Below are positions 1 through 64,000 of a stretch of 64,000 nucleotides of DNA, one piece after another; position 1 is the first letter of the stretch; each line of letters begins with the position of its first letter. Source of the DNA: an uncultured SAR86 cluster bacterium (GTDB taxonomy: Bacteria; Pseudomonadota; Gammaproteobacteria; Magnimaribacterales; TMED112). Under the pieces are notes generated by a model. That model worked only from the letters and a program-made list of their open reading frames with translations, was not told the DNA's origin and made no database searches. The translations under genes were made by a program, and so were the position numbers. The DNA is taken from positions 109,213-173,212 of the forward strand of contig CACHFV010000001.1 of the NCBI GenBank assembly GCA_902579195.1, given 5' to 3'.

Positions 1-395
1 GCTTGTAGGTAGATTAGTAGATCAGGCTTAGGGAAGGTTTCATAAAATTTTGTTTTTATCTCTTTAAAAATATTTAATTCATCTGCGCTTAGGTTCAATT
101 CAGCAAATAAATCTTCCTTCTGAAAAATAAAATCTGAAACTATGGGTTTTTCTATTAAATCATCAGAAAAATACATATTTATTTGTTGCGATCTTTGCAT
201 GACGAAATGCATTTGAGTGGCAAAAGCGTATTTTTGAGTATTTTCATAAAAAGAGTTTAAAAATGGGTTTTCATCAGGTTTTTCAAGGCACAATTCATGC
301 CCAAATTCCTGAGATATTTGTTTTGCAAGCGAGGTTTTACCTACACCAATTGGGCCCTCAATAGCTATGTACTTTGGAATCCTATTTTTTTCCAT
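1..395 (-). CDS. Deoxynucleoside kinase family protein (C-terminus lies beyond the window edge)
   Basis: Absent from the ORF track because it leaves the window. My reverse-strand translation from ATG 395..393 reads MEKNRIPKYIAIEGPIGVGKTSLAKQISQEFGHELCLEKPDENPFLNSFYENTQKYAFATQMHF...PDLLIYLQ. It has the P-loop GPIGVGKT and the dNK-like layout. It overlaps the pcnB stop by 14 nt. Confidence 0.6.
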   Translation of the reverse strand, partial: MEKNRIPKYIAIEGPIGVGKTSLAKQISQEFGHELCLEKPDENPFLNSFYENTQKYAFATQMHFVMQRSQQINMYFSDDLIEKPIVSDFIFQKEDLFAELNLSADELNIFKEIKTKFYETFPKPDLLIYLQ

Positions 396-1602
396 ATTTC
401 TTAAAAGAATTTATTAACCTAACTTTTTTATCATAGTTCGCAGCCTTAAATTCTGTCCACCATTTTATTTTTTGACTAAGTGAAGGTTCTAAAGTTTCTC
501 TTAAGAGATAAAAATCATATGCAGCCCTAAAACGAATATTTTGTGTGAAGCTAATTGATTTTTTTCCAACCCGATCAAATCTTATTTGGTGCATCCAAGT
601 ATCTTTAATAAAACTTGTGAATCTTCTCGGTATTGAAGTGATGATTTGTTGTTTTCTGATAGACGAAGCAATTATTTGGTAGAACTTCTTGTAATTTATT
701 TTTTGGCCAATATTTGATTTCATGAAAATTGCTGGCCATAGCAAAGTAGCGTACAGGAAGCCAACATTTAATTTTTTTCCAATTTTTACTCTTTCATCAG
801 TCTGGGCAAACGCCTTCTTATAAAAGTCATCAAAATTATCTGCGCTATTCTTCACGTGAGGAAAAATTAAATCAAAAATGCCATGCTTTTGAAGCAATAT
901 GTAAGAATTTAGTGCATGGCCAGACATAAAAAGTTTTATTATCTCTTCATAAAGTCTTGCCTGCGGCACTTGAAGCAGCTGATGTTTGTGATTCTCAATG
1001 GCTTTAGCAATAGCTTTGTCGATTGTGAAGTTTAATTTTGCTGCGAATCTGATGGCTCGTAAAATCCTTACAGGATCTTCAATAATGCGCTTTTCTGCAT
1101 CACCTATGAATCTTATTCGTCTTTCTTTGAGGTCCTTTACTCCATCTGTGTAGTCAATGATCTCTTTAGTTATTGGATTGTAGTAAATTGAATTGATGGT
1201 TAAATCTCTGCGATAGGCATCTTCTTCCTGTGTGCCATAAATGTTATCGCTAATGATCCTGCCTTGATCATTTACTTCAATTGATTCTGAATCAGTATTG
1301 ATGCCAGATCTAAATGTTGTTGTTTCAACTATTTCATTAGGAAATGCAATGTGAACAAGTTTGAAACGACGTCCAATAATTCTTGAGTTTTTAAATAATC
1401 CTCTAATCTTCTCAGGTTCGCAGTTAGTGACAATATCAAAATCTTTTGGCCCTAATCCTTTTATTAAATCTCTAATTCCTCCACCAACAATGAATGCATC
1501 AAAACCATTTTTATGTAGTCTTGAAATTATTGATAAGGCATTCTTTGAGATATCTGCTTGATTGATGCCAAATCTTTTGTCGTTATATATGCTGGGATTC
1601 AC
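382..1602 (-). CDS. pcnB: Poly(A) polymerase I
   Basis: Nucleotidyltransferase head FIVGGGIRDLIKGLGPKDFDIVT, then RDLTINSIYY, and the PcnB-type tail RFRAAYDFYLLRE. Confidence 0.85.
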   Translation of the reverse strand: MNPSIYNDKRFGINQADISKNALSIISRLHKNGFDAFIVGGGIRDLIKGLGPKDFDIVTNCEPEKIRGLFKNSRIIGRRFKLVHIAFPNEIVETTTFRSGINTDSESIEVNDQGRIISDNIYGTQEEDAYRRDLTINSIYYNPITKEIIDYTDGVKDLKERRIRFIGDAEKRIIEDPVRILRAIRFAAKLNFTIDKAIAKAIENHKHQLLQVPQARLYEEIIKLFMSGHALNSYILLQKHGIFDLIFPHVKNSADNFDDFYKKAFAQTDERVKIGKKLNVGFLYATLLWPAIFMKSNIGQKINYKKFYQIIASSIRKQQIITSIPRRFTSFIKDTWMHQIRFDRVGKKSISFTQNIRFRAAYDFYLLRETLEPSLSQKIKWWTEFKAANYDKKVRLINSFKKYGKK

Positions 1603-2582
1603 GTATCCTTAAAATTTTGAAGGAGGTCTTTGTATCCTTTTATAGTGAGGCGTGGACTTTTCTCTTGAACTATTCTTGACGATGCAAAATTGCCAAATCT
1701 ACAAGCCTCAGCAAAATTTTCACCCTCTATAACCTTGTGCAATGCTGCGCCGGCAAAAATATCGCCAGCACCATTTGAATCAATTGCATCCACTTTAAAT
1801 GCATCGATTTTTGATATATCTGTGCCATCAAAGACAATGGAATTTTCTGCGCCATTAGTTACTGCAAAATTTACAGCGATTTGTTTTAGCTCGTCAGCAA
1901 AATCTTCCTCAACAAGAGCTATGGCCTCTTCTCTATTACAGAAAAGATAATCTATCTTTCTTGTAGCAATAACTTTTTCAAACCTATCTCTAAAACCTTG
2001 AACCACACCTGGATCAGATAAACTCAGAGCAAATTTTACTTCCTTATTCATCTCACTTAGAACTCTGAAGAAAGCTTCAAAGTTTTCGTCAGAGGTAAAT
2101 TGATAACCTTCAGAAAACAGAATTTTTGAATTGTTGGCATGAGTAACAAAACTTTCATCAAAAACTAACCTTTCAGATGCGCCTAAGTATGTCCCCATTG
2201 TTCTTTCACTGGCAGGCGTGATAAATACAAGGCATCTACCTGTCCTGACATCTTGATGATAAAAATTATTCAAACTGTAAATGCCATTGTCTTTTAAATT
2301 TTGCTCATAGAGCTTCCCTCTATCATCATCAGAAAGTTGGCAGATATGCCCACAAATTGTTCCAAAATTTGAAGTTGCCACAAGACTATTGGTGGTAGAG
2401 CCTCCACACATGACATCAGGAGTTTCCCCACTTGGCAGTTTTGCTAGTATGGCTTCCTGTTTTTCATATGAGATGGATTTAAATTGATTAAAAAATAAGT
2501 CTGTGCCTTCGAGAAACTCTTTTTCTACATAAAATGTTTCGTCCACCAGAGCGTTACCCAAGCCTAATACATCAAACTGCAT
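1599..2582 (-). CDS. PfkB/ribokinase-family kinase, adenosine-kinase-like
   Basis: LGLGNALVD at the N-terminus and the C-terminal PfkB signature DSNGAGDIFAGAALH. Substrate is not determinable from sequence. Confidence 0.7.
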   Translation of the reverse strand: MQFDVLGLGNALVDETFYVEKEFLEGTDLFFNQFKSISYEKQEAILAKLPSGETPDVMCGGSTTNSLVATSNFGTICGHICQLSDDDRGKLYEQNLKDNGIYSLNNFYHQDVRTGRCLVFITPASERTMGTYLGASERLVFDESFVTHANNSKILFSEGYQFTSDENFEAFFRVLSEMNKEVKFALSLSDPGVVQGFRDRFEKVIATRKIDYLFCNREEAIALVEEDFADELKQIAVNFAVTNGAENSIVFDGTDISKIDAFKVDAIDSNGAGDIFAGAALHKVIEGENFAEACRFGNFASSRIVQEKSPRLTIKGYKDLLQNFKDT

Positions 2583-3867
2583 CCTTTATATCCTTTAAAA
2601 CCTCAATTGCAGTTTTTGCAGCCTTTCTTATTTTATTTTCGTCATGCTGGCTTGAAATAAAACAACTTTCATATGCTGAAGGAGGAAGATAAATATTTCT
2701 TTCAAGCATGCCCTTAAAAAATAAGCCAAACATTTCGATATTGCTATTGTTCACATCATCAAAATTTTTTGGAAGCGTCTCACTAAAAAAGAAACCAAAC
2801 ATTCCACCACGAGCAGAATATGAGAAAGGAATATTTTCTTTTTTACAATATTCACCAATCATGGTTAAGAATAGGTATGCATTAGCTTCAAGTTTCTCAT
2901 AGAGCGTTTTATCTTTTAATTGTTTTAGCAATGCAGTACCTGCACTAACTGCAATTGGGTTTCCTGAAAGTGTTCCAGCTTGATAAACAGGACCATCTGG
3001 AGAGATATTATCCATGATGGACGCTTTTCCTCCATACACTCCAACTGGCAAGCCACCACCAACAATCTTGCCTAAAGCTGTTAAATCAGCCTCAATGCCA
3101 GTTAGTTCTTGAACACCACCACGAGCAACCCTGAACCCTGTCATGACCTCATCAAAAATAAGTATTGAATTATTTTGGGATGTGATATCGCGAAGGTATT
3201 GTAGAAATTCTAGATCTGGTTCAATAAAGCCCATATTTCCTGCAATTGGTTCAACAATAATTGCAGCAATATCATCTCCATATTTCTCGAAAGCCTTCTT
3301 AACAGAATCAATATCATTGTAAGGAAGGGTGAGAGTTAGTTTGGATAGCTCTTCAGGAATACCTGGGGAGTCTGGAACACCCAACGTTGCCAGGCCTGAT
3401 CCGGCCTTAACGAGAAGCGAATCAACATGACCGTGATAACAGCCAATAAATTTAATTATTTTATTTTTGCCAGTGGTTCCTCTAGCGAGCCTTATGCAAC
3501 TCATGGTTGCTTCGGTACCAGAATTCACCATTCTAAGTTTTTCAATACTTGGTATATATGATTTTATAAGTTTTGCTATCTCAAGCTCATTTTTTGTTGG
3601 AGCGCCAAAACTTATTCCTTTGCCTGCCTGAGCTCTAATAGCTGAAATTACTTTTTCATTAGAGTGGCCTAAAACCATTGGCCCCCAAGACCCAACAAAA
3701 TCTAAATATTTATTGCCATCTTCATCGTATAGATAGCAACCTCGTGATTTTTTAAAAAAAATTGGTGATCCACCAACACTTTTAAATGCTCGCACTGGTG
3801 AATTGACGCCTCCAGCTATGTGGTGTTTTGATTTTTCAAATAATTGTTCTGAATTTTTTGTCTTCAT
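2572..3867 (-). CDS. hemL: Glutamate-1-semialdehyde 2,1-aminomutase
   Basis: Full-length class III aminotransferase with HemL motifs GGVNSPVRAFKSVGG, VNSGTEATM, FDEVMTGFR and YQAGTLSGNP. Confidence 0.95.
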   Translation of the reverse strand: MKTKNSEQLFEKSKHHIAGGVNSPVRAFKSVGGSPIFFKKSRGCYLYDEDGNKYLDFVGSWGPMVLGHSNEKVISAIRAQAGKGISFGAPTKNELEIAKLIKSYIPSIEKLRMVNSGTEATMSCIRLARGTTGKNKIIKFIGCYHGHVDSLLVKAGSGLATLGVPDSPGIPEELSKLTLTLPYNDIDSVKKAFEKYGDDIAAIIVEPIAGNMGFIEPDLEFLQYLRDITSQNNSILIFDEVMTGFRVARGGVQELTGIEADLTALGKIVGGGLPVGVYGGKASIMDNISPDGPVYQAGTLSGNPIAVSAGTALLKQLKDKTLYEKLEANAYLFLTMIGEYCKKENIPFSYSARGGMFGFFFSETLPKNFDDVNNSNIEMFGLFFKGMLERNIYLPPSAYESCFISSQHDENKIRKAAKTAIEVLKDIKDAV

Positions 3868-3998
3868 CTGATATTTTTGGCCTCTAGAATCATCATTTGG
3901 TCTGTCATTATAGTTTTATGAAAACCAGTCTTCCACTAATTGTTTGTAAATCTTAATTAATGATAGTTTTATATGAATAAATTAGCTAATAGCAACAT

Positions 3999-4556
3999 TT
4001 ATTCATCAGAGAAACTTGCTTTGAGCTTTTTTGTGAATTCTTTGACTCTTTGCCAATCTGTGAATTCAAATGTGCCATTTGTATCGGTTGGTCCTCCTGT
4101 AATCCACATAATAAATTTGATCATATGTTTGTCGATGAAATGGTACTTGGGATAATCAATTACCCCAGCAAACACATCGACTTCTTTTGGAGACCAGCCT
4201 GTTTTTTTTATAAATTTTTGTACGTAGGGATTAGTATTTGGCATGTTCTTTTCAGTTTTTCTAGCAACAGCATTCACACTAAAGAAAGCTGCGTTCTTAG
4301 TCACTAGAACATCTCTATTATCTTTAATGAATTTCATTAATTTAGGCTGATGATTCCCATATCTTATGCTTGCACCAATAACAATATGATGATGAAGATT
4401 TAAATCCTCTGCAGTAGTATCATCAACCTTTTTTAAATTGATATCACACTCATCCTCAAAGCCTGCTGCAATCGATTGAGTTATTTTGTGAGTATGGCCA
4501 TCAGTTGTGGAAAATATAAATAAGATTTTCTTCATTTCATTAGAATTATATGACAT
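3999..4556 (-). CDS. hemG: Flavodoxin-like protoporphyrinogen IX dehydrogenase (HemG type)
   Basis: About 180 aa with a flavodoxin-like N-terminus KKILFIFSTTDGHTHKI and the long-loop HemG layout. The true start may be M8 (4535). Confidence 0.75.
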   Translation of the reverse strand: MSYNSNEMKKILFIFSTTDGHTHKITQSIAAGFEDECDINLKKVDDTTAEDLNLHHHIVIGASIRYGNHQPKLMKFIKDNRDVLVTKNAAFFSVNAVARKTEKNMPNTNPYVQKFIKKTGWSPKEVDVFAGVIDYPKYHFIDKHMIKFIMWITGGPTDTNGTFEFTDWQRVKEFTKKLKASFSDE

Positions 4557-4598
4557 TCAGATATTTTGATAGAATTATTGATACATATATAAATAAAA

Positions 4599-4946
4599 AT
4601 GAGTTTTTCAGCACAAAAAGCCACACCATTTGAAGTTTCAAACGAAGCTTTAAATAAGATTGTTAATTTAAAAACCAGTGAGGGCGCTAAATTTTTTAGA
4701 GTCTATGTTACAGGTGGTGGTTGTTCAGGCTTTCAATATGGTTTTAAGTTTGATGAATACGATGAAGATGAAGATACAAAATTAGATTTTGATCAAAATG
4801 TCACTATTCTTCTGGATGAACTGTCCTACCCATACATTCTGGGTTCAAAAGTTGATTATGTTGAAAATCTTATGGGAGCTAAATTTGTAATTGATAATCC
4901 CAACGCTAAAACAACTTGCGGCTGTGGGGCATCCTTCTCTATCTGA
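4599..4946 (+). CDS. erpA: A-type Fe-S cluster insertion protein (ErpA/IscA family)
   Basis: 115 aa with GGGCSGFQY and the C-terminal CGCGASFSI cysteine ligand motif. Confidence 0.85.
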   Translation: MSFSAQKATPFEVSNEALNKIVNLKTSEGAKFFRVYVTGGGCSGFQYGFKFDEYDEDEDTKLDFDQNVTILLDELSYPYILGSKVDYVENLMGAKFVIDNPNAKTTCGCGASFSI

Positions 4947-5910
4947 AAATTACACCTTTGTTGGCATAGGCCAAATAAGCAAAAGCACAAGCCTCCATAT
5001 ATCTTGAGTCAACCACTGAATCTGTGCTTGTAATGTTTGCACCTGTTTTTGTTTTAATGGATTTCATTAAGAATGTATTTCGAGTACCACCACCATGAAA
5101 AATAAGCTCTTTGGGTTTGTTGCAAAAGCTATGAAAATTTGCAATCATTTCTGCGGTTATATCTGATAAAGTAAAAAGCACATCCTCCGCTTTGTATTCT
5201 TTATCAAGCTTGCTTTTAAGAATTGAAGTGTATGCAGAAATATCGTCAGCACGTGGGTAGCCATACTCTAAAAAAATCTCCATTAAGGAATCTTTCAGTT
5301 TAATAATAAGTTTGCCTTGAGAAGCTAGATTGCCATCTTTATCAAAGTCACCATGGCCATAAAAACTTGTTGCCATATCCATGAGGCAGTTGCCAGGACC
5401 AATATCTGTGGCACATTCAATATTACCATTAACCAACCAAGTACCATTTGATATACCACCAATATTTATAACAGCACTCTCTGCTCCATTTTGACCAAAG
5501 AGATACTTATGAAAGATTGGTATTAATGGAGCTCCCATCCCCCCATTAGCTATATCTTTGTTTCTAAAATCAGACGAAACCTTTATGTGTGTTTTATTTG
5601 CAATTTCTTGAGGATCACCAGCTTGAATGCTTTTAGTATTTGTATGAGATATTGTTTGTCCTGAAAAGGCAATGAGCTCAATTTCAGACTCATCAATATT
5701 GCCCCTAGATAAAACAGTGTTAACTAAATTAATTGTTTTTTGGGTAATTTCGGCATCAATTCTTGAGAGCTCTTCTTCATGTTTATAGGTCTGGCTAAAA
5801 GGGATCGTAATCGTTTGATGTATCTGCAGTTCAGGTTCAAATGAAACTAAACAACCATCGAGAGCATCACGGCTTGTGCCTGACATCACGCCCAGATAAA
5901 GTGTGCTCAT
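4939..5910 (-). CDS. anmK: Anhydro-N-acetylmuramic acid kinase
   Basis: N-terminal LGVMSGTSRDALDG and NIGGISN motifs. It sits in conserved synteny with erpA, the M23 peptidase and tyrS. It is about 40 aa shorter than enterobacterial AnmK. Confidence 0.85.
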   Translation of the reverse strand: MSTLYLGVMSGTSRDALDGCLVSFEPELQIHQTITIPFSQTYKHEEELSRIDAEITQKTINLVNTVLSRGNIDESEIELIAFSGQTISHTNTKSIQAGDPQEIANKTHIKVSSDFRNKDIANGGMGAPLIPIFHKYLFGQNGAESAVINIGGISNGTWLVNGNIECATDIGPGNCLMDMATSFYGHGDFDKDGNLASQGKLIIKLKDSLMEIFLEYGYPRADDISAYTSILKSKLDKEYKAEDVLFTLSDITAEMIANFHSFCNKPKELIFHGGGTRNTFLMKSIKTKTGANITSTDSVVDSRYMEACAFAYLAYANKGVIFR

Positions 5911-7142
5911 AAGCTAGAAATATTTTTGATAGTATTTGTTCTCTCCTCTACTAATTTATCAAAATATTTTTTGTTGTAGGAATTTATTGATTGAGCGTTT
6001 GGAGGCTCCACTTTCACTGGATTAGTATGTTTGCCATTGATATGAAATTCATAGTGGAGGTGTGGTCCTGTGGCTAGTCCAGTAGAGCCGACGTAACCAA
6101 TGGTTTGCCCCTGTTCAACTTTTGCACCTTTTCTAATGCCTTTTGCAAACCCATTTAAGTGAGCATACCTCGTCATATATTTGTTGTAATGCATAACATC
6201 AATATAGTTTCCATATGAATTTGAGAATTTTGCTTCTTTAATAACCCCATCTCCTGTTACTTTAACTGCAGTTCCAGTTCTGGCAGCATAATCGGTGCCT
6301 TTGTGTGCTTTGATTGTATTCAATATTGGATGTTTGCGATTTGGGTTGTAGTGTGAGCTTATTCGAGCAAATTCTATTGGGGTTCTAAGAAAAGCCTTCC
6401 TTACATTGCTGCTGTCTGTAGTGTAGTAATCTTTTCTTCCTCTTTGTGTGAAGCGAATAACAAATAGCTCTTCGCCTTTATTTGTAAATTCAGCAGCTAA
6501 AATATCGCCATGAGATACCAATCTACCATTTGAATAGATGTCCTCATATAAGATTTTAACTTCATCGCCATTTCTAATGTCGTAGGCATAATCAATATCC
6601 CATCCAAAAATGTAAATTAAGTCACCCAAGACAGAATTTGGTACTTGTGCTTTTTTTCCAGAGGCATAAAGCGATTCTGTGATATTAAATTCTCGGAATT
6701 GAACAATTCTTTCGAGGTTATCCCTTTTTTTATCAAAATCATACTCGCCATCAGTAATAGTCAGAACATCTATGTAAAAATCTTCATCAAATCTTTTTAC
6801 CAATAGATTGTTGTCGCTTTTTGAAATATACATTTCATCATTGATACGCAATTTGATGAATTCCTTAAGGTCTTTATCTTTCGCAATTGTGTTGATCAGG
6901 GTTGGAGACACTCCAAAACCAACCAGAGTAGAATAAAAGGTATCTCCTCTTTTGATAATCACTTTATTTTCTTCAGTGAGCAGAAGATCATCACCATTGT
7001 CCTTAATTTTTATTTCTGAAACAGTAATTTCCTGCTCACTCAGGAGGTTTCTATTTTCATAATCAGCTGCAATTAAAAATACAAATACACTCGGTACCAA
7101 TAAAATGGTTAGAATTAATCTTAAGTGAGAGCCTGTGTACAT
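5907..7142 (-). CDS. M23-family peptidoglycan DD-metalloendopeptidase
   Basis: N-terminal membrane anchor. M23 zinc motifs HKGTDYAA and GSTGLATGPHLHYEFHINGKHTNP. Confidence 0.85.
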   Translation of the reverse strand: MYTGSHLRLILTILLVPSVFVFLIAADYENRNLLSEQEITVSEIKIKDNGDDLLLTEENKVIIKRGDTFYSTLVGFGVSPTLINTIAKDKDLKEFIKLRINDEMYISKSDNNLLVKRFDEDFYIDVLTITDGEYDFDKKRDNLERIVQFREFNITESLYASGKKAQVPNSVLGDLIYIFGWDIDYAYDIRNGDEVKILYEDIYSNGRLVSHGDILAAEFTNKGEELFVIRFTQRGRKDYYTTDSSNVRKAFLRTPIEFARISSHYNPNRKHPILNTIKAHKGTDYAARTGTAVKVTGDGVIKEAKFSNSYGNYIDVMHYNKYMTRYAHLNGFAKGIRKGAKVEQGQTIGYVGSTGLATGPHLHYEFHINGKHTNPVKVEPPNAQSINSYNKKYFDKLVEERTNTIKNISSL

Positions 7143-7167
7143 GTTCTGATATTATATATAAAGCTTT

Positions 7168-8367
7168 ATGAGTGATTTAAAAAAACAATTAGAAATTATA
7201 AAACAAGGAATTGAGGAAATCATTGGTGAGGATGATTTAGTTCAAAAGCTTAAAGACAATAAAACACTAACAATTAAAGTTGGATTTGATCCAACTGCAC
7301 CAGATCTACACCTTGGACATACAGTTCTTTTAAGAAAGATGAGGCAGCTTCAAGACCTTGGGCATAAGGTCATATTTTTAATTGGTGATTTCACTGGAAA
7401 AATTGGTGATCCAACTGGAAAAAATAAGACAAGACCTCCTCTTACAGACAAAGAAATTGAAGAAAACGCAAAAACCTACCAAGATCAAGTTTTCAAAGTT
7501 CTTGATAAAGATAAGACAGTGGTTGATTTCAATTCAAGATGGGGTGATAAGATGTCTGGCGCAGATATGATTAAACTTGCAGCTCAATCAACAGTAGCGC
7601 GAATGATTGAAAGAGATGACTTTTCAAAAAGATTCAAAAATAATCAACCAATATCAATCCATGAGTTTTTATATCCTCTCATGCAAGGGTATGACTCAGT
7701 TGAGCTTGAAGCAGATATGGAGCTTGGTGGCACAGACCAAAAATTTAACTTATTGGTTGGAAGGGATTTGCAAAAGTCTGCTGGGAGCAAGCCACAAACA
7801 ATAATGACTCTTCCGCTGCTTGAAGGCTTAGATGGAGTAAAGAAGATGTCAAAAAGTGAAGATAACTACATCGGCATAAACGAAAGTGCAGATCAAATTT
7901 TTGGGAAAACTATGTCCATTCCTGATGACGTAATGTTCAAATGGTTCGATTTATTAAGTTTTCGTTCCCCAGAAGAAATTTCATCACTTAAAAAAGAGAT
8001 TGATCACGGTGCAAATCCTAGGGATGCAAAAATTATGCTTGCTCTTGAGTTAGCTGAACGTTTTACAAACAAAGATGAAGCAATGCAAGCACAAGAAAAC
8101 TTTTCAAAAAAATTTGCAAAGAATGAATTGCCCTCAAATATTGAAGAGAAAGCTCATAAGATTGACCATATGCCAGCGCTACCAAATTTACTGAAAGATC
8201 TCGGCATGGTAACAAGCACATCTGATGCTCTTCGCCTGATTCAACAAGGGGCAGTTAAAATTAATCAGGAAAAAGTTGAAGACAAAGATACTATTCTTGG
8301 CTTAAACGAAAAAACGCTTCTGCAAGTTGGGAAAAAGAAGTATCTTTATGTCACTCTTAGTAAATAA
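7168..8367 (+). CDS. tyrS: Tyrosine--tRNA ligase
   Basis: Class I signatures HLGH and KMSKS, plus a C-terminal S4-like domain. Confidence 0.95.
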
Positions 8368-8387
8368 GTCATAAACAAAGGGGAAAA

Positions 8388-9551
8388 ATGTCGAATGAAA
8401 ATAAATATGACCTAGTGATGTTTGGGGCCACAGGGTTTACAGGCAAATTGGTTTGCGAATACATAAATTCAAAATATTGTGATAGTTTGAACTGGGCTAT
8501 TGCTGGCCGCAATAAAGATAAACTTGAAAATGTATCAAATGAGTTGGGTTTGAGTGTTCCGACTATTGAGCTTGATTCCAATAATGAATCTCATATTGTG
8601 AATGTCTTAAAACAGACACGCTTAATCCTAACCACAGTAGGGCCCTACCAGCTTTATGGGAATGAAATAATAAAAAAATGTGCAGAACTTGGAGTTCATT
8701 ATGTTGATTTGTCTGGCGAGCCAGGATGGATGCACTTAATGAATGAGCATAAAGTGCAAGCTCAGCAAAGCGGAGCAAAAATAGTCCATAGTTGTGGGTT
8801 TGATTCTATTCCATCTGATCTAGGGGTGCTTTTTCTGCAAAATGAGGCAAAAAACAAACATGGCAGACCTTATGCAAATGTGAAGTGCCGAGTAAGATCA
8901 ATGAAAGGTGAGTTTTCTGGCGGAACTGCTGCATCATTAAGAGCAACACTTGGCTCACTCAAAACTAACCCAGAAATGTTTAATATTTTGGTAGATCCAT
9001 TTACTTTGTGTGAGGGTTTTAAAGGCCCAGACCAACCAGTTGATAACAAACCTTATTATGATGAGGTGCTTCAAGAATGGTCAGCACCATTTTTTATGGC
9101 GCCAATTAACACTAAAAATGTTCACCGATCAAATTACCAACTTAATTTTGCCTACGGTGAAGATTTTTTGTATGAGGAGATGTTTGCTTGCGGTGAAGGT
9201 GAAAAAGGAGAAGCAGCAGCTAAAGCGATAGCATCCTACAACCCAATGATGGGTGAGAATGTCCCTAAACCAGGAGAGGGTCCATCAAAAGAATCACGAG
9301 ATAATGGCAGTTATGACATGGCCTTTTATGGCGTAGTGGATGGAAAAGTTGAAATGACAGCATCTGTTATCGGGCAAGGGGACCCTGGTTATTCATCAAC
9401 CTCTAAGATGATTACAGAAAGTGCATTGTGCTTGCTCAACGATTGCGATGATTTGCCAGGCGGCATCTATTCCACAGCATCATCCATGGGAACAAAGCTG
9501 ATTAAGAGGTTAGAAAAAAATGAAGTTATGTCTTTCAAAGTAGAAAGTTAA
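8388..9551 (+). CDS. Saccharopine dehydrogenase-like NAD(P)-binding oxidoreductase
   Basis: Rossmann start YDLVMFGATGFTGKLV, then TVGPYQLYG and SCGFDSIPSDLG, as in the saccharopine dehydrogenase/trans-acting enoyl reductase family. Confidence 0.7.
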   Translation: MSNENKYDLVMFGATGFTGKLVCEYINSKYCDSLNWAIAGRNKDKLENVSNELGLSVPTIELDSNNESHIVNVLKQTRLILTTVGPYQLYGNEIIKKCAELGVHYVDLSGEPGWMHLMNEHKVQAQQSGAKIVHSCGFDSIPSDLGVLFLQNEAKNKHGRPYANVKCRVRSMKGEFSGGTAASLRATLGSLKTNPEMFNILVDPFTLCEGFKGPDQPVDNKPYYDEVLQEWSAPFFMAPINTKNVHRSNYQLNFAYGEDFLYEEMFACGEGEKGEAAAKAIASYNPMMGENVPKPGEGPSKESRDNGSYDMAFYGVVDGKVEMTASVIGQGDPGYSSTSKMITESALCLLNDCDDLPGGIYSTASSMGTKLIKRLEKNEVMSFKVES

Positions 9552-9562
9552 GTTTTACTCCT

Positions 9563-9631
9563 TGTCACAATTCTGAAATAAATGTCACAAAACTTTTCAT
9601 ACTGGCCACTTAAATTCAATTTGCTGTAACA
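9563..9631 (+). promoter_or_regulatory. Putative operator or promoter array of TGT(C/A)ACA heptamers upstream of the lipoprotein gene
   Basis: TGTCACAA occurs at 9563..9570 and again at 9583..9590, exactly 20 bp apart. TGTAACA occurs at 9625..9631. A related TTTCACA-N4-TGTAACA lies at 12743..12760 upstream of the next gene. This rests on motif reading alone. Confidence 0.3.
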
Positions 9632-9682
9632 AACAACAAATAATATTTCTTTAAGTTTTAATTTTTCTTCGAGGAAAGAAAT

Positions 9683-12670
9683 ATGAATAAATTTTATAAT
9701 GCAATTGTCGTTGTTTTAACGACTCTTTTCGTTGCTGCTTGTGGTGGGGGGAGTTCGTCTCCTGCTCCAACGCCAGCTCCTACACCGGCTCCAACGCCGG
9801 CTCCAACGCCAGCTCCTACACCGGAGCCAACACCAGAACCAACCCCAGAACCAACCCCTGCACCGGTTTCAGATTGTGCAGTAGGTGATGATTCAGGTGT
9901 TGATTATGCAGACTTTGATGGTCAGACTAAAAGCATTTGCGTTCTAAGTTTCCCAGCTGAACTACCAATCACAGGAGAAGTATCAATAAACAACGATGCT
10001 ATTTATGCTCTGAATGGTGCAGTTTTTGTGGGTGCTGGAATTAATGCAGATGGTTCAAGTGCTGGTGAAAATGGAATACTAAATATCGCTGAAGGTACAA
10101 CAATCATAGGTTCAGCAGGTGCAAATTACGAAGATGCAACTGCTCTAGTAGCCTCCTTTGACTCTGCTTTAGAAGTTTCTGATACAGACGTTGACTACTT
10201 AGTGGTAAGCCCAGGCTCACAACTTAATATTAGTGGTTCTTCTACAATGCCAGTAGTTATGACAGGTGCAAGTGATTTAACTGGTGAAGTTAATGATGGT
10301 GCTCAGTCACAATGGGGCGGTTTAGTTATATCTGGTTTAGCTACTCAGAATAACTGTAATATCGATGATATTGGTACTGCTGCATGTACTGCAGAAGGTG
10401 AAGGCGCCTCAGGATACTATGGCGGCACAGATGATGCAGACAACTCAGGTACAATGGCTTATTTCCAAGTTAAATATGCTGGATACCTTTTCACAAATGA
10501 AGATGAGTTAAATGGTATTGCTTTCCAAGCTGTTGGTTCAGGTACTGATGTTTCTTATGTACAGGTTCATAATGGTTCGGATGATGGTATCGAATGGTTT
10601 GGCGGTACAGTCGGCATTAAGAATTTTGTTGTCACAGGAGCATCAGATGATTCTCTTGATTGGACAGATGGATGGAGAGGTTATGCACAATACGGAGTTG
10701 TTGTACAGACACTCTTCCCTGTAACTGATGCATCAAGATCTAAGGATAATACTATTGAGGCAGACAACTTAGGTTCTGATATGGATAGAGCTCCAAGATC
10801 ATTCCCGTCACTTGCTAATGTAACATTTGTTCAAGATTACGGTGGCGATAAACTTCAGCTCAGAGAAGGAACAGGAATCAATTTATGGAATTCAATTGTT
10901 TCTGGTAATCCTGAAGATTCAGACGGATGTGTTGACGTTGATGATGATGAAACATTTAGATTCATGAGCGAAGAGAATGGTCTAAGTTTAGCTGGAACAT
11001 TATTTGACTCTGTTAAGTGTGGTACATGGTACTTTGATGATGGTAATGGTAATGTTGAAGCAGGCGGTGGCCTCGAAGATGACAACGATGTTGCTGATGG
11101 TGGATTTGCCTTTGATGTAGCAGCGTATATTGAAGCTAACGCTAATGTTGGTGCAACAGGTCTTCATGGCAGAATGAGGAATGCTGCTTACATAACACAT
11201 CCACTTGTTGGTTCATATTATGATGCAGCTGACGCTAATTCTATCGATCCAAGAGTTGAAACTGCTTCATTTATTGGTGGTGTTGAAAGCGAAGCAAATG
11301 ACTGGACAGTTGGCTGGACATTTGGTTTGCATATGGATGAGTTTGAATGTCCATATGGTACAACACTTGGCAACATGAAAGACGGTGCTGGTGCAGCGTG
11401 TGAACTTGTTGCTGCTCAATCAGAAGATAAGAACATAAGACTTGTTGGTGGTGGTTTACCATATCTTATGAAAGAGCAAGTGAAAGTCGGTGATGGAACA
11501 AATGTTGGTGCTAAGTACCTACAGATTGATCCTGGTGTAACTCTTTATAGTGACAGTGTCTTTGGTGAAGGTGCCACAGATGAGTATGATGCTATCGTTG
11601 TTCCGACATTCTCTAAAATTATGGCCAACGGTGCTCCAGGAGCTCCTGTAACAATGACATCAGGACGTGAAGTTAGATATCCAAGTGGTGATAATGCTGT
11701 TTCAGTAAACACCTCATCAGATTGGGGCGGTCTTGTAATTAATGGCTTAGCCACGCAAAACAATTGTAATGAAGCTGACCTAGGAACAGCAGCATGTACA
11801 GCTGATGGTGAAGGTAATTCAGGAAGTTATGGCGGTACAGATGATGCTGATAACAGTGGAAACCTTTTCTACTTAGTTCTTAAATACGCAGGTAGATTGT
11901 TTAATGCAGAAGATGAGCTTAATGGTATTGCATTCCAAGCCGTGGGAAGTGGTACAGAAGTTGATTATGTTCAGACATTTAATACTTCCGACGACGGAGT
12001 AGAATTCTTTGGTGGAACTGTGAGCGCTAAGCATTTGCTAGTGATGGGTGCATCCGATGATTCTATTGACTGGACTGATGGTTGGAGAGGTAATATCCAG
12101 CACGCTATTGTCTGGCAAGACCAAGGTCAAACCTTTGGGAAGGACAGGTCTATTGAAGCTGATAACTATGGCTCAGATATGGACAGATTGCCAAGGTCTA
12201 ATCCACAAATTGCAAACTTAACTATTGTCAGTGATGATGGTCAAGCAATTCTGCTTAGAGAAGGGACCGGCTTAGGGTTATACAACTCTGTTATCGCAGA
12301 TGATTCTGGCGAAAGTACATGTTTAGATATCGATAACGTTACTACGGCTGATTTCAATGGTGACGGTACTCTCGGTGAGGGACATGATTATGTTGGTAGT
12401 TTATTTGCTTGTGCAACAGCAGCAGATGCTGGTACTGGCGAAGATGATGTTTCAGCAGCAGATACACTTGCTTTAATGGAAGCTAACAGCACTGTAAGTG
12501 AAAATGGTGATTCCTTAAGTGGGTATACCAATGGAAGTGTTGAGGCTGCATTAACTCCAGCTGACACTTCATCAAATAGCTTCTTTGAAGCAACTGATCA
12601 TGTTGGTGCCGTAGCATCAGCTGAGTCAGACTGGACATCAGGATGGGCTTACTTTCCTGAGTCAGAGTAA
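9683..12670 (+). CDS. Large lipoprotein of unknown function with a Pro/Thr-rich tether and two tandem ~470-aa modules
   Basis: Lipobox TTLFVAAC followed by GGGSS. (PAPT)n(PEPT)n linker. Two paralogous modules lie 470 codons apart ([68 protein letters not shown]). An SD-like aggaaag precedes the ATG. Confidence 0.8.
9761..9865 (+). repeat. In-frame 12-bp-period tandem repeat encoding (PAPT)5(PEPT)3
   Basis: The nucleotide period cct/cca gct/gag cca acg/aca is repeated about 8.5 times. It encodes [35 protein letters not shown] directly after the lipobox. Confidence 0.85.
10307..10906 (+). repeat. Intragenic duplication, core of module A
   Basis: [33 protein letters not shown]...[15 protein letters not shown] aligns residue for residue with module B, with roughly 60 percent identity by eye. 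Confidence 0.8.
11717..12301 (+). repeat. Intragenic duplication, core of module B
   Basis: [33 protein letters not shown]...[15 protein letters not shown]. The W codon is offset exactly 1410 nt from module A, and module B is 5 codons shorter overall. Confidence 0.8.
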
Positions 12671-12708
12671 TTGCTTACCTCGCAGTTAGTAATTAACTCA
12701 GCCCTTTT

Positions 12709-12739
12709 AGCCACCTCTTCGGAGGTGGCTTTTTTTTTT
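12709..12739 (+). terminator. Rho-independent terminator
   Basis: Perfect 9-bp stem agccacctc / gaggtggct with a ttcg tetraloop and a run of 9 T, 39 nt after the lipoprotein stop. Confidence 0.85.
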
Positions 12740-12742
12740 AAA

Positions 12743-12760
12743 TTTCACAGGTTTGTAACA
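12743..12760 (+). promoter_or_regulatory. TTTCACA-N4-TGTAACA motif pair upstream of the TBDR gene
   Basis: Two heptamers with 11-bp spacing, related to the TGTCACA/TGTAACA copies at 9563..9631. Confidence 0.25.
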
Positions 12761-12813
12761 TTAAAGATTCATATGCTTCTTAAAATCATTAGAGGCATTC
12801 AGGAGTCACGCAA

Positions 12814-15339
12814 ATGAAAAGATCAATTTTTTATACACTATTTTTAACAACATTTATCCTTGGACAAGAAAGTTCAGAAGAACAAAACCAAAATGGGTCC
12901 ATTGAAGAAGTTCTTGTATCTGTAAGTTTTATCCCAGATGAAAAGAGAGATACAAGTGAAATTTCAAGCACTCTATCATCAGAATCTATGAGCATAGCTG
13001 GAGATAGTGAAGCTGCTGATGCATTAAAAAGAGTAACAGGCCTAAGTTTGGTTAAAGGCAAATATGTTTATGTTCGAGGTTTAGGTGAGAGATATTCCTC
13101 TGCTTTATTAAATGGGGTTCTTTTACCAAGTCCTGAACCTTTAAAAAGAGTCGTGCCCTTCGATATATTCCCTACTTCTATTTTAGAAAATGTTCTTGTT
13201 CAAAAAACATACTCTGCTCAATATCCAGGCGAGTTTGGTGGGGGTGTAATAGATATGAGAACTAAGCTTATACCTAATGAGGAGTTTTATGAGCTTGGTA
13301 TTTCAACAACATATGATTCACTAGCAACTGGTACAGAGGGAGATATAATGCCTGGTTATGATGATGATTGGACAGGGTTTGATACTGGCTACAGAGACCT
13401 TCCAAAATCACTAGGACCATTATATGAACAGGGAGATTTTATCTCTTTAGCAATAGCTTCATATTACGATATACAATCTGCTGCTCAGGGGTTTCCTGGT
13501 CAATGGCTCCCTGAAAAAGAAAGCTTTAATCCAGATTATGGATTTGATTTTGCTTATGGTAATTCTTATGACATGGGTGAGCTTGGAAACCTAGGTATAA
13601 TTATTTCAGCAGGCTACGATGCTTCGAATGATTATCAACCAGATATTGAAAGGAAAAATTTTTCAAGAGGTACTGGCGATTCATTGGTGGCAATGGATCA
13701 GTATCAAGTAAAGAAAAGCAATAAACAGATCGATACAAATGTTTTAACAACGGTTGGATGGGATATAGATAATTTCAATTATCTACAGTTTACTGGTTTG
13801 ATTGTTCGTAAAACAGACAACAGGCTCACTATAAGTGAGGGCAGAAATATAGAAGCTGACTTTGATGAAAGAAGAACAAAAATGGAATGGGTTGAGAGAT
13901 CAATTACATCCTCAACAATATCTGGAAAACATGATTTGGCTAGTGGATTATCAATTGATTGGAGAACAAGTTATGCAACTGGAAAGAGAAATTCACCATT
14001 TGAGAGAGAATACTTTTATGAGTTTCAAAACGGTGCCTATGAATTTTCACGTAGACAGGACAGCAATTACACAAACTTCTCTTGGTTAAATGATAATTCA
14101 ACTGAAACTGCCATTGATTTTATGTATCCAATTGAAACTGACAATATCATTGCAAATTTAAAGTTTGGATTTAAGACACTAAACAAAGAAAGAAATACCG
14201 ATGTTAAAAGGTATGCATTCTTACCAGATTTCACTAATGGTGCTTTATTTGCTGATCGTGAATTTAGAAGACAACCTATAGATATAATTATGGATCCTCA
14301 AAACTTTAGATATGACCGAACCGGACTTGTGCTAACAGAACTTTCTCTCAATACAGATAATTATGAAGGTGATATGTCTGTTGATGCTTGGTACGTTTCT
14401 GTTGAGAGCGACATCACAGAAACATTGAGTGTTAGTATCGGTGCTAGAAATGAAGATTCGCTGCTTGAAACAAATACTCGAACTTTTTTTGGTGGTTCTG
14501 ACAATGTTCAATCTGTAGATGCATTAGATAAATTGCTTCCAGCCCTTACGGCAACATACCAATTAAATGACAGCATGCAGATAAGATTTGGAATGAGTGA
14601 AACAATCTCTAGACCAATGTTCAGGGAAATGTCGCCTGTCTTGTTTGTTAACTTTGAAACTGACAGATTAGAACGTGGTTTTTCTGGAATAGTCTCATCA
14701 GAAATTGAAAATTTAGATCTCAGATATGAGTGGTATTTTGGTTTTGATGAATTTCTAACAATATCTTATTTTGAAAAAGATTTTGTAAATCCAATTGAGC
14801 AAGTTTTGGAAGCTGCAGCTACAAGCTCTTATGTAAGTTATCGAAACGCATTATCTGCTGAGCTTCAAGGAGCTGAATTTGAATATCAAAAACAATTTGG
14901 TGAATTAATCCAGGGTTTTGATTTCTTTGGAAAGATAAACTACACAGTTACAGACTCAAATGCAGTAACTAATCCGGAATTTATTACCTTATCTTCTTAC
15001 GATGATAGACCGCTTGTTGGGCAACCAGACGATATTTTAAATATCCAAATTGGTTATTATGGATCGGATGATTCAAGGCTAAGCATAATTTATAACGACG
15101 TTGGTAACAGAATAAGAGAGCTTGGATCAGATGTAATACCAAATGTTATGGAAGACCTTCCAGAAACCTTGGATATAGTTTACAAAAAAACATTTCAAGC
15201 CATTGATGGAAATTTAGATTTAACAATAAAGTTAAGAAATTTACTTGAGGAGCCTTATGAAGCATTGCAAGGCAATCAAGTTTATGAAACTTATTCATCA
15301 TCATCCTCAATTTCTATAGGCTTGAAGTACAGTTATTAA
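12814..15339 (+). CDS. TonB-dependent receptor (oligosaccharide-type plug subfamily)
   Basis: Signal peptide, TonB-box-like IEEVLVSVSF, plug VYVRGLGERYSSALLNGVLLPSPEPLKRVVPFDIFPTS...PGEFGGGVIDMRT, a long beta-barrel and an aromatic C-terminus. Confidence 0.9.
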   Translation: MKRSIFYTLFLTTFILGQESSEEQNQNGSIEEVLVSVSFIPDEKRDTSEISSTLSSESMSIAGDSEAADALKRVTGLSLVKGKYVYVRGLGERYSSALLNGVLLPSPEPLKRVVPFDIFPTSILENVLVQKTYSAQYPGEFGGGVIDMRTKLIPNEEFYELGISTTYDSLATGTEGDIMPGYDDDWTGFDTGYRDLPKSLGPLYEQGDFISLAIASYYDIQSAAQGFPGQWLPEKESFNPDYGFDFAYGNSYDMGELGNLGIIISAGYDASNDYQPDIERKNFSRGTGDSLVAMDQYQVKKSNKQIDTNVLTTVGWDIDNFNYLQFTGLIVRKTDNRLTISEGRNIEADFDERRTKMEWVERSITSSTISGKHDLASGLSIDWRTSYATGKRNSPFEREYFYEFQNGAYEFSRRQDSNYTNFSWLNDNSTETAIDFMYPIETDNIIANLKFGFKTLNKERNTDVKRYAFLPDFTNGALFADREFRRQPIDIIMDPQNFRYDRTGLVLTELSLNTDNYEGDMSVDAWYVSVESDITETLSVSIGARNEDSLLETNTRTFFGGSDNVQSVDALDKLLPALTATYQLNDSMQIRFGMSETISRPMFREMSPVLFVNFETDRLERGFSGIVSSEIENLDLRYEWYFGFDEFLTISYFEKDFVNPIEQVLEAAATSSYVSYRNALSAELQGAEFEYQKQFGELIQGFDFFGKINYTVTDSNAVTNPEFITLSSYDDRPLVGQPDDILNIQIGYYGSDDSRLSIIYNDVGNRIRELGSDVIPNVMEDLPETLDIVYKKTFQAIDGNLDLTIKLRNLLEEPYEALQGNQVYETYSSSSSISIGLKYSY

Positions 15340-15341
15340 TC

Positions 15342-15725
15342 GTGAATACAGTTTTGTTTGTTTGTGTTGAAAACGCATGCAGAAGTCAGCTTGCTGAGGC
15401 TATTGCTAATGCAAAATTTGGGGATTATTTAAAAGCTTTTTCAGCAGGCTCAAATCCTGCCAAAATAATTAATCCTAAAGCAGTTAGTTCTTTAGCCAGA
15501 ATAGACATTGTTTTAAAAAATAAAAGACCAAAAAATGTCCTTGCATATGAAGGTCATGACTTTGATTTTTGTGTAACCATGGGGTGTGGCGACGCCTGCC
15601 CAACATTTCTATCTTCGGTTAAAATTGATTGGAACATCCCAGATCCAAAACATATGAATGATTTTGAATTTGATCAAATAAGAGACCTGATAGAAAAGAA
15701 AATCGTTGAAGATCTTATAAAATGA
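15342..15725 (+). CDS. arsC: Arsenate reductase, LMW-phosphatase (thioredoxin-coupled) type
   Basis: GTG start 2 nt after the TBDR stop. CX5R P-loop VLFVCVENACRSQ, plus downstream cysteines in CVTMGCGDACP. Confidence 0.8.
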   Translation: MNTVLFVCVENACRSQLAEAIANAKFGDYLKAFSAGSNPAKIINPKAVSSLARIDIVLKNKRPKNVLAYEGHDFDFCVTMGCGDACPTFLSSVKIDWNIPDPKHMNDFEFDQIRDLIEKKIVEDLIK

Positions 15726-16363
15726 GAGCTTTAAGTAAAAAGATTTTTTCAGAGTTTTTAGGCACAGCAGCATTGGTTGGAGTTGTAGTGGGCTCAGGGA
15801 TAATGGCAGAGAATTTAGCATCAGGAAATATTGCTCTAGCATTATTGGCCAACGCACTGGCAACTTTTTGGGGGTTGTATTTCTTAATTACTTGTCTAGG
15901 TCAATTTAGTGCTCATTTTAATCCCGCAGTATCTTTAATCTTTTTTATAAAAAAGGATCTTGATAGTAAAACTTTTATATATTTCATTATTTTTCAAACT
16001 TTGGGAGCAATATGTGGAGCACTATTGGCTAATGCAATGTTTGATTTAGACATTTTTCAAATATCAGAAAAATTACGAACAGGATCAAACTTGTGGCTTA
16101 GTGAAGGAGTCGCAACTGCAGGTTTAATTCTAATAATTTTGCTTTCTCCAAAAGAGAAAACTGCAATTATGGTGGCCTCTTACATTGGTGCCGCATACTG
16201 GTTTACATCTTCCACATCTTTTGCAAATCCAGCAGTGACCATTGGAAGAGTTTTTTCAGATACATTCACAGGCATTGAACCTTACAGTGCTATGTATTTT
16301 ATTCTTTACCAGCTGATTGGTGCATTGGTGGGAATATTAATTTTTTCATTTATGAAAAAGTAA
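15722..16363 (+). CDS. MIP-family channel (aquaporin/aquaglyceroporin), candidate arsenite channel
   Basis: Two NPA boxes, SAHFNPAVS and FANPAVT, and 6 hydrophobic segments. The ATGA overlap with arsC suggests translational coupling. Confidence 0.85.
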   Translation: MRALSKKIFSEFLGTAALVGVVVGSGIMAENLASGNIALALLANALATFWGLYFLITCLGQFSAHFNPAVSLIFFIKKDLDSKTFIYFIIFQTLGAICGALLANAMFDLDIFQISEKLRTGSNLWLSEGVATAGLILIILLSPKEKTAIMVASYIGAAYWFTSSTSFANPAVTIGRVFSDTFTGIEPYSAMYFILYQLIGALVGILIFSFMKK

Positions 16364-16403
16364 CAATTCTTAATATTTTTAAAAAAATCGTTATGATGAG
16401 TAT

Positions 16404-17495
16404 ATGAAGTTGCGTGCTTTTATTTTACTTTTAATTTCAATTCAATCTGCTGTAGTAGCAGCAGATTACAATATTTCTCAATTAGGGAAGCGTTTTGATG
16501 ATCCATGGAGTCTGGCCTTTATCAGTGAAGATAAGTTTCTTCTCGCAGAACTAAGTGGCGAGCTCAAAGTTGTAAATTACACAACTGGTGAAGTTGAGGC
16601 ACTTGTTTCAAATGTTCCAGAGGTAGTGTATGCAAGCCAAGGCGGTTTGGCAGATGTAATCATTGATGATGCATTTGCTTTTACTCAACAAATCTTCATA
16701 AGTTATTCGGCTAGAGATGCTGATCAAAACAACCAGATAACTTTATTTGTAGCTCGAGCAAAACTCGTTGGAAACGCTCTTCAAGATGTCGAAGTTATCT
16801 TTAAAGCCCAAGCCCCAAGACGCATACCTATGCACCTAGGAGCAAAGATGGTTATTTTGACCGATGGCACTTTATTGATAGCTAGTGGAGATGGTTATGA
16901 CTACCGTGAGGCCGCTCAATATCTTGATAATCATTTTGGAAAGATGATCAGGATTAATAAAGATGGTTCTGTGCCAGAGGACAATCCTTTTGTAGGCGAT
17001 GAAAATGCATTGCCTGAAGTTTTTTCTTATGGCCATCGAAATATGCAAGGATTGCTTGTTGATAAAGATGGAACGATTTGGGAACATGAGCATGGTCCAA
17101 AAGGCGGTGACGAGATCAACATTTTAGAACCTGGTTTGAATTATGGTTGGCCTGCTATTTGTTATTGTGTAGATTACTCTGGCGCACAAATTACACCATT
17201 TACTGAAAAAGAAGGGATGGAACAACCGCTTAAATATTGGCGTCCATCAATTGCTCCATCAGGTTTCATACTTTACGCAGGAAAAGAGTTTCCTGAGTGG
17301 CAAGGGGATCTATTTTTATCTGCATTGGCTTCGCGTGATGTTAGACGAGTAAGTACTGATTTTAGTGAAAACTCAGAAGAGGTACTTTTTTCAGAATTAA
17401 ACGCAAGAGTCAGAAATATTTACGAAGCACCTGATGGAAAAATTTTATTATTGCTTGATGGTCCAGATGGTAGAATCCTGAAAATTTCAAAGTAG
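16404..17495 (+). CDS. PQQ-dependent soluble sugar (glucose/sorbosone) dehydrogenase family protein
   Basis: Signal peptide. Beta-propeller family motifs PWSLAF, GGLADV, SYGHRNMQGL, HGPKGGDEIN and NYGWP. Confidence 0.8.
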   Translation: MKLRAFILLLISIQSAVVAADYNISQLGKRFDDPWSLAFISEDKFLLAELSGELKVVNYTTGEVEALVSNVPEVVYASQGGLADVIIDDAFAFTQQIFISYSARDADQNNQITLFVARAKLVGNALQDVEVIFKAQAPRRIPMHLGAKMVILTDGTLLIASGDGYDYREAAQYLDNHFGKMIRINKDGSVPEDNPFVGDENALPEVFSYGHRNMQGLLVDKDGTIWEHEHGPKGGDEINILEPGLNYGWPAICYCVDYSGAQITPFTEKEGMEQPLKYWRPSIAPSGFILYAGKEFPEWQGDLFLSALASRDVRRVSTDFSENSEEVLFSELNARVRNIYEAPDGKILLLLDGPDGRILKISK

Positions 17496-17496
17496 T

Positions 17497-18321
17497 ATGG
17501 GCTTTCTAAGACACCCGATTGCAATTTTTACCGCTGCTGCTGTAGCAACTATATGCATAACTCCAATAACATCAGTATCGAATCTATTCTGGCTGATCTC
17601 AGCTGATATGCCAGTAACTTTGTGGACATGGCTGAGCATTATTTTTCAGGATTTTTTTAATTTAGGAATACCATTGCTTCTAGTCTTTGCTATTGGCTTT
17701 TCAATTGCATTTGCAGTGGCGAGGTTATTAATTATTCTCTTTAGATTGCCACCCAAGTTTATGTATGCTCTGGCTGGCTCCATAGCAATCGGAACAGCAT
17801 TATTTCTAATGGTAGAGCTATTGTTTAAAACTCATCCAATTGCTGGTAACAGAACACTTATTGGATCATTTTTTCATCTTGTTGGAGGATATTTTGGAGG
17901 ATTAGTTTTCTATAAAATGATAAATAAACCTACTACAGAGACATTAATTATAAGGTTTTTAGCATTTATACCGTTCATCTTGTTAGGCTCATCATCAGTT
18001 ACTTGGATTTTTGATCCAATTGTAGCTGCATCATCATTTGGCTTTGATTTTGAATCATTAAGCGATTATGGCAAGAATACTCTAATAAGAGATATGACAG
18101 CATTTTTTCTTGGCTTATCAATCTTCATGTTGCTTGGTATTATAACTTTAAACCAAACATGGTTTTTTTCTGTTTCTATAGTGATGGCTTGCGCCTTTCT
18201 TTTTAATTTGGTTGCAGTATTCCTATACGAAACTAACCAAAACTCAGCAATGATTTTTGAAGTTGTAGTAGCATTTTGGTTTTTAAGTTTAGGTTTGTGG
18301 CTTAAAAAACTTAAAAATTAA
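17497..18321 (+). CDS. Polytopic membrane protein, unknown function
   Basis: At least 7 hydrophobic segments and no recognisable motif. It starts 1 nt after the stop of the preceding dehydrogenase. Confidence 0.6.
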   Translation: MGFLRHPIAIFTAAAVATICITPITSVSNLFWLISADMPVTLWTWLSIIFQDFFNLGIPLLLVFAIGFSIAFAVARLLIILFRLPPKFMYALAGSIAIGTALFLMVELLFKTHPIAGNRTLIGSFFHLVGGYFGGLVFYKMINKPTTETLIIRFLAFIPFILLGSSSVTWIFDPIVAASSFGFDFESLSDYGKNTLIRDMTAFFLGLSIFMLLGIITLNQTWFFSVSIVMACAFLFNLVAVFLYETNQNSAMIFEVVVAFWFLSLGLWLKKLKN

Positions 18322-18374
18322 TGTAGCAAAAAGCTATTAAAACACTACTAAATAAATATAATATCAAGTTCTTT

Positions 18375-18451
<77 letters not shown>

Positions 18452-18494
18452 GTAATGTAGATTTCTATTCCAAAAAAAACTATTCTTAAACTTA

Positions 18495-18575
18495 AGTGCA
18501 AAGGGGAGGCTATGCCTGAGATCTTTTTAGGAACCCTTTGAACCTGAACCATACAATGATGGCGGAGGAATTGCA
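18495..18575 (+). promoter_or_regulatory. TPP (THI-box) riboswitch
   Basis: tgcaa-AGGGGAGGCtatGCCTGAGA...ACCCTTTGAACCTGA-ACCATacaATGATGG-CGGAGGAA-ttgca matches the THI element cores CUGAGA, ACCCUUUGAACCUGA and GCG-AGGGA. P1 (18497..18501 with 18571..18575) closes onto the SD and the start codon. Confidence 0.85.
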
Positions 18576-20662
18576 TGAATAACATCATAAATTATCTATA
18601 TATTCTCGTTCTACTAGTGTCTTTAAGCATTTGTGCTGAAGAAGTTGAAGAAATAATTATCAAAGCAGACTGGCGCGAAGCACCTATTACAGACGGTGAT
18701 ACAAGTACCTTTGTGTTAAGTGGCAATGAAATCAAAGCACAACCAATAAAACATTTCGAGAACCTGTCGTATCTTGTCCCAAATTTAAATTTTGCTGCAA
18801 GTGATTCGAGAGCTAGGTATTTTCAAATTAGAGGCATAGGTGAAAGATCGGGTTATCTTGGCACACCTAACTCTTCTGTTGGCTTTTTAATTGATGATGT
18901 TGACTACTCAGGGCAAGGTGGTATCGCTACTTTGTTTGACGTCGATCAGGTTGAAGTCATTAGAGGTCCTCAGGCATCAAGAATTGGAGCCAATGCTCTT
19001 GCTGGACTAATTTATATTAAAACAAAAGAACCAACGGAAGAATTTGAAGCTAGTTCAGAAATAAACCTTGGATCTTATAACACTCAAAGTGCTGGCATAG
19101 CATTAAGTGGACCAGTGACAAAAAATAAAGACGTTAAATTCCGTTTTGTTGTTCGTCAGGATCAGTCCGATGGATTTCGTAAAAATTTGTTTTTAAATAA
19201 ATCAGACACATCTAGCAAAGATGAATTAACCCTTAGATTAAAAATTGATTTTAAACTATCAGAAACAAGCAACAGCAAACTACTTTTGAGTTCTGTCGAT
19301 ATGGATGATCCTGCAGATATATGGACTATAGACAATTCTCTCAATACATTGTCAGACAGACCAGGCATGGACTCACAAAAAACTGATACGCTCGGCTACA
19401 AGTACTTTAAAAAATTTGATCAGTTTGAATTGCAAAGCTTCACAAGCACCACTGATACATTTGTAGTATTTAGTTACGATGCAGATTGGGGAAATTCTGA
19501 ATCTCACGCTCCTTATACTTACGACTATTTTTCAGAAACCTTGCGAGATAGGCAATCATTTAATCAAGAGTTTAGGTTGGTTTCTAATTCAAATAATGTG
19601 CCCTTCAGTTGGGTATTGGGAACGACATTTCTATCGCTCGATGAAACAAATGATAGGCAAGATGATGGAATATATGGAGATCCCTCTGATCCATTTGGGC
19701 CGTATGAAAGCCTAACCATATCAAGCAGTGATTACAGTTCTAATAATTTATCTTTTTTTGGAAACATTGATTATGAGCTAGCTAAAGATTTAGTTATTTC
19801 ATTGGGTGTAAGAGCAGAAGAATGGAAAGCCAAATATTCAGATACTAATAATGAAAATTTTAATCTCTCCAATGATATGTTCGGAGGCAAGGTATCTGTG
19901 AGTTATTTGATGGAGAACATTGGAAATGCATATTTAAGTTACGCGAAGGGTTATAAACAAGGGGGATTTAACGTAGGTCTAGGACTATTAGGACAGGTAG
20001 ATCCAAATGAGCTTGAATATGACCCTGAATATTTAACAAATTATGAACTAGGCATTAATTCAAAGATCAGTGATTTTACAGATTTGAGCTTTAATATTTT
20101 TTATTCCCAGAGAGAGGATCAACAGGTATTGATTTCAACACAAGTTGACCCAAATGACCCCAACACTTTTGTTTATTTAACTCAAAATGCTGCAGAGGGC
20201 CTGAATTATGGGTTTGAAGGATCATTCGATACGCAATTAAATGACGCATTGTCTCTATTCCTAAATCTGGGGTATCTGGAGACCGAGATCAAAAATTGGG
20301 CTTCAAGGCCTGATATTGAGGGGAGAGAACAAGCACACGCACCAAAGTATAGTTTCTCTGCTGGAGCAGAATATTATTTCCAAGAAAATACTTCATTTGA
20401 AATTAACTTCATAGGGAAAAGTGGTTTCTACTATTCAGATTCACATAACAATAAATCTGACTCATACGTTTTAACTAATGCAGCTCTTCGTCATAGTGTT
20501 GATAACTGGGTGATTGATTTATGGGTGCAAAATCTATTCGATGAATATTACTCAACAAGAGGGTTCTTTTTTGGAAATGAAGCACCTGACTTTATAGATA
20601 CTCTTTATAGAAGGCACGGGGATCCAAGACACTTTGGGTTATCTGTAAGATATGATTTCTGA
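18575..20662 (+). CDS. TonB-dependent receptor, riboswitch-controlled (putative thiamine or thiamine-precursor receptor)
   Basis: Signal peptide, TonB box VEEIIIKAD, plug FQIRGIGERS...VEVIRGPQASRIGANALAGLIYI, and terminal HFGLSVRYDF. Confidence 0.9.
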   Translation: MNNIINYLYILVLLVSLSICAEEVEEIIIKADWREAPITDGDTSTFVLSGNEIKAQPIKHFENLSYLVPNLNFAASDSRARYFQIRGIGERSGYLGTPNSSVGFLIDDVDYSGQGGIATLFDVDQVEVIRGPQASRIGANALAGLIYIKTKEPTEEFEASSEINLGSYNTQSAGIALSGPVTKNKDVKFRFVVRQDQSDGFRKNLFLNKSDTSSKDELTLRLKIDFKLSETSNSKLLLSSVDMDDPADIWTIDNSLNTLSDRPGMDSQKTDTLGYKYFKKFDQFELQSFTSTTDTFVVFSYDADWGNSESHAPYTYDYFSETLRDRQSFNQEFRLVSNSNNVPFSWVLGTTFLSLDETNDRQDDGIYGDPSDPFGPYESLTISSSDYSSNNLSFFGNIDYELAKDLVISLGVRAEEWKAKYSDTNNENFNLSNDMFGGKVSVSYLMENIGNAYLSYAKGYKQGGFNVGLGLLGQVDPNELEYDPEYLTNYELGINSKISDFTDLSFNIFYSQREDQQVLISTQVDPNDPNTFVYLTQNAAEGLNYGFEGSFDTQLNDALSLFLNLGYLETEIKNWASRPDIEGREQAHAPKYSFSAGAEYYFQENTSFEINFIGKSGFYYSDSHNNKSDSYVLTNAALRHSVDNWVIDLWVQNLFDEYYSTRGFFFGNEAPDFIDTLYRRHGDPRHFGLSVRYDF

Positions 20663-21233
20663 TCTATTAAATTCAATATGGTTTGAAGTCTTTGCAGCAT
20701 TGTTGGCCATAACATATTTGGTTTTAGCAATGCAGCAAGATATTAGGTGTTGGATAGCATGGATCATAAGTTCAGTTATGTATTTCTTTGTCATGCTTAC
20801 AGCTGGACTGATAATGGAGGCTGCCCTGCAAATCTTTTATTTAATTATGGGGCTATATGGATGGAGTCAATGGAAGCGAAAAGCATCATCTCAAAGTTTA
20901 AATATCAAAACATGGACTTTGCGGCAACATTTTTCTGCACTGAGCCTGCTTTTTGTAGCTGTTGTTTGTTTTGGTTACCTTCTTACAGCAAATACAAATG
21001 CTGTATCACCATATATCGACTCATTTACAACATGGGGAGCCATCTTGGCTACCTATATGGTTGCAAAAAAAGTGCTTGAGAATTGGATCTATTGGTTTGT
21101 AGTTGATTTTGTATCAGTGTTCCTATTCTTAAGCAGAGAGCTTTATCCAACTGTTGTTTTGTTTGTTATATATTTAATAATTATTGTATTTGGCTACAAG
21201 GCTTGGCTGAAATCAATGAATACGCATGAGTAA
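20652..21233 (+). CDS. PnuC-family transporter (PnuT-like, putative thiamine permease)
   Basis: 193 aa with about 7 TM segments and the PnuC signature region QIFYLIMGLYGWSQWKR. It overlaps the TBDR gene by 11 nt. Confidence 0.8.
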   Translation: MISDLLNSIWFEVFAALLAITYLVLAMQQDIRCWIAWIISSVMYFFVMLTAGLIMEAALQIFYLIMGLYGWSQWKRKASSQSLNIKTWTLRQHFSALSLLFVAVVCFGYLLTANTNAVSPYIDSFTTWGAILATYMVAKKVLENWIYWFVVDFVSVFLFLSRELYPTVVLFVIYLIIIVFGYKAWLKSMNTHE

Positions 21234-22029
21234 TATTGAGAATTTTCTTAACACAGCTGAAAAAGATATTGCTTTGATAAAAACTATTCAGAAAACAAAA
21301 TTTTCAGAGGTTTATGAGTGCAGGTTGGATGGTAAGGATGCCATTCTTAAAATTAAGACAGACTATACCTTTGAAAACGACATTGGCATTGAAGAAATAA
21401 TTGTTAATCGACTTCACAAACTTAATTTAACACCGCGAATTTTACATGCTGATACACAAAAAAAAGTAGTGATATACGAAAAAGTGATTGGTTCTGATCT
21501 GAGCACAGTTCCTAAAGCAAATATTATCTCTAAATGCGCAAAGCAACTAAAGAAACTTCACAACTCAAATATTGTTTGTGACGATTGTAGTTCATTCAAG
21601 AGTAAAATTAAGAAATATGAGCATGCCATTGCTCAAAAAACGTCAAACTTATTCTATCGAAGTGCTTTCATGTTTATTTATAAGTTAGCAGCAAGGGATA
21701 AACATCAGGTGTTTTGTCATAATGATTTGAACTTATCCAACATAATGTATTCAGATGATATTTTTTTCATTGATTGGGATTATGCCGGTTTCAATCATCC
21801 TTATTTTGACCTCGCTCTACTTTTTAATGCTATGAATTTGACAAGCAATGAAGAATATAACTTTTTAAGCATCTATGCCGATCAGGAAAATAATATTGAT
21901 CACGATTTATTAAAAGAATATAAAAAAATGTCTTTGTACGTCGAATACTTATGGATTGTTGCAACATCTAGCCAAGAAAACCCCAAATACGCCACGCGTT
22001 TTGATGAGTTAACCACACTTCTTCGATAG
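21226..22029 (+). CDS. Choline/aminoglycoside-kinase-fold phosphotransferase, thiamine-kinase-like
   Basis: Brenner-type catalytic loop FCHNDLNLSNIM and metal-binding IDWDYAGFN. The size matches ThiK (about 270 aa). It overlaps the pnuC-like gene by 8 nt. Confidence 0.7.
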   Translation: MSNIENFLNTAEKDIALIKTIQKTKFSEVYECRLDGKDAILKIKTDYTFENDIGIEEIIVNRLHKLNLTPRILHADTQKKVVIYEKVIGSDLSTVPKANIISKCAKQLKKLHNSNIVCDDCSSFKSKIKKYEHAIAQKTSNLFYRSAFMFIYKLAARDKHQVFCHNDLNLSNIMYSDDIFFIDWDYAGFNHPYFDLALLFNAMNLTSNEEYNFLSIYADQENNIDHDLLKEYKKMSLYVEYLWIVATSSQENPKYATRFDELTTLLR

Positions 22030-22134
22030 GTTTTATATATTTACATATCCCTTGCTTTTTACATATTAAATATTTATATTTATCTAAATTTTTACAAAAA
22101 AATTTACAAATAGTACTAATTAACATAAAAAACT

Positions 22135-23169
22135 ATGAAAATTGCAATAAATGGCTTCGGCAGAATCGGTAGAAATATCGTTCGTTCTTACTTATCAAAA
22201 GATCAGATTTGGAAAAAATTCAATCAAATTGAGATTGTGGCAATAAATGATTTAGGTTCTCCAGAACACAATGCACATTTATTGAAATATGATTCAGTTC
22301 ATGGAAAGCTGGCAAACCAAGTATCATCAACAGATAAATCAATATCCATTGATGGTAATGAGATTGCTTGTTTCAGCGAAAGAGATCCTAGCAATCTTCC
22401 ATGGAAAGAGTTAGGTGTTGATTTAGTTTTTGAATGCACAGGTTTCTTTGCATCCAAAGACGGATCTCAGAAACATCTTGATGCTGGTGCTAAAAGAGTA
22501 TTAATCTCTGCTCCAGCAAAAGGTGTTGATAAAACAATTGTTTACGGCGTCAACCACACATCTTTAACTAAGGATGATCTCGTAATTTCAAATGCATCAT
22601 GCACAACTAACTGTTTAGCTCCTCTTGCTAAAGTCATTAACGAAAAGTTTGGTATTGCAGATGGTTTAGCTAATACAATACATGCCTATACCAATGATCA
22701 ATCTTTACTTGATGTTTATCATTCAGATTTGCTGAGAGCAAGAGCTGCAGGTGTTTCTATGATTCCAACTAAGACAGGTGCAGCAAGTGCAGTTGGTCTT
22801 GTCCTCCCAGAATTAAATGGGAAATTGGATGGCTTAGCTATCAGAGTACCAGTTTCAAATGTATCGCTTCTAGATTTTACCTTCACATCAGAAAAATCAT
22901 TTAGTATTGATGAGCTAAATGAAGCTTTAGAAGCAGCAGCCACTAATGGTCTAAGTGGTGTTTTAGATATCAATAGCATTCCATTAGTAAGTACAGATTT
23001 CGGTGGTGATCCACATTCATCTATTTATGATAAATCTCACACCCGTCAGGTAGGTAATTCAACAAAAATTCTAGCCTGGTATGACAATGAGTGGGGCTTT
23101 TCAAACAGAATGTTAGATGTGGCTTCATATTTAAACCAGAACGTCTCACTTAAATCATTAGCTGCTTAA
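22135..23169 (+). CDS. gap: Glyceraldehyde-3-phosphate dehydrogenase
   Basis: NGFGRIGR, the active site SNASCTTNCLAP, and WYDNEWGFSNR. Confidence 0.95.
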   Translation: MKIAINGFGRIGRNIVRSYLSKDQIWKKFNQIEIVAINDLGSPEHNAHLLKYDSVHGKLANQVSSTDKSISIDGNEIACFSERDPSNLPWKELGVDLVFECTGFFASKDGSQKHLDAGAKRVLISAPAKGVDKTIVYGVNHTSLTKDDLVISNASCTTNCLAPLAKVINEKFGIADGLANTIHAYTNDQSLLDVYHSDLLRARAAGVSMIPTKTGAASAVGLVLPELNGKLDGLAIRVPVSNVSLLDFTFTSEKSFSIDELNEALEAAATNGLSGVLDINSIPLVSTDFGGDPHSSIYDKSHTRQVGNSTKILAWYDNEWGFSNRMLDVASYLNQNVSLKSLAA

Positions 23170-23207
23170 GTTCTTGAAATAAAAATACTAATACTTAGAT
23201 ACTCTAG

Positions 23208-23705
23208 ATGAGATTCTTATTAGTATTTTTATTTTCTATGTTCACATATGCTCAAAACTCTGACGATAAAGCCTCTTGGTATGTCTACACTGACCAGGTG
23301 ATGGGTGGCAAATCAAAATTAAGTGCAAGTTTTACGGAAGGTGTTGTAAAGCTTGATGGTGAAGTCACAACAAAAAATAATGGCGGCTTTGTTAGGTTAG
23401 CGCACAGACCTGACGAAATAAATAAAAATGCCAAGGGCATCAAATTCAAAGCCAAAGGCAACAACGAAGCTTATGAAGTTCACGTAACATTAAAGGGCAT
23501 GAAAATGCCACCTTGGTCATATCTGAGCACATCATTTGATGTAAATGATCAGTGGAATGAATACCAAATTCTATTTTCTGACCTCAAGAAAAACGGCATG
23601 ATGGCTGCATCCATGAAGCCTAAAAACATCAGAGAAATAAGCATTGCAGGCTACGGCCGTGATTTCAATGTTGATCTAGAGCTTAAAGATATCGAGCTGT
23701 TCTAA
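23208..23705 (+). CDS. CIA30-domain family protein (secreted)
   Basis: Signal peptide. DQVMGGKS and NNGGFVRL are typical of the complex I intermediate-associated protein 30 domain. Confidence 0.6.
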   Translation: MRFLLVFLFSMFTYAQNSDDKASWYVYTDQVMGGKSKLSASFTEGVVKLDGEVTTKNNGGFVRLAHRPDEINKNAKGIKFKAKGNNEAYEVHVTLKGMKMPPWSYLSTSFDVNDQWNEYQILFSDLKKNGMMAASMKPKNIREISIAGYGRDFNVDLELKDIELF

Positions 23706-23768
23706 AACCAAGAAAATTTTTGAACCTTTTTCCATTTTTCCGTTCCTAAATAATAAGGGGGCTGAAAT

Positions 23769-23915
23769 ATGGATAAAAATGAAAGGATGCAAAGGTCAGA
23801 GAGAGCACGTAATAGAAGGCACGAAAACCAACGCATCGTTGAAGAAAGAACTTTAAACTTTTATCAAAAATTAAAAAGAGAAAAAATTAAAAAGAAAAAG
23901 ACAAATCCTCATTAA
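23769..23915 (+). CDS. Possible small, highly basic protein (48 aa), unknown function
   Basis: Below the ORF-track cutoff. ATG is preceded by taagggggctgaaat (SD-like). Translation is MDKNERMQRSERARNRRHENQRIVEERTLNFYQKLKREKIKKKKTNPH. It fills an otherwise unusual 229-bp gap. Confidence 0.35.
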   Translation: MDKNERMQRSERARNRRHENQRIVEERTLNFYQKLKREKIKKKKTNPH

Positions 23916-23934
23916 ATGAGTAGTATCTTTTTAT

Positions 23935-24204
23935 ATGAAAAATCTCAGTAGACTTGTTTTTCTATTAAGTCTTTCCTTTTTTGGTCTAACCACGCTTGAT
24001 CAATCATCTCATGTTCTTGAAGATCATGGCAAAAGTGAGAATATTGAGCACGTTGCATGTGTTCTAGAAAACCCAGAGCCACAAACACTCGAAGTAGCTG
24101 TAAATAATTTTATTTCGTTTGATATTGAAGCTGGTCTATCAGTTTTTTTATACCCTTCTAAAGTTTATAGTTTTAACTCAAGAGCACCTCCAAGAGAATC
24201 TTAA
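23935..24204 (+). CDS. Small secreted protein, unknown function (His/Glu patch after the signal peptide)
   Basis: Signal peptide MKNLSRLVFLLSLSFFGL, then SSHVLEDHGKSENIEHVAC. It lies 39 nt upstream of the His-rich TBDR gene on the same strand. Confidence 0.5.
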   Translation: MKNLSRLVFLLSLSFFGLTTLDQSSHVLEDHGKSENIEHVACVLENPEPQTLEVAVNNFISFDIEAGLSVFLYPSKVYSFNSRAPPRES

Positions 24205-24243
24205 TCCCAATATTTTAGATTAAGTTTTTTTTAAGGAGGTAAA

Positions 24244-26364
24244 ATGAAAAAACATCAAATTTTAATTTTAATACTAAGCATTTCGAGCTTTTCACATGCT
24301 CAAGATGTTGAAGAAGTTGTAACTTCTGCTCTTGCAGACCCGTCGCAAATTGAAAATCCACTCCATTTGGTTAAAAGTGTTGATTTGGAGGCTGAGCCGA
24401 CCACTAGTTTAGGCGAAGCTTTAGATAATTTAGCAGGGGTAGGTTCTGCTGACTATGGTGCTGCTATTGGCCAGCCAATTATTAGAGGCCTATCTGGCGC
24501 ACGGATAAAAGTACTAAATAATGGGTTAGTTGTTAGAGATGTTGCAGGCATTGGTGCTGATCATCCTAATGACATAGATCTTAGCAATGCTTTACAGGTC
24601 GAAGTAGTTAGAGGTCCATCTTCATTGCTTTATGCAAATGGAACCATTGGTGGAATTATAAATGTTGTCGACAATTCAATTGCAAAAAGCGATTTTGATG
24701 GCTTTTCTGGAAGTCTTGGTTATGAAATGCAGGAAGTCAATGATGGCAGTGTTTCAACCTATAACTTCCAGCATAATGTTGCCGGTCTTAACTTTTATCT
24801 AAGTGGGTTAGATTCCGATTTTGAAAATTACGTAACTCCAAGAGGTTCTGTTATTGAAGATGGAATGAAAGCTGATGAAAGCATCGTAATGAATTCTGAT
24901 TCAGCCGCTGAGACAGGTAAATTTGGAGTTTCTAAGACAGGAGATTGGGGCTACATAGGCATGTCACTATCATCTGCGGAAAGAGTTCATGGTATCCCTT
25001 TTCATGGTGAAGAGGATGATGAACACGAAGGTGAAGAGCATGATGAGCATGAAGGCGAAAGAATATTTGCCATGACTGAATCTGATATCTTCACTTTGCA
25101 GGGTTCATTGAACTTAGGTAATGGTTTAGTAAACAAAGTTGATTACTTCTTAACAACTTCAGAATATTCATTGATGGAACAGCATGCCGAAGAGCAAGGT
25201 GAAGAGCATGAAGGCGAAGATCATGATGAGCATGAAGGCCATAGTGAAGAGCCAGCATTATTCACAAATGATGCGACAGAATTTGGAATGATTTTTGATC
25301 TATCGAATGATAAGCGTACTCAAAAAATATCCATGAATTTTGCTGAAGAAGAAATGGTAATAGCTGGCGAGGAAGCATTTATGCAACCAACAATGAGTGA
25401 AGAGTTTACTATTGGTTATTTTATGAGCCAAGATATTGGTACTGCTCACCTTGATTTTGGAATCAGGTTTGATGACATTACAAGAGATGGTTCAGTCGCT
25501 GAAATGCACCATGAAGATGAGGATCATGATGAGGATCATGAAGGTGAAGAAGAAGTGGAGGATTATAGCTTTAACTATTCAACCACAAATTACTCCCTTC
25601 AACTGACCCAAAGTTTAACTGATAAATTATCTTTCGTTTTAAGTGGCACAAGTGCAGATAGAGCTCCTGGAGCACAAGAATTATTCATGAATGGCCCACA
25701 TTTAGCTACAAGACGTTTTGAAGTTGGAAATGTAAATCTTAATCCTGAAAAGTCTAATAACCTTGATATGTCATTGAATTATAGCGATGGAGGTATTTTT
25801 GCTAAATACACTGTTTATGTAAATAACGTGAATGACTTTATCTACTTGTTGGATGAGTCAGATGAAGATCATGAAGAGCATGAAGAAGAGCATAGTGGGC
25901 TTACATTAGCAGAGTATCTGCAAAATGATGCAAAGTTCACAGGTTATGAATTTGAATTGGGTAATAGCTATCAATTAGAAAATGGCACACTTACTGCAAC
26001 TGTTGGCTTAGATGCTGTTGAAGGTAAGCTTAAAGATTCACAAATGTTTGTGCCTCGTATGATGCCTAAGAGAAGATTCATGAATCTTGATTATGTTTCT
26101 GGTGATTACTCTGCTGGAGTTTCTTATAAAGAAGTTCAACCACAAGATAATGTAGCAGAAGGTGAAACTGGAACTGATGGGTATAGAATGCTGGATCTTG
26201 ATGCCTCTAAATCTTATGACTTAGGCGATGGCGTAACATTCAGATCGTCCGTATTCATTAAAAACCTTCTTGATGAAACAGCTAGAAACCATACTTCATT
26301 TGTAAAAAATGAGGTTCCACTAGCTGGCAGAAATGTTGGTTTCAAATTTAGAATTACTTTCTAA
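24244..26364 (+). CDS. TonB-dependent receptor with four His/Glu/Asp-rich insertions (ZnuD-like, putative metal receptor)
   Basis: Strong SD aaggaggt, signal peptide, TonB box VEEVVTSAL, plug IIRGLSGARIKVLNNG...VEVVRGPSSLLYANGTIGGIINV, and terminal FKFRITF. The inserts are HGEEDDEHEGEEHDEHEGE, HAEEQGEEHEGEDHDEHEGHSEE, HHEDEDHDEDHEGEEEVED and DESDEDHEEHEEEHSG. Confidence 0.9.
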   Translation: MKKHQILILILSISSFSHAQDVEEVVTSALADPSQIENPLHLVKSVDLEAEPTTSLGEALDNLAGVGSADYGAAIGQPIIRGLSGARIKVLNNGLVVRDVAGIGADHPNDIDLSNALQVEVVRGPSSLLYANGTIGGIINVVDNSIAKSDFDGFSGSLGYEMQEVNDGSVSTYNFQHNVAGLNFYLSGLDSDFENYVTPRGSVIEDGMKADESIVMNSDSAAETGKFGVSKTGDWGYIGMSLSSAERVHGIPFHGEEDDEHEGEEHDEHEGERIFAMTESDIFTLQGSLNLGNGLVNKVDYFLTTSEYSLMEQHAEEQGEEHEGEDHDEHEGHSEEPALFTNDATEFGMIFDLSNDKRTQKISMNFAEEEMVIAGEEAFMQPTMSEEFTIGYFMSQDIGTAHLDFGIRFDDITRDGSVAEMHHEDEDHDEDHEGEEEVEDYSFNYSTTNYSLQLTQSLTDKLSFVLSGTSADRAPGAQELFMNGPHLATRRFEVGNVNLNPEKSNNLDMSLNYSDGGIFAKYTVYVNNVNDFIYLLDESDEDHEEHEEEHSGLTLAEYLQNDAKFTGYEFELGNSYQLENGTLTATVGLDAVEGKLKDSQMFVPRMMPKRRFMNLDYVSGDYSAGVSYKEVQPQDNVAEGETGTDGYRMLDLDASKSYDLGDGVTFRSSVFIKNLLDETARNHTSFVKNEVPLAGRNVGFKFRITF

Positions 26365-26464
26365 TTCTTAGTCGATCTAACTAGGGTCTTTGCACCTCGC
26401 TGGCCCTAGTTAGGTGTTTACAAGTGCATAAAGATAAAGCAAAATTCAAGCTTAAACTTTTCAT

Positions 26465-26881
26465 ATGTATAACGATCAATATAAGTCTGACAGAATAGCA
26501 GCCTCAATGTCGCTGATTTGTGTGTTGCATTGCTTGTTTGTGCCTTCTTTCTTTATTGCAGTTTCAAGCACTTCTGCTTTAACTATCGATAATGACATCA
26601 TTCATTACTTACTATTAATTGTTACTCTTCCTGTGAGCTTATATGCCCTGCACCTTGGGTTAAAAAATCATAAGAAAAAAGGAGTTTTCGCCCTTGGCAT
26701 TACTGGGCTAGTGCTCTTTGTTTTGGCTGTGTTATTTGGCGAGGTTTACGCCGGTGAAACAGGAGAGCAAGTTGTCACAGTAATAGCCTCTTTGATAGTG
26801 ATTTATGCTCACTATCAAAACTTCCAAATTTGTCGAAAGCTTGAGTGCTCATCATGCCATAGTTCTGTTGCAGAAAAGTAG
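26465..26881 (+). CDS. MerC-domain-like small membrane protein with a Cys/His-rich tail
   Basis: 4 predicted TM segments. The TM1 motif SLICVLHCLFVPS resembles MerC-domain proteins. The C-terminal tail is CRKLECSSCHSS. Confidence 0.6.
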   Translation: MYNDQYKSDRIAASMSLICVLHCLFVPSFFIAVSSTSALTIDNDIIHYLLLIVTLPVSLYALHLGLKNHKKKGVFALGITGLVLFVLAVLFGEVYAGETGEQVVTVIASLIVIYAHYQNFQICRKLECSSCHSSVAEK

Positions 26882-26916
26882 CAGTTAATAAAACAAATTA
26901 ATTTATAATATATATA

Positions 26917-27735
26917 ATGAAAACTAATGCTTTTGTTCTGATTTTTATCTCCTTGCTAGCATTGCCTGAAACAAAAGGACATCAAGGATTAATGGCAACT
27001 TTATTTGTTCAAAAATCTGCCGAGTTTTACAGCAATTCTATTGGCATTTATAACTCTGCTATGGATAAACTACCAGCACTTGTAGAGGATAAAAATTATA
27101 CAGCTGCCCTTGAACAAACTTCAGGGTTTTCTGGGAAACCACCTGCTGTAATTTTAGATATAGATCAGACTGTATTAGACAACATAGCCTATCAAGCTCG
27201 TTTAATTGAAAATGGAAAATATTATCCTGATGGTTGGGATGCTTGGTGTATGGAAGAAAAAGCTTATTACATTCCCGGTGTAGAGCAGTATCTTGCTCTT
27301 GCAATTAGCCTTGGTGTAGAAGTGTTCTTTGTTACTAATCGCACAGCAAACCTTGAAGAAGCAACAAGGAACAATTTAGAAAAACTGGGATTTTCATTTT
27401 CAACAAAACTAGATCAGCTTCTTATGAAAGGCGAGAAGCCAGAATGGACTTCCGATAAAACATCAAGACGTCAGCTTATTGCTGATGATTATCGCATTGT
27501 CATGATGATTGGCGATAATTTTGGTGATTTTGTTAGCTTAGATGTGAATCGATCATCAACAGAGCAAAGAAATGATGCAGCTAAAGCATACAATGAAATG
27601 TGGGGACATAGCTGGTTTATGCTTGCAAACCCAACTTATGGTGATTGGGAAAGCGCTTTCATTGGTTTTGATTATGGCATTCCAAGATCAAAACAGCTTG
27701 AGATGAAGCTAAAGGCCTTAGATCAGCAAAGATGA
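26917..27735 (+). CDS. Class C (e(P4)-like, HAD superfamily) acid phosphatase / 5-prime-nucleotidase, secreted
   Basis: Bipartite DDDD signature VILDIDQTVLDNIAY and VMMIGDNFGDF. It has a signal peptide without a lipobox Cys. Confidence 0.8.
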   Translation: MKTNAFVLIFISLLALPETKGHQGLMATLFVQKSAEFYSNSIGIYNSAMDKLPALVEDKNYTAALEQTSGFSGKPPAVILDIDQTVLDNIAYQARLIENGKYYPDGWDAWCMEEKAYYIPGVEQYLALAISLGVEVFFVTNRTANLEEATRNNLEKLGFSFSTKLDQLLMKGEKPEWTSDKTSRRQLIADDYRIVMMIGDNFGDFVSLDVNRSSTEQRNDAAKAYNEMWGHSWFMLANPTYGDWESAFIGFDYGIPRSKQLEMKLKALDQQR

Positions 27736-28982
27736 AGTTTCTAAAATATTTTTTTGTAGCACTTTTGTCGATCGTAGTCACTTTAATCGCAGTTAATCAA
27801 TATGTACCTGTTCTTATCGATGTGCCAAAAAAAGATAGATTGCTTATCGATTTTAATTTTGGAAAGAAAATCACCAATAAAGAACTTATCCCTGTAGAAA
27901 GAAAAGCTAAAAATATAATACTTCTAATTGGTGATGGGTTGGGGAGCAATCAAATTGTTGCCTATAAGATAGCTAAAGAAGGGCCAAATGCCATAACTGC
28001 TTTTGATGTGTTTCCTGTATCAGGACTTGTTAAGACGCATGCTTATAACACATTAGTAACCGACTCAGCATCATCTGCTACAGCTTACAGCTCTGGCACA
28101 AAAACGATCAATCGATATGTGGGAGTGGATCATGAAAAAAATCCAGTCACCAATATTACAGAATTGCTTCATAAAAAAGCTTATGTAAACAGCATAATTG
28201 CAACATCTGAAATCACTCATGCAACGGTAGCCGCTTTTGCTGCACACACAGAATCTCGGTACAACACAGACGCTATTGCCGAGCAAATATTTTATTCAAA
28301 TAATTATTTTGTATTGGGTGGTGGATCTGACTTCTTTAAAATAAAAGAGGATGGCGGTTTAAGAGAGGATGGAAAGGATTATTTGAGCAAAATTAAAACT
28401 GATGAAATCCTTTTAGAAACAAAAAACGATTTAGTTAACCATAGATTTAAAAAGGGTAAGAAAATTTTTGGGCTATTCAATAAAGAGGAACTAATTAGAG
28501 AAGCACACGAACCTTCACTGAAAGAAATGCTTGATTTTGCTTTAGTTAATTCAAACTCAATGCTTGAGCAGGGGTGCAAAGGATTTTTCATTTTGGCAGA
28601 GGGTTCACAGATTGATTGGGAAGGTCATGATAATGATTTCTATGGACAATACGATGAAATAGAAGAATTTGAGAATGCGATTACAAGTGCATTAGCTTTT
28701 GCAAAGAATAGAGAAGATACTCTCGTTCTGGTGACGGCAGATCATGAAACAGGAGGCCTGCTGATCGAAAAAGATACTCTCAGATATAAAGAAACCAATC
28801 AGATGAAAGTTTCGTGGAATACTGCTATTGGTAAAGGCGATCATACAGGCGCAATGGTACCAATCTTCGCATATGGCCCTGGCTCAGAAAACTTCACAGG
28901 GATTCTGGACAATACAGATATATTCTTTGCTATGCAGGAAGCTATAGGTATTAATGATCTGCCTGATGGTACATGCTACTAG
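27732..28982 (+). CDS. Alkaline phosphatase (PhoA family)
   Basis: Active-site region VTDSASSATAYSSGTKT, then EGSQIDWEGHDN and TADHETGG. It has an N-terminal anchor or signal and an ATGA overlap with the acid phosphatase gene. Confidence 0.85.
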   Translation: MKFLKYFFVALLSIVVTLIAVNQYVPVLIDVPKKDRLLIDFNFGKKITNKELIPVERKAKNIILLIGDGLGSNQIVAYKIAKEGPNAITAFDVFPVSGLVKTHAYNTLVTDSASSATAYSSGTKTINRYVGVDHEKNPVTNITELLHKKAYVNSIIATSEITHATVAAFAAHTESRYNTDAIAEQIFYSNNYFVLGGGSDFFKIKEDGGLREDGKDYLSKIKTDEILLETKNDLVNHRFKKGKKIFGLFNKEELIREAHEPSLKEMLDFALVNSNSMLEQGCKGFFILAEGSQIDWEGHDNDFYGQYDEIEEFENAITSALAFAKNREDTLVLVTADHETGGLLIEKDTLRYKETNQMKVSWNTAIGKGDHTGAMVPIFAYGPGSENFTGILDNTDIFFAMQEAIGINDLPDGTCY

Positions 28983-29027
28983 CTTGGCATTTAGGCTAAT
29001 CTAGTATAAATTTCAGTTGTGGTTGCA

Positions 29028-30260
29028 ATGAAAGGACAAAACAAAAACGCTTTATTTTCCGGCCTTTTTTTCTTCATGGTTCTCTTCTCTCTTTTTGTGA
29101 TGAGGCCTTTCAGAAGTGCGGTTGCTGCCCAAATTGGGACTGCTGACTTAACCTTTTTTCTTTTTCTTGTCGTTCTAGTGATGTTATTTGCTAATTTTAT
29201 TTACTCAGCTGTTGTATCAAGAATCAAAGAATCACGACTAGTTCTGTATATTTATGGTTTCTTTATCCTGAACTTAGTTGTCTTTGCTTATTTAAATTTC
29301 TATTACGAGAGTAACTATACCCTTGGGGCAACATTTTATGTTTGGTACAACATATTCAACTTTTTTGTTGTTTCTATCTTTTGGGCAAAAATAGTTAACT
29401 GTTTTGATAGAACAGAAGGTAATAAACTTTTTGGGATCATAAGTGCCTTTGGTTCTGCCGGAGCGTTTGTTGGTTCACGAACGGTTGCATCATATTTAAC
29501 TGATGCTCCAGTTACGGCTATCACTTTCTCATTGATTGCTTTGATGTTGGCAATTTTTTTCTCATCAAAACTAAAACCTACCAATACTACCAAGATCAAA
29601 AAGAAGGAGATATCTATAGATCTAGTTGATCAAATAAATCAGGTTAAAAATAATCCATTGGTTCAAAAGTTACTAACCTATGCTTTTATTTGGACATGTT
29701 GCTCAACCGCACTGTATTTCTTTAGCCTCGAGATCATAAATAAATACACAAACGACATTGTCGAGCAGCGCGCAATATTCGCTGATGCCGACAGTCTGGT
29801 AACACCAATAACTTTCTTTTCTCAGATCTTAATCACACGCTTCTTATTAGAAAGTAGATTTTTTGGCTTGAAGTTTGTGCTTGGCATTTATGGTGTTTTG
29901 TTCGTGATTGCCTATTTAATGATGGCTGGTCACTTTGCAGATTTTCTCTTTACAGGTACTGGTGTTCTTTTATTCTTAATCATCTCTGCTTTAATGCGAC
30001 CGTTTGAATATGCCATCAATAAGCCAGCGCGAGAGACAGTTTATACCACCCTAAAAAAATCAGAAAAATATAGATCAACTGTGTTCATTGATACATTCAT
30101 TAACCGTTTTGGCGATGCTTCTGGAGGTTTATTGTTTAATATTCTTTTAACCTTGGGACTTACTTTAGCTATAGCGCCACTGGCAATTTTGCCTTTAGCT
30201 TTTGTTCTTTCGGGGTTTGGCGTAAATATTTCAAAAAGTGTCAAAGACGTTAAATCTTAG
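29028..30260 (+). CDS. MFS-like permease resembling the nucleotide transporter (TLC/NTT) family
   Basis: About 11-12 TM segments. LFVMRPFRS at the N-terminus and the loop ARETVYTTLKKSEKYRSTVFIDTFINRFGDASGG resemble the conserved TLC-family loop. The ORF track starts at GTG 29019, and I prefer ATG 29028. Confidence 0.55.
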   Translation: MKGQNKNALFSGLFFFMVLFSLFVMRPFRSAVAAQIGTADLTFFLFLVVLVMLFANFIYSAVVSRIKESRLVLYIYGFFILNLVVFAYLNFYYESNYTLGATFYVWYNIFNFFVVSIFWAKIVNCFDRTEGNKLFGIISAFGSAGAFVGSRTVASYLTDAPVTAITFSLIALMLAIFFSSKLKPTNTTKIKKKEISIDLVDQINQVKNNPLVQKLLTYAFIWTCCSTALYFFSLEIINKYTNDIVEQRAIFADADSLVTPITFFSQILITRFLLESRFFGLKFVLGIYGVLFVIAYLMMAGHFADFLFTGTGVLLFLIISALMRPFEYAINKPARETVYTTLKKSEKYRSTVFIDTFINRFGDASGGLLFNILLTLGLTLAIAPLAILPLAFVLSGFGVNISKSVKDVKS

Positions 30261-30330
30261 TTAATTTTTAATAATTCTTGAAATTTTTAGTTGAATATTT
30301 TTTTTTCGCACATAAAATAACCTCTTCACT

Positions 30331-30735
30331 ATGCTAACAAAAGAAAAAATTTTAAAAGCTCCTAAGAAGAATTATATGAACAAGGATCAGCTTGTTTTTT
30401 TTCAATCTCTACTGAATGACTTAAAGCAAGAAACTTTAACGCACATAAGAGAAGCAAAAGATAGATTAAGCAATCCTCCGTCATGCAGCGATGAGGTAGA
30501 CAGAGCACAACACGAAATTGATTCAATGCTATTTTTACGCATAGTGGAAAGAGAATCTAAACTTCTACCAAAGATTGATAAAGCAATCATGCGTATCAAA
30601 GCTGGTGATTATGGTTTTTGCCTTGAAACAGGAGAACCAATTGGTCTAGAGAGATTAATTTCACGTCCAACAGCAGAATATTGTGCAGAAGTGAAAACAA
30701 TCAACGAAGAAAAAGAAAAGCACTTCGTCGATTAA
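30331..30735 (+). CDS. dksA: RNA polymerase-binding factor DksA, two-cysteine (DksA2-like) form
   Basis: Coiled-coil tip DEVDRAQ (DxxDxA). The C-terminal region FCLETGEPIGLERLISRPTAEYCAEV aligns with the E. coli CxxC-N17-CxxC finger but reads CxxT-N17-CxxV. Confidence 0.85.
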   Translation: MLTKEKILKAPKKNYMNKDQLVFFQSLLNDLKQETLTHIREAKDRLSNPPSCSDEVDRAQHEIDSMLFLRIVERESKLLPKIDKAIMRIKAGDYGFCLETGEPIGLERLISRPTAEYCAEVKTINEEKEKHFVD

Positions 30736-30788
30736 TCTCAGCTACTTAAAATTCGTATAACCCACCTAATTTGACTATAATTTAAGCC

Positions 30789-31226
30789 ATGAGTTTGCTT
30801 AATAAGGTCACAGAACCAATAGCAGAAACTAAGATGGGGATTATTTCTGAATGGGCTCTTCGATTATGTTTATCGTGGGTCATGCTTGAATATGGCCAAC
30901 CCAAATTCAATAAGCTTCTTGAATCACCTGATGTGCCACTGAGCTTTATTACAAAAATGGAATTTTTCGAGGACTTTCCAGTGGTTTCCTCTTGGTTGAT
31001 TACTATTTCCGAGCTAATTTTAATTCCATTGTTCATTATTCTGGGGGGATTAAAATTTATTGGACCAACTGCTAAAGCTTTATCTACCTTGGGCGGTATC
31101 TTAGGCACTTTTGTAATGGCTGTCATTATTTGGGGTTTTCATTTCCCAGTTTTAAATGAGTCCTTCTCAGATATTCATCTGCAATTAATGCTTCTAGCAA
31201 TGTCGGTGTATTTTCTATTTAAATGA
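30789..31226 (+). CDS. Small 4-TM membrane protein (DoxX-like?), unknown function
   Basis: It has a membrane-protein hydrophobicity pattern. It is coupled by an ATGA overlap to the next gene, and I prefer it over the antisense ORF 30782..31126. Confidence 0.5.
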   Translation: MSLLNKVTEPIAETKMGIISEWALRLCLSWVMLEYGQPKFNKLLESPDVPLSFITKMEFFEDFPVVSSWLITISELILIPLFIILGGLKFIGPTAKALSTLGGILGTFVMAVIIWGFHFPVLNESFSDIHLQLMLLAMSVYFLFK

Positions 31227-31474
31227 ATAGAAAAAGAACTTTCACATTTACCGTCGCCACTGTAATTTCTACCTTAGTTCTTTCGACTTTTATGACAGGA
31301 CTAATGAGTTTTTTTATCACCGGAATTAATACTGGTCAATTGCCGCCTAACATTTCGGACTGGGTAAGAGCTTGGATGGTGGGTTGGGCTATTGGAACAC
31401 CTATTGTTTTTTTTGTTGCACCTATATCAAAAAGAGTGGGACTATATTTTTCAGACGATCCAAGAGATAAGTAG
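31223..31474 (+). CDS. Small 2-TM membrane protein (DUF2798-like), unknown function
   Basis: 83 aa with two hydrophobic helices and Trp-rich WVRAWMVGWAIGTP. The family assignment is from memory alone. Confidence 0.45.
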   Translation: MNRKRTFTFTVATVISTLVLSTFMTGLMSFFITGINTGQLPPNISDWVRAWMVGWAIGTPIVFFVAPISKRVGLYFSDDPRDK

Positions 31475-31515
31475 TTGTAATTTGTTAGATAGGTATTTAT
31501 TATTGTTGTTCTTGT

Positions 31516-31591
31516 GGGGCTATAGCTCAGCTGGGAGAGCACCTGCTTTGCACGCAGGGGGTCAGGAGTTCGAATCTCCTTAGCTCCACCA
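31516..31591 (+). tRNA. tRNA-Ala (anticodon UGC)
   Basis: GGGGCTA-TA-GCTC-AGCTGGGA-GAGC-A-CCTGC-TTTGCAC-GCAGG-GGGTC-AGGAG-TTCGAAT-CTCCT-TAGCTCC-A-CCA. The G3:U70 identity pair is present and CCA is encoded. Confidence 0.95.
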
Positions 31592-31601
31592 CTTTTTTAA
31601 G

Positions 31602-32381
31602 ATGAATCTAGAAGTCTTTTTTATCGATTCGTTCACCAACAAAGTTTTTGGCGGTAATCCTGCAGGAGTAATTTTTCATTCTGATCCAATTGATGAGAAC
31701 GTAATGCAAGCAATTGCAGCTGAAAATAATTTATCAGAAACAGCATTCATCAATACTCAAAATGACAACCAAATAAGATTTTTTACCCCAGAGCTGGAAG
31801 TTGATTTATGTGGTCATGCAACATTGGCTTCTGCCTTTGTGTTCTTTAACTATCTTGATAAATCCCATGATCAAATTACTTTCTCATCTAAGAGAGGCCA
31901 ATTGATTGCAGATAGAGCAGAAAAAGGGATTAAGCTGACCTTGCCCAAAGATAACCCAGAGCCCTATGCAGAGATAGATTTATTTTCAAACATGCTTGGT
32001 TGCAAGGCGCTTGAGGTATGTAGAGGAATTGATGACTTTATGGTCTTAGTTGGAAGTGAAAATGATGTTAAAGATATGAAACCAGATTTTAGTGAGATAA
32101 GTAAGCTGGATTCGCGTGGTTTAATTGTTACAGCTGATGGATTAGATGTTGATTTTGTTTCAAGATGGTTTGGCCCGCAAACAGGAGTTGATGAAGATCC
32201 AGTAACTGGGTCTGCCCACACCTTGCTGGCTCCATATTGGGGCAAAAAACTTGGCAAAAATACAATGAATGCAAAACAGCTATCCAAAAGAGGCGGTTTT
32301 TTAATTTGTGAAGTGAAGGGTAAAGCAGTTGAAATAACAGGACAGGCTAAACTTTACTTAAGAGGCTCAATTGAGCTTTGA
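31602..32381 (+). CDS. PhzF-family isomerase
   Basis: FIDSFTNKVFGGNPAGV, LSETAF, FTPELEVDLCGHATLA and DPVTGSAH. Confidence 0.85.
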   Translation: MNLEVFFIDSFTNKVFGGNPAGVIFHSDPIDENVMQAIAAENNLSETAFINTQNDNQIRFFTPELEVDLCGHATLASAFVFFNYLDKSHDQITFSSKRGQLIADRAEKGIKLTLPKDNPEPYAEIDLFSNMLGCKALEVCRGIDDFMVLVGSENDVKDMKPDFSEISKLDSRGLIVTADGLDVDFVSRWFGPQTGVDEDPVTGSAHTLLAPYWGKKLGKNTMNAKQLSKRGGFLICEVKGKAVEITGQAKLYLRGSIEL

Positions 32382-33482
32382 AAGATCTTCTTTTAAGTAG
32401 ATACGTTGACTCTCAATAAGATTTTCAATCCTTGATTTTATATTTTCGTTGGGCCTTTCTTTTAAAGCTTCAATAAAAAAATAAATAGCACTAAGTGAAT
32501 CACCTATTGTTAAAAAATTGATTCCACACAGATAATTTTTTACAGAGCTACCAGTAAACTCGCATAAGTTCTGGTTGGTTGCAAAAGAATTTTCTGCGTA
32601 AGTTATTTGTAACAGCCTCTCCCTGGCACTATTTTTTATTTCCCATGGCACCGAATCAAATGAAAGTAGTTGTTTAAAGTTTGTCTTTGCTCCAGCATAA
32701 TTTTGCTTATGAAATTGAGCCTCACCAATCCAGTAGTATTTTAGTTCATATCTACCATGTAAATCTCTTGCATAGTCTTCCAATAAGACCCATTGCTGTT
32801 TTCTAGTGAACTGATCTATCTTTCTTAAAATTCTGGAGGGATAATCAGCAAAAGCTCTTCCTTCTAAATCAATCTCGTACGTAAATTTATGTGGAACATT
32901 GTTAACACGAATAGGTTCTCCATTTATGACTAATGGGTAATATTCTAATTTTTTTGCAGCAGCTAAAGTTGAATTATCAAACCGCTTGCAATCCTCAAAT
33001 CTATTGCCTTGTTCATTAAAGCAAACAGAGGAGACCTTTTTAACATTATCTACTTTGCCATTTTCCAAAATATCAAAACTGACTATCACTTCTCCCCAAT
33101 AGCCAAATTCTAGTGCGGAAGATGGGTAAACTGGTTGTTCTTTATACTTCGCTTTATATCCAATACCTACAAGTCTTGATAACCACATTAATTTAGGTAT
33201 ATCACAATCATCATGAATAATGCATTCAGGGTGAGGTTTAATCTTTTTTTGAAAGATTTCTGTTAATAGCTGAATATATTCATCATCCAAGTATTCCTTT
33301 AGCTCGTCTTTTTTATATGTGAAGCCTTGTGCATTTTTTGAGTAAAATAAACTGGATTCATAATCATACAAATTAAAATCAGCTGTTAAACCTTGTTCAG
33401 GCGGTGATGTAATTGCTTGTGGTTTTAGATTTGGACTAATAAAAAGCAATGAAATAATTAGCAATTTGATTATCTTGTTCAT
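32367..33482 (-). CDS. Secreted protein with a TonB C-terminal-like domain and a helical-repeat tail
   Basis: Signal peptide. The central segment [36 protein letters not shown] fits the TonB_C pattern. There is no N-terminal anchor or Pro-rich rod, so it is not a canonical TonB. Confidence 0.5.
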
Positions 33483-33517
33483 CAGTAAAAAGTATAATTA
33501 ATTTTTTATTTAATAAA

Positions 33518-34099
33518 ATGAGAAATGTATTTTTTTTAGTAGTAATTCTGGCCGCTGTGCTGGGCATCTACTTTTACAATAAGGAAGAACCAATGCCACA
33601 AGTAAAATTAACAACTACCTACGGTGATATCGTATTAGAACTAGATAAAGAGAACGCGCCAATTTCAACAGAAAACTTCATTAGTTATGTTGAAAGTGGT
33701 TTTTATAATGAAACTATTTTTCATAGAGTGATATCAGGCTTTATGATTCAAGGGGGCGGACATCTGGAAGACATGTCACCTAAGGATCAAAAATTGGAAC
33801 CAATTCTCAATGAAGCAAATAATGGTTTAAAGAACGAGAGGGGAACAATAGCTATGGCAAGAACAGCCAATCCACATTCAGCTACTTCCCAATTCTTTAT
33901 AAACCATGTCGATAATGGTTTTTTAAATTTTAGAACTAACCAAGTTGATGAGGGTTGGGGCTACGCTGTTTTTGGCAAGGTCACTGAAGGTATTGAGGTC
34001 GTTGATAAAATTGCAGCAGTTCAAACGACTGCAGTTATGGGTTATCAGGACGTACCAACAGACACAATTAAGATTATTAGCGCTGAAGTACTAGACTAA
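33518..34099 (+). CDS. ppiA: Cyclophilin-type peptidyl-prolyl isomerase (periplasmic or anchored)
   Basis: [35 protein letters not shown] and AVFGKV. Confidence 0.9.
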
Positions 34100-35214
34100 A
34101 CAAGCCTAATTGCTTTCTCTATCTCTTCTTGGGTCTCGTATGGTTTAGACATTTCAGCCCAATCGATATTGAAGTTATCTTCAAGCTCTGCGTAACTTAG
34201 GACGCCAATCTGCTCATATTTTTCTTTTACGTTATCGGTTAGAAGACCAATACGTTTTAAGTTTGGTACAATCTTTGTAAACAATAAAGTTCTAAAGTTT
34301 TGTCCTTGATCAGACTCAAAAGCAATTCTGTCTGCTTCTTCAGGTGTGTAATCTAAAAACTTAGCCACTACCTCACCAGAAATAAGTCGACCTCGCATTA
34401 CAAGGCAAGCTTCAAAAGCAAATTCAGCCCTTTCTTCTATCTCAGATTTGCTCAATGTCTTTAAGTAATCTTCTAAATAGTTAACACCAAAGGTCACATG
34501 CCTAGCTTCATCACGAATAACATAGTGCAGCAGTTGCTTCAGCAAACCATCATTCAATATGAACTTCATGTTATTGAAAGCTGCCAGAGCTAGCCCTTCA
34601 ATAATTATTTGCATTCCAATAAATTTAAGATCCCACCTCTCATCAGTCAGAATTTTATCCATTAATGATTTGAGTCCTTTTGTGGCAGGGTATTGGAAGC
34701 CTATTTTTTCCTTCAAATATCTATTAAAACCCTCAACATGTCTGGCCTCATCAAAAGTTTGTGAAGCAGCATACATTTTTGCGTTAAAAGTTGGTGCGCA
34801 TGATACAAGTTGTGAGGCAACTAACAAGGCTCCTTGTTCACCATGCAGAAACTGGCTTATATTCCATGCAACCCTGTGTCTGTCCATTTCAATTTTCTTT
34901 TCGTGTGAGAGGGCATCGTAACCTTCAAGCTCAACTTCAGGGGCCTTAAAAATTTCAGAATTGATCATGAACTCGTCTTTTGGAAAGTTTTGTGACCAGT
35001 CAAGATCATCGGTCACATTCCAGTTAAGCTGCTTACCGAGCTCATATAATTTTTTAATTCGATCATCAACAACGGTATAGTCCCAGTTGTATGATGCAAT
35101 TAACGGAGATTTAAATATCTCATTGATGCATTCAATGGCATTTTGATCTATGGGCTCTTCGCTTAGATAGTCTGTAACCTCTTGCGGTTGATTGTTTACA
35201 ATTCTGTTTTTCAT
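34096..35214 (-). CDS. Ferritin-like diiron-carboxylate oxygenase family protein (AurF-like)
   Basis: The four-helix ligand set is [27 protein letters not shown] and [11 protein letters not shown] (E, ExxH, E, ExxH). The track starts at TTG 35256. I prefer ATG 35214, which is preceded by aaggta. Confidence 0.65.
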
Positions 35215-35268
35215 GTTATTTACCTTAAAACAGTTTAACATATCCTCAAATTGCAAAATAAGGGAAAC

Positions 35269-36021
35269 ATGTCAAAAAGATTAGATGGAAAAGTTGCGTT
35301 AATCACTGGTGGAGCAGCAGGTTTTGGAAAAGGAACTGCTGAGACATTTGCTCGAGAAGGAGCAAAGGTTTATATCTCTGATATAAATGTTGAAGGCGGC
35401 AAGAAGGTTGCTGAAGATCTTGGTGTTACATTCCTTGAACACGATGTTACAAATCCAGATCGATGGCAGGAAGTTATAGCTGAAATAAAATCACAAAAAA
35501 ACCAATTAAATATTCTTGTTAATAACGCAGGTATTGGATATATGGGAGATGTTGAGGGCACAACAAATGAAGCTTGGGAAATGGTGCATAAGATTGATCT
35601 TGACTCAGTTTTTTACGGCTGCAAATATGCTTTGCCACTTATGCGTGACTCTGGCAATGGTTCGATAATTAATATTTCATCCATATCAGGAATTATCGCA
35701 GGCCATAATTTTACTGCTTATAACAGTGCAAAAGCTGCAGTAAGGCATTTATCCAAGTCAGTAGCTCTTCACTGTGCACGAACAACCAACCTCGTAAGAT
35801 GCAACAGTGTACATCCTGTTTTTGCGCGCACAGAAATTCTTGAAGCATTGCTTAATGACACATCCAATGACATGCTTTCAAAACTTGAACGTCAGATACC
35901 AGTTCGAAAGCTTGCTGAAATTGAAGATATTGCAAACGCTCTGCTTTTCTTAGCTTCAGACGAATCAAAAATGATCACTGGCACTGAACTTGTGATTGAT
36001 GGTGGTATATCAGCGCAATGA
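35269..36021 (+). CDS. Short-chain dehydrogenase/reductase
   Basis: TGGAAGFGKG, NNAG, and the catalytic S...YNSAK. The track start TTG 35251 is probably an extension, and ATG 35269 follows agggaaac. Confidence 0.9.
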   Translation: MSKRLDGKVALITGGAAGFGKGTAETFAREGAKVYISDINVEGGKKVAEDLGVTFLEHDVTNPDRWQEVIAEIKSQKNQLNILVNNAGIGYMGDVEGTTNEAWEMVHKIDLDSVFYGCKYALPLMRDSGNGSIINISSISGIIAGHNFTAYNSAKAAVRHLSKSVALHCARTTNLVRCNSVHPVFARTEILEALLNDTSNDMLSKLERQIPVRKLAEIEDIANALLFLASDESKMITGTELVIDGGISAQ

Positions 36022-36911
36022 TCAATCACGGCATGAATAATATGCAAAACTCATTTGACAGTGTGCTGAGCAGATTATCGCTTGAGCAAATTGATACCTA
36101 TCTGTACAGGTGGCAGGGCAATAATGCTGGCATAGTTAGAATTTATGGTGGCCAAGTAATTGCACAAGCCTACATAGCTGCATGCGCCACTGTTGACGAC
36201 GACGCAGCTCCTCACTCATTGCATGCCTACTTTATTAGGCCCGGTGTTTTGAAACAGCCTGTGCTTTATAGTGTTGACCCAATTAGAAATGGAAAAAGTT
36301 TCCACACAAGAACAGTAAAAGCCATACAAAATAATGAGGTTATCTTCACGATGACCATTTCATTCCAGAAAGCTGAAGAGGGCATTACTCACACTGTAGC
36401 TATGCCTGATGTGCCTCAACCAGAAGATTTAAAGACAGAACAAGAACTACGCAAAAACAATATCGATAATATTCCAAAAGAATTGCAAGAAATTTTTCTT
36501 AAGGAGCGCGAATATTCAATTAAGTGGGTTGAATGGAATGATGTTTTTGACCCAAAAAAAATGCCACCCATAAGAAATATTTGGTTAAAACCGAATGGAA
36601 AGATTCCCGGTGATAGTATTTTCCATCATGCCTTTTTATCATACGTTTCCGATTCAGGTTTATTGGTGCCTTGCATGTATCCGCATGGCCTTAGTTTTAT
36701 GTCACCTAACCTTAAGATGATTGCAAGCTTAGATCATGCAATGTGGTTCCAAAAAAGAGACTTTAAATGGGATGATTGGATATTGTATTCAACAGATAGC
36801 CCCCATACAGGAGGTTCAAGAGGACTTGGACGTGGTACTTTCTTCACACGAGATGGTGAAATAATTGCATCAACAATACAGGAAGGGTTATTTAGAGTTA
36901 AGGACTCTTAA
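36018..36911 (+). CDS. tesB: Acyl-CoA thioesterase II
   Basis: Double hot-dog TesB pattern: YGGQVIAQA, SLHAYFIRPG, DPIRNGKSFHTR, SLDHAMWF. It has an ATGA overlap with the SDR gene. Confidence 0.85.
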   Translation: MINHGMNNMQNSFDSVLSRLSLEQIDTYLYRWQGNNAGIVRIYGGQVIAQAYIAACATVDDDAAPHSLHAYFIRPGVLKQPVLYSVDPIRNGKSFHTRTVKAIQNNEVIFTMTISFQKAEEGITHTVAMPDVPQPEDLKTEQELRKNNIDNIPKELQEIFLKEREYSIKWVEWNDVFDPKKMPPIRNIWLKPNGKIPGDSIFHHAFLSYVSDSGLLVPCMYPHGLSFMSPNLKMIASLDHAMWFQKRDFKWDDWILYSTDSPHTGGSRGLGRGTFFTRDGEIIASTIQEGLFRVKDS

Positions 36912-37907
36912 TCTTTGTAAAAACAAACCAACTTTATTTGGATCGATGTCAGGTGTGATTCCAGACCCAACATTACAAACATAATTTTCACACTGAGAAT
37001 ATTTTTCATATATATTTTCAGCCAATGCTAAAACTTTCTCCTCATCCTGATTGAAATCGTTTGGATCTATATTGCCTTGTATTGTAATTGGCTTATTGAT
37101 GTATTCATCAATATTTTCATTTTGATCAAGGTTAAAACAATTTATTTCTGTAGCATTAAGGTGCAACATGATTTTCATACCTCTGGCATAGAGAATTAGG
37201 GGTATCTCAGGATCGATAGCTGCCCTTATATCATTAATAAATTTTAGTGAAAATTCTTCATAACCTTGATCTAAGATGCCACCCCATGAGTCAAAAACCT
37301 GCAAACAATCAGCACCTGCATCAACCTGCCCTTTTAAATATTTAATTGTTACATCAGTATAAGTTGCTAAGATCTCTTTTGTCTGTTCAGGATTTTTAGC
37401 AACAAAATCTCTAACTAAATTAAAATCTTTGGGCGACTCACCATAGAAGCTATAGATAAAAATTGTCCATGGACTACCTGCAAAACCAATAAGTGGTACA
37501 TCTATTTTGCTTTTAATTAGTTGTGTTGCCTCGAAGACATAATCAAGGTTCGCAAAGCCACCAACATCAAGTTTTGGATTGTCTCCATTTTTAATTGCTC
37601 CCTTAAAAACTGGCCCTCTTCCCTCAATAAAGCTTATCTCATTACCTAAAGCTTCTGGAATAGTAAGAATATCACTAAATGTGATAGCTGCATCAAGATG
37701 AAATCTCCTTAAGGGCTGTAGCGTTAGCTCACAGCAGACCTGCGGTGTCTTAATCATTTCAAAAAAATCACTAAAACGAGCTCTGACAGCTTTGTATTCG
37801 GGTAGATACCTCCCAGCTTGGCGCAAGAACCACACAGGAACATAGTGATCGGCATTCTGTTGCTGTAATGCTTTAAGGTAGTTACTATTTTTCAAAATTT
37901 TCTGCAA
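36888..37907 (-). CDS. hemE: Uroporphyrinogen decarboxylase
   Basis: PVWFLRQAGRYLPEY, DAAITFSDIL and QVFDSWGG. Confidence 0.95.
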   Translation of the reverse strand: MQKILKNSNYLKALQQQNADHYVPVWFLRQAGRYLPEYKAVRARFSDFFEMIKTPQVCCELTLQPLRRFHLDAAITFSDILTIPEALGNEISFIEGRGPVFKGAIKNGDNPKLDVGGFANLDYVFEATQLIKSKIDVPLIGFAGSPWTIFIYSFYGESPKDFNLVRDFVAKNPEQTKEILATYTDVTIKYLKGQVDAGADCLQVFDSWGGILDQGYEEFSLKFINDIRAAIDPEIPLILYARGMKIMLHLNATEINCFNLDQNENIDEYINKPITIQGNIDPNDFNQDEEKVLALAENIYEKYSQCENYVCNVGSGITPDIDPNKVGLFLQRLRVLNSK

Positions 37908-38958
37908 AGTCCCTGATGAAATTAGTTAGATTTTCAATATTTCCTTCTTCATGAAGCACTGGGTTGCCTATTCCCTGAAGCAGAATAAGTGCAATCTTTT
38001 CGGATTGATTTTTTTTATCTGATTTCATTCCTTCGACAATGGTTTCCACATCTAAATTTATATTACTGAAGTCATAGTTAAAGGAGCCAATGACTTTTTT
38101 GATTTTTTCTAAGTCCACAGCATCAAGCATTCCTTTATGTTCGGAATAAGTTGAGGCCATAAGCATTCCAATCACCACAGCATGGCCATGAAGGATTGGT
38201 TGCTTTCTATTTGCATATTCAATTCCATGAGCAAAAGTATGGCCAAAGTTTAGAAATTTTCTTTTGCCAGCCTCATTAAAATCTTCAGAAACGATACTTT
38301 CTTTGACAGCAATGGAATTATCAATAATTTTGCTTAACGTTTCAGGTTCTTTGGCTACAATGGCACTCTTTTCATTGAATATTTCATTAAGAGATTCTTC
38401 AGAAGAAATAATCGCATGTTTGATTACCTCAGCAAGCCCGTTTAGAAATTCCTGTTCATTAAGTGAACTTAGAAACTCTGTATTGATGAAAATTTGTTCT
38501 GGATTATAAAAGGAGCCAACAAAATTTTTAATTCCATCAAAATTAATTGCTGTTTTACCACCAACTGATGCATCAACTTGCCCCAACAGTGACGTTGGTA
38601 TTTGAATGAATCGCATACCCCGCATATAAGTAGCTGCAACAAAGCCAGCTAAATCTGTTGTTGCACCACCACCCAAGCCGATAAGGTAATCTTTTCTAGT
38701 AAAGCTATTTACCTTTAGTGCTTCTATAATTTTTTTATAGCTTTCTAAATTTTTTTGAGCTTCGGGGTGATCGAGTAATATTTTTATTGCCTTTGATTCA
38801 TCCAACCAGCTTGTCACAGCAGGATGTGCGCTCAATACATTAGCATCGCATATAAAAAAGCACTTTTTCCCTTCAAGATCGTTAAAAATATCAGAGGTTC
38901 TATCAAAGAATTTCAAGACCACCTTTTCTTTTGTATTTTTAAACTCAATTTCTCTCAT
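37885..38958 (-). CDS. aroB: 3-dehydroquinate synthase
   Basis: GLGGGATTDLAGFVAATYMRG, DASVGGKTAIN and FGHTFAHGIE..HGHAV. Confidence 0.9.
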   Translation of the reverse strand: MREIEFKNTKEKVVLKFFDRTSDIFNDLEGKKCFFICDANVLSAHPAVTSWLDESKAIKILLDHPEAQKNLESYKKIIEALKVNSFTRKDYLIGLGGGATTDLAGFVAATYMRGMRFIQIPTSLLGQVDASVGGKTAINFDGIKNFVGSFYNPEQIFINTEFLSSLNEQEFLNGLAEVIKHAIISSEESLNEIFNEKSAIVAKEPETLSKIIDNSIAVKESIVSEDFNEAGKRKFLNFGHTFAHGIEYANRKQPILHGHAVVIGMLMASTYSEHKGMLDAVDLEKIKKVIGSFNYDFSNINLDVETIVEGMKSDKKNQSEKIALILLQGIGNPVLHEEGNIENLTNFIRDFAENFEK

Positions 38959-39445
38959 AATTTATAATTTCATTTGCAAGTTCTGCTATGTCTTTGTTAT
39001 CAATTGTTATTTCTTGTTTGCTGCACTCTTTATACATTCTATCTCTATCTTCAAAGAGTTTTAAAAAGCCATCATAATCCATATTTTCCATCAAAGGTCG
39101 CTCGGATCTTCTTTTTGCTGCACGCTCGTAAATTTTTTGCATATCTCCATTCAAATAGAAAGTGCTTGAATTCTTTAATATTGCTCTATTTTCTGGAGTT
39201 TCAATTATTCCTCCACCGGTAGAAATTACCACATTATCAATTTCATTAATTTTGATAAGCATTTTTTCTTCTGCTGTCCTAAAATCTTCCTTACCAAATT
39301 TATTGAAAATATCTGAAACAGGCATGCCAAAATATCCCTCTATCTCTTTATCAAGATCATAAAATGTATAATTTAGTTTTTGAGACAAAATGAGGCCGAC
39401 GGAGGATTTTCCGCTACCCATCATGCCAATTAAAAAAATCTTCAT
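38945..39445 (-). CDS. aroK: Shikimate kinase
   Basis: P-loop IGMMGSGKSSVG, DLD, and STGGG. Confidence 0.9.
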   Translation of the reverse strand: MKIFLIGMMGSGKSSVGLILSQKLNYTFYDLDKEIEGYFGMPVSDIFNKFGKEDFRTAEEKMLIKINEIDNVVISTGGGIIETPENRAILKNSSTFYLNGDMQKIYERAAKRRSERPLMENMDYDGFLKLFEDRDRMYKECSKQEITIDNKDIAELANEIINYERN

Positions 39446-39484
39446 TTTCTCTAAAAAAAATTGAAAGTGAATAATAATATATAA

Positions 39485-41950
39485 ATGATGAGCATACTAA
39501 GAATAATCTTGCTTTTACTCCAGTCATCTTTTTTGATCATTGGGGCAATTTATTTCTTTTTATTGAAGGATTTGCCAAAAGTAGAAACAATTACTGAGAT
39601 AAAACTTACCAACCCAATGAGAATTTATGCGGCTGATGAACAATTAATTGGTCTGTTTGGGACTGAAAAAAGACAAATAGTTAAATATGCTGATATTCCT
39701 AAAAACCTAAAAAATGCAATTATTGCTGCTGAAGATGGCGGCTTTTATGACCATTCAGGAGTTGAAATTACAAGTTTGATGCGAGGCTTTTATGGTGAGA
39801 TTACCGGTAGATCACTTGGGGGCGGTGGCACAATCACAATGCAGGTTGTCAGAAACTATGTCTTATCTTTCGAAAGAACATACATCAGAAAATTAAGAGA
39901 AATTATTTTAGCTTGGCAGTTAGAAGATCATCTTACCAAACAAGAAATATTTGAGCTCTATTTTAATAAAGCATTTTTAGGCAATCGAAATTATGGTTTT
40001 GCAGCTGCCTATCAATATTATTTCGGGAAAGATTTTTCAGAAGCATCAATTGCAGAATCTGCACTTCTTGCTGGTGTGTTGCAAACACCATCACGGGTGA
40101 ATCCCGTTCGAAATCCACTAGCTTCCAAAAAAAGGAGAGATGTAATTCTTGGCAGAATGCTTAGAAATAAATTTATTACAGATGCCGAATACAATTCAGC
40201 ACGAGAAGTAATAGTTACTGGTGAAAGTTTCGGTCCAAAGATTAATATTGCAGCAGAATACCTTGCAGAAAAAATAAGAATCGAAGTTATCAATAGATTT
40301 GGCTTAAAAGCCTATGAAGATGGCATGAATATATACACAACTCTTGATTCTAGAATGCAACAAGATGCTGTTGAAGCAGTAAGATCAAACTTATATAAAT
40401 ACGATCGAAGGTATGGGTGGAAAAATGAAGAAGTTTATAAGGATTTCAACTTCTCAATCTTAAGAAGTGTTTTTTTAGAAGATGGTTTATTTATAATCCC
40501 TGCACGTGTTAACTATGAGGATGCTAAAGATGAAAATATCAATAAATTGCAGAATCTACTTTCCGCTAATGTAGAAATAGATGGATATGTTCCAAGCCTA
40601 GTTATTGGAATCTCAAATAACAGTGTCACGGCTTTGGATGCTAAATTAAATATCCATACAGTAAATTGGAACAAAGGTGACTACGAATGGGCTAGAACTT
40701 TAAATTCCGATGGAACCAGAACACCAAAACCAGAAGGTTTTCTAGACTTTATTGAATTAGGAAGCCTGGTATACATTAGCAACAATCAGCAAGATAACAT
40801 AATCACTCAACTTCCAAGTGTTGAAGGAGCTTTTGTTGCAATAGATGGCCTAACTGGTGACCTGAAAGCCTATGTTGGCGGTTTTGATTTTAGCAAATCA
40901 AAGTTTGATAGAGCCTCAAATTCGCGCTTATTGCCAGGATCAAGTATAAAACCTTTTATTTATGGGTGTGCGTTTGAAAATGAACTCAATCCATCTTCAA
41001 TTTTTATTGATGGTCCGATCATCTTTGAAGACAGCAAGCTTGAAGGAATATGGCGTCCAAGAAATAACTCTGGAGAATTCTATGGCCCAATAAGGCTAAG
41101 AGAAGCTCTAATTCAGTCGCTTAATCTTGTCTCCATTAAGCTTGTTCAATCTATTGGTTTAAAAGACACACTTAACTGTTTTAAAAAATACAATTTTGAC
41201 GAGCAAATGCTTACAAATGACTTGTCGATTGCTTTAGGAACAGGGACTATCAACCCTTTTAAAGCTGCACAGCAATTTTCAATGCTTGTAAATAATGGCC
41301 AGATTTCAGAAATCACATACATCGATCGTATTGAAGATATCAATGGCAATATTATTTATGACCCACAAAAAAAGTATTCAACCAAATATGAAACTTATAC
41401 CCAACTTAGCTTTCCTTGGATAAATAATGAGAAATTCGATTATCTGAATAAGCCTTTAATTGCAGTTGGTCTTGAAGAACCTATGCAAGCGATGGATCCA
41501 AGGGTAGCTTTTATGCTCTCAGATATATTAAAAGAGGCTCTTCAAAGAAATATTACGCGCAGACAGCTAGCCAGTGATATAACGAATATGGGAGGCAAAA
41601 CTGGCACTACAAATGACGCGACAAGCACATGGTTTTCAGGTTATGCATCAAATATAGTCGCTTCAGCTTGGGTTGGTAAAGACGATGGCACATCACTTGG
41701 TGATAATGAATTTGGAAGCACCAATGCTTTACCAATTTGGTTAGATTTTATGAATTCTTCGAAAGATAAACTTTCTAATTACTCGATCGATGTTCCTGAG
41801 GGAGTGGCGGCTATACGAGTGAATAAAGAAACTGGCCAAGTTTCTCAAACATTTAGTGATAGCTACTTTGAATTCTTTTTAGAAGAGAATGTTTCAGATC
41901 TTCTTAATTCAGAACGAAACAGAAGCAACTTGGAAGATATAATCGATTAG
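39485..41950 (+). CDS. mrcA: Penicillin-binding protein 1A (bifunctional glycosyltransferase/transpeptidase)
   Basis: GT51 motifs AAEDGGFYDHSG and TITMQV. Transpeptidase motifs SSIKP and KTGTTND. Confidence 0.9.
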   Translation: MMSILRIILLLLQSSFLIIGAIYFFLLKDLPKVETITEIKLTNPMRIYAADEQLIGLFGTEKRQIVKYADIPKNLKNAIIAAEDGGFYDHSGVEITSLMRGFYGEITGRSLGGGGTITMQVVRNYVLSFERTYIRKLREIILAWQLEDHLTKQEIFELYFNKAFLGNRNYGFAAAYQYYFGKDFSEASIAESALLAGVLQTPSRVNPVRNPLASKKRRDVILGRMLRNKFITDAEYNSAREVIVTGESFGPKINIAAEYLAEKIRIEVINRFGLKAYEDGMNIYTTLDSRMQQDAVEAVRSNLYKYDRRYGWKNEEVYKDFNFSILRSVFLEDGLFIIPARVNYEDAKDENINKLQNLLSANVEIDGYVPSLVIGISNNSVTALDAKLNIHTVNWNKGDYEWARTLNSDGTRTPKPEGFLDFIELGSLVYISNNQQDNIITQLPSVEGAFVAIDGLTGDLKAYVGGFDFSKSKFDRASNSRLLPGSSIKPFIYGCAFENELNPSSIFIDGPIIFEDSKLEGIWRPRNNSGEFYGPIRLREALIQSLNLVSIKLVQSIGLKDTLNCFKKYNFDEQMLTNDLSIALGTGTINPFKAAQQFSMLVNNGQISEITYIDRIEDINGNIIYDPQKKYSTKYETYTQLSFPWINNEKFDYLNKPLIAVGLEEPMQAMDPRVAFMLSDILKEALQRNITRRQLASDITNMGGKTGTTNDATSTWFSGYASNIVASAWVGKDDGTSLGDNEFGSTNALPIWLDFMNSSKDKLSNYSIDVPEGVAAIRVNKETGQVSQTFSDSYFEFFLEENVSDLLNSERNRSNLEDIID

Positions 41951-43308
41951 TGATAATTTAGATCAAGGTCCGGAAATACTTTCCTCAAATTTTGCTCAAA
42001 CCTTTCTTGGATTAAAAGCATACTTTCCTCGGTATCGCCCTCAAATCGAAGCACAAACTTAGGACTTGTATTGGATGCTCTTAAAAGACCCCAAGCTCCG
42101 TCAATAGTTACTCTTACACCATCGATAGTATTTATTTTTGCATCTGCGAAATCCATTTCACGCAAAAAAGTTTCAATCATTTGAAATTTTATTTCATCTT
42201 TAACATTAAGGTTAAGTTCCGGAGTTGAGTATGTCTTTGGAAAGTGGTCTTTAATATCAGATGCTGACTTACCACTGTCGGCAATTATTTTAGATAGCAT
42301 TGCTCCTGAAAAAATTGCATCGTCAAACCCATACCATTCATGATTGATAAATAAATGCCCTGACATTTCTCCACCCAGGATGGCATTAGTATTTTTTATA
42401 GTATTTTTAATATTAAAATGCCCAGTTTTCTCCATTATTGGCTCCCCACCATTTTGTTCTATCATTTTTCCTAATTCATCTGAACATTTCACATCAAAAA
42501 CCACTGGTCCTTTAGTTTGTTTTAGGTAATATTCAGCAAGCATCATAATAATATGGTCAGAAAGAACAAAATCGCCATTATTTGTAATCAAGCCAACTCT
42601 ATCGCCATCTCCATCGAACGCTAAGCCTAAATCGGCATTAGTTTCTGCAATTTTGGATTTTATTTGCACAAGGTTTTTTTCTTTGCTTGGGTCAGGGTGG
42701 TGATTTGGGAAGTTTCCATCAGGTTCTTGATTTATAGATATAGTTTCATGTCCTAGTGCTGTAAAAGTTTTATGGGCAAGAATGCCAGCTGCACCATTGC
42801 CGCTATCTAAAATAATCTTTAATTTTTTTGAAGTTGAGCTTTTGGACACAACTTCATGGATGTATTGGTCTTCAAAACTAATATTATCTATATCTGCTTC
42901 ATTAGTTGCAGATGATTCGACCTTTTTAAAATAATTGAGTATATCGAGCCCTGAAACTGGGCCTCCATCAAGCACTATTTTTAATCCATTGTCATCTTTT
43001 GGATTGTGGCTTCCTGTAATCATGACACCATGGCTAGTTGAGCCAACATTTGTTGCGTAATAAACCATAGGGGTAGGCACCAATCCAAGATTAAGAACTT
43101 TTATGCCTGCACTATTTATCCCAACGCAAAGATCAGTAAAAATTCTTTGGCATGAGAGTCTGCTATCGTGACCAATATATATTGCATCAGAGCCACTATC
43201 TCTTACTTTTTTGCCAAGAACAAACCCAATTTTTAAAAGGACATCAGGAGTTAAGTCTTGTTCAGCATTACCTCGGATATCATAAGCACGGAAGATATTT
43301 TTGTTCAT
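41947..43308 (-). CDS. Phosphomannomutase/phosphoglucomutase
   Basis: Active-site loop TGSHNPKDDNG, metal loop FDGDGDR, and GEMSGH. Confidence 0.9.
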   Translation of the reverse strand: MNKNIFRAYDIRGNAEQDLTPDVLLKIGFVLGKKVRDSGSDAIYIGHDSRLSCQRIFTDLCVGINSAGIKVLNLGLVPTPMVYYATNVGSTSHGVMITGSHNPKDDNGLKIVLDGGPVSGLDILNYFKKVESSATNEADIDNISFEDQYIHEVVSKSSTSKKLKIILDSGNGAAGILAHKTFTALGHETISINQEPDGNFPNHHPDPSKEKNLVQIKSKIAETNADLGLAFDGDGDRVGLITNNGDFVLSDHIIMMLAEYYLKQTKGPVVFDVKCSDELGKMIEQNGGEPIMEKTGHFNIKNTIKNTNAILGGEMSGHLFINHEWYGFDDAIFSGAMLSKIIADSGKSASDIKDHFPKTYSTPELNLNVKDEIKFQMIETFLREMDFADAKINTIDGVRVTIDGAWGLLRASNTSPKFVLRFEGDTEESMLLIQERFEQNLRKVFPDLDLNYH

Positions 43309-43350
43309 ATAAATTTTAAATAGATAGTTAAAACAATTATACTACGCACT

Positions 43351-44259
43351 ATGTCAAATATTTATTGGTTAAACGGAAAATATGTACAAAAAGAGGACGC
43401 TTACTTAAGCCCTCTGACACATACACTTCATTATGGTCTTGGTGCTTTTGAAGGCGTAAGGTCTTATGAAGCAAAAAATGGTGAAGTAAATATATTTAGA
43501 CTAAAAGAACATACTGAAAGACTTTTTGAATCCGCAAAAATCATTAATGTTCCAATTGAATTTTCATTTGATGAAGTAATGGCTGCACAGCTGGGCGTAA
43601 TATCAAAATCAGGTTTAAAAGATGCCTACATAAGACCACTAATTTATCTTAATGATGAGAAGCTTGGGCTTGATATTGTTGGTATGAAGTCGCACTTAAT
43701 GGTTTCATGTTGGGAGTGGCCATCAGTATTTGGAGCAGAAACATTGGAGAAAGGCATAGATGTGATGGTTTCTTCATTCACACGACAATTTCCAAATAGT
43801 TTGATGACAAAATCAAAAATTAGTGGAGGGTATGTAAATGGAATAATGGCTCATGATCAGGCAAAACGAAATGGCTATCACGAAGCGATTCTTTTAGATA
43901 CCACTGGTTTTGTTGCAGAAGGAAGTGGACAGAATATCTTCTTAATCAAAGATGGCATACTTTTCACCCCTGCGCTGACATGTTGTTTAAATGGCATAAC
44001 TCGAAGAACTGTAATAAAAATTGCTAAAGACCATAACATTGAGGTTATAGAAAGAAACATCACCAGAGATGAGCTTTACACAGCAGATGAGATCTTCTTT
44101 TGTGGGACAGCTGTAGAAGTAACACCAATAAGGTCTGTTGATAAAACTGAAGTTGGAAATGGTGCAAGAGGGGAAATCACAACCCTAATACAATCAAAAT
44201 ACCTTGATGCAGTAAGAGGCGAAGCAAAAGAATATTCTGACTGGCTGTCAAAAGTTTAA
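43351..44259 (+). CDS. ilvE: Branched-chain amino acid aminotransferase
   Basis: Fold-type IV PLP enzyme with YGLGAFEGVR and the EGSGQNIF and GITR motifs. Confidence 0.9.
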   Translation: MSNIYWLNGKYVQKEDAYLSPLTHTLHYGLGAFEGVRSYEAKNGEVNIFRLKEHTERLFESAKIINVPIEFSFDEVMAAQLGVISKSGLKDAYIRPLIYLNDEKLGLDIVGMKSHLMVSCWEWPSVFGAETLEKGIDVMVSSFTRQFPNSLMTKSKISGGYVNGIMAHDQAKRNGYHEAILLDTTGFVAEGSGQNIFLIKDGILFTPALTCCLNGITRRTVIKIAKDHNIEVIERNITRDELYTADEIFFCGTAVEVTPIRSVDKTEVGNGARGEITTLIQSKYLDAVRGEAKEYSDWLSKV

Positions 44260-45491
44260 TGTCAAAACTTAAATTGGCTTTTTTAGCCTATAGAAGTGAT
44301 CCATTCTCTGGTGGGCAAGGAATTTACCTAAAAAATGTAACCGAAGCTCTGCTTGAAAGAGGCCATCAGATTACCATTTACTCAGGAAGACCTCTGCCAG
44401 ATGTGTCAGATGACATTGATTTAGTTCCCATTGAAACGCCAGGGTATTTCGAATCATTTGATTTTAACCAAAGGCTTAAAAATTTCTTGAAACAACCTAA
44501 AACTTCAATGGAGATTCTAGACTTTTTTGAAACCTGTACTGGGACATTTACTGAGCCAATTTTTTTTGGCGACAGACTTTTAAAAAATGATCATTTTATT
44601 AAGCATCAGGACTCATTTGATATATTTCATGATAATCAATCGCTTAGCAATTATTCAAAGATAATTAACACTAGGCTTGTCACAACTTTGCATCATCCTA
44701 TTCATGTTGATAGAGATATAGATCTGGAAAACGAGCCTGGTTTTTTACGTAGATTCTCAATCAAGCGTTGGTATTCTTTTTTAAATTTTCAAAAAAAGAA
44801 TGTAAAGAATGTAAAAGCTATTGTATCGCCATCGGAATCATCAAAAAGAGACATTGTAAAATTTTTTGATTGTTCTGAAAGCAAAATTAAAGTCATATGG
44901 AATGGGGTTGATATAGCAACTTCGGAAAAAAACAATCAAAAAGAGTTTAAAAATCATTTTGTGACGATTGTAAGTGCTGATGTTCCGATGAAAAATTTGG
45001 AAAATATATTAAAGGCAATAGCAATTGCAAAAAAAGAGTTACCAAATATAAAGCTAACTGTTATTGGTGACATGCGTGAAAATAACAAAGACTTAATAAA
45101 TAATCTCAATATTGAATCAAACATTGATTACAAAGAAAAATTAAGCAGAGCAGAATTGTTAAGTTGCCTCAATGAAGCAGATATTGGAATTTCAGCATCT
45201 CTTTATGAGGGTTTTGGCTTTCCTCTTGTTGAGATGATATCAAGTGAGCTTCCAGTGCTTGTTGCAAACAAAGGTTCATTGCCAGAGCTTGCAGGAAATG
45301 CAGGAATTATTTTTGATGCCGAAAGAGCATCAAGTTTGGCAGAAAAAATAATAGAGCTTGCAAGCAATCATGATTTACGCAATGAGCTGAAGGATCAAAG
45401 CAAGCTTAGAAGAGGTGATTTTTTTGGTTGGGACGAGTATGCTATCAAGCTAGAAAGCCTTTACCAAGAAATAATCCATGGAAACTTTTAA
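44259..45491 (+). CDS. GT4-family (GT-B) glycosyltransferase
   Basis: N-terminal FSGGQGIY and C-terminal EGFGFPLVEM (E-x7-E). The start codon overlaps the ilvE stop by 1 nt. Confidence 0.85.
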   Translation: MSKLKLAFLAYRSDPFSGGQGIYLKNVTEALLERGHQITIYSGRPLPDVSDDIDLVPIETPGYFESFDFNQRLKNFLKQPKTSMEILDFFETCTGTFTEPIFFGDRLLKNDHFIKHQDSFDIFHDNQSLSNYSKIINTRLVTTLHHPIHVDRDIDLENEPGFLRRFSIKRWYSFLNFQKKNVKNVKAIVSPSESSKRDIVKFFDCSESKIKVIWNGVDIATSEKNNQKEFKNHFVTIVSADVPMKNLENILKAIAIAKKELPNIKLTVIGDMRENNKDLINNLNIESNIDYKEKLSRAELLSCLNEADIGISASLYEGFGFPLVEMISSELPVLVANKGSLPELAGNAGIIFDAERASSLAEKIIELASNHDLRNELKDQSKLRRGDFFGWDEYAIKLESLYQEIIHGNF

Positions 45492-46173
45492 TTTCAAGCA
45501 CATTAACCTAAAAAAAGTAAAAAACATGGTTGATATTGGTTGCGGGAATGGCCGGCACCTCAAATCTCTTGGGTTTAAATTAAAAGAAGCAAAAATTATA
45601 GGGATTGATCAATCTTTTGATGAAATAAGCTCTCTTCAAAGAGAATTTGATAACCACATTTGTAAAAATCAAAACAACTACATATTTTTAAATGAAGACG
45701 TCAGGCACATTGCATTGCCAAATAATTCCCAAGATCTAGTAATCTGCTCTGAGGTTTTAGAGCATGTCCCAAATTTTGAACAAGTTTTAAAAGAATGTCA
45801 CAGGATATTAAAACCAGGAGCAGTTTTGCTGATAAGTGTGCCAACTTATTTTCCTGAGAGCTTATGCTGGAAGTACTCAAAAAAATATATGCAAACACCT
45901 GGCGGCCATATCAGAATATTTAGGAATTCTTTTTTACTCGAAGAGTTCAGCAAGTTAAAACTAACACTATTTAAACATCACAGAGAGCACGCAATGCATT
46001 CGTTGTATTGGATTTTTAAAGCAAGAAATAATATGGAAGATAGTGACTTTTTGCGCTCCTTTCATGCGTTGTTGGTAAAGCAGATGTTTGGCCAAGCAAA
46101 ATTTTCATATACCTTAGAAAAAATCTTGAACCCTTTTTTTGGGAAATCAGAATGTTACTACCTTAGAAAATGA
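45478..46173 (+). CDS. Class I SAM-dependent methyltransferase
   Basis: Motif I VDIGCGNGRH and post-I/II DLVICSEVLEHV. It overlaps the glycosyltransferase gene by 14 nt. Confidence 0.8.
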   Translation: METFNFKHINLKKVKNMVDIGCGNGRHLKSLGFKLKEAKIIGIDQSFDEISSLQREFDNHICKNQNNYIFLNEDVRHIALPNNSQDLVICSEVLEHVPNFEQVLKECHRILKPGAVLLISVPTYFPESLCWKYSKKYMQTPGGHIRIFRNSFLLEEFSKLKLTLFKHHREHAMHSLYWIFKARNNMEDSDFLRSFHALLVKQMFGQAKFSYTLEKILNPFFGKSECYYLRK

Positions 46174-47135
46174 ACAAAGAAATATTCCTTCATGCTAAAG
46201 ACTGGATAATAACAAATCAAAAAAGTGATGGAGCTATATGCTGGGATAAACACGAAAAATTTGACGCTTGGGATCATTCAGAATGTCTGATAGCTTTAAC
46301 AATTTTTGAAGAGTGGGATCATTTTGATAAAGGTCTCGAATATATATTTAACAATATTAATAGCGAAGGATTAATAATCTCTGAAACTATTAAAGATAAA
46401 GTTACTAAGGATTATTATGAGCCTCACCATGCCGCGTATATCTTCTTGCCTCTTGTACAAAAATATATGATTGATGGCAATGCTTCTTACATTCAAAAAT
46501 ATCAAAAAAAATTAAAACTTATCTTTGAAGGAATGATGAAGTTTAAAGACAAAGATGGCTTATTTTTTTGGGCTTTAGATAAAAAGGGCTTTGCTGATAA
46601 TTCACTAATTACTGCTTCATGTTCGCTTGAACTCTCTCGAAGAGCATACTCTTTCCTGTGCACTAATGTTTTGCAGGAAGACGATCAAGAAAACACAAAC
46701 TTTTTTAACTTAGAAACATTTCATTCTTCTAGATTTAACCGAGATGGAATCGATAGAGCAAGATTTTCAATGGACTCTTATTATCCATATTTAATTGATT
46801 GTGGAGATGTAGACAATATCGATCAAGTGCTGAGTAAGTTTTATGTAGAAGGTTTAGGGATTAAATGTGTGGAGGAGGAGCCATGGGTAACAATTGCTGA
46901 GTCTTCAGAATGTTGTATCGCTTTGCACAAAGCAGGCAAAACAACAGAAGCAAAGAAAATATTCAATGATGTTATGCAGCATATGAATAAAGATGGAATA
47001 TTTCCCACCGGATATCAGTATAAGCTTGATATCAATTGGCCTGATGAACATTCCACATGGACTAATGCCGCTGCAATTATTGCTGCAGACTGTCTTTATG
47101 ATTTAACAAAGAAAGATAAAGCACTCTTACTGTAG
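46170..47135 (+). CDS. Hypothetical protein with prenyltransferase/terpene-cyclase-like QW-type repeats (alpha/alpha toroid?)
   Basis: It has recurring aromatic/DG repeats: NQKSDGAICW, FKDKDGLFFW and MNKDGIFPTGY. The fold call is weak. It has an ATGA overlap with the methyltransferase gene. Confidence 0.45.
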   Translation: MNKEIFLHAKDWIITNQKSDGAICWDKHEKFDAWDHSECLIALTIFEEWDHFDKGLEYIFNNINSEGLIISETIKDKVTKDYYEPHHAAYIFLPLVQKYMIDGNASYIQKYQKKLKLIFEGMMKFKDKDGLFFWALDKKGFADNSLITASCSLELSRRAYSFLCTNVLQEDDQENTNFFNLETFHSSRFNRDGIDRARFSMDSYYPYLIDCGDVDNIDQVLSKFYVEGLGIKCVEEEPWVTIAESSECCIALHKAGKTTEAKKIFNDVMQHMNKDGIFPTGYQYKLDINWPDEHSTWTNAAAIIAADCLYDLTKKDKALLL

Positions 47136-47732
47136 CTTTTGCAAAATAACTAAGCTCTCAACGCGCTTAAGCAATTCATACCCTTCATCAAGTGCTTTGA
47201 GATAAATTTCCCGAGGTGCTTGTCCTCCTTCCATTTCTGTATCGTAGATATCATGTATGGCTAAAATACCACCTTCTCTAATTTTTGGTGACCAGCAGAC
47301 ATAGTCATTTCTAGTAGATTCAAATGTATGACTGCCATCAATAAAAACAAAATCAATATCACTCTGTATTAATTTTGAAGCATTTTCGGATGTATCAATT
47401 ATTGGTTCAATGTGAGCGGCTAGGTTAAATTTTGAGATATTTTCTAAAAAAAGAGGCAAAGTATTCACTCTTTTCTCATCAAAGTCATAAATATCCTCAT
47501 CAAAATATTCTTCTCCATATTGTTGTTCTTCAGAGCCCTGGTGATGGTCTACACTAAATAATTTTGAGTTATTTTTTTTGCAAGCATAACCAAGATAACA
47601 GGCTGATTTTCCACAATATGAACCTATTTCAACGGCAATTCCACCAATGCAAAATTTTTCACAGAATTCAAAAAGCGCAGATCCCTCGCCCTCTGATAAA
47701 AAACCCTTTATATCCTTAAATTTTTCAATCAT
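47127..47732 (-). CDS. Class I SAM-dependent methyltransferase (Methyltransf_24-like)
   Basis: VEIGSYCGKSACYL, FIDGSH and ILAIHD. The track ORF extends to 47804. I prefer the internal Met (MIEKF...), which reduces the overlap with lpxL from 80 nt to 8 nt. Confidence 0.7.
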   Translation of the reverse strand: MIEKFKDIKGFLSEGEGSALFEFCEKFCIGGIAVEIGSYCGKSACYLGYACKKNNSKLFSVDHHQGSEEQQYGEEYFDEDIYDFDEKRVNTLPLFLENISKFNLAAHIEPIIDTSENASKLIQSDIDFVFIDGSHTFESTRNDYVCWSPKIREGGILAIHDIYDTEMEGGQAPREIYLKALDEGYELLKRVESLVILQKLQ

Positions 47733-48585
47733 ATATTGCTGGATTTTGTGATTTGAATCTCCTATGGTGCCAAAAATATTGCTCAGGATTGGCAAGCACA
47801 TCATCTTCTATTTTTTTATTTATTTCATCAGCAAATGATTGAGGAGAATCTGCTAGGTGACCAATATCTTCTATAGAAAATTTATAACCGTTTCCATCTC
47901 GATAAAAATCAAGATAAAAGAGTTTGCAGTTGGTTAATTTTTGTAGTGTATAGGGAACAGTAGTTGTAAGACAATCTTTTCCAAAAAATGTTGAGATCAC
48001 TGATCTTTTATTTCTATAGTCTTGATCAGGCCCGTACAAAACTGTTCTGCCTTTTTTCAGCCACTCTACAGTTTCATTTACTTTTTTGTTGCTTGCCAAA
48101 CCCTTCATAGCCTTTAGTCGCCCCGATAAGATAACTTTTTGCATTACTTGGCTGTTGTTAGGTCTCTCCATGCCATAAATATCAAAATTTTCACTGATCA
48201 GCCTAGCAGACATTTCTAAGAAAACATTATGTCTAAACAACATCAAAACACCTTCGCCCCTACTTTGTGCTTCTCTCAGAAGCGCTTCATTTTTAATCTC
48301 ACATTTGATGTTGTTTATTCTTTGCCCTGCGTTCCATGCAAGATTATTGTCATATAGCCCAAGCAGTGTCTCATCCCATGTCCTATTTATTAATGCTTGA
48401 CGCCATTCCTCAGGTTTATCATCGAAACAATAGTTAATATTTGCTTCAATAATTTTCCGTCTTTTCTTAAGAGGTGCGCTCAATGTATTCCAAACCTTAG
48501 AATTGCTCACAAAGAAAAATGATCTGGGCAATAGGCTCAAAAGCTTAGTAAAAGATATAATCAGTACAACAATGATATTATTCAT
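47725..48585 (-). CDS. lpxL: Lipid A biosynthesis (Kdo)2-lipid IVA acyltransferase (LpxL/HtrB family)
   Basis: N-terminal anchor, HX4E catalytic motif in LMLFRHNVFLEM, and the PDQD motif. Confidence 0.8.
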   Translation of the reverse strand: MNNIIVVLIISFTKLLSLLPRSFFFVSNSKVWNTLSAPLKKRRKIIEANINYCFDDKPEEWRQALINRTWDETLLGLYDNNLAWNAGQRINNIKCEIKNEALLREAQSRGEGVLMLFRHNVFLEMSARLISENFDIYGMERPNNSQVMQKVILSGRLKAMKGLASNKKVNETVEWLKKGRTVLYGPDQDYRNKRSVISTFFGKDCLTTTVPYTLQKLTNCKLFYLDFYRDGNGYKFSIEDIGHLADSPQSFADEINKKIEDDVLANPEQYFWHHRRFKSQNPAIYD

Positions 48586-48588
48586 CTA

Positions 48589-49806
48589 ATGCTTATTGTA
48601 TATAACTTAATTTATTTTTTATTTTTACCGCTACTAATCCTTAGGGATTTTTTTATCCTGAAAAGCCCAAAGATCAAAACAATTCTTATGAAATTAGGTT
48701 TCTATCTGGGCAGGTCAAACGAAAAAACAATTTGGTTGCATGGGGTAAGTCTTGGCGAAATAAAAATTTTAACGCCCTTAGCCAAAAGACTCTCACAGCA
48801 AGGGGAACAAGTAGTAGTCAGTTCAACCACAAACACTGGAAGGGACGAACTTGAGAAAGTTTTCAAAAATTCACAAATAAAAACCATTGTCTTTCCTTAC
48901 GATGTACCAATGATTTACAAGAAACTATGCGATCGTCTTAATATAGACAAGGTTATCTTGTTCGAAAGTGAATTTTGGCCAAATTTAGTATTTTCAATAC
49001 CTGAATCCACTAAACTCATCTCTCTTAATACATCTATTTCAGATAAATCATTCCAGCGTATGTCAGTGTTCAAGGCTTTCTCGGAGCAAGTATTCAAAAA
49101 ATTCAATAGATTTTTAGTTCAATCAGTAAGAGAAAAGGAAAGATTGGCTGCTTTTGGTGTTTCTAATATCGACATAATTGGAAACATAAAAGTGAATTCT
49201 GAAAATTACGTTACTAGAGAGGAGGTTAAAGAAAAAATAATAGCTAAACTAAATAGTAATAAATATACAGTCGTTTTAGGTAGCTCACATGATGGGGAAG
49301 AAGACTATGTAATCAATGCATTGCATGACCTTGACCTTGTGCTTGTAATTGCACCTCGACACCCTGAAAGAATTAATGGAGTAAAGAAATTATTGAAGGA
49401 CAAGGACATAGATTTTTCATTATTTTCAGAAGTAGAACATGGCCTTAAAGAGAAACTTATTATTTATGACGAAATAGGAAGCTTGTTCGAGCTTTATGCA
49501 GCTGCAGATTTGGCTGTAGTAGCAGGAAGCATAGTTTTTGATAAAGGTCATAACTTTATTGAACCAATTTATGCTGGAACACCATCCATTACTGGAATTA
49601 AGTTAAAAAATTATTCTGAGCTCAAGAAGCTTCTGTGTGACAAAGGGACAATAAAAACATTCAGCTCCCAAGCCCAACTTAGAGATTTAGTAAACACATA
49701 TGAAAACTCATTAGCCAGGCAAGAATATTTTCAAAACCAACACGCAGCATTAACTGATCTTTCCGGTTCTTACGATCAAGTTGTAGATATTTTAAATGAG
49801 TCATAA
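48589..49806 (+). CDS. waaA: 3-deoxy-D-manno-octulosonic acid transferase
   Basis: IWLHGVSLGEIK about 50 aa from the N-terminus, PRHPER, and a GT30 layout. Confidence 0.9.
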   Translation: MLIVYNLIYFLFLPLLILRDFFILKSPKIKTILMKLGFYLGRSNEKTIWLHGVSLGEIKILTPLAKRLSQQGEQVVVSSTTNTGRDELEKVFKNSQIKTIVFPYDVPMIYKKLCDRLNIDKVILFESEFWPNLVFSIPESTKLISLNTSISDKSFQRMSVFKAFSEQVFKKFNRFLVQSVREKERLAAFGVSNIDIIGNIKVNSENYVTREEVKEKIIAKLNSNKYTVVLGSSHDGEEDYVINALHDLDLVLVIAPRHPERINGVKKLLKDKDIDFSLFSEVEHGLKEKLIIYDEIGSLFELYAAADLAVVAGSIVFDKGHNFIEPIYAGTPSITGIKLKNYSELKKLLCDKGTIKTFSSQAQLRDLVNTYENSLARQEYFQNQHAALTDLSGSYDQVVDILNES

Positions 49807-50743
49807 ATATAACTTTCCAGCAATTTTCTTAATTGGACCAACTGCATCAGGGAAAACCAGTATTTCTTTGGAATTAGCAAAGCAGTTTCCTATTGAAGTG
49901 GTAAGTATTGATTCGGCTATGGTTTATAAAGATATGAATATTGGAACCTGCAAACCAAGCAAAGAAGATCTTAATGCAGTGCCTCACCATTTAATTGACA
50001 TAATTGAACCAAGTGAAACCTTTGATATTGGTGTTTTTATGCAATATGTTAACGAGGCTTTAATTAGAATCATTGAGAGAAATCAAATACCTATGCTGGT
50101 TGGTGGTTCTATGCTTTATCACTCTGTCTTGTTAAACGGTATTCATAATTTTCCGAGCGACAAATCAGTTCAAAAAGAAATTAAAGAAAAGAAAACTATA
50201 AAAGGCAAAGCTAGTCTTATTGAGGAACTAAAGCAAATAGATTTTGAGACATATAACAATATAGATCACAACAATAGTAGACGAGTTGAGCGAGCTCTTG
50301 AAATCATAAGAATTACTGGAAATAAATTATCCGATTTAAAAAATGAACCAAAACAGCTATTTTTTGATCAAAATAAATGCTTATTGCTTGGTATTGATGG
50401 CGATAAAAAGTCTTTAGACAGTAATGTTGAACAGAGATTAAGTAAAATTGTGCAACATGGATTCATTAAAGAACTTGATTATGTGAAAAACAAATATAAA
50501 TTAACATCAGATAGTCAGAGCATGAATGCTATAAATTACAAACAATTTTATGCTTGCCTCAATAACGAAATTACAATTGAGCAGGCCACAAATGATGCTT
50601 TAAGCTCGACTAGACAATTAGTTAAAACTCAAAAAACTTGGATGAAGAAGTTTTCATTAAACAGCTGTTTAAATACAGTGAATATCAAGGATGCAGAGGT
50701 TTTTTCTGGTACAATAAGCAAATACTTAAGGAGTAATATATGA
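49796..50743 (+). CDS. miaA: tRNA dimethylallyltransferase
   Basis: P-loop LIGPTASGKTS, SIDSAMVYKDMNIGTCKP and PHHLID. Confidence 0.9.
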   Translation: MSHKYNFPAIFLIGPTASGKTSISLELAKQFPIEVVSIDSAMVYKDMNIGTCKPSKEDLNAVPHHLIDIIEPSETFDIGVFMQYVNEALIRIIERNQIPMLVGGSMLYHSVLLNGIHNFPSDKSVQKEIKEKKTIKGKASLIEELKQIDFETYNNIDHNNSRRVERALEIIRITGNKLSDLKNEPKQLFFDQNKCLLLGIDGDKKSLDSNVEQRLSKIVQHGFIKELDYVKNKYKLTSDSQSMNAINYKQFYACLNNEITIEQATNDALSSTRQLVKTQKTWMKKFSLNSCLNTVNIKDAEVFSGTISKYLRSNI

Positions 50744-51762
50744 GTTGGAATCCTAACGATAACGATCCATGGGGTAGAAAAAATAGCCCTCCAGATCTTG
50801 ATGATGCGATTAAACAGTTAAGAAAAATGTTTGCATCAGGCGGAAGTGGCGGCGACAGTGGCGGCACCAGTTTCAAATTTGATTTTAAATTTTTCTCTTA
50901 TCTAATCATGGGGTTAATAACCTTATATGTGTTTCTCGGTATAAGAATTGTTAATGAAGCAGATAGGCTAGTAGTTTTAACTTTTGGAAACTACAACAGA
51001 GTTTTAGGTCCTGGATTGCAGTTTCATTTCCCAATCATAGAAGAGATATACGCAGCAGAAAACGTATCAAGAATCAGAACTTTTGTTCTACCGACTAATA
51101 TGCTCACAAAAGATGAGAATATTGTTGATGTTGAGCTAAACGTTCAGTACACAATTAGTGACTTGAAGAAATATGCACTTAACGTCGAAGATCCTGAAAT
51201 AACAATAAGACAAGCAACTGAAAGTGCACTAAGACACGTTGTAGGTGAAAACGTTATGGATGATCTTTTAACATCTGGAGCTGCAGCTATAAGTTCAGGT
51301 ATTTTGCTTAGACTCGAAGAATATTTAGATATATACGATGCGGGTATTGTTGTACAGCAAGTAAATATTGAGCAAAGACAACCACCTGCTGAAGTTATTG
51401 ATTCATTTAGAGATGTTGTGGCAGCACGAGAAGATAAAGAGAGACTAAGAAATGAGGCAGAAAAATATGCTCTTTCAATTGTTCCTCAAGCCAGAGGTGA
51501 GGCTCAAAGACAACTACAAGATGCGGAAGCATACAAAGAGAAAGTTATTGCAGTTGCGGAAGGTGAGGCTGATAGATTCACTGCTTTGTTAACTGAGTAT
51601 CAAAAAGCACCTGAGGTTACCAGAGAAAGACTCTATATCGATACATTAGAACAGGTTATGTCTTCAAGCACTAAAGTGATGATAGATGTAGAGGGAGGTA
51701 ACAACCTTCTATATTTACCACTTGACCAATTAATGAAGAAAGAGGAGGAAGACGATGAATAG
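50740..51762 (+). CDS. hflK: Protease modulator HflK
   Basis: N-terminal MSWNPNDNDPWG...PPDLDD, a Gly-rich spacer, a TM segment and an SPFH/band-7 domain. Confidence 0.9.
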   Translation: MSWNPNDNDPWGRKNSPPDLDDAIKQLRKMFASGGSGGDSGGTSFKFDFKFFSYLIMGLITLYVFLGIRIVNEADRLVVLTFGNYNRVLGPGLQFHFPIIEEIYAAENVSRIRTFVLPTNMLTKDENIVDVELNVQYTISDLKKYALNVEDPEITIRQATESALRHVVGENVMDDLLTSGAAAISSGILLRLEEYLDIYDAGIVVQQVNIEQRQPPAEVIDSFRDVVAAREDKERLRNEAEKYALSIVPQARGEAQRQLQDAEAYKEKVIAVAEGEADRFTALLTEYQKAPEVTRERLYIDTLEQVMSSSTKVMIDVEGGNNLLYLPLDQLMKKEEEDDE

Positions 51763-52621
51763 AAGCACTTTAACAACACTGTTAGTACTGTTATTAATTA
51801 CCGCGATTGCTCAATCTGTAGTAATTGTTCGTGACACTGAAAAAGCAATTCTTTTAAAGCTTGGTGCTTTTGAGAGAACTCTTGATCCAGGTTTAAATTT
51901 CAAAGTTCCATTTATTGATAATGTTATTAAATTTGAAGGAAGACTTAGATCTTTGGACACACCACCTGATCGAGTTTTATCAAATGAATCAAAGCCACTT
52001 AATGTTGACGCTTTCGTAAAATATATGATTGTTGATGCTGAGACATACTACACAGCAACTAATGGCGGTCAAACTCGAGTAGCAGAAGATACATTGCAAC
52101 GAAGGGTTAAAGATAAAATCAGAAATGAATTTGGTAAGCGTACCTTGCAAGAAGTTGTCTCTGGTGACAGAGATGGTCTAATGGAAGCTCTTAAGGATTC
52201 ATTAGGGGAAGATGCTGGTGAGCTTGGCGTTCAAATTGTTGACTTTAGAGTTAAGCGAATCGATTTTGAAAGAGAGCTAAGGACATCAGTTTTCGAAAGG
52301 ATGAAAACTGAAAGAAACAGAATTGCGGAGGAGCTTAGAGCGGAGGGCCGAGAATCAGCTGAAAAGATTAGAGCTGATGCTGATAAGCAAAGAACTATTA
52401 TTCTTGCTAATGCTACAAGAGAATCTGAAAGAATCCGTGGTGATGGAGATGCTACAGCAACAGCTACTTATGCTGAGGCCTTTAATGCAGATCCAGAGTT
52501 TTATGATTTTACACGTAGCTTGAAAGCTTACAGAGAAACATTTAAAAATAGAGGAGATATTCTCCTTATTGATCCTGATAGCGATTACTTTAAATATCTG
52601 AATAAGTCAGAACAAGACTGA
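51755..52621 (+). CDS. hflC: Protease modulator HflC
   Basis: N-terminal TM segment, an SPFH domain and a charged coiled-coil tail. It overlaps hflK by 8 nt. Confidence 0.9.
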   Translation: MNRSTLTTLLVLLLITAIAQSVVIVRDTEKAILLKLGAFERTLDPGLNFKVPFIDNVIKFEGRLRSLDTPPDRVLSNESKPLNVDAFVKYMIVDAETYYTATNGGQTRVAEDTLQRRVKDKIRNEFGKRTLQEVVSGDRDGLMEALKDSLGEDAGELGVQIVDFRVKRIDFERELRTSVFERMKTERNRIAEELRAEGRESAEKIRADADKQRTIILANATRESERIRGDGDATATATYAEAFNADPEFYDFTRSLKAYRETFKNRGDILLIDPDSDYFKYLNKSEQD

Positions 52622-53883
52622 TGAAAAAATCTCTTATCCTTGTCGGCACCCAATGGGGGGACGAAGGCAAGGGTAAGATTGTCGACTATTTCTCACAAAA
52701 ATTTGACGCTGTGTGCCGTTTTCAGGGAGGTCATAATGCAGGTCATACAATTTATAAAGAGGATGAAAAGTTTGTTTTGCACTTAATACCTTCTGGAGTT
52801 TTTTATGATCATGCCTCTTGCTACATTGGTCAAGGCGTTATCTTATCTCTCGAATCATTGCTTGATGAAATAGAACAGCTTGAATCACGTGGAATCTCGC
52901 TTGAAGGTAAATTAAGAATAAGTAGATATTGCAGTCTCTTGCTACCAATACATGCCAAGATTGATCAACTTCGTGAAGACAATAAGAATGCAATAGGCAC
53001 AACCCGTCGAGGTATTGGGCCAGCCTATGAAGATAAAACAGCTAGGAGAAGCATTAAAGCTTTTGATTTAGAAGATAACGATTTGCTTGAGGACAAGCTT
53101 AGAAGTTTGGTGGATTACTATAATTTTCAAATCAAAAATATTCATAATGCAGAACCTTATGATTTTGAAACTGTTCTAAAAGATCTGAAAGATGTATATC
53201 AAAAAACAGCAAAATACTTTGGAGATGTGACTGAAAGTCTAGAAGATATCTATGAAAATAGAGGCAATATTCTCTACGAGGGAGCGCAAGGAACAATGTT
53301 AGATGTTGACTACGGCACCTATCCCTATGTCACATCTTCTAATACTCTTGCTACATCTGTAGGCATAGGTTCTGGCTTTCCAAAAAGTATTTATTCTGAT
53401 GTTTTGGGTGTTGCCAAAGCTTATACAACTAGGGTCGGTGCTGGACCTTTTCCAACTGAGTTGTTTTGTGCTGATGGCGAGAAAATAGCTAAGTTAGGAC
53501 ATGAATTTGGAGCAACTACAGGCAGACCAAGACGCTGTGGATGGCTTGACCTGGTGGCACTTAAATATTCTGCAAAATTGAATAACCTTACAAGTTTGTG
53601 CATCACAAAGCTGGATGTCTTAGACGAATTTGAATCAATTAAAGTTTGCATTGGGTATAAAGTAGATGATGAGGAAATTCCGTTTAAATCCAGATTATTG
53701 CATAAAGCAGAACCAATCTATAAAGAGTTTGCAGGCTGGAAGAAATCATTAAATGATTGTACAAATTACGACAGTTTGCCTGGAGCAACACTATCCTTTT
53801 TATCATTTATTGAAGAGTTTGTTGGGGTGAATATCAGCTTAGTATCAAATGGCCCCAACAGAGATGATTTAATCCATCGATAG
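52621..53883 (+). CDS. purA: Adenylosuccinate synthetase
   Basis: GTQWGDEGKGKIVD, GGHNAGHT, GTTRRGIGPAYEDK and TTGRPRRCGW. Confidence 0.95.
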   Translation: MKKSLILVGTQWGDEGKGKIVDYFSQKFDAVCRFQGGHNAGHTIYKEDEKFVLHLIPSGVFYDHASCYIGQGVILSLESLLDEIEQLESRGISLEGKLRISRYCSLLLPIHAKIDQLREDNKNAIGTTRRGIGPAYEDKTARRSIKAFDLEDNDLLEDKLRSLVDYYNFQIKNIHNAEPYDFETVLKDLKDVYQKTAKYFGDVTESLEDIYENRGNILYEGAQGTMLDVDYGTYPYVTSSNTLATSVGIGSGFPKSIYSDVLGVAKAYTTRVGAGPFPTELFCADGEKIAKLGHEFGATTGRPRRCGWLDLVALKYSAKLNNLTSLCITKLDVLDEFESIKVCIGYKVDDEEIPFKSRLLHKAEPIYKEFAGWKKSLNDCTNYDSLPGATLSFLSFIEEFVGVNISLVSNGPNRDDLIHR

Positions 53884-54642
53884 CTCTTTTGCCCTGTTAA
53901 CCGCAGCATCAACTGCCTCTGAAAAAACTTTTGTAAAATCTTTTGAATATAAGTGATTGAGCCCTGCCTCTGTTGTGCCGCCTTTTGACTTAATGCTATC
54001 AATGATATCTTCAAGATTTTCACCATTTTTAATACTGGCAATAAGACTTGATAGGAAAGTTACAGTGATGTCTCTTTTTGTTTCTCCATCAGGCAAGAGC
54101 TCATCCAATCTTTTTTCAAACTCATTAATAATTTCTAGAAAAAATGCTGGGCCGCTACCAATTAGTGATGTATGAAGATCAATTTTATCCTCATCTTCAA
54201 CAGTAAACGCCTCACCAAGATGCTTAAAAAGCTCAACAATATCTGAAGATTCTTCCCGAGAGAATATGCTTGTGATCCCAAGATTATCTTTGCTGCCGAT
54301 ATTTGGCATGGCTCGAAAGATTTTGGCATCACCTAAACAGTCCTTAATCTGACGATATTTAATACCTGCTGCGACACTAACAACCTTTTTATTTAAGCTT
54401 ATGTGTTGCTTCATGTCATCGCACAGTGAAATTACATCCTTTGGTTTTACGCAGATAATGACTACATCAGAATTGATTATTGCATCCTCTAAACTTAATG
54501 CTTGGTGCCCATTTGCTTGAAGCCAGTTTTGGTTTGTTTCATTTCTATCATGCCCATGGATTTTATACTTTTTAAAATTTGATAAGCCATTTATGAGGGC
54601 TTTTGCTAAATGACCGCACCCTATGAAACCAATTTTTTCCAT
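53869..54642 (-). CDS. proC: Pyrroline-5-carboxylate reductase
   Basis: IGFIGCGHLAKAL, RAMPN, and the C-terminal SKGGTTEAG. Confidence 0.9.
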   Translation of the reverse strand: MEKIGFIGCGHLAKALINGLSNFKKYKIHGHDRNETNQNWLQANGHQALSLEDAIINSDVVIICVKPKDVISLCDDMKQHISLNKKVVSVAAGIKYRQIKDCLGDAKIFRAMPNIGSKDNLGITSIFSREESSDIVELFKHLGEAFTVEDEDKIDLHTSLIGSGPAFFLEIINEFEKRLDELLPDGETKRDITVTFLSSLIASIKNGENLEDIIDSIKSKGGTTEAGLNHLYSKDFTKVFSEAVDAAVNRAKELSMD

Positions 54643-54652
54643 ACTAAAAAGA

Positions 54653-55075
54653 CTATTCTGAATTCAAAATTTGCTCAAGACTTGCATTTACAAATTTATA
54701 GGAGTTATCAGAACCAAATTTTTTACTAAGCCGAACAGATTCATCAAGTAATATTTCATTTGGCGTGTGTTCAGTAGCGCTTTCTGAAATTGCCATGATA
54801 AGAATGTTCTTCTCCATTCGCTCAATGGACTCTACGCCAAATAAACTAAGATCTGACTTTTCCATCAAGAGTTTTTCATACACTTGAAAATTTTTTGTAG
54901 CATGCTGAAAAACATTGCGAAAAAAAATGTAATCAACCTTTGTTTTTGTGAAATTTTTTCTGAATGATTCTTCTATTTCCTCGGCACTATTATGTCCAAA
55001 AGAAAATTCATACATAGCTTGCACTACAAGATTTCGTGCATTCACCTTATCTTTATGTTTTGCAAGGTTTTTCAT
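54653..55075 (-). CDS. nusB: Transcription antitermination factor NusB
   Basis: 140 aa. ARNLVVQAMYE at the N-terminus and the position after ribH fit NusB. Confidence 0.85.
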   Translation of the reverse strand: MKNLAKHKDKVNARNLVVQAMYEFSFGHNSAEEIEESFRKNFTKTKVDYIFFRNVFQHATKNFQVYEKLLMEKSDLSLFGVESIERMEKNILIMAISESATEHTPNEILLDESVRLSKKFGSDNSYKFVNASLEQILNSE

Positions 55076-55076
55076 A

Positions 55077-55532
55077 TTAAGAACAGATCATATGAAACAA
55101 AGATAAAGCAAACTCTTTGCCTTTATTTAGCTTTTTCTGACTGATTCTATCTTGTGCCTGAACTTTGTTATCAACAGTTAAGATCCCATTAATCATAGGA
55201 GTTTCATAATTTGATGTAGCTATATTTGCCAGACTCGCATATGTTTGGTTTGATACGAGTTTAAAATGAGGAGTATCGCCTTTTATTACGAGCCCTAGCG
55301 CCAAGACTCCATCAAATTTATCAGTCATTTTGCGTAGAATGGTAGCAGGTATTTCCAGTGATCCAGGACAGAATACTACTTCACAACTTACCTTAAATAT
55401 TTCGCATTCTTTTTGAATTGCGTCTACTGCTGGTGACAAAAAATCTTTGTTCCATGCAGTGGTAACAAGGAGGATCTTCTTGCCAGTTAGTTTCTTACCA
55501 TCCAAATGAAATTCCGGTGAATTATTCATCAA
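55077..55532 (-). CDS. ribH: 6,7-dimethyl-8-ribityllumazine synthase
   Basis: VPGSLEIP-like CPGSLEIPA, plus the GVLALGLVIKGDTPHF and NGILT motifs. Confidence 0.9.
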   Translation of the reverse strand: MMNNSPEFHLDGKKLTGKKILLVTTAWNKDFLSPAVDAIQKECEIFKVSCEVVFCPGSLEIPATILRKMTDKFDGVLALGLVIKGDTPHFKLVSNQTYASLANIATSNYETPMINGILTVDNKVQAQDRISQKKLNKGKEFALSLFHMICS

Positions 55533-56601
55533 TAAATTCCTCTATTTCAATATGAAAGCCTTGTAGTCCACTATACTTCGTTGGAGTTCCAATGGATCTA
55601 ATTTTAGATAAGCCCAGAGACCTTAAGATTTGTGCACCTGTTCCCACTACTTTCCTATTTCTTTTTTGTAGCTCAGGCTCACCTTTAAGTTGTGAAAGCC
55701 AATACGACTTCGCGTCTCTATGATTAATCAATACAAAAACTGCCTCATCTTCTTTTGAAAGTCTCTCCAGCGATTTTCTAATTGACCATTTCTTTCCAAC
55801 TTCCTTAATGCCTAAAGTATCTTGTAGAACACTATGAGTTTGTACTCGAACAATTGGCGATTTTGCTTTGGAGATCTCACCTTTACTTAAGGAAAAATGA
55901 TGTTCTTTAAAAATCACATCTTCCCAAACATTGAGTTCAAATTCACCAAATTCAGTGTCAATTTTTTTTGTGAGTATTTTTTCCACTGTAGACTCTTTTG
56001 ATGAACGAAAATCAATAAGGTCTTCGATAGTACCAACCTTTAAATCAAATTTTTCACCGAACTTAATTAAGTCATCCCTACGTGCCATTGTTCCGTCATC
56101 ATTCATTATTTCGCATATAACTCCAGCTGCTGAAAATCCTGCAAGTTTTGCAAGATCACATGCTGCCTCGGTATGTCCAGCCCTAGCAAGAACTCCACCT
56201 GCCATTGCTTGCAATGGAAACACATGTCCTGGTTGCACAATATCTTCTTCTGTAGCATCAGGTGAAACAGCTGTTTGAATGGTATGCGCTCTATCTTTTG
56301 CAGAAATTCCTGTTGTAATTCCTTCTTTAGCTTCGATAGAAACTGTGAAAGCGGTTTTGTTGCTTGTCATATTATTCGATGTCATTGGTTTTAGATTAAG
56401 TTTTTTACATTTCTTATCATCCAATGCTAGACATATAAGACCACGACCATGCGTTGCCATGAAATTGATTATTTCTGGAGTTACAGCTTCAGCTGCGCAT
56501 ATAAGGTCTCCCTCATTCTCGCGATCTTCATCGTCGAGAATGATAACCATTTTCCCATTACGCAGGTCTTCTATGATTTCTGTTGTCTTATTTTTTAACA
56601 T
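55522..56601 (-). CDS. ribB: 3,4-dihydroxy-2-butanone-4-phosphate synthase fused to a Cys-less GTP cyclohydrolase II-like domain (RibBX type)
   Basis: The N-terminal half has DDEDRENEGDLI, RAGHTEAA and CEIMNDDG. The C-terminal half keeps the GCH II-like fold motifs (GTGAQILRSLG) but has no Cys where RibA has its zinc ligands (C-x10-C-x-C). Confidence 0.9.
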   Translation of the reverse strand: MLKNKTTEIIEDLRNGKMVIILDDEDRENEGDLICAAEAVTPEIINFMATHGRGLICLALDDKKCKKLNLKPMTSNNMTSNKTAFTVSIEAKEGITTGISAKDRAHTIQTAVSPDATEEDIVQPGHVFPLQAMAGGVLARAGHTEAACDLAKLAGFSAAGVICEIMNDDGTMARRDDLIKFGEKFDLKVGTIEDLIDFRSSKESTVEKILTKKIDTEFGEFELNVWEDVIFKEHHFSLSKGEISKAKSPIVRVQTHSVLQDTLGIKEVGKKWSIRKSLERLSKEDEAVFVLINHRDAKSYWLSQLKGEPELQKRNRKVVGTGAQILRSLGLSKIRSIGTPTKYSGLQGFHIEIEEFIDE

Positions 56602-57590
56602 TTCACGAATTTAGTTTTTTTATCTCGGTCAATTGTATACGAAGATGTATGTTTAAAACCAAATTTCTCAATTGTATTACCATCATGAAACCAGGAAACA
56701 CCTTTTGGTCCAATTGGGTCTGGTGATTGATATACAACCAATTCTTCACACAAACCATTTTCTAAAAATGCATTAACTAATTTTGGTCCTGCCTCCACTA
56801 GTGCAGAACATATGTCTTCATCGATTAAAGAATGAAACACATCTTGAAGATCTCTAGAATCAATTATGCTGACAGGGGCACCAAAGAACTTTAAACCTTT
56901 ATCCCAGTTAGATTCTGAGCTCAGCAAAATTTTTTTTGGTTGATTGATTGGATAATTAACTCGCGCATTCATCTGTGGATTGTCATTCCTAACAGTATTG
57001 CCCCCTGTGATAATGGCATCATGCTCAGCACGCAAATGCTGAACATCTTCTCTAGCTGCAGATGATGTTATCCATTTGATGCTTCCATCTTCAGCATGAG
57101 ACATGCCGTCACTCGATGAAGCAATTTTTATAGTAATGAACGGGCGTTTATGAATATGCCGAAAGAAGAAAAATTTATTGGCATCTGCAACTTCGCTTGC
57201 CAAAACGCCATGCACAACATCTATATTTGCATCTATAAGTTTTTGTATGCCCTGACCTGCTACTTTTGGGTTTGGGTCTAAAGCACCTATAACAACTTTT
57301 TTAATGCCAGACTGAATAATAGAATCAGTGCAGGGTGGGGTTTTACCAAAATGATTGCACGGCTCTAAGGTGACATAAAGTGTTAAATCATCCTTGGGCA
57401 ATGTTTTATCAAGATTATTCAAACAATTAATCTCAGCATGATTTTTTCCCCAAGATTCATGAGCGCCTTGAGCAATAATTTCACCATTTCTCACTACCAA
57501 GGCTCCAACTACTGGATTTGGTTTGGCTGTAAACTTAAAATCTTTAGATAAATCTAAAGCAACTTGCATTAGTTCTATTTGAGTCATCAA
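56595..57590 (-). CDS. ribD: Riboflavin biosynthesis deaminase/reductase
   Basis: Deaminase zinc motif HAEINC and [14 protein letters not shown], followed by a reductase domain. Confidence 0.9.
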
Positions 57591-58039
57591 TCTTTTGATA
57601 ATTCAGACACTTCATCAGCAAAGTCTTTGATGTCCTGAAAGTTTTGATAGACAGATGCATACCGGACATACGCAACTTGATCAAGCTCTTTGAGGTGAGC
57701 CATGACTTGCTTACCTAGAACTTGAGAATTTACCTCTCGCTCCCCAATTTTTCTGACATAGTCTTTAATTTTTTGAACAGCATCTTCTATTTTTTCAGAG
57801 GCTACTGGTCTTTTTTCCAGAGCTTTATGAAATCCAGCCCTGAGTTTGGTTTCATCAAATGGTTCCCTTCTTTCATTTGATTTAATGATTCTTGGCATAA
57901 CAAGTTCAGCCTCTTCATATGTTGAGAATCTTTCACCACATTCCGTGCACTCTCTTCGCCGTTTTATCTGTGAGCCTCCTGCTACCAGACGTGAATCAAC
58001 TACCTTTGTTTCTTCATTTGTACAAAATGGACAAAACAT
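57587..58039 (-). CDS. nrdR: Transcriptional repressor NrdR
   Basis: MFCPFC...[15 protein letters not shown] zinc ribbon plus an ATP-cone domain. Confidence 0.95.
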
Positions 58040-59304
58040 TATTTATAAACTGGAAATCTTTTACATAGCTCTAAAGCCATATTTTTGATTTCTTTCAACT
58101 TTTCCTCATCATCTTTATTCTCAATAGCATCACAAATTAAATCAACTACATATCGAGATTCATTTTCAAGAAATCCCCTTGTGGTAATAGCAGGCGTACC
58201 AATTCTTATACCAGAGGTCACAAACGGAGACTCTGGGTCATTTGGAATCGAATTCTTATTAACAGTAATATTTGCTCTACCTAAAAGCTCCTCAACATCT
58301 TTACCCGTAACACCTTTATTACGCAGATCCATAAGCAGCAAATGATTGTCAGTTTTAGGCTGCACAAGATTGAACCCTCTGTCTTTAAACTGCTCACACA
58401 TAGCCTGAGCATTTGAGATTATTTGTTTTTGGTAAGCAACAAAAGAATCGCTCATAGCTTCTTTGAAACAAATAGCTTTTGCGGCAATCACATGCATCAA
58501 AGGACCACCTTGCGATCCTGGAAAAACGGCAAAATTGAGCTTTTTTTGAAATTCTTCATTTTCATTGGACAGAATAATTCCAGATCTTGGACCTCGTAAT
58601 GATTTATGTGTGGTGCTTGTAACAACATGTGCATATTCAACTGGGCTTGGATAAACACCCCCTGCGACAAGACCAGAGACATGAGCCATGTCAACCATCA
58701 GATACGCGCCAACTGAATCAGCGATTTCTCTGAATTTTTTCCAATCCACTATTCCCATATATGCTGAAAAACCTGCCACTATTACTTTGGGTTTATGTTC
58801 TTCTGCCAATTTCTTAACAGCTGCATAATCAATTTCACCACTTTTTTCATCCAGCCCATATTGAATCGCGTTGAAATTCTTACCAGAAAAATTAACTTTT
58901 GCTCCATGAGTTAAGTGACCGCCTTGATCAAGAGCCATTCCAAGGAAGGTGTCGCCTGGCTCAAGCAATGCAAGAAATACTGCAGCATTAGCCGAAGCAC
59001 CAGAATGTGGTTGAACATTTGCGTACTTAACATTAAAAAGCTGTTTAGCACGCTCAATAGCGAGAGTTTCTGCTCCGTCTACATGTTCGCATCCACCATA
59101 GTAACGCTTGTTTGGATAACCTTCTGCATACTTATTTGTCAGCACGCTACCTTGAGCTTCAAGAATACGCTTTGAAGCATAATTTTCTGATGCAATCAGC
59201 TCTATATGCTCTTCTTGTCTGTTTAGTTCTCGATCAAGAAATACTGATAATTCCGGATCGTAGTTTGAAATATCTTTATTTTGATTTGCTTTAAATTCGT
59301 TCAT
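58039..59304 (-). CDS. glyA: Serine hydroxymethyltransferase
   Basis: [19 protein letters not shown], and the PLP-lysine region [16 protein letters not shown]. Confidence 0.97.
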
Positions 59305-59958
59305 TTATGGCTTCTTATGTTTAAATTTTGATTTTCTATTAGGGTAGCAAGTCTTGCATATCGAGCATTCAAGACCAAAACAACCTCTTGCAGGACAATA
59401 GCTCCTAGCATACATAATAATTTGTATATGGAGTTTATTCCATTTTTCTGAAGGGAAAAGCTTCTTTAAATCTCTTTCTGTTTGTTGAACAGACCGGCCA
59501 TTAGATAAACCCCATCTTTGTGCACATCTGTGAATATGGGTATCAACAGGAAATGCTGGGATATTAAATGCTTGTGAAATAACTACCGATGCTGTTTTGT
59601 GCCCCACACCAGGTAATTTTTCAAGATTAGCTAGATCGTCTGGAACTTTTCCATTGTGTTCCTCAACCAGAATTCTAGATAAATTTTTTATGGCTTTTGA
59701 TTTTTGTGGTCCCAATCCACATGGTTTTATAATTTCATAGATTTCTTCTTGGGACAAAAGCATCATTTTCTCTGGCTTTCTAGCTTTTTTAAATAATTTT
59801 GGGGTTATTTGATTAACTCTTTCATCAGTACATTGAGCTGACAGCAAAACGGCAATCAATAATGTGTATGTGTCATCATGATTTAGTGGAACGTCTGGAT
59901 TAGGAAAGTCTCTATCAAGAAATTTTTGGATAACCTTTGTTCTTTCGCTTTTTTTCAA
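59305..59958 (-). CDS. nth: Endonuclease III
   Basis: HhH-GPD: LPGVGHKTASVV and VDTHIHR, plus a C-terminal Fe-S Cys cluster. Its stop abuts the glyA start codon. Confidence 0.9.
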   Translation of the reverse strand: MKKSERTKVIQKFLDRDFPNPDVPLNHDDTYTLLIAVLLSAQCTDERVNQITPKLFKKARKPEKMMLLSQEEIYEIIKPCGLGPQKSKAIKNLSRILVEEHNGKVPDDLANLEKLPGVGHKTASVVISQAFNIPAFPVDTHIHRCAQRWGLSNGRSVQQTERDLKKLFPSEKWNKLHIQIIMYARSYCPARGCFGLECSICKTCYPNRKSKFKHKKP

Positions 59959-60028
59959 TGTTTTAAATGTTTGCTTACTACTTATATTGTTATATCATAA
60001 ATACATTAATTTCTTATGGGAGAGAGTT

Positions 60029-63010
60029 ATGAGATACATACTATTTCTACTAGCGTTATTAGTTAGTTCTTTTTCTTTTGCTCAAGATTCCGAATCAAAT
60101 GATTTAGAAAACATTGAGGAAGTCGTTACATCGGCTTTAAGAAGAGAAACAGCACTACAAGATACTGGTCTTGCTATTACAGTGATATCAGCTTCAGACA
60201 TTGAGTCAAAGAACTTGAAAGAGTTTTATGACTTTCAATTTAATGTACCAGGTGTTCTATTCCAAAAAGCAAACTTCTCAGGATCTGCTGTGCAGATTAG
60301 AGGTATGACATCTTATGCTACGGGTGGATCATTCTCAGGTATTGTAACTTACCGTGAAGATGATAATACCTTCGGTGGTGGGTCAATGGCTTTCAATGAG
60401 CTTTGGGATATTGACTCTTTTGAAGTTTTAAGAGGACCACAAGGAACACTTTATGGTGGTAACAACCCAGGCGGTACATTCATTATCAACTCAGTTGACC
60501 CAGGTGAAGAAGCTGATGGCTATATTAAAGCAGAATTTGGTGATCTTAACTTAGAAAGATACAGCGGTGCTGTAACTTTAAATCCTGGTGGCGCTCTCAG
60601 AACTAGAGTATCTTTTAGATCAACACAAAGAGATGGTTATGTAACTAATGAATTCAATGGTGAAGACATAGATAACAGGGCTTATCTTGGAGTTAGAGCT
60701 AAGACAATTTGGGATATTGATGACAACGCATCAGTTAAATTGACACTCAGACATAATGAGGAAAGCGACGCAAGATTAAGATCACAAAGAGCTGCGTGTA
60801 ACCCTAACCCGATAATGGGTTGTGATCAGTGGGGTGATTTTCCAACAATGGGAGCAACACATTCAGGGGTCACAGCTTTCTCAACGATAGACTATGTCAC
60901 CCTAAACTATCCAGGAGATGTGGTTTTACCAGATCTATCGTTAAGTTACAGTGATGGTGCCGACTTTTTTGAGGAACTAGATAGAACATCCCTCAGAACA
61001 AACCCAAGATTGCAAAGAGCTGACTGGAGTGCAAGTTTAAACTATGAGAGAGTGCTTAACGATGAGTGGACATTGAACTTCATTGCCGGTTACACCAAGC
61101 AAGAATACGCACACATGCAGAGCTTAAATGGATACGCATCAAATAGAGATTACAGAATGGGCCCTATCGTAACAGACATGCTGGGTTTAGGCATGAATGA
61201 GTACAATACTGATGAGTCGCTTGATAACTCAACATCAAACTATGATGATAATAAGTATGAGGTAAGGCTTACCTCAGATTCATTAACAACTGGTTTGTAT
61301 CATGAAATAAGCTCTGGATTTGTAGGTTATGAGGTTGTTACTCCTGGGTTTCATTATTACTCAGATGTTTCTAAAGGTCCAGTTGGTAACATGTATCCTG
61401 ATTTAGGTGGATACGGTGGTCTAGGTTTCTGGGGAACATACTTTGGTGCCTATGGTGGAAACCTTGAAGATAATATTGGTGACGCTATCTTAGCAGCAGC
61501 CATCGGTTACGTTGGTGCTGATCCAACTACTCCAGATCAAATTGCTGCTTTGATCCCAGATCTTTTAGCAGCAGGTCAATGTACAGACCCTAATGGTGAC
61601 TGTGTGGTGCTTGCACAACAACTTCTTATTGGAAATGCAGCTGCATTGCCACAAGTCTTAGGCCTTGGTTACCAAAATGGTGTAATGGCTTCGCATGATG
61701 AAGCAGCAAATGCAATCAGAACGATTGCTGCATTAGGAGCTAACTATGCCCTTGCTGGTGTGCCTTATCCAGTAACACCTGCGCTTCAGCCTTGGCAGCA
61801 ACGATTCCAGTCATGGAACAAATCATTTTTTGATACATGGGGTTTATTTGCAGAGTGGAATGGTGAAATTGATGAAAGAACCAGATGGACAGCTGGCGGT
61901 AGGTTCAACTTCATCACAAAGAGAGATGTAGTTTTAGACGGTGCAATGGATCTTACTGGTTCACTATCAGGTTACAACAGCACTGCAGCACTTGCTGCTG
62001 GCGTACCAAATGGATTCCCAGTTGTTCCTGAACTTGAAGAAGACTTTAACGAATTTACAGGTAGAGTTGTTGTTGATAGAAAGCTTGATGATGGAACTTT
62101 AGTTTATGCAAAATTTGATAGAGGTCTTAAATCTGGCGGTTTTAACCCAACAACAACTTCAGGCACTGATGGCATTTCAGATGGCGTAGTTTCATTAGTC
62201 GATCCTGAGATTCATAACGTTATAGAATTTGGAACCAAAGGTTCATACCTAGGTGGTTCTTTGACATTAAATACAGCTGCCTTCTTCAACAGTATTGGTG
62301 GCATGCAATTGCAAAAAATTGTTGGCTTATCATCACAGACTTTCAACACTGATGTGAATGTTATGGGTGTTGAAGTTGAAGCACTGTATGCGCCAAATAC
62401 CTATTCAAGATTTAATTTTGTTGGAGCCTATAATACGTCAGAGATAGATGGTTATTCAGATTATGATCCGAGAAACCCATATGGTGTTTCCTCAACTTCA
62501 GGAGGTGTTGATGTTTTACCTGGCGGTACTATAGTTGGTATGACAGATGTCGGCCCACTTTACAGATCTTTTGGTGGTATGTGTCAAGCTTACTTTAATG
62601 TATTGCTAAATATACCATGTGTTGATGATGGTCCAGTTATGCAAGACCTTTCAGGTCGTTCATTGCCAGCTGTGCCAGAGGTTTCATATTCAATTGGTGG
62701 TGAAGTTGATTTCATTAATGATGAAAGAGGTATGCTTACTGCAAGACTTGATTATATCTACAGAGGTGATATCTACTTATCTGTCTTCAACAATCCACAT
62801 GAATTTGTTGATGGTTTTGACTTCATGAACTTTGATTTAAGCTTCACCACACCAGATGGTAAGTGGGGCGTTGATCTCTATGTTCATAACTTAGAAGATA
62901 AAGAAGTGATTACCGGTGGTTTTGTGGGATCTGTACAAAATGGTGGTGGCTTTAACCTATTTATGCAGGAACCAATGAACGGAGGTATATCAATCATATA
63001 TAACTTCTAA
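60029..63010 (+). CDS. Large TonB-dependent receptor (993 aa from the preferred start) with an Ala/Gly/Leu-rich insertion
   Basis: The preferred ATG 60029 follows gggagagag. The signal peptide is MRYILFLLALLVSSFSFAQD and the TonB box is IEEVVTSAL. The plug is VQIRGM...FEVLRGPQGTLYGGNNPGGTFII and the C-terminus is GGISIIYNF. The track start 59987 looks like an upstream extension. Confidence 0.85.
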   Translation: MRYILFLLALLVSSFSFAQDSESNDLENIEEVVTSALRRETALQDTGLAITVISASDIESKNLKEFYDFQFNVPGVLFQKANFSGSAVQIRGMTSYATGGSFSGIVTYREDDNTFGGGSMAFNELWDIDSFEVLRGPQGTLYGGNNPGGTFIINSVDPGEEADGYIKAEFGDLNLERYSGAVTLNPGGALRTRVSFRSTQRDGYVTNEFNGEDIDNRAYLGVRAKTIWDIDDNASVKLTLRHNEESDARLRSQRAACNPNPIMGCDQWGDFPTMGATHSGVTAFSTIDYVTLNYPGDVVLPDLSLSYSDGADFFEELDRTSLRTNPRLQRADWSASLNYERVLNDEWTLNFIAGYTKQEYAHMQSLNGYASNRDYRMGPIVTDMLGLGMNEYNTDESLDNSTSNYDDNKYEVRLTSDSLTTGLYHEISSGFVGYEVVTPGFHYYSDVSKGPVGNMYPDLGGYGGLGFWGTYFGAYGGNLEDNIGDAILAAAIGYVGADPTTPDQIAALIPDLLAAGQCTDPNGDCVVLAQQLLIGNAAALPQVLGLGYQNGVMASHDEAANAIRTIAALGANYALAGVPYPVTPALQPWQQRFQSWNKSFFDTWGLFAEWNGEIDERTRWTAGGRFNFITKRDVVLDGAMDLTGSLSGYNSTAALAAGVPNGFPVVPELEEDFNEFTGRVVVDRKLDDGTLVYAKFDRGLKSGGFNPTTTSGTDGISDGVVSLVDPEIHNVIEFGTKGSYLGGSLTLNTAAFFNSIGGMQLQKIVGLSSQTFNTDVNVMGVEVEALYAPNTYSRFNFVGAYNTSEIDGYSDYDPRNPYGVSSTSGGVDVLPGGTIVGMTDVGPLYRSFGGMCQAYFNVLLNIPCVDDGPVMQDLSGRSLPAVPEVSYSIGGEVDFINDERGMLTARLDYIYRGDIYLSVFNNPHEFVDGFDFMNFDLSFTTPDGKWGVDLYVHNLEDKEVITGGFVGSVQNGGGFNLFMQEPMNGGISIIYNF

Positions 63011-63033
63011 AATATAAGAAATTATTTAAAATA

Positions 63034-63061
63034 AAACCTCCGCTTCGGCGGAGGTTTTTTT
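63034..63061 (+). terminator. Rho-independent terminator
   Basis: 10-bp stem aaacctccgc / gcggaggttt with a ttcg tetraloop, running into a T tract. It lies 24 nt after the TBDR stop. Confidence 0.85.
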
Positions 63062-63376
63062 ATGGAAATTAAAAACATCAATAAATACTTAGAGAATCTT
63101 GTTAAGGCACTTGGCGAAGAAAACGAGGCCAATCGTCAAATGCTGGATAACTTTTATAGTTATCTTGAAACAAATGACAAAATGTATCTTAGAGCGGCAG
63201 ATAAACAGATGCGTGAGATTTTAAAAGGCGCAGGTTTTGGCATACTTCTTATCCTGCCTTTTTCGCCAATAACAATCCCTTATTTGTTTAGAAGAGCAGA
63301 AAAGCTTGGGATCGATATAATTCCTAAATGGTACAAGAAGCTTGATTTGAAAGAAGACCAAAACAAGTTAGAATAG
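63062..63376 (+). CDS. Small hypothetical protein with one hydrophobic hairpin segment
   Basis: 104 aa. ILKGAGFGILLILPFSPITIPYLF is flanked by charged helices. The ATG abuts the terminator T tract, so expression is uncertain. Confidence 0.45.
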   Translation: MEIKNINKYLENLVKALGEENEANRQMLDNFYSYLETNDKMYLRAADKQMREILKGAGFGILLILPFSPITIPYLFRRAEKLGIDIIPKWYKKLDLKEDQNKLE

Positions 63377-63395
63377 AGCTTTCCGGAGGTAAACA

Positions 63396-64000
63396 ATGAA
63401 AAACGTAGTAATAGTTGATAGTGTAAGAACAGGCTTAGCAAAATCATTTAGAGGCACATTTAATATGACGAGGGGTGATGACATGATCACTCATTTAATT
63501 GATGCAATTCTAGACAGAAATCCAAACTTACCAGCAGATGCAGTTGAAGATGTAATCATGGGTTGTGGAAACCCAGAGGGGGCAACTGGCCATAATATTG
63601 GGCGTAATGCAGTTGTTTTATCAAAACTTCCGTTAACAGTTGGTGGGACAACAGTAAATAGATACTGCTCATCCGGTCTTCAAACAATTTCTATGGCAGC
63701 AGGACAAATTATGGCTGGATGTTACGATACCGTTATTGCAGGTGGTGTTGAATCAATTAGTATGGTTCAGCCAAAAATGAATCTTGATAATTTTGTGAAT
63801 CCAAAGATCAATGAAAACAATCCTGGTATTTATTTTCCAATGGGCACAACCGCAGAAGTTGTTGCAAAAAGATATAACGTCTCCAGAGAAGCGCAGGATG
63901 AGTACTCCTTGCAAAGTCAACTAAGAACTGCAGAAGCTCAAGAAGCTGGCAGATACGACGATGAAATTATACCGATGAAGACCCAAATGCTTTTAACAAA
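63396..64000 (+). CDS. Acetyl-CoA acetyltransferase / 3-ketoacyl-CoA thiolase (N-terminal part, runs off the window)
   Basis: Not in the track because it is open at the window edge. SD ggaggt, then ATG 63396. My translation is MKNVVIVDSVRTGLAKSFRGTF...VNRYCSSGLQTISMAAGQIMAG...IAGGVESIS, which includes the thiolase active-site Cys region. Confidence 0.85.
   Translation, partial: MKNVVIVDSVRTGLAKSFRGTFNMTRGDDMITHLIDAILDRNPNLPADAVEDVIMGCGNPEGATGHNIGRNAVVLSKLPLTVGGTTVNRYCSSGLQTISMAAGQIMAGCYDTVIAGGVESISMVQPKMNLDNFVNPKINENNPGIYFPMGTTAEVVAKRYNVSREAQDEYSLQSQLRTAEAQEAGRYDDEIIPMKTQMLLT

Follow-up and report, generated by a model that had tools for sequence, protein, structure and literature searches.

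What does a SAR86 bacterium do with a TPP riboswitch followed by three overlapping genes that encode a TonB-dependent receptor (TBDR), a Pnu-family permease and a kinase of the APH/choline-kinase fold? This arrangement is present in the genomic window that we analyzed, by which we mean the whole 64-kb stretch of SAR86 DNA. We consider it probable that the three genes form a translationally coupled operon for the salvage of thiamine (vitamin B1) that is repressed by intracellular TPP, with the mechanism as set out in full below.

Operon layout and recurrence

The TPP riboswitch aptamer (THI element) occupies positions 18492-18587 of the + strand, where a cmscan search of the window matched the Rfam model RF00059 from end to end (model positions 1-105 of 105) with 56.0 bits and an E-value of 2.8e-8, the gathering score being 54.3 bits. 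The aptamer core extends from the 5' strand of P1 (18496-18501) to its 3' strand (18571-18576). The initial annotation had seen a THI element directly before a gene for a 695-aa TBDR, and both this match and the open reading frame of the TBDR (18575-20662, +) bear it out, as does the score obtained with the covariance model by which the element was to be checked. On the same strand follow the genes for the 193-aa permease (20652-21233) and the 267-aa kinase (21226-22029). The overlaps read initially are confirmed in the sequence, with 11 nt shared between the TBDR stop and the Pnu start (ATGATTTCTGA) and 8 nt between the Pnu stop and the kinase start (ATGAGTAA). There is no + strand terminator-like site between the operon genes, the sole + strand match lying inside the TBDR gene. 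By gene order and overlaps, the locus has the makeup of an OMthi-PnuT-kinase operon, that is, a riboswitch ahead of a TBDR, a Pnu permease and a vitamin kinase, predicted to form one transcription unit.

The same unit was found in about 20 other loci from SAR86, Woeseiaceae and other marine Gammaproteobacteria, and the genes flanking it differ between lineages. The order riboswitch-TBDR-Pnu-kinase is identical in loci L001-L018 and L020, and the TBDR-Pnu-kinase order recurs in L045, where it was followed in the proteins only. A distant locus, L042, contains a TPP riboswitch, a TBDR, a YkoF/Thiamine_BP protein (PF01910, 25.8 bits, GA 24.9) and a Pnu::kinase fusion protein. In 16 related loci the homologous aptamers reach scores of 54.3-68.7 bits, and up to 71.1 bits once L042 is counted. 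Because the gathering score is passed in all of these loci, always directly upstream of TBDR-Pnu-kinase, the link between the riboswitch and the operon is far beyond chance. The conserved CUGAGA and ACCUGA...GCG-AGG sensor motifs are invariant in the 16 sequences. One pair in P3 covaries (UA in 9 and CG in 7 of the 16), and P1 of L012 carries a compensatory change from UGCA/UGCA to UCCA/UGGA; most other aptamer pairs never vary among these sequences and are therefore uninformative on covariation. Across loci, the pairwise identities of the TBDR, Pnu and kinase proteins vary in step, which argues that the kinase was inherited with the transporters, and the kinase evolves about twice as fast.

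A ribosome-binding site inside the aptamer

The mRNA leader of the operon is essentially the aptamer alone, and there is no separate expression platform. The Shine-Dalgarno sequence GGAGGA, read from the sequence at 18564-18569 (+), lies inside the aptamer. Its AGG (18566-18568) is the 3' strand of P4 and pairs with CCU, both in the cmscan structure line and in RNAalifold. The TBDR start codon is 5 nt downstream of GGAGGA, and the A and U of this AUG lie in the 3' strand of P1. Among the aligned loci, GGCGGAGGAAU is invariant in 16 of 16; taken together with a start codon 5-8 nt downstream, it is invariant or nearly so, and each of the sequences is able to form a P1 of 3-6 bp that reaches the putative start codon.

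Judged from these sequence features, regulation appears to work by direct occlusion. Binding of TPP would lock the ribosome-binding site (RBS) into the folded aptamer: P4, the pyrophosphate-sensor helix, would take up GGAGGA as its 3' strand, and P1 would hold the AUG in its own 3' strand. The downstream Pnu and kinase genes would follow the TBDR by translational coupling through their overlaps. Against a ligand-dependent exposure of the Shine-Dalgarno sequence, the P4/P5 hairpin is also present in the ligand-free MFE fold. The folding energy of the leader is unexceptional (z = 0.76).

Direct-occlusion translational riboswitches, namely SAM-II/V, SAM-III and preQ1-I/II, have been reviewed (PMC10907184), and the SAR86 leader has in common with them that the RBS lies within the aptamer. 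In the same review TPP riboswitches are classed as 'strand exchange' switches whose expression platform is separate, and TPP is absent from its direct-occlusion classes. The SAR86 leader, which has no such platform, contrasts with the TPP riboswitches of E. coli thiM, thiB and thiC. The riboswitch of L042 also differs from that of the window in having an ordinary layout, with about 50 nt between the aptamer and the start codon. The literature that we found contains no description of this RBS-in-aptamer design or of the identity of the kinase.

Receptor, permease and kinase

Pfam matches to the Plug domain (PF07715, 46.6 bits, cutoff 23.9) and the TonB_dep_Rec barrel (PF00593, 108.9 bits, cutoff 27) give the first protein the N-terminal plug and the barrel domain, 22-stranded in this family, of a TonB-dependent receptor. 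By eye, its hydrophobic N-terminus resembles a signal peptide and EEIIIKA at residues 25-31 resembles a TonB box; a TonB_C protein is encoded at 32367-33482 in the window. The receptor has no NCBIfam equivalog above its cutoff, and its solved relatives are distant only, the best being FyuA (3e-13). Its identity is 51-79% across the related loci and 34% to the TBDR of L042. From its context we infer that it is a thiamine receptor of the Omr1/OMthi type. Omr1 and PnuT were reportedly predicted by Rodionov et al. in 2002, from THI elements, as candidate thiamine transporters of proteobacteria. An omr1 gene with a nearby TDP riboswitch has already been seen in SAR86 MAGs, and omr1 is a listed marker (PMC10881298); the Pnu permease and the kinase go unmentioned there, and pnuT is absent from its marker list.

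The second protein is a member of the Pnu family, matching PF04973 (NMN_transporter) with 160.3 bits over profile positions 2-175 of 175, and it is homologous to the PnuC structure 4qtn (1.7e-4). It also passes the NCBIfam PnuC equivalog TIGR01528 (77.7 bits against a cutoff of 42.45), and its homologues are named 'nicotinamide mononucleotide transporter' by JGI. The PnuT of S. woodyi works by facilitated diffusion and binds thiamine, not TMP or TPP (PMC5749112). This work and the TPP riboswitch context suggest that the permease is a PnuT, a thiamine facilitator, in which case the name carried by TIGR01528, PnuC (nicotinamide riboside transporter), would misname it.

The third protein belongs to the choline/ethanolamine kinase family (PF01633 Choline_kinase, 46.1 bits, cutoff 29) within the APH superfamily (PF01636 APH, 61.4 bits, cutoff 23.2). 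The motifs HNDLNLSN and IDWDYAG noticed initially were located in its translation, where they are part of the Brenner motif HNDxxxxN (H165-N166-D167...N172) and the choline-kinase motif (D183-W-D-Y...N190-H-P-Y-F-D195). D183 is the Mg-binding residue; W184, Y186, Y193 and W243 are conserved aromatics, and W243 aligns with a Trp in the C-terminal helix of LicA. In the 11 operon-linked kinases E56, H165-N166-D167, N172, D183, W184, Y186, N190-H191-P192-Y193, D195 and W243 are invariant.

The initial annotation called this kinase ThiK-like, which holds for the fold and at the Pfam level and fails for ThiK orthology. The kinase scores 45.1 bits with the ThiK/YcfN model TIGR02721, whose equivalog cutoff is 299.45, and the best of the 11 operon-linked kinases reaches an E-value of only 3.9e-23 with this model. 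A comparison with E. coli ThiK gives 27 bits by BLASTP and a probability of 70% with 15% identity by hhalign. The profile of the kinase family scores 13.7 bits on E. coli ThiK, versus 83.7 bits on LicA; against LicA, the profile also gives 2.8e-23 and phmmer 5.7e-14. The AF2 model of the kinase (pLDDT 80.7) has LicA (4r77/4r7b, TM 0.74-0.76) as its best Foldseek match. All of these comparisons place the kinase far nearer to LicA, the choline kinase of pneumococcus, than to ThiK. With E. coli ThiK (YcfN) it has in common the PF01636 family, the catalytic-loop and DWEY motifs and the proposed reaction of thiamine and ATP to TMP; unlike it, E. coli ThiK is without the N-H-P-Y-F-D choline-kinase motif and has no riboswitch or Pnu linkage.

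LicA of S. pneumoniae (PDB 4r77/4r78/4r7b) is the closest relative both in solved structure and in sequence, and the two have in common the Brenner and choline-kinase motifs and the Trp (W243). The nearest characterized relative of the kinase phosphorylates choline. Choline and thiamine are, as a matter of chemistry, both cationic 2-hydroxyethyl alcohols. LicA handles choline together with LicB, LicC and LicD, toward the phosphocholine of the cell surface, whereas the SAR86 kinase is found with a TPP riboswitch, a TBDR and a putative PnuT. A function as LicA is unlikely, as the riboswitch-linked loci are all without lic genes on either side of the kinase; in the profile search, fusions to LicC-type nucleotidyltransferases were confined to other branches of the kinase family. 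We regard the protein as a candidate thiamine kinase, one that the choline-kinase branch would have supplied.

The proposed route and its alternatives

In the route that we propose, thiamine would be the substrate of each of the three proteins. The Omr1/OMthi-type receptor, energized by TonB, would capture scarce thiamine at the outer membrane, and the PnuT-type permease would let it diffuse across the inner membrane. The LicA-like kinase would then add a phosphate to the hydroxyethyl group of this cation, TMP being the most likely product. The product could not exit via PnuT, and the inward gradient would be kept by this metabolic trapping. The conversion of TMP to TPP would need a TMP kinase (ThiL), presumably encoded elsewhere in the genome. 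This salvage reading draws support from the conservation of a four-part unit amid neighbors that are not shared across lineages, from the Pnu::kinase fusion beside a YkoF/Thiamine_BP protein under a TPP riboswitch, from published experiments on homologous parts (PMC5749112, PMC5613172) and from the report that SAR86 is without thiamine biosynthesis genes (PMC3358033). The B1 auxotrophy of the host is taken from this literature, in which Dupont et al. report that SAR86A, C and D have none of these genes.

Of the known systems, the closest is the OMthi-pnuT-tnr3 operon of Bacteroides, a host of a different phylum, in which thiamine uptake involves OMthi and PnuT and the TPP-riboswitch operons include a kinase gene (PMC5613172, 10.1101/867226; Costliow & Degnan 2017). 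The two have in common their logic and the gene order of riboswitch, TBDR, PnuT and thiamine-phosphorylating enzyme, a likeness judged on layout. They differ in the last gene, which in Bacteroides encodes a thiamine pyrophosphokinase (Tnr3/TPK) that makes TPP in one step and in SAR86 a choline-kinase-fold enzyme from which TMP is expected. A Pnu permease paired with a kinase for the transported vitamin whose phosphorylated product is not a Pnu substrate is also common to PnuC/NadR and S. woodyi PnuT (PMC5749112). Unlike PnuC/NadR, the Pnu-kinase pairing reaches gene fusion in L042. NadR is a P-loop kinase, of a different family from the kinase of the SAR86 operon.

The initial annotation spoke of a complete B1 route. 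A TPP-regulated salvage from the outer to the inner membrane with a trapping kinase is supported, but completeness is not, as neither thiL nor TPK was found in the window. The annotation had rightly noted that thiL does not follow nusB (54653-55075, - strand), whose next gene is that for pyrroline-5-carboxylate reductase. Neither the 64-kb window nor the neighborhood of the operon in any of the loci contains thiL or thiN/TPK, so that the kinase product may be a dead end unless a TMP kinase is encoded elsewhere. The same absences could be read as a sign that the kinase, alone or with a partner, takes thiamine to TPP in a SAR86 that lacks ThiL and thiamine pyrophosphokinase, a new cofactor route for which the direct formation of TPP by Bacteroides Tnr3 in the equivalent operon position would be a precedent. 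We think this quite unlikely, given that the 267 aa of the kinase make up just one domain, which has the APH/choline-kinase fold. That fold transfers one gamma-phosphate to a hydroxyl, which counts against direct TPP formation. The window also covers only about 5% of the genome, which leaves ample room for thiL elsewhere, and the statement in the literature is general and may mean biosynthesis proper. It is similarly a bold and doubtful proposition that SAR86 bacteria with the operon are without ThiL and TPK and the LicA-like kinase or an unrecognized partner completes TPP, and, separately, that the leader is the first described direct-occlusion TPP riboswitch; if true, the former would mean that a bacterial group ranking with the most abundant in the surface ocean completes cofactor B1 by a step not described before.

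Two further explanations concern the substrate. The operon might import and phosphorylate a precursor or breakdown product of thiamine (HMP, AmMP/FAMP or HET/cHET), with the kinase replacing ThiD or ThiM. TPP riboswitches also govern precursor transporters such as thiV and thiXYZ in marine bacteria, and the YkoF family, matched by Pfam in L042, is described as a B1 or HMP binder (gene table of PMC10881298); SAR86 is said to need 'an exogenous precursor' (PMC12998435), and we have assigned the substrate of the kinase from its sequence and setting. But precursors are useless without thiD, thiE or thiM, and all thiamine biosynthesis genes are reported absent from the SAR86 genomes named above, with none in the window. 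The characterized PnuT binds thiamine, and the choline-kinase motif and aromatics would suit a cationic alcohol (the thiazolium) better than neutral HMP or HET. A precursor is thus an unlikely substrate. The automated annotation would instead have a PnuC for nicotinamide riboside beside an unrelated choline/aminoglycoside kinase, in an operon not about thiamine, in agreement with the TIGR01528 score, the JGI label and LicA as the best kinase match. This is already disfavored and, in our view, very improbable: the operon of the window, like that of 17 other loci, is under a TPP-specific riboswitch, no licB, licC, licD or nadR genes lie alongside it, the genuine LicA relatives that the profile search brought up are fusions with LicC-type nucleotidyltransferases while the SAR86 kinase is not, and the Pnu::kinase fusion of L042 adjoins a thiamine-binding-protein homologue.

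Thiamine salvage through this operon matters since few heterotrophs of the surface ocean are as abundant as SAR86, which is held to be auxotrophic for vitamin B1. In the SAR86 genome paper of 2012 no thiamine transporter could be identified (PMC3358033), and current B1 marker-gene surveys list omr1 and neither pnuT nor the SAR86 operon kinase (PMC10881298). Because public pipelines label the permease a nicotinamide mononucleotide transporter, and pnuT and the kinase are absent from marker lists, two of the three operon genes escape metagenomic estimates of the capacity for B1 uptake, and the full TBDR-Pnu-kinase unit would provide better markers for studies of marine B1 cycling. The leader, which consists essentially of the aptamer, is a minimal natural TPP switch and possibly a compact regulatory part. 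For SAR86 itself, the operon supplies a candidate thiamine kinase from the choline-kinase branch and sharpens a testable question, the source of the second phosphate of TPP.

Operon organization and conservation

The operon begins with a TPP riboswitch at 18492-18587 (+ strand), where the Rfam model RF00059 matched over its full length (56.0 bits, E 2.8e-8; gathering score 54.3). The riboswitch is followed on the same strand by the genes for a TBDR of 695 aa with a TonB-receptor plug and barrel (18575-20662), a Pnu-family permease of 193 aa (20652-21233; PF04973, 160 bits) and an APH/choline-kinase-family protein of 267 aa (21226-22029; PF01636 61 bits, PF01633 46 bits). The TBDR and Pnu genes overlap by 11 nt, ATGATTTCTGA, and the Pnu and kinase genes by 8 nt, ATGAGTAA. 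The THI element directly before the 695-aa TBDR, the order of the three genes and both overlaps are thus all found where the initial annotation had placed them, and its interpretation of the operon as a thiamine salvage unit is essentially right.

Scans for promoter and terminator consensus sequences found nothing convincing 5' of the aptamer or 3' of the kinase gene. A tRNA-Ile(GAT) gene (18375-18451) lies about 40-45 nt upstream of the riboswitch, as it does in three related loci (L001, L004 and L005), and the operon could be transcribed either from its own promoter or by read-through from this tRNA gene. tRNA-Ile(GAT) and tRNA-Ala(TGC) normally lie in the spacer of an rRNA operon; here both are solitary, with the tRNA-Ala(TGC) gene 13 kb away at 31516-31591, and an rRNA gene is absent from the window. 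Just before the tRNA-Ile gene, 5' of the operon, 17497-18321 encodes a multi-pass membrane protein (274 aa) that lacks a Pfam match and is syntenic only in the closest SAR86 lineages. The region 9683-15339 holds a 995-aa ORF without a Pfam match and then the gene for an 841-aa protein whose sole recognised domain is a TonB plug.

We used a scan with the kinase family, taking one genome per species, to collect related loci in other genomes, and 40 were returned. The three genes occur in the same order and orientation in 19 of them (L001-L018 and L020), from SAR86, Woeseiaceae and other marine gammaproteobacterial MAGs; the nearest is a SAR86 single-cell genome with 89% identity for the kinase and 97% for the TBDR and Pnu proteins. 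A TPP riboswitch scoring above the Rfam gathering score lies directly 5' of the TBDR gene in 16 of the 19 loci, and in the other three (L002, L003 and L011) the contig ends within the TBDR gene or too near its start to contain an aptamer. The flanking genes vary by lineage (GAPDH/CIA30, methionine-pathway genes, dehydrogenases), and no thiamine-related genes were found among the operon flanks in the window or the related loci. The identities of the three proteins co-vary pairwise across loci, and the kinase has therefore been passed on together with the transporters. The kinase is the fastest-evolving of the three in every comparison; for example, the TBDR, Pnu and kinase identities are 79%, 70% and 44% between L006 and L016, and 51%, 52% and 27% between the window and L013.

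Several of these loci show irregularities. L002 (NYXO01000058.1), filed as a 'Methanobacteriota archaeon' MAG, holds the SAR86 TBDR-Pnu-kinase-GAPDH-CIA30 block with 88-98% amino-acid identity to the window, and this contig is very probably mis-binned. The kinase match at L003:2712-3667 is in two pieces about 105 nt apart with residues 160-176 repeated, the TBDR at L007:3263-5376 is divided between two ORFs, and at L020:2849-6330 each of the three ORFs is shortened; these defects are possible pseudogenes or assembly errors.

A riboswitch that contains the ribosome-binding site

The aptamer retains the invariant sensor motifs CUGAGA and ACCUGA...GGCG-AGG. P3 covaries, with a UA pair in 9 sequences and a CG pair in 7, and P1 shows a compensatory change in L012 (UGCA/UGCA to UCCA/UGGA). 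P1 pairing was judged by folding the duplex of each sequence, since the MAFFT alignment breaks up its 5' strand through a register shift of one base. The Shine-Dalgarno sequence GGAGGA (18564-18569) lies within the aptamer, where its AGG forms the 3' strand of P4. The AUG at 18575 follows 5 nt downstream, and its first two bases, A and U, are part of the 6-bp P1 helix GUGCAA/UUGCAU. The riboswitch in the window has no separate expression platform. GGCGGAGGAAU is invariant in 16/16 aligned sequences, most of which have a start codon within 5-8 nt of it (AUG in 12, apparently UUG in three; the start of L012 is ambiguous).

This arrangement suggests direct occlusion, in which TPP would stabilise the folding of P4/P5 and close P1, thereby burying the ribosome-binding site, and the Pnu and kinase genes would follow the TBDR gene by translational coupling. 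A 2024 review classes TPP riboswitches under strand exchange and places only the SAM-II/V, SAM-III, SAM-SAH and preQ1 classes under direct occlusion (PMC10907184). The folding energy of the leader did not differ from that of shuffled sequences, and the structural argument therefore depends on the covariance-model match and on conservation; the ligand-free MFE fold also contains P4/P5. The riboswitch of a more distant operon, L042, has an ordinary layout with about 50 nt from aptamer to start codon, and the embedded design thus belongs to the SAR86/Woeseia-type group and not to the whole operon family.

Identity of the kinase and transporters

The set of catalytic residues in the kinase is complete (E56, H165-N166-D167...N172, D183), and the protein carries the choline-kinase motif D183-W-D-Y...N190-H-P-Y-F-D195 together with conserved aromatics including W243. 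These key residues are invariant in 11 operon-linked kinases that are otherwise 21-46% identical. The best structural match of the AlphaFold model (pLDDT 80.7) is the pneumococcal choline kinase LicA (TM 0.74-0.76), which is also the top solved relative by sequence, at 5.7e-14 with the single protein and 2.8e-23 with the family profile. The initial annotation had called the kinase 'ThiK-like'. Orthology to E. coli ThiK was rejected on a TIGR02721 score of 45 bits against a cutoff of 299, a BLASTP match that covers only the catalytic loop (27 bits) and an hhalign probability of 70% at 15% identity; the kinase-family profile gives ThiK 13.7 bits versus 83.7 bits for LicA. Both proteins nevertheless belong to PF01636, and the name is therefore right for the fold and proposed chemistry and wrong for descent.

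The wider kinase family comprises 36 representative clusters below 1e-30 and 1953 below 1e-10. Genuine LicC-LicA-type fusions are found within it, and the operon-linked kinases therefore look like a lineage of choline-type kinases from bacteria that has been recruited for thiamine. Such a recruitment would be chemically reasonable, as choline and thiamine are both cationic 2-hydroxyethyl alcohols. Among the nearest kinase homologues that lack a riboswitch, the Firmicutes loci adjoin an inorganic pyrophosphatase gene and are uninformative on substrate. In a Cellvibrionaceae MAG (L024:3014-6789), where no TPP riboswitch was detected, a kinase homologue (family profile 114 bits) ends an ABC importer operon of an ATPase with a TOBE domain and two permeases. 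This importer is uninformative on the kinase substrate, and the locus suggests that the kinase family also serves as the trapping enzyme for another imported compound.

The TBDR matched no curated NCBIfam equivalog and its solved relatives are all distant (best FyuA, 3e-13); judged by its context, it is the counterpart of the 'omr1'/'OMthi' candidate thiamine receptors. The window also encodes a TonB homologue, at 32367-33482. The permease is an unambiguous Pnu-family member that scores above the cutoff of the NCBIfam PnuC equivalog, and its homologues carry the JGI name 'nicotinamide mononucleotide transporter'. Labels of this type are most likely misnomers because a TPP riboswitch lies upstream, and the naming of PnuT-type proteins (20652-21233 in the window and homologues P0168-P0287) is probably a systematic misannotation. 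The best 120 permease homologues listed are all 63-98% identical to the query and apparently SAR86-type, in a search that was aimed at other taxa and at the kinases accompanying PnuT there and that yielded annotation names only. PnuT of Shewanella woodyi is a thiamine facilitator that binds neither TMP nor TPP (PMC5749112), as metabolic trapping requires.

The locus L042:257-4085 (a contig of Logan ERR15087773) has a TPP riboswitch of 71.1 bits followed by a TBDR with 34% identity to the window TBDR over its full length, an 86-aa YkoF/Thiamine_BP-family protein (PF01910, 25.8 bits, above the gathering score) and a single 443-aa protein, P0143, with a Pnu permease domain and a kinase domain. 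A permease-kinase fusion is what trapping predicts, and the thiamine-binding-protein homologue is a link between this unit and ligands of the thiamine type that does not depend on the riboswitch. Taking the automated names at face value, as a PnuC for nicotinamide riboside beside an unrelated kinase, is very hard to reconcile with the context of L042, the conserved TPP riboswitch and the absence of lic and nadR genes. We also think it improbable that the operon imports precursors or degradation products of thiamine in place of the intact vitamin, because thiD/E/M are reported absent from SAR86 and the kinase pocket appears to suit a cation.

About 2 kb 3' of the operon, 24244-28982 holds a four-gene cluster, with the same synteny in L045:4423-7841, that encodes a further TBDR carrying a long insertion rich in His, Glu and Asp, a membrane protein resembling MerC, an acid phosphatase of the HAD-IIIB type (PF03767) and an alkaline phosphatase. 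Haemophilus e(P4), the enzyme that supplies PnuC with nicotinamide riboside, belongs to PF03767. By analogy, periplasmic phosphatases could generate thiamine for PnuT from TMP or TPP; another possibility is that the cluster serves metal (zinc) or phosphate.

The step from TMP to TPP and related systems

Pfam scans of about 47 ORFs and one PDB sequence search found neither thiL nor any other thi gene in the window. In many Gammaproteobacteria thiL-pgpA follows nusB; as first noted, thiL is missing from that position here (53869-55075, - strand, within the run glyA-nrdR-ribD-ribBA-ribH-nusB-proC), where the gene is a pyrroline-5-carboxylate (proC-like) reductase that ends the run. A 321-aa ORF without a Pfam match (46170-47135) was considered as a divergent ThiL and matches a polysaccharide hydrolase instead. 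Neither thiL nor TPK was found beside the operon in other lineages, where the neighbours are unrelated housekeeping genes, and thiL, omr1 and SAR86 do not occur in the supplementary tables of the SAR86 isolate paper and the B1 MAG paper. Because the window is only about 5% of the genome, the likeliest source of the TMP to TPP step is a thiL gene elsewhere; completion of TPP synthesis by the LicA-like kinase or by an unknown enzyme seems unlikely to us.

The closest known system is the TPP-riboswitch OMthi-pnuT-tnr3 operon of Bacteroidetes, for which genetics showed that both transporters serve thiamine uptake; the transport riboswitches of B. thetaiotaomicron act on translation (PMC5613172; 10.1101/867226). 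The SAR86 operon differs in its embedded ribosome-binding site and in its last enzyme, which has a choline-kinase fold where the Bacteroidetes enzyme is a pyrophosphokinase, so that its expected product is TMP rather than TPP. The prediction of Omr1 and PnuT from THI elements reportedly goes back to Rodionov et al. 2002 and the identification of ThiK to Melnick et al. 2004, and either paper may already mention kinase genes beside pnuT in proteobacteria. An omr1 gene with a nearby TDP riboswitch was noted in two SAR86 MAG clusters, with the permease and kinase unmentioned (PMC10881298). With the present operon, SAR86 and B1 marker-gene surveys gain a complete predicted uptake unit. The operon also draws attention to a candidate thiamine kinase derived from choline kinases and to a TPP switch without an expression platform, and it poses the testable question of thiL in SAR86.

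What the first reader, a model, noticed from the sequence alone, without database searches (positions are those of the whole stretch)
23935..26881. His/Glu-studded TonB receptor flanked by a small secreted His-patch protein and a MerC-like membrane protein: candidate ABC-independent metal import system
Seen in sequence. Three co-oriented genes are involved. (a) An 89-aa secreted protein has SSHVLEDHGKSENIEHVAC just after its signal peptide. (b) A 706-aa TBDR carries four insertions made only of H, E, D and G. (c) A 138-aa 4-TM protein has a MerC-like TM1 motif (LICVLHCLFVPS) and a Cys/His tail (CRKLECSSCHSS). Established knowledge is that His/Asp-rich loops are the hallmark of zinc receptors such as ZnuD, and that MerC moves Hg(II) across the inner membrane through Cys ligands. 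I infer an outer-membrane metal receptor (Zn, or Co/Ni/Cd) coupled to a MerC-fold inner-membrane carrier in place of a ZnuABC-type ABC system, possibly with a periplasmic shuttle. To my knowledge this combination has not been tested experimentally. I found no Zur or Fur box upstream, so the regulation is unknown.
Basis: partly seen in the sequence, partly recalled or inferred. Interest (0 to 1): 0.75.

Follow-up and report, generated by a model that had tools for sequence, protein, structure and literature searches.

The report
Metal-uptake operon with ribosome-stalling leader
A marine SAR86 bacterium encodes a zinc-type (ZnuD-like) outer-membrane receptor followed by a non-mercury MerC-type membrane protein that in other bacteria sits inside zinc-starvation gene clusters, and the small "secreted His protein" in front looks like a ribosome-stalling leader peptide that switches the receptor on, which points to an untested zinc carrier and an untested metal sensor.

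Summary
In detail: all three ORFs, their motifs and the four His/Glu inserts are real.

- **Receptor:** it belongs to the ZnuD family. ZnuD is the best profile, sequence and fold match, and three of four mapped zinc ligands are conserved. The inserts lie in extracellular loops L3, L4, L6 and L8 and vary in length by tandem-repeat slippage.
- **MerC:** the 138-aa protein passes the Pfam MerC threshold but belongs to a distant, non-mercury subfamily with a C-x2-H-C motif in TM1. In 42 of 71 relatives it directly follows a TonB receptor. Elsewhere it sits between Zur, ZnuD-like receptors, ZigA/COG0523, ZrgA and DUF1826, so zinc handling at the inner membrane is well supported by context. The transport direction and independence from ABC systems are not shown.
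- **89-aa ORF:** I reinterpret it as a CruR/CutF-type leader rather than a shuttle. It has an export signal, a His/Cys patch and an invariant RAPP three codons before the stop. The RAPP codons pair with the receptor's Shine-Dalgarno sequence, and a ribosome stalled there would unmask it (17 of 19 junctions against 3 of 54 controls). This would explain why there is no Zur box.

Copper is the main rival metal. Nothing has been tested experimentally. Novelty: a new variant of known kinds.

The parts
23935..24204 (+). 89-aa leader ORF (CruR/CutF-like). It has an N-terminal export signal or TM segment (residues ~1-22), a His/Cys patch from H26 to C42 (nt 24010-24060), then S-R-A-P-P-R-E-S-stop.
   Evidence: ORF. 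No Pfam or NCBIfam hit, even at E<=10. Across clades only H26, C42 and R83/P85/P86 are invariant. It is the only RAPP/RGPP in the window's 62 proteins. In the related loci all 24 occurrences are at the C-termini of these small ORFs.
24181..24192 (+). R-A-P-P codons (AGA GCA CCT CCA), the putative ribosome-arrest site. CCUCC (24187-24191) is the anti-Shine-Dalgarno.
   Evidence: Sequence. RAPP/RGPP arrest motifs are described in PMC10951233, PMC12992588 and PMC9426467.
24186..24240 (+). mRNA stem-loop that pairs the RAPP codons with the receptor's Shine-Dalgarno (GGAGG, 24235-24239).
   Evidence: MFE -18.2 kcal/mol, z = -4.46, 0 of 200 shuffles as stable. P(SD unpaired) is 0.001 in the free mRNA and 0.94 with a ribosome footprint on RAPP. 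Cross-clade energetics.
24244..26364 (+). 706-aa ZnuD-family TonB-dependent outer-membrane receptor, with a signal peptide, a TonB-box-like VEEVVTSA, a plug and a 22-strand barrel.
   Evidence: Pfam Plug and barrel. Best NCBIfam hit is ZnuD at 246 bits. PDB sequence hit ZnuD at 1.2e-44, and 2.7e-59 by profile. Foldseek top hit 4RDR, E 2.8e-32, TM 0.73. AF2 model.
25003..25059 (+). His/Glu/Asp insert 1, in extracellular loop L3 (residues 254-272). It begins where ZnuD's peripheral Zn site H241-x-H243-x-x-D246 aligns.
   Evidence: 24-nt tandem repeat. Indel hotspot.
25189..25242 (+). His/Glu/Asp insert 2, in extracellular loop L4 (residues 316-333).
25507..25554 (+). His/Glu/Asp insert 3, in extracellular loop L6 (residues 422-437).
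25861..25893 (+). His/Glu/Asp insert 4, in extracellular loop L8 (residues 540-550).
26375..26415 (+). Strong hairpin in the receptor-MerC spacer. It has no clear U-tract, so it may be an attenuator, a processing site or a stabilising element.
   Evidence: The folded 109-nt spacer region scores -30.3 kcal/mol with z = -4.42. A hairpin of unrelated sequence sits at the same position in L071 (z = -4.08). The Zur-type loci lack it and have a 14-nt gap instead.
26465..26881 (+). 138-aa inner-membrane protein of a non-mercury MerC subfamily. It has four TM helices, C19-x2-H22-C23 in TM1, H47, H69, E101, H116-x2-N119, and a cytoplasmic Cys/His tail (C123, C128, C131, H132).
   Evidence: Pfam MerC at 88 bits. 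Conserved columns. AF2 pLDDT 83.6 with helices 3-37, 43-69, 72-95, 97-125 and 129-136. Context census.
26917..30260 (+). Downstream co-oriented genes, syntenic only in this clade and in the clade of L041: an e(P4)-type acid phosphatase, a PhoA-type alkaline phosphatase (a Zn enzyme, by established knowledge) and an MFS-like protein. Whether they belong to the system is uncertain.

Best explanation
This is a three-part metal-acquisition module, most likely for zinc.

1. The 706-aa protein is a ZnuD-family TonB-dependent receptor. Its expandable His/Asp/Glu loops L3, L4, L6 and L8 capture metal at the cell surface and feed a conserved buried site (plug D106/H107 and barrel H486).

2. The 138-aa protein belongs to a non-mercury MerC subfamily. 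By analogy with MerC's thiol relay, it passes the metal from the periplasm to the cytoplasm. The proposed path runs from acidic and His residues at the periplasmic face (E101, H47), to C19/H22/C23 in mid-membrane, to H116/N119/H69 and the Cys/His tail on the cytoplasmic side. In other genomes a ZigA/COG0523 chaperone is encoded next to it.

3. The 89-aa ORF is a CruR/CutF-type leader rather than a shuttle. While it is being exported, the ribosome arrests at R-A-P-P. The arrested ribosome covers the CCUCC anti-SD, so the stem-loop that hides the receptor's Shine-Dalgarno cannot form and the receptor is translated. Metal binding by the already exported His/Cys patch would relieve the arrest and shut the system off, with CruR-like polarity.

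Shown here: the family assignments, the loop topology, synteny, the zinc-regulon context of relatives, motif invariance and the RNA energetics. Inferred: which metal, the transport direction, the arrest itself and its polarity.
For: Receptor:
- ZnuD is the best NCBIfam hit (246 bits, against 63 for the copper receptor model).
- ZnuD is the best PDB match by sequence and by profile (1.2e-44 and 2.7e-59) and the best fold match (4RDR, E 2.8e-32).
- ZnuD ligands D99/H100 and H499 map to D106/H107 and H486, which are invariant in 39 orthologs.
- Insert 1 starts at ZnuD's peripheral loop-3 Zn site.
- All four inserts lie in odd-to-even strand connections. 17 of 25 His are in extracellular loops and none in periplasmic turns.
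- The receptor has no Cys.

MerC:
- Pfam MerC scores above its threshold.
- In 42 of 71 relatives with a visible upstream gene, MerC directly follows a co-oriented TBDR. Two receptor types at 27-29% identity to each other are involved.
- L064: ZrgA/ABC/FtsX/DUF3299 lie divergent from Zur-like, ZnuD-like TBDR, MerC, ZigA (690 bits against a cutoff of 600) and DUF1826, with a conserved Zur-type palindrome.
- Thalassotalea has DUF1826-ZrgA-Fur-MerC-CobW. Microbulbifer has DUF1826-TBDR-MerC. L117 has Fur-MerC-CobW plus leader-TBDR-MerC. Catenovulum has MerC beside DUF3299/ABC.
- The S. maltophilia homolog lies next to a COG0523 gene and is under selection in the CF lung (PMC5253648).

Leader:
- The architecture matches CruR: an export signal, a Cys motif, 40-44 residues, then RAPP 2-3 residues before the stop, as the first gene before a TBDT.
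- RAPP/RGPP uORFs are known to be enriched upstream of TBDR genes.
- RAPP/RGPP occurs nowhere else in 62 + 623 proteins.
- The hairpin from the end of the leader to the SD has z = -2.5 to -4.5 in 5 of 6 clades.
- Opening the RBS costs 9.9 kcal/mol at RAPP junctions against 4.1 at controls, falling to 3.6 with a stalled ribosome. Relief is at least 3 kcal/mol in 17 of 19 junctions against 3 of 54 controls (p = 3e-10).
Against: - There is no experiment of any kind.
- Pfam DUF2946 (the CruR/CutF family) does not hit any of six leader sequences, even at E<=10.
- The window's leader has H-x-x-C rather than CXXC.
- L031 lacks a stable hairpin (z = +0.6).
- Pro-Pro codons are inherently anti-SD-like, and CCU is a common codon in an AT-rich genome, so codon choice is uninformative.
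- The 19 junctions represent only about 5-6 independent clades.
- All characterised CruR/CutF leaders sense copper.
- MerC is missing next to the orthologous receptor in sister SAR86 clades and in SAR92/Porticoccaceae.
- A strong hairpin and a promoter-like site separate the receptor from MerC here.
- Other MerC paralogs sit with HMA/MerT-like/CsoR-family genes or with ArsR/SmtB and an efflux ATPase, so neither the metal nor the direction is fixed by family.
- The receptor scores far below the ZnuD equivalog cutoff (246 against 950), and the E340 equivalent could not be mapped.
- No Zur box and no zinc-regulon genes occur in this window.
Confidence: 0.55

Rival explanations
1. The module handles copper (or another thiophilic or borderline metal such as Co, Ni or Cd) rather than zinc. 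It would then be a CruR-type copper-sensing leader, a copper-chelate receptor and a Cys-based MerC carrier, parallel to cruR-crtA-PepSY_TM.
For: Both characterised leaders of this kind, CruR and CutF, respond to copper, and DUF2946-headed operons are mostly copper-related. OprC is the second-best structural match. One SAR86 MerC paralog sits with His-rich HMA, MerT-like, CsoR/RcnR-family and PepSY_TM-like genes. Cys ligands suit Cu(I).
Against: The ZnuD model outscores the copper receptor model, 246 bits against 63. The receptor has no Cys and no OprC-type site, while three ZnuD zinc ligands are conserved. The leader patch is His-dominated (IHDHxHE, or H..DH..H..C) rather than CXXC. Sister MerC clades lie in Zur/ZigA/ZrgA/DUF1826 clusters. 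DUF2946 genes also head a zinc-efflux operon in Caulobacter.
Confidence: 0.15
2. One reading: the 89-aa product is a functional periplasmic His-patch metal shuttle or chaperone between the receptor and MerC, and the RAPP tail and RNA pairing are incidental.
For: It has an export signal and a conserved His/Cys patch. The full-length protein is presumably released after arrest is relieved, so a second role is possible.
Against: Outside H26, C42 and RAPP almost nothing is conserved, with 18-32% identity, which is unlike a folded binding protein. RAPP is strongly avoided in proteomes, yet here it is invariant and always 2-3 residues from the stop. SD-sequestering hairpins are conserved in different sequences. 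The leader persists where MerC is absent.
Confidence: 0.12
3. MerC is not the receptor's inner-membrane partner. It would be an independently transcribed metal-homeostasis protein, for example one that supplies or buffers metal for the periplasmic phosphatases downstream, or one involved in detoxification, placed next to the receptor by lineage-specific rearrangement.
For: A strong hairpin and a promoter-like site lie between the receptor and MerC. MerC is absent from the same slot in L013-L017 and L031. MerC is followed at 35 nt by e(P4) and PhoA. PhoX and PhoD lie near MerC in Thalassotalea and Catenovulum. Tolypothrix has MerC with ArsR/SmtB and an efflux ATPase.
Against: TBDR-MerC adjacency recurs with two unrelated ZnuD-like receptor types within SAR86, and with further His-run receptors in GC 48-54% lineages. 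That is hard to explain by chance. The promoter-like site count is below the shuffle expectation.
Confidence: 0.15

Closest known systems
ZnuD of Neisseria meningitidis (PDB 4RDR/4RDT/4RVW; PMC4557270)
   Same: A TonB-dependent plug and 22-strand barrel. It is the best match by sequence, profile and fold. The plug D-H pair and the barrel G-x-H-x-A-T His of the buried Zn site are conserved. The His/Asp/Glu cluster at the start of loop 3 is in the homologous position.
   Different: Only about 21% identity, and far below the NCBIfam ZnuD cutoff. It has four His/Glu/Asp loops (L3, L4, L6, L8) instead of one, encoded by slippage-prone tandem repeats. There is no Zur box, and the gene is preceded by a RAPP leader.
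cruR-crtA(bfrG)-bp2921 operon of Bordetella pertussis (PMC9426467, PMC12914433)
   Same: The order is the same: a small exported leader with a Cys motif and a C-terminal RAPP, then a TonB-dependent transporter, then a four-TM inner-membrane protein. There is no Fur-family box, and metal-dependent post-transcriptional control works through translation arrest.
   Different: The leader is not recognised by Pfam DUF2946 and has a His-rich patch. The intergenic region is 39 nt with an SD-masking hairpin, rather than 162 nt with a Rho terminator. The receptor is ZnuD-like rather than of the CrtA family. The inner-membrane protein is MerC rather than PepSY_TM. The likely metal is zinc rather than copper.
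CutF-CutO of Rhodobacter capsulatus (bioRxiv 10.1101/2025.02.05.636593; PMC9973294)
   Same: A co-translationally secreted metal-sensing leader whose C-terminal proline motif stalls the ribosome. The stalled ribosome melts a stem-loop that shields the downstream gene's ribosome-binding site. This is the RNA design predicted here.
   Different: CutF uses PPP and is sensitive to EF-P. Copper induces its stalling to switch on a detoxifying oxidase. Here the motif is RAPP, the downstream gene is an uptake receptor, and the expected polarity is the opposite.
MerC of Tn21-type mer operons (Pfam PF03203)
   Same: The Pfam profile is matched. It is a four-helix inner-membrane protein with paired Cys in TM1 and Cys near the C-terminus.
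   Different: The plasmid search (tblastn, E<=1) returned only 4 records, all chromosomal-type homologs and none of them a mer operon. The TM1 motif is C-x2-H-C, where canonical MerC has C-A-A-C (recalled from memory). Conserved His, Glu and Asn residues are added. No merR, merT, merP or merA lies nearby, and the context is a TonB receptor or Zur/ZigA/ZrgA genes.
Zur-regulated zinc-starvation islands (ZrgABCDE, ZigA/COG0523, DUF1826, ZnuD-like TBDRs)
   Same: Relatives of this MerC are embedded in such islands, with Zur-type palindromes, in SAR86-like and Alteromonadales genomes.
   Different: This window has no Zur, ZigA, ZrgA or DUF1826 gene and no Zur box. Control appears to have been handed to the leader peptide.

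Membership tests
ZnuD-type zinc TonB-dependent receptor | Plug domain plus 22-strand barrel, with a TonB box | tested here: met
   Pfam Plug and TonB_dep_Rec barrel. 22 strands in the AF2 model. VEEVVTSA follows the signal peptide.
ZnuD-type zinc TonB-dependent receptor | Scores above the NCBIfam NF038289 (ZnuD) cutoff | tested here: not met
   246 bits against a cutoff of 950. It is still the best of 21 families. So this is a relative of the neisserial protein, not an equivalog.
ZnuD-type zinc TonB-dependent receptor | Buried high-affinity Zn site (D99/H100/E340/H499 in ZnuD) | tested here: inconclusive
   D106/H107 and H486 align and are invariant in 39 orthologs. The E340 equivalent lies in an unalignable, insert-rich region.
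ZnuD-type zinc TonB-dependent receptor | His/Asp/Glu-rich extracellular loop 3 | tested here: met
   Insert 1 is L3 and starts at the ZnuD H241/H243/D246 position. L4, L6 and L8 also carry inserts.
ZnuD-type zinc TonB-dependent receptor | Zur-dependent, zinc-repressed expression | tested here: not met
   No Zur-type box lies within 5 mismatches near the cluster. Actual expression is not testable here.
ZnuD-type zinc TonB-dependent receptor | Zinc transport | not testable with these tools
   Needs uptake or growth assays.
MerC (PF03203) | Profile match above the gathering score | tested here: met
   88.1 bits against 27.6, covering profile positions 1-107 of 108.
MerC (PF03203) | Four transmembrane helices | tested here: met
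   AF2 pLDDT 83.6 with helices 3-37, 43-69, 72-95 and 97-125. The N-in/C-in orientation is inferred from the positive-inside rule (KNHKKK loop).
MerC (PF03203) | TM1 Cys pair as in mercury-transporting MerC (C-x2-C, recalled from memory) | tested here: inconclusive
   The motif here is C19-x2-H22-C23, with C-x3-C spacing and an inserted His. It is invariant across the subfamily.
MerC (PF03203) | mer operon context (merR, merT/P, merA) and detectable similarity to Tn21 MerC | tested here: not met
   No mer genes lie nearby. The plasmid search returned only four records at E<=1, none from a mer operon.
MerC (PF03203) | Hg(II) transport | not testable with these tools
CruR/CutF leader peptides (Pfam DUF2946, PF11162) | Match to the PF11162 profile | tested here: not met
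   No hit for six family members, even at E<=10.
CruR/CutF leader peptides (Pfam DUF2946, PF11162) | C-terminal RAPP about three residues before the stop | tested here: met
   RAPP-RES-stop here. RAPP or RGPP plus 2-3 residues in every relative. It is unique in the proteome sample.
CruR/CutF leader peptides (Pfam DUF2946, PF11162) | Exported, with a CXXC metal motif about 45 residues before RAPP | tested here: inconclusive
   A hydrophobic N-terminal signal is present. The motif is H-V-A-C here and CxxC, CxxF or DxxC in other clades, with a spacing of 40-44. No signal-peptide predictor was available.
CruR/CutF leader peptides (Pfam DUF2946, PF11162) | First gene of an operon with a TonB-dependent transporter | tested here: met
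   It lies 37-52 nt upstream of the receptor in all SAR86 and Porticoccaceae loci.
CruR/CutF leader peptides (Pfam DUF2946, PF11162) | Metal-modulated translation arrest that controls the downstream gene | not testable with these tools
   Only in-silico support is available: SD masking that a ribosome on RAPP would relieve.

The most novel reading that the evidence does not exclude
Two things would be new. First, a nascent, exported His/Cys-patch leader peptide would be the first zinc-responsive translation-arrest sensor, replacing Zur at this locus in a streamlined marine genome. Second, the MerC-fold protein it controls together with the receptor would be a previously unrecognised class of inner-membrane zinc importer, widespread in Gammaproteobacterial Zur regulons and working alongside the COG0523/ZigA chaperone. 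It would need neither an ABC transporter nor a ZIP protein.
Probability: 0.3. Interest if true: 0.85.

Novelty: new variant of a known kind. Interest (0 to 1): 0.72.

Why it matters
How zinc crosses the inner membrane after TonB-dependent uptake is known only for ABC (ZnuABC, ZrgABCDE) and ZIP systems. A small MerC-fold permease that recurs next to Zur, ZigA/COG0523 and ZnuD-like receptors would add a new carrier class. It would also suggest a membrane partner for the poorly understood COG0523 chaperones.

The S. maltophilia homolog is already known to be under positive selection in the cystic fibrosis lung, and no function has been assigned to it.

The leader would extend CruR/CutF-type sensing by a nascent chain across the membrane from copper to zinc. 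It would also show how an abundant, uncultured, genome-streamlined ocean bacterium (SAR86) can regulate trace-metal uptake without a dedicated transcription factor at the locus.

Cultured carriers exist (Thalassotalea, Microbulbifer, Stenotrophomonas), so both ideas can be tested directly.

Tried and rejected
- **Zur/Fur operator.** I derived a SAR86-type Zur box from L064 and L084 and scanned the whole window, along with generic gammaproteobacterial templates. Nothing appeared near the cluster.
- **Known RNA elements.** The Rfam scan of 23100-27000 gave only sub-threshold chance hits inside the repeat DNA.
- **DUF2946 membership of the leader.** No Pfam or NCBIfam hit.
- **Zinc-regulon genes in the window.** No Zur, ZigA, ZrgA or DUF1826 was found. 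ZnuABC and ZupT elsewhere in the genome could not be examined.
- **Metagenome scan with broad MerC alignments.** It failed twice for lack of a conserved stretch. A 6-sequence alignment worked, but it biases the census towards relatives at 40% identity or more.
- **Genome scan with a single receptor sequence.** It reached only 19 loci, and an alignment would have reached further.
- **Synonymous-codon test of the RAPP:SD pairing.** The native codons rank 5th of 64, but the pairing depends on CCU, a common codon, so the test is not informative.
- **Mean SD unpaired probability.** Too blunt a measure, so I replaced it with opening energies.
- **Fold search of the MerC model against the PDB.** No meaningful match.
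- **Mapping ZnuD E340.** It failed because the region does not align.
- **One fold of L106.** I used wrong coordinates, and the result should be ignored.
- **The idea that receptor-MerC adjacency is specific to this genus.** Searches suggested it, and the wider census overturned it.

Full report
**Observation.** The three co-oriented ORFs are present exactly as described. They are an 89-aa ORF (23935-24204), a 706-aa ORF (24244-26364) and a 138-aa ORF (26465-26881). The quoted motifs are all there. The four receptor inserts are residues 254-272, 316-333, 422-437 and 540-550, built almost only of H, E, D and G, with one Q. The window is about 36% GC and comes from the SAR86 cluster. A SAR86 single-cell genome and several marine contigs carry the same block at 88-100% protein identity. 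In these same-genus genomes the order is fixed: GAPDH, CIA30, a 48-aa ORF, the 89-aa ORF, the receptor, MerC, e(P4), PhoA, an MFS-like gene and DksA.

**The receptor.**
- Pfam finds Plug and barrel domains.
- The best NCBIfam model is ZnuD at 246 bits (E 1e-72). That is far below the model's equivalog cutoff of 950 but well above the copper-receptor model at 63 bits.
- ZnuD is the best solved relative by sequence (1.2e-44), by profile (2.7e-59) and by fold (4RDR, E 2.8e-32, TM 0.73; OprC comes next at about 1e-24).
- With an offset of 14 between the PDB chain index and the paper's numbering, ZnuD's buried-site residues D99/H100 and H499 (PMC4557270) align to D106/H107 and H486. All three are invariant in 39 orthologs. 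E340 lies in a region that does not align.
- ZnuD's peripheral loop-3 site, H241-x-H243-x-x-D246, aligns to the start of insert 1.
- The AlphaFold model is of moderate quality (pLDDT 64, pTM 0.68), but the barrel strands are confident. It has 22 strands. Every even-to-odd connection is 2-7 residues long, as expected for periplasmic turns. The four inserts fall in the odd-to-even connections L3, L4, L6 and L8. 17 of 25 His are in extracellular loops and none in turns.
- All length differences among close relatives (699-739 aa) fall in these four loops, and the DNA there is short tandem repeat with periods of 24, 15, 12 and 9 nt. The capture loops expand and contract by slippage.
- The receptor has no Cys.

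**The MerC-like protein.**
- It passes Pfam MerC (88 bits against 27.6), and the model shows four long helices (pLDDT 83.6).
- It is nevertheless remote from mercury-operon MerC. A plasmid-wide tblastn at E<=1 returns only four chromosomal-type homologs.
- The family is large, with 1,672 representative clusters at E<=1e-3.
- Its hallmark residues are C19, H22 and C23 in TM1, plus P27, H47, H69, E101, T105, H116, N119 and a Cys-rich tail.

**Synteny.** The first look suggested that MerC adjacency was limited to this genus. A second SAR86 clade (L013-L017), L031 and SAR92/Porticoccaceae keep the small ORF and the receptor but have no MerC within 7-8 kb. A wider census reversed that impression. 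Among 80 metagenomic loci with MerC relatives at 40-100% identity, 71 show the upstream gene. In 42 of those it is a co-oriented TonB receptor 14-100 nt away. In 37 cases it is the His-rich ortholog of this receptor (42-99% identity). In 5 it is a different ZnuD-like receptor (27-29% identity, no His runs).

That second type sits in a textbook zinc-starvation island (L064, L084, L060). On one strand lie ZrgA (146 bits), an ABC ATPase, an FtsX permease and DUF3299. On the other lie a Fur-family protein whose best hit is Zur, the receptor (ZnuD, 333 bits), MerC, ZigA (690 bits against a cutoff of 600) and DUF1826. A 21-nt palindromic box, GTAATGTAATAACATTACAAA, is conserved in L064 and L084 in an otherwise diverged spacer.

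The context extends beyond SAR86:
- Thalassotalea euphylliae has DUF1826-ZrgA-Fur-MerC-CobW, next to DUF3299/ABC/FtsX and PhoX.
- Microbulbifer has DUF1826, a His-run receptor and MerC.
- A lineage at GC 48.5% (L116, L117) has a leader, a 725-aa His-run receptor (26% identity) and MerC. L117 also has Fur-MerC-CobW about 2 kb away.
- Catenovulum has MerC beside DUF3299/ABC/permease and PhoD.
- Chung et al. noted a 'distant merC homologue' in S. maltophilia next to a P47K/COG0523 gene. It was under positive selection in the CF lung, with mutations at TM1 C24 and L16. They proposed no zinc role (PMC5253648).

I found no paper linking MerC to Zur, COG0523 or zinc uptake.

There are counter-examples. 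One SAR86 paralog lies in a cluster of HXXEE, MerC, an unannotated gene, a His-rich HMA protein, a MerT-like protein, a CsoR/RcnR-family repressor and a PepSY_TM-like protein. Tolypothrix has ArsR/SmtB-MerC divergent from a P-type ATPase. A 24%-identical alphaproteobacterial homolog has no metal context. A neighbour-joining tree separates these context groups.

**The 89-aa ORF.** It has no Pfam or NCBIfam family, but homologs precede the orthologous receptor in several lineages:
- every SAR86 clade;
- SAR92/Porticoccaceae;
- a Lysobacterales MAG;
- the GC-48% lineage;
- possibly a flavobacterium.

Overall identity is only 18-32%. The invariant positions are one His, one Cys and R-(A/G)-P-P, always 2-3 residues before the stop. 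Other clades show a mature N-terminus such as D-S-L-I-H-D-H-F/H-H-E followed by C-x-x-C/F. The Cys motif lies 40-44 residues before RAPP.

This is the architecture of CruR (DUF2946): an export signal, CXXC, 45 residues, then RAPP three residues from the end, as the first gene of an operon with a TonB-dependent transporter and a four-TM inner-membrane protein. In CruR, arrest at RAPP keeps the operon on, and copper sensed by the nascent chain relieves the arrest (PMC9426467).

Fujiwara et al. showed that RAPP and RGPP give robust, EF-P-resistant arrest and are excluded from proteomes. They also found these motifs enriched at the C-termini of small secreted proteins encoded upstream of TonB-receptor genes (PMC12992588). 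In CutF, the stalled ribosome melts a stem-loop that hides the downstream ribosome-binding site.

In this window RAPP occurs once in 20,542 residues, in this ORF. In 623 proteins from related loci, all 24 occurrences are these C-termini.

**RNA test.** The RAPP codons AGA GCA CCU CCA contain CCUCC, which is complementary to the receptor's GGAGG 44 nt downstream.
- The segment 24178-24246 folds into a stem-loop (24186-24240) at -18.2 kcal/mol, z = -4.46.
- The probability that the SD is unpaired is 0.001 in the free RNA and 0.94 when nucleotides -12 to +15 around the stall site are blocked.
- Hairpins of different sequence but the same design occur in four other clades (z = -2.5 to -4.5). L031 is the exception.
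- Opening the receptor's ribosome-binding site costs a median 9.9 kcal/mol at 19 distinct RAPP junctions, against 4.1 at 54 other co-oriented junctions from the same loci (p = 6e-8). A ribosome on RAPP lowers this to 3.6. Relief is at least 3 kcal/mol in 17 of 19 junctions against 3 of 54 controls (p = 3e-10).

Three caveats apply. The 19 junctions represent about five or six independent clades. Pro-Pro codons are intrinsically anti-SD-like. Codon choice alone is uninformative.

No Rfam family matches the leader or the spacers. A second strong hairpin (26375-26415, z = -4.4) separates the receptor from MerC, and an unrelated-sequence counterpart occupies the same position in another clade.

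**Which metal.**

For zinc:
- the receptor's ZnuD affinities and conserved ligands;
- loops rich in His and carboxylates, with no Cys;
- the His-dominated leader patch;
- the Zur/ZigA/ZrgA/DUF1826 context of sister MerC clades;
- a Zn-dependent PhoA two genes downstream (zinc dependence by established knowledge).

For copper:
- every characterised leader of this type senses copper;
- one paralog sits with CsoR-family and HMA genes.

DUF2946 genes also head a Zur-activated zinc-efflux operon in Caulobacter (PMC4176598), so the leader type is not strictly tied to copper. I put zinc at roughly three to one over other metals.

**Model.** At low periplasmic metal, the ribosome translating the leader stays arrested at RAPP. 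The SD-masking helix cannot form, and the receptor is made. MerC may be made too, depending on read-through of the spacer hairpin. Surface loops concentrate metal and pass it to the buried site. TonB-driven plug movement releases it to the periplasm. The MerC-type protein then relays it through its Cys/His ladder to the cytoplasm. When metal is sufficient, the exported His/Cys patch binds it, the arrest is released, the helix re-forms and translation of the receptor stops.

The family assignments, topology, synteny, motif invariance and RNA energetics are shown. The metal, the transport direction, the arrest and its polarity are inferred by analogy with ZnuD, MerC, CruR and CutF.

**Verdict.** Its 'shuttle' is better read as a regulatory leader, which also answers its open question about regulation. 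'ABC-independent' remains unproven, because relatives of this MerC coexist with Zrg-type ABC systems.

Public annotation does not recognise any of this. The leader is labelled 'hypothetical', the receptor 'iron complex receptor', and MerC is called 'OafA/YrhL O-acetylase' by one source.

Each part is a new member or variant of a known kind. The combination, and a zinc role for a MerC-fold protein, appear undescribed and can be tested in cultured relatives.

Noticed in passing
window 23769-23915 (+): A 48-aa, very basic ORF (MDKNERMQRSERARNRRHENQRIVEERTLNFYQKLKREKIKKKKTNPH) with a good RBS lies just upstream of the leader. The protein is identical in all same-genus loci, and all four nucleotide substitutions are synonymous third-position changes. 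The exact sequence is on at least 999 public contigs. It has no family and is absent in L031.
   Followed up: partly
window 30331-30735 (+): The DksA homolog has C-x2-T ... C-x2-V in place of the C4 zinc finger. This is the pattern of zinc-independent DksA2 paralogs (recalled from memory). It is syntenic with the cluster in all relatives, including L031.
   Followed up: partly
window 26375-26415 (+); L071 ~5940-5980: Strong hairpins occupy the receptor-MerC spacer in two SAR86 clades (z = -4.4 and -4.1) with unrelated sequences and no clear U-tract. A promoter-like TTTACA-17-CAAAAT follows at 26417-26445, although the promoter scan as a whole is below chance.
   Followed up: partly
window 25003-25893 (four segments): The His/Glu loop DNA is short tandem repeat (periods 24, 15, 12 and 9 nt). 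Every indel among close relatives falls in these four loops, which suggests slippage-driven variation in loop length between strains.
   Followed up: yes
window 18575-22029 (+): A second TonB receptor (siderophore-like) is translationally coupled to a PnuC-family transporter and an APH/thiamine-kinase-like kinase. This looks like a vitamin or nucleoside salvage module. The e(P4)-type phosphatase downstream of MerC (26917-27735) may relate to it functionally.
   Followed up: no
window 27732-28982; L113 12765-14162; L118 12791-15175: Alkaline phosphatases of three different families lie near MerC/zinc clusters: PhoA here, PhoX in Thalassotalea and PhoD in Catenovulum. This could be coincidence or a link between phosphorus scavenging and trace-metal supply.
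   Followed up: no
L008 and L010 (genome contigs): Contigs carrying this SAR86 block at 88-90% protein identity are filed under MAGs named 'Crocinitomicaceae bacterium' and 'Methanobacteriota archaeon'. This is probably a binning error.
   Followed up: no
L051 5400-8776: A different SAR86 MerC paralog lies in a cluster of HXXEE, MerC, a 207-aa gene, a His-rich HMA protein, a MerT-like protein, a CsoR/RcnR-family repressor and a PepSY_TM-like protein. It resembles a mer-type transport cluster without a reductase.
   Followed up: partly
L013 6617-7949; L071 2373-3710: In the second SAR86 clade the leader ORF overlaps, or follows within 9 nt, a Zn-type alcohol dehydrogenase gene. An 863-868-aa second TonB receptor follows the receptor (L013) or MerC (L071).
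   Followed up: no
window 26465-26881 (public annotation): One public source names this exact protein 'peptidoglycan/LPS O-acetylase OafA/YrhL', and the receptor is called an 'iron complex outermembrane receptor'. Both are probably mis-annotations.
   Followed up: no
L117 2023-3916 and 5347-8396: Two MerC paralogs lie within 5 kb in one non-SAR86 genome. One is in a Fur-MerC-CobW operon and the other follows an RGPP leader and a His-run receptor.
   Followed up: partly

Follow-up and report, generated by a model that had tools for sequence, protein, structure and literature searches.

The 64-kb stretch of DNA analyzed here, hereafter called the window, carries a cluster of four genes at positions 44259-47732, located between ilvE and lpxL. 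Three of these genes are on the plus strand and encode a GT4 glycosyltransferase (44259-45491, 410 aa; Pfam Glycos_transf_1 and Glyco_transf_4), a class I SAM methyltransferase (45478-46173, 231 aa; Methyltransf_11/23/25), and a 321-aa protein that is predicted to be an (alpha/alpha)6-barrel endo-mannosidase (46170-47135). The fourth, on the minus strand, encodes a Methyltransf_24 methyltransferase of 201 aa (47127-47732). The reading frames are tightly packed. Base 44259 is common to the ilvE stop codon and the GT4 start codon (TAATG, 44257-44261, as read from the sequence), the GT4 gene and the first methyltransferase gene overlap by 14 nt (45478-45491), and an ATGA at 46170-46173 joins this methyltransferase gene to the 321-aa ORF, which converges on the second methyltransferase gene with a tail-to-tail overlap of 9 nt (47127-47135).

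The flanking genes were considered for context only. The plus-strand chain begins with the branched-chain aminotransferase gene ilvE (43351-44259; Aminotran_4; NF005146 at 400.9 bits, above the cut-off), and a promoter-like site (43315-43343) lies inside the 42-nt spacer that separates it from a divergent algC/pgm-type phosphomannomutase/phosphoglucomutase gene (algC; 41947-43308, minus strand; PGM_PMM_I-IV), whose product is a possible supplier of mannose-1-phosphate. On the other side of the cluster, an lpxL/lpxP-family lipid A late acyltransferase gene (lpxL; 47725-48585, minus strand; Lip_A_acyltrans, E 4e-42) is positioned directly upstream of the second methyltransferase gene and is translationally chained to it. 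The methyltransferase start at 47732 is an ATG within ATGATTGA, overlapping the lpxL stop codon (47725-47727). An alternative upstream ATG at 47804 would yield a 225-aa product, the longest ORF, and the 201-aa form is the one called by gene callers on three independent assemblies. The Kdo transferase gene waaA (48589-49806, plus strand; Glycos_transf_N, E 2.7e-41; NF004389 at 235.8 bits, below the cut-off) is divergent from lpxL, with a spacer of 3 nt. The gene boundaries, overlaps, and peptide motifs given in the original prediction all appear in the ORF list and on direct reading of the sequence, and its gene identities and translational chaining agree with the Pfam and NCBIfam families and with the junction sequences.

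The best PDB match of the GT4 protein is 7QSG, which is ManT of Mycobacterium hassiacum (E 1.4e-49, 172 bits, residues 4-406), and the next matches are MshA at 41 bits (E 1e-9) and the LPS-core GT4 enzyme RfaG/WaaG at 29.5 bits. ManT is the alpha-1,4-mannosyltransferase of the methylmannose polysaccharide (MMP) pathway, whose gene cluster (ManT, pMeT3, MmpH, and MeT1) has been characterized in M. hassiacum and M. smegmatis (Maranha et al. 2023, PMC9883506). ManT residues G15, H142, K240, L291, E313, G314, F315, and E321 are kept as G18, H145, K245, L295, E317, G318, F319, and E325, and those that have been tested by mutation (K240, E313, and E321; PMC9883506) show little or no variation among homologues. 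These matches predict that the protein is an MMP-type alpha-(1->4)-mannosyltransferase. In ManT, the guanine of GDP-mannose is proposed to be read by the L291 carbonyl and by D293, and this guanine-contacting aspartate is replaced by R297 in the window protein. The position is occupied by R, K, T, H, or E in Proteobacteria and by Q, N, or V in some Actinomycetota. Because it varies within Actinomycetota too, the D293 position may not decide specificity.

For the 231-aa methyltransferase, a PDB search returned generic matches only, and no NCBIfam model exceeded 56 bits. Its gene sits between those for the ManT-like and 321-aa proteins, which is the same place as that of MHAS_04403 (pMeT3) in M. 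hassiacum. Orthologues at this position in Actinomycetota and in Alpha-, Gamma-, and Deltaproteobacteria score 110-169 bits, and they share a conserved, family-specific C-terminal part beyond the Rossmann core that includes H171, H174, W178, W179, and C182, among others. The assignment to pMeT3, which has no solved reference structure, is linked only by position and by the 110-130-bit matches to the actinomycete genes found there. pMeT3 itself is a putative 3-O-methyltransferase that has not been biochemically characterized (PMC9883506), and the 231-aa protein is likewise predicted to be the 3-O-methyltransferase of the polymer.

The 321-aa protein had been proposed to adopt an alpha/alpha toroid, and the structure search bears this out. 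A phmmer search of the PDB matched 7QSJ, which is M. hassiacum MmpH, with an E value of 1e-24, and gave no other match below 0.5. The AlphaFold2 model (pLDDT 94.4, pTM 0.94) has 7QSJ as its top Foldseek match (E 3e-23, TM 0.90, rmsd 1.9 A), followed by glycosidases at approximately 1e-7, which hold ranks 3-10. Every one of the leading fold matches has an (alpha/alpha)6-barrel architecture, and the modeled protein is an (alpha/alpha)6 toroid of the same kind. MmpH residues D47, W49, D50, T163, M215, Y219, E262, E265, and W315 are conserved, and among them D47, D50, and E262, which have been tested by mutation (PMC9883506), correspond to D32, D35, and E244. Furthermore, E244 and E247 are invariant among 52 diverse homologues. 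N101 and F102, which line an extra subsite in MmpH, are replaced by H86 and H87 and vary elsewhere in the family. Some homologues carry the JGI name 'MMP endo-(1,4)-3-O-methyl-alpha-D-mannosidase', and this endo-mannosidase activity has been demonstrated for the characterized MmpH (PMC9883506). Sequence similarity to the (alpha/alpha)6 inverting glycoside hydrolases GH15 and GH125 (clan GH-L) is undetectable. Unlike these families, MmpH is an endo-enzyme acting on methylated alpha-1,4-mannan and lacks the Arg/Asp pair of the -1 subsite (PMC9883506).

The minus-strand methyltransferase has a single set of PDB matches, which is M. hassiacum MeT1 (6G7D/6G80/6H40; E 7.9e-37, with 37% identity over 177 residues). 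The DHHxGSEExQ, FIDGxH, IHD, and GGQAP motifs are conserved in 54 homologues and in MeT1. MeT1 is a 1-O-methyltransferase that methylates a free reducing end (PMC9883506), and its similarity to the 201-aa protein predicts an enzyme that would cap the reducing end in the same manner.

With ManT, MeT3, and MmpH in this order and MeT1 converging on them, the arrangement is that of MHAS_04402-04405 (ManT, pMeT3, MmpH, and MeT1). Because of the three matches to solved enzymes, the catalytic residues, the hydrolase fold, and this four-gene order, the window region is very probably a complete orthologous MMP-type cluster. Resemblance to the mycobacterial system thus extends across the four protein families, gene order, the convergent MeT1, the ManT and MmpH catalytic residues, the MmpH fold, and the apparent solubility of the proteins. 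There are also differences. Instead of an actinomycete, the host is a Gram-negative marine gammaproteobacterium, streamlined and low in GC, whose synteny and gene content suggest a SAR86-like lineage. In the window, the plus-strand chain starts from ilvE, and the MeT1-like gene forms a chain with lpxL, next to waaA. The MMP cluster of non-tuberculous mycobacteria was reportedly covered in 2019 by Ripoll-Rozada and colleagues in PNAS.

The original prediction had also stated that a glycosyltransferase, methyltransferase, and toroid-protein trio recurs in unrelated phyla without an assigned function. Mapping of co-occurrence confirms the first part of this statement, since the four-gene order and orientation recurs in four phylum-level lineages, namely Actinomycetota, Alphaproteobacteria, Gammaproteobacteria (SAR86 and Cellvibrionales), and Deltaproteobacteria, and such recurrence indicates that the arrangement is not due to chance. 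The second part does not hold, given that the genes correspond to an MMP biosynthesis cluster (PMC9883506). A concatenated tree of three proteins follows taxonomy. All four genes are also found in a gammaproteobacterium in culture, Microbulbifer sediminum, at a site apart from waaA. We found no publication reporting an MMP cluster outside Actinobacteria.

By analogy with M. hassiacum and M. smegmatis, the four enzymes would operate through a 'self-recycling, partially conservative replication' mechanism. With a nucleotide sugar as donor (in mycobacteria this is GDP-mannose), the ManT-like enzyme would lengthen short alpha-(1->4)-manno-oligosaccharides. The pMeT3-like enzyme would O-methylate the added residues, and the MeT1-like enzyme would methylate the free anomeric hydroxyl of the reducing end. 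The MmpH-like endo-hydrolase would then cut mature chains into defined primers, which could be re-extended. Together, the four enzymes would yield a small polymethylated polysaccharide that is soluble and confined to the cytoplasm. The mycobacterial counterpart, MMP, is a cytoplasmic polymer of 11-14 alpha-(1->4)-linked 3-O-methylmannose units with a 1-O-methyl aglycon. A cytoplasmic location agrees with the four cluster proteins, in which no hydrophobic or membrane segment and no signal peptide was detected (LpxL and WaaA show N-terminal anchors), and with the related loci, beside which no transporter or flippase family recurs. We consider a cytoplasmic methylated mannan, synthesized by this recycling mechanism, to be the probable product. 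Which sugar, linkage, methylation positions, and donor nucleotide are used, and what the polymer does physiologically inside a Gram-negative bacterium, are matters of inference. No GDP-mannose pyrophosphorylase gene (manC) is visible within the window.

The same enzyme set might instead make a polymethylated polysaccharide of a new type, one that departs from MMP in the donor nucleotide or the sugar, in how it is methylated, in its length, or in its acylation. Given the changes at ManT D293 and MmpH N101/F102, the enzymes may use a donor or an exact substrate other than those of mycobacteria, and the window proteins are only 28-37% identical to the mycobacterial enzymes. In addition, Microbulbifer and 14 of the 17 deltaproteobacterial loci have a gene for a hexapeptide-repeat acyltransferase after the cluster, which brings to mind the acetylated MMP of Streptomyces griseus (PMC9883506). 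However, all catalytic and most substrate-lining residues are conserved, the D293 position varies among Actinomycetota as well, the four-gene set is intact with both methyltransferases included, and no acyltransferase gene is present within the window's own cluster. On balance, a polymer of a different kind seems unlikely.

The proximity of lipopolysaccharide genes raises another possibility, which formed part of the original prediction. The cluster might act together with lpxL and waaA to place a methylated glycosyl unit on the LPS core, an O-antigen, or a polyprenyl-linked or other lipid-borne glycan. The link is real in several gammaproteobacterial lineages. In addition to the overlap of the lpxL stop with the MeT1-like start, waaA lies no more than 8 kb from the cluster in 12 of the 26 gammaproteobacterial loci (SAR86 and Cellvibrionales-type lineages), and lpxL adjoins the MeT1 gene in loci L001, L003, and L011 and is a few kb away in the other SAR86 loci. 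There are also precedents among Gram-negative bacteria. The WbdA-D proteins of Escherichia coli O8/O9a constitute a polymannose O-antigen system with terminal methylation. In Oligotropha carboxidovorans, homopolymers of 3-O-methylmannose serve as an O-antigen (PMC9883506). As in the window, these systems combine a GT4-type mannosyltransferase with a SAM methyltransferase near LPS genes, but they use undecaprenyl carriers, depend on a ligase and an ABC exporter, and are not known to include an endo-hydrolase or a 1-O-methyltransferase.

Several observations make a role in LPS or lipid-linked glycan decoration very unlikely. The annotated window shows no gene for a ligase, a flippase, or an ABC exporter, and none recurs in related loci. 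The complete orthologous cluster is carried by Actinomycetota, which have no LPS, and it is situated away from waaA and lpxL in Alphaproteobacteria, Deltaproteobacteria, and Microbulbifer. The GT4 protein is far nearer to ManT than to RfaG/WaaG, and the four proteins have no membrane segments. Moreover, MeT1 requires a reducing end that is free, which a glycan attached to a lipid cannot offer, and a cytoplasmic endo-hydrolase would likewise have no role on a lipid-anchored chain. The flanking genes can be explained by inherited synteny, since the upstream ilvE and downstream waaA are common to distant gammaproteobacterial carriers (L031, L078, and SAR86 loci). The algC-ilvE-ManT arrangement is kept in SAR86 loci L006, L008, and L011, and algC-ilvE is also upstream in L021 and L068, with a gap of 1-3 kb before ManT. 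The cytoplasmic methylmannan model by itself leaves the lpxL chaining and the waaA adjacency unexplained.

Finally, the 321-aa protein had been described as prenyltransferase-like, and this label has a genuine source. A Q-x3-G-x3-W-like motif occurs four times (residues 16-25, 62-70, 125-134, and 272-282), with the peptides NQKSDGAICW, FKDKDGLFFW, and MNKDGIFPTGY representing the first, third, and fourth copies. The NCBI name of some homologues is 'prenyltransferase/squalene oxidase repeat-containing protein', PF13249 is a precomputed match for a few of them, and a class II terpene synthase is among the remote fold matches of the model (rank 17, TM 0.55). The QW-repeat proteins (PF00432, PF13243, and PF13249) share the alpha/alpha toroid and a short Q...G...W motif after alternate helices, which would account for the prenyltransferase-type database names. 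The identity itself did not survive. An enzyme of the prenyltransferase or terpene-cyclase type, working on an isoprenoid lipid that the glycosyltransferase and methyltransferases then modify, is extremely improbable. The protein has no Pfam match at E<=0.01, no NCBIfam match, and no DxDD or DDxxD motif. In Foldseek the best terpene synthase reaches E approximately 4e-6, and the fold match to this type (TM about 0.55) is much weaker than that to MmpH (0.90). The family-wide conservation of hydrolase acid/base residues and the fold match to MmpH, a demonstrated endo-mannosidase, effectively refute this reading. Judged by its sequence and model, the protein is a glycoside hydrolase homologue.

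Although the MMP pathway itself is known, its range is much wider than the group of bacteria from which it was first characterized, and here an MMP-type cluster is found in an abundant marine Gram-negative bacterium. The roles proposed for such polymers in mycobacteria are the sequestration of acyl chains and support of growth at low temperature. A more speculative view, which we regard as quite unlikely, is that polymethylated polysaccharides are a widespread bacterial device, and that in SAR86-like plankton a cytoplasmic methylmannan is functionally coupled to envelope lipid synthesis, with the lpxL-MeT1 operon beside waaA providing an acyl-chain buffer or chaperone for late lipid A acylation or for cold adaptation. 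If this were true, polymethylated polysaccharides would be no actinomycete speciality.

On the plus strand, ilvE (43351-44259) is followed by genes for a ManT-like GT4 glycosyltransferase of 410 aa (44259-45491), a pMeT3-like methyltransferase of 231 aa (45478-46173), and an MmpH-like protein of 321 aa (46170-47135). This last ORF is met by a convergent minus-strand gene for a MeT1-like methyltransferase of the Methyltransf_24 family (201 aa, 47127-47732; ORF map and public gene calls), beyond which lie lpxL (47725-48585, minus strand) and waaA (48589-49806, plus strand). As read from the sequence, ilvE and the GT4 gene are joined at TAATG, the GT4 and pMeT3-like genes overlap by 14 nt, ATGA forms the junction between the pMeT3-like gene and the 321-aa ORF, and the 321-aa ORF and MeT1-like gene share a tail-to-tail overlap of 9 nt. 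The gene map, overlaps, and chaining described in the original prediction match the ORF map and these junctions exactly, and its family assignments were confirmed with Pfam and NCBIfam. The ATG of the MeT1-like gene at 47732, in ATGATTGA, overlaps the lpxL stop codon by 8 nt, and thus the MeT1-like gene, too, belongs to a chain, with lpxL as its minus-strand partner. A mechanical ORF list also offers an alternative ATG at 47804, which would yield a 225-aa protein and an 80-nt overlap with lpxL; the 201-aa form that starts at 47732 is the one called in public assemblies (three independent assemblies). The divergent lpxL and waaA genes have only 3 nt (48586-48588) between their start codons, so both promoters must sit within the coding sequence of the neighboring gene. 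Scans of positions 41800-50000 were uninformative, with fewer promoter-like sites than in shuffled sequence and terminator-like sites at chance level, and the convergent junction of the 321-aa ORF and the MeT1-like gene carries no meaningful hairpin. Throughout the window, neighboring genes commonly overlap by 1-14 nt, consistent with a streamlined genome.

The 321-aa protein has no match in Pfam or NCBIfam, and its identity came instead from a search of PDB sequences. The one clear match is 7QSJ, the hydrolase MmpH of Mycobacterium hassiacum (E 1e-24, residues 15-312). Similarly, the best PDB match for the GT4 protein is the glycosyltransferase ManT (7QSG; E 1.4e-49, 172 bits), compared with 41 bits for MshA and 29.5 bits for the LPS core enzyme RfaG/WaaG. 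The convergent Methyltransf_24 protein matches a single enzyme, the 1-O-methyltransferase MeT1 (6G7D/6G80/6H40; E 7.9e-37). Only generic matches were obtained for the middle methyltransferase, whose place in the cluster is that of pMeT3, a putative 3-O-methyltransferase without a solved structure. Identities to the mycobacterial enzymes are 31% for ManT, 28% for MmpH, and 37% for MeT1. In M. hassiacum, ManT (MHAS_04402), pMeT3 (04403), MmpH (04404), and MeT1 (04405) form the four-gene cluster for methylmannose polysaccharide (MMP) (Maranha et al. 2023; PMC9883506), and the gene order in the window (ManT, MeT3, MmpH, MeT1) is identical. The original prediction held that the recurring gene set is without assigned function, but these PDB matches and the MHAS_04402-04405 order place it in the known MMP pathway. 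By every sequence-level criterion tested, with the exception of one donor-specificity residue, the 3.4-kb cluster in the window belongs to the MMP cluster family.

An exhaustive HMMER search over 1.84 billion cluster representatives (50%-identity clusters) recovered 462 clusters at E<=1e-3 and 191 at E<=1e-10, and a scan of GTDB with one genome per species gave at least 596 matching stretches. Among the best 80 of these at least 596 matches are Gammaproteobacteria (SAR86 and the Cellvibrionales/Pseudomonadales families Halieaceae, Spongiibacteraceae, and Cellvibrionaceae), other Proteobacteria (Caulobacteraceae; Desulfobacteraceae, Smithella, and Syntrophaceae), and many Actinomycetota (Streptomyces, Dietzia, Modestobacter, Nocardiopsis, and Actinomadura). 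Gene order was scored by searching the window proteins against all ORFs of the GTDB-scan loci. The same-strand order ManT, MeT3, MmpH is present in all 22 gammaproteobacterial and all 4 alphaproteobacterial loci with sufficient upstream sequence; virtually every Actinomycetota locus shows it too, as do 6 of 16 from Deltaproteobacteria. In 19 of 23 gammaproteobacterial loci MeT1 is the next gene and runs convergently, and most Actinomycetota loci have it adjacent or close by. Strict positional criteria undercount the Actinomycetota because stop-to-stop ORFs are long there, and the per-locus listing is the better record. The co-occurrence check proposed originally thus had a positive outcome, with the set recurring in the same order across Actinomycetota and Alpha-, Gamma-, and Deltaproteobacteria. 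The exact 321-aa protein was seen in 88 assembly blocks, and its close relatives fall in clusters of hundreds to more than 1,000 member sequences. A cultured carrier among the Gammaproteobacteria, Microbulbifer sediminum (GCA_021729035.1; cluster at JAJSAP010000005.1 131507-144631), has all four genes, overlapping as they do in the window, with protein identities to the window set of 34%, 36%, 28%, and 43%.

Some loci depart from this arrangement. Eleven deltaproteobacterial loci of the scan, including Desulfobacteraceae (L005, L009, L012, L013, L016, L033, L038, L047, L053, L060, L073), have an MmpH homologue without ManT or MeT3 within 8 kb. At L005, the neighbors of MmpH are an opposite-strand MoxR/BatA-type cluster and, downstream, genes for a hexapeptide-repeat acyltransferase and an OmpA-family protein. 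Five Cellvibrionaceae loci (L010, L017, L035, L043, L054) have ManT, MeT3, and MmpH with no MeT1 homologue in the available downstream sequence, which extends up to 8 kb for L017 and L035, about 4 kb for L010 and L043, and about 0.6 kb for L054 (contig ends).

By analogy with the mycobacterial system (PMC9883506), the ManT-like enzyme would elongate alpha-(1->4)-manno-oligosaccharide primers, the pMeT3-like enzyme would methylate the added residues, and the MeT1-like enzyme would cap the reducing end. By cleaving mature chains, the MmpH-like endo-hydrolase would supply primers for further chains, and the polymethylated polysaccharide so made would be soluble and cytoplasmic. The analysis itself shows homology, retained catalytic residues, the hydrolase fold, synteny, and apparent solubility of the enzymes; we infer the sugar, linkage, methylation positions, donor, and physiological role in a Gram-negative cell. 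Mycobacterial polymers of this kind have been proposed to sequester fatty acyl-CoA, and mycobacteria that lose MMP grow more slowly at 15 degrees C (PMC9883506). An algC-type phosphomannomutase/phosphoglucomutase gene adjoins the ilvE-cluster chain and is weakly suggestive of mannose-1-phosphate supply; a search of the 64-kb window for manC or a GDP-mannose pathway turned up this mutase and nothing else. A hexapeptide-repeat acyltransferase gene follows MmpH or MeT1 in 14 of 17 deltaproteobacterial loci (e.g., L055 8989-9771; L005 9298-10017; L084 7787-8509) and in M. sediminum, and is absent from the window. Its product may acylate the polymer, in the manner of the acetylated MMP of Streptomyces griseus.

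The gene neighborhood had originally suggested a methylated glycosyl decoration of the LPS core or of a lipid carrier. The surroundings are housekeeping genes (aroK-aroB-hemE, mrcA, algC, ilvE, the cluster, lpxL, waaA, miaA, hflK, hflC, purA). The arrangement algC-ilvE-ManT-MeT3-MmpH-MeT1-...-lpxL-waaA is common to SAR86 single-cell genomes (L006, L008, L011, L021, L068), and waaA adjoins MeT1 in Cellvibrionales-type loci (L023, L025, L031, L032, L078). Thus, an association with Kdo and lipid A genes, present in 12 of 26 gammaproteobacterial loci, is conserved within Gammaproteobacteria, a point in favor of a role on LPS. However, the complete cluster is also present in Actinomycetota, which lack LPS, and neither waaA nor lpxL is beside it in Alpha- and Deltaproteobacteria or in M. 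sediminum. Furthermore, the four proteins look soluble: none has a membrane segment or signal peptide, and their 19-residue hydropathy peaks at 1.33 or below, whereas the anchors of LpxL and WaaA reach about 2. The annotated window contains no exporter, flippase, or ligase, nor do such genes recur from locus to locus. Neighboring ORFs were also clustered all against all; antisense shadow ORFs in high-GC loci partly confound this clustering, which served only for the transporter question and revealed no recurring transporter family beside the cluster. Also, characterized MeT1 needs a free 1-OH on the fragments that it methylates, and MmpH cuts the mature soluble polymer (PMC9883506), activities that by analogy would make no sense on a lipid-anchored glycan. 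A decoration of LPS or a lipid carrier is therefore not supported. Inherited synteny is a sufficient explanation for the proximity of waaA and lpxL, because ilvE upstream and waaA downstream are common to distant gammaproteobacterial carriers; translational coupling of lpxL and MeT1 implies co-expression.

In a neighbor-joining tree of concatenated ManT, MeT3, and MmpH, the Actinomycetota and the Delta-, Alpha-, and Gammaproteobacteria separate, and a SAR86 group stands beside the window. The GC content of the cluster equals that of its flanks. Horizontal transfer from Actinobacteria is unsupported, given a tree that follows taxonomy and matching GC content, and the cluster bears no sign of recent transfer.

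Assignment of the cluster to the MMP family extends to individual residues, which were transferred from published sites via HMMER alignments. MmpH residues D47, W49, D50, T163, M215, Y219, E262, E265, and W315 are retained as D32, W34, D35, T148, M201, Y205, E244, E247, and W297, and this set includes the residues D47, D50, and E262 that were validated by mutation in MmpH itself (PMC9883506). N101/F102, which line an extra subsite, are His-His in the window protein. The GT4 protein keeps ManT G15, H142, K240, L291, E313, G314, F315, and E321, including the mutationally validated K240, E313, and E321 (PMC9883506). ManT D293, the proposed guanine contact for GDP-mannose, is Arg in the window GT4, and this position is variable in all proteobacterial homologues and a few actinomycete ones. 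For MeT1, the comparison consisted of family-wide invariants and pairwise alignment.

For the 321-aa protein, AlphaFold2 gave a confident model from a 52-sequence alignment, with a pLDDT of 94.4 and a pTM of 0.94. Foldseek ranks 7QSJ first (E 3e-23, TM 0.90, rmsd 1.9 A), followed by other (alpha/alpha)6 glycosidases at about 1e-7, with a class II terpene synthase only at rank 17. This ranking indicates that the toroid fold was correctly predicted and that the modeled protein is a glycoside hydrolase homologue. The Q...G...W-like repeat behind the original 'prenyltransferase-like' label is real (quoted peptides at residues 16-25, 125-134, and 272-282), and family members conserve Q17/G21, Q63/G67, G130/W134, and G276/G281. 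A prenyltransferase is ruled against by the 7QSJ fold match and the absence of any prenyltransferase or cyclase profile match in Pfam and of a DxDD or DDxxD motif.

Other features of the window deserve mention. Positions 18375-22029 look like a riboswitch-controlled operon for uptake and salvage of thiamine or a precursor: a tRNA (18375-18448), a TPP riboswitch (18492-18587; 56 bits, just above the gathering score), a TonB-dependent receptor ORF (18575-20662), a PnuC/NMN_transporter-family gene (20652-21233), and an APH/choline-kinase-type kinase gene (21226-22029). The listed receptor start at 18575 overlaps the riboswitch, and thus the true start is probably further downstream. A plus-strand ORF of 995 aa (9683-12670) has no Pfam match even at E 1e-3 and has a GC content of about 0.41-0.42, versus about 0.35 for the window. 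It encodes a lipoprotein-type N-terminus (…LFVAAC|GGGSS), a long (PAPT/PEPT)n linker, and two internal repeats of about 400 aa (…GGLVI[SN]GLATQNNCN…GTAACTA[ED]GEG…), and the next gene downstream is for a TonB-dependent receptor (12814-15339). At least four such receptor genes occur in the 64 kb (12814-15339, 18575-20662, 24244-26364, 59987-63010), along with a TonB_C protein gene (32367-33482). Several TonB-dependent receptor genes are typical of SAR86-type marine heterotrophs. This compact genome keeps the 3.4-kb MMP-type cluster.

Two papers on MMP present these polymers as confined to mycobacteria and some of their actinomycete relatives and link them to mycobacterial fatty-acid metabolism. 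The gene survey in PMC9883506 covers mycobacteria and a few related actinobacteria only, the paper makes no mention of Proteobacteria, and a literature search of limited reach, directed at Proteobacteria, SAR86, and marine bacteria, brought up no account of either the cluster or the polymer beyond Actinobacteria. The chemistry and architecture of the cluster are not new; what appears to be new is its wide host range. Database names are inconsistent, with close relatives of the 321-aa protein called 'hypothetical protein', others 'prenyltransferase/squalene oxidase repeat-containing protein', and some family members named 'MMP endo-(1,4)-3-O-methyl-alpha-D-mannosidase' by JGI. Identification of MmpH corrects a systematic annotation gap, as neither Pfam nor NCBIfam has a model for it.

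A predicted MMP cluster that is complete and residue-conserved in a streamlined, abundant marine gammaproteobacterium changes the picture of these polymers. Since the cluster also resides in Cellvibrionales, Caulobacteraceae, and Desulfobacterales, mycolic acids or other features specific to actinomycetes cannot be a requirement for the role of the polymer. Cultured Gram-negative carriers such as M. sediminum provide practical systems for testing this role. Methyl sugars have been reported in marine HMW DOM (PMC4817625); more speculatively, abundant plankton making methylated mannans could be one of their sources.
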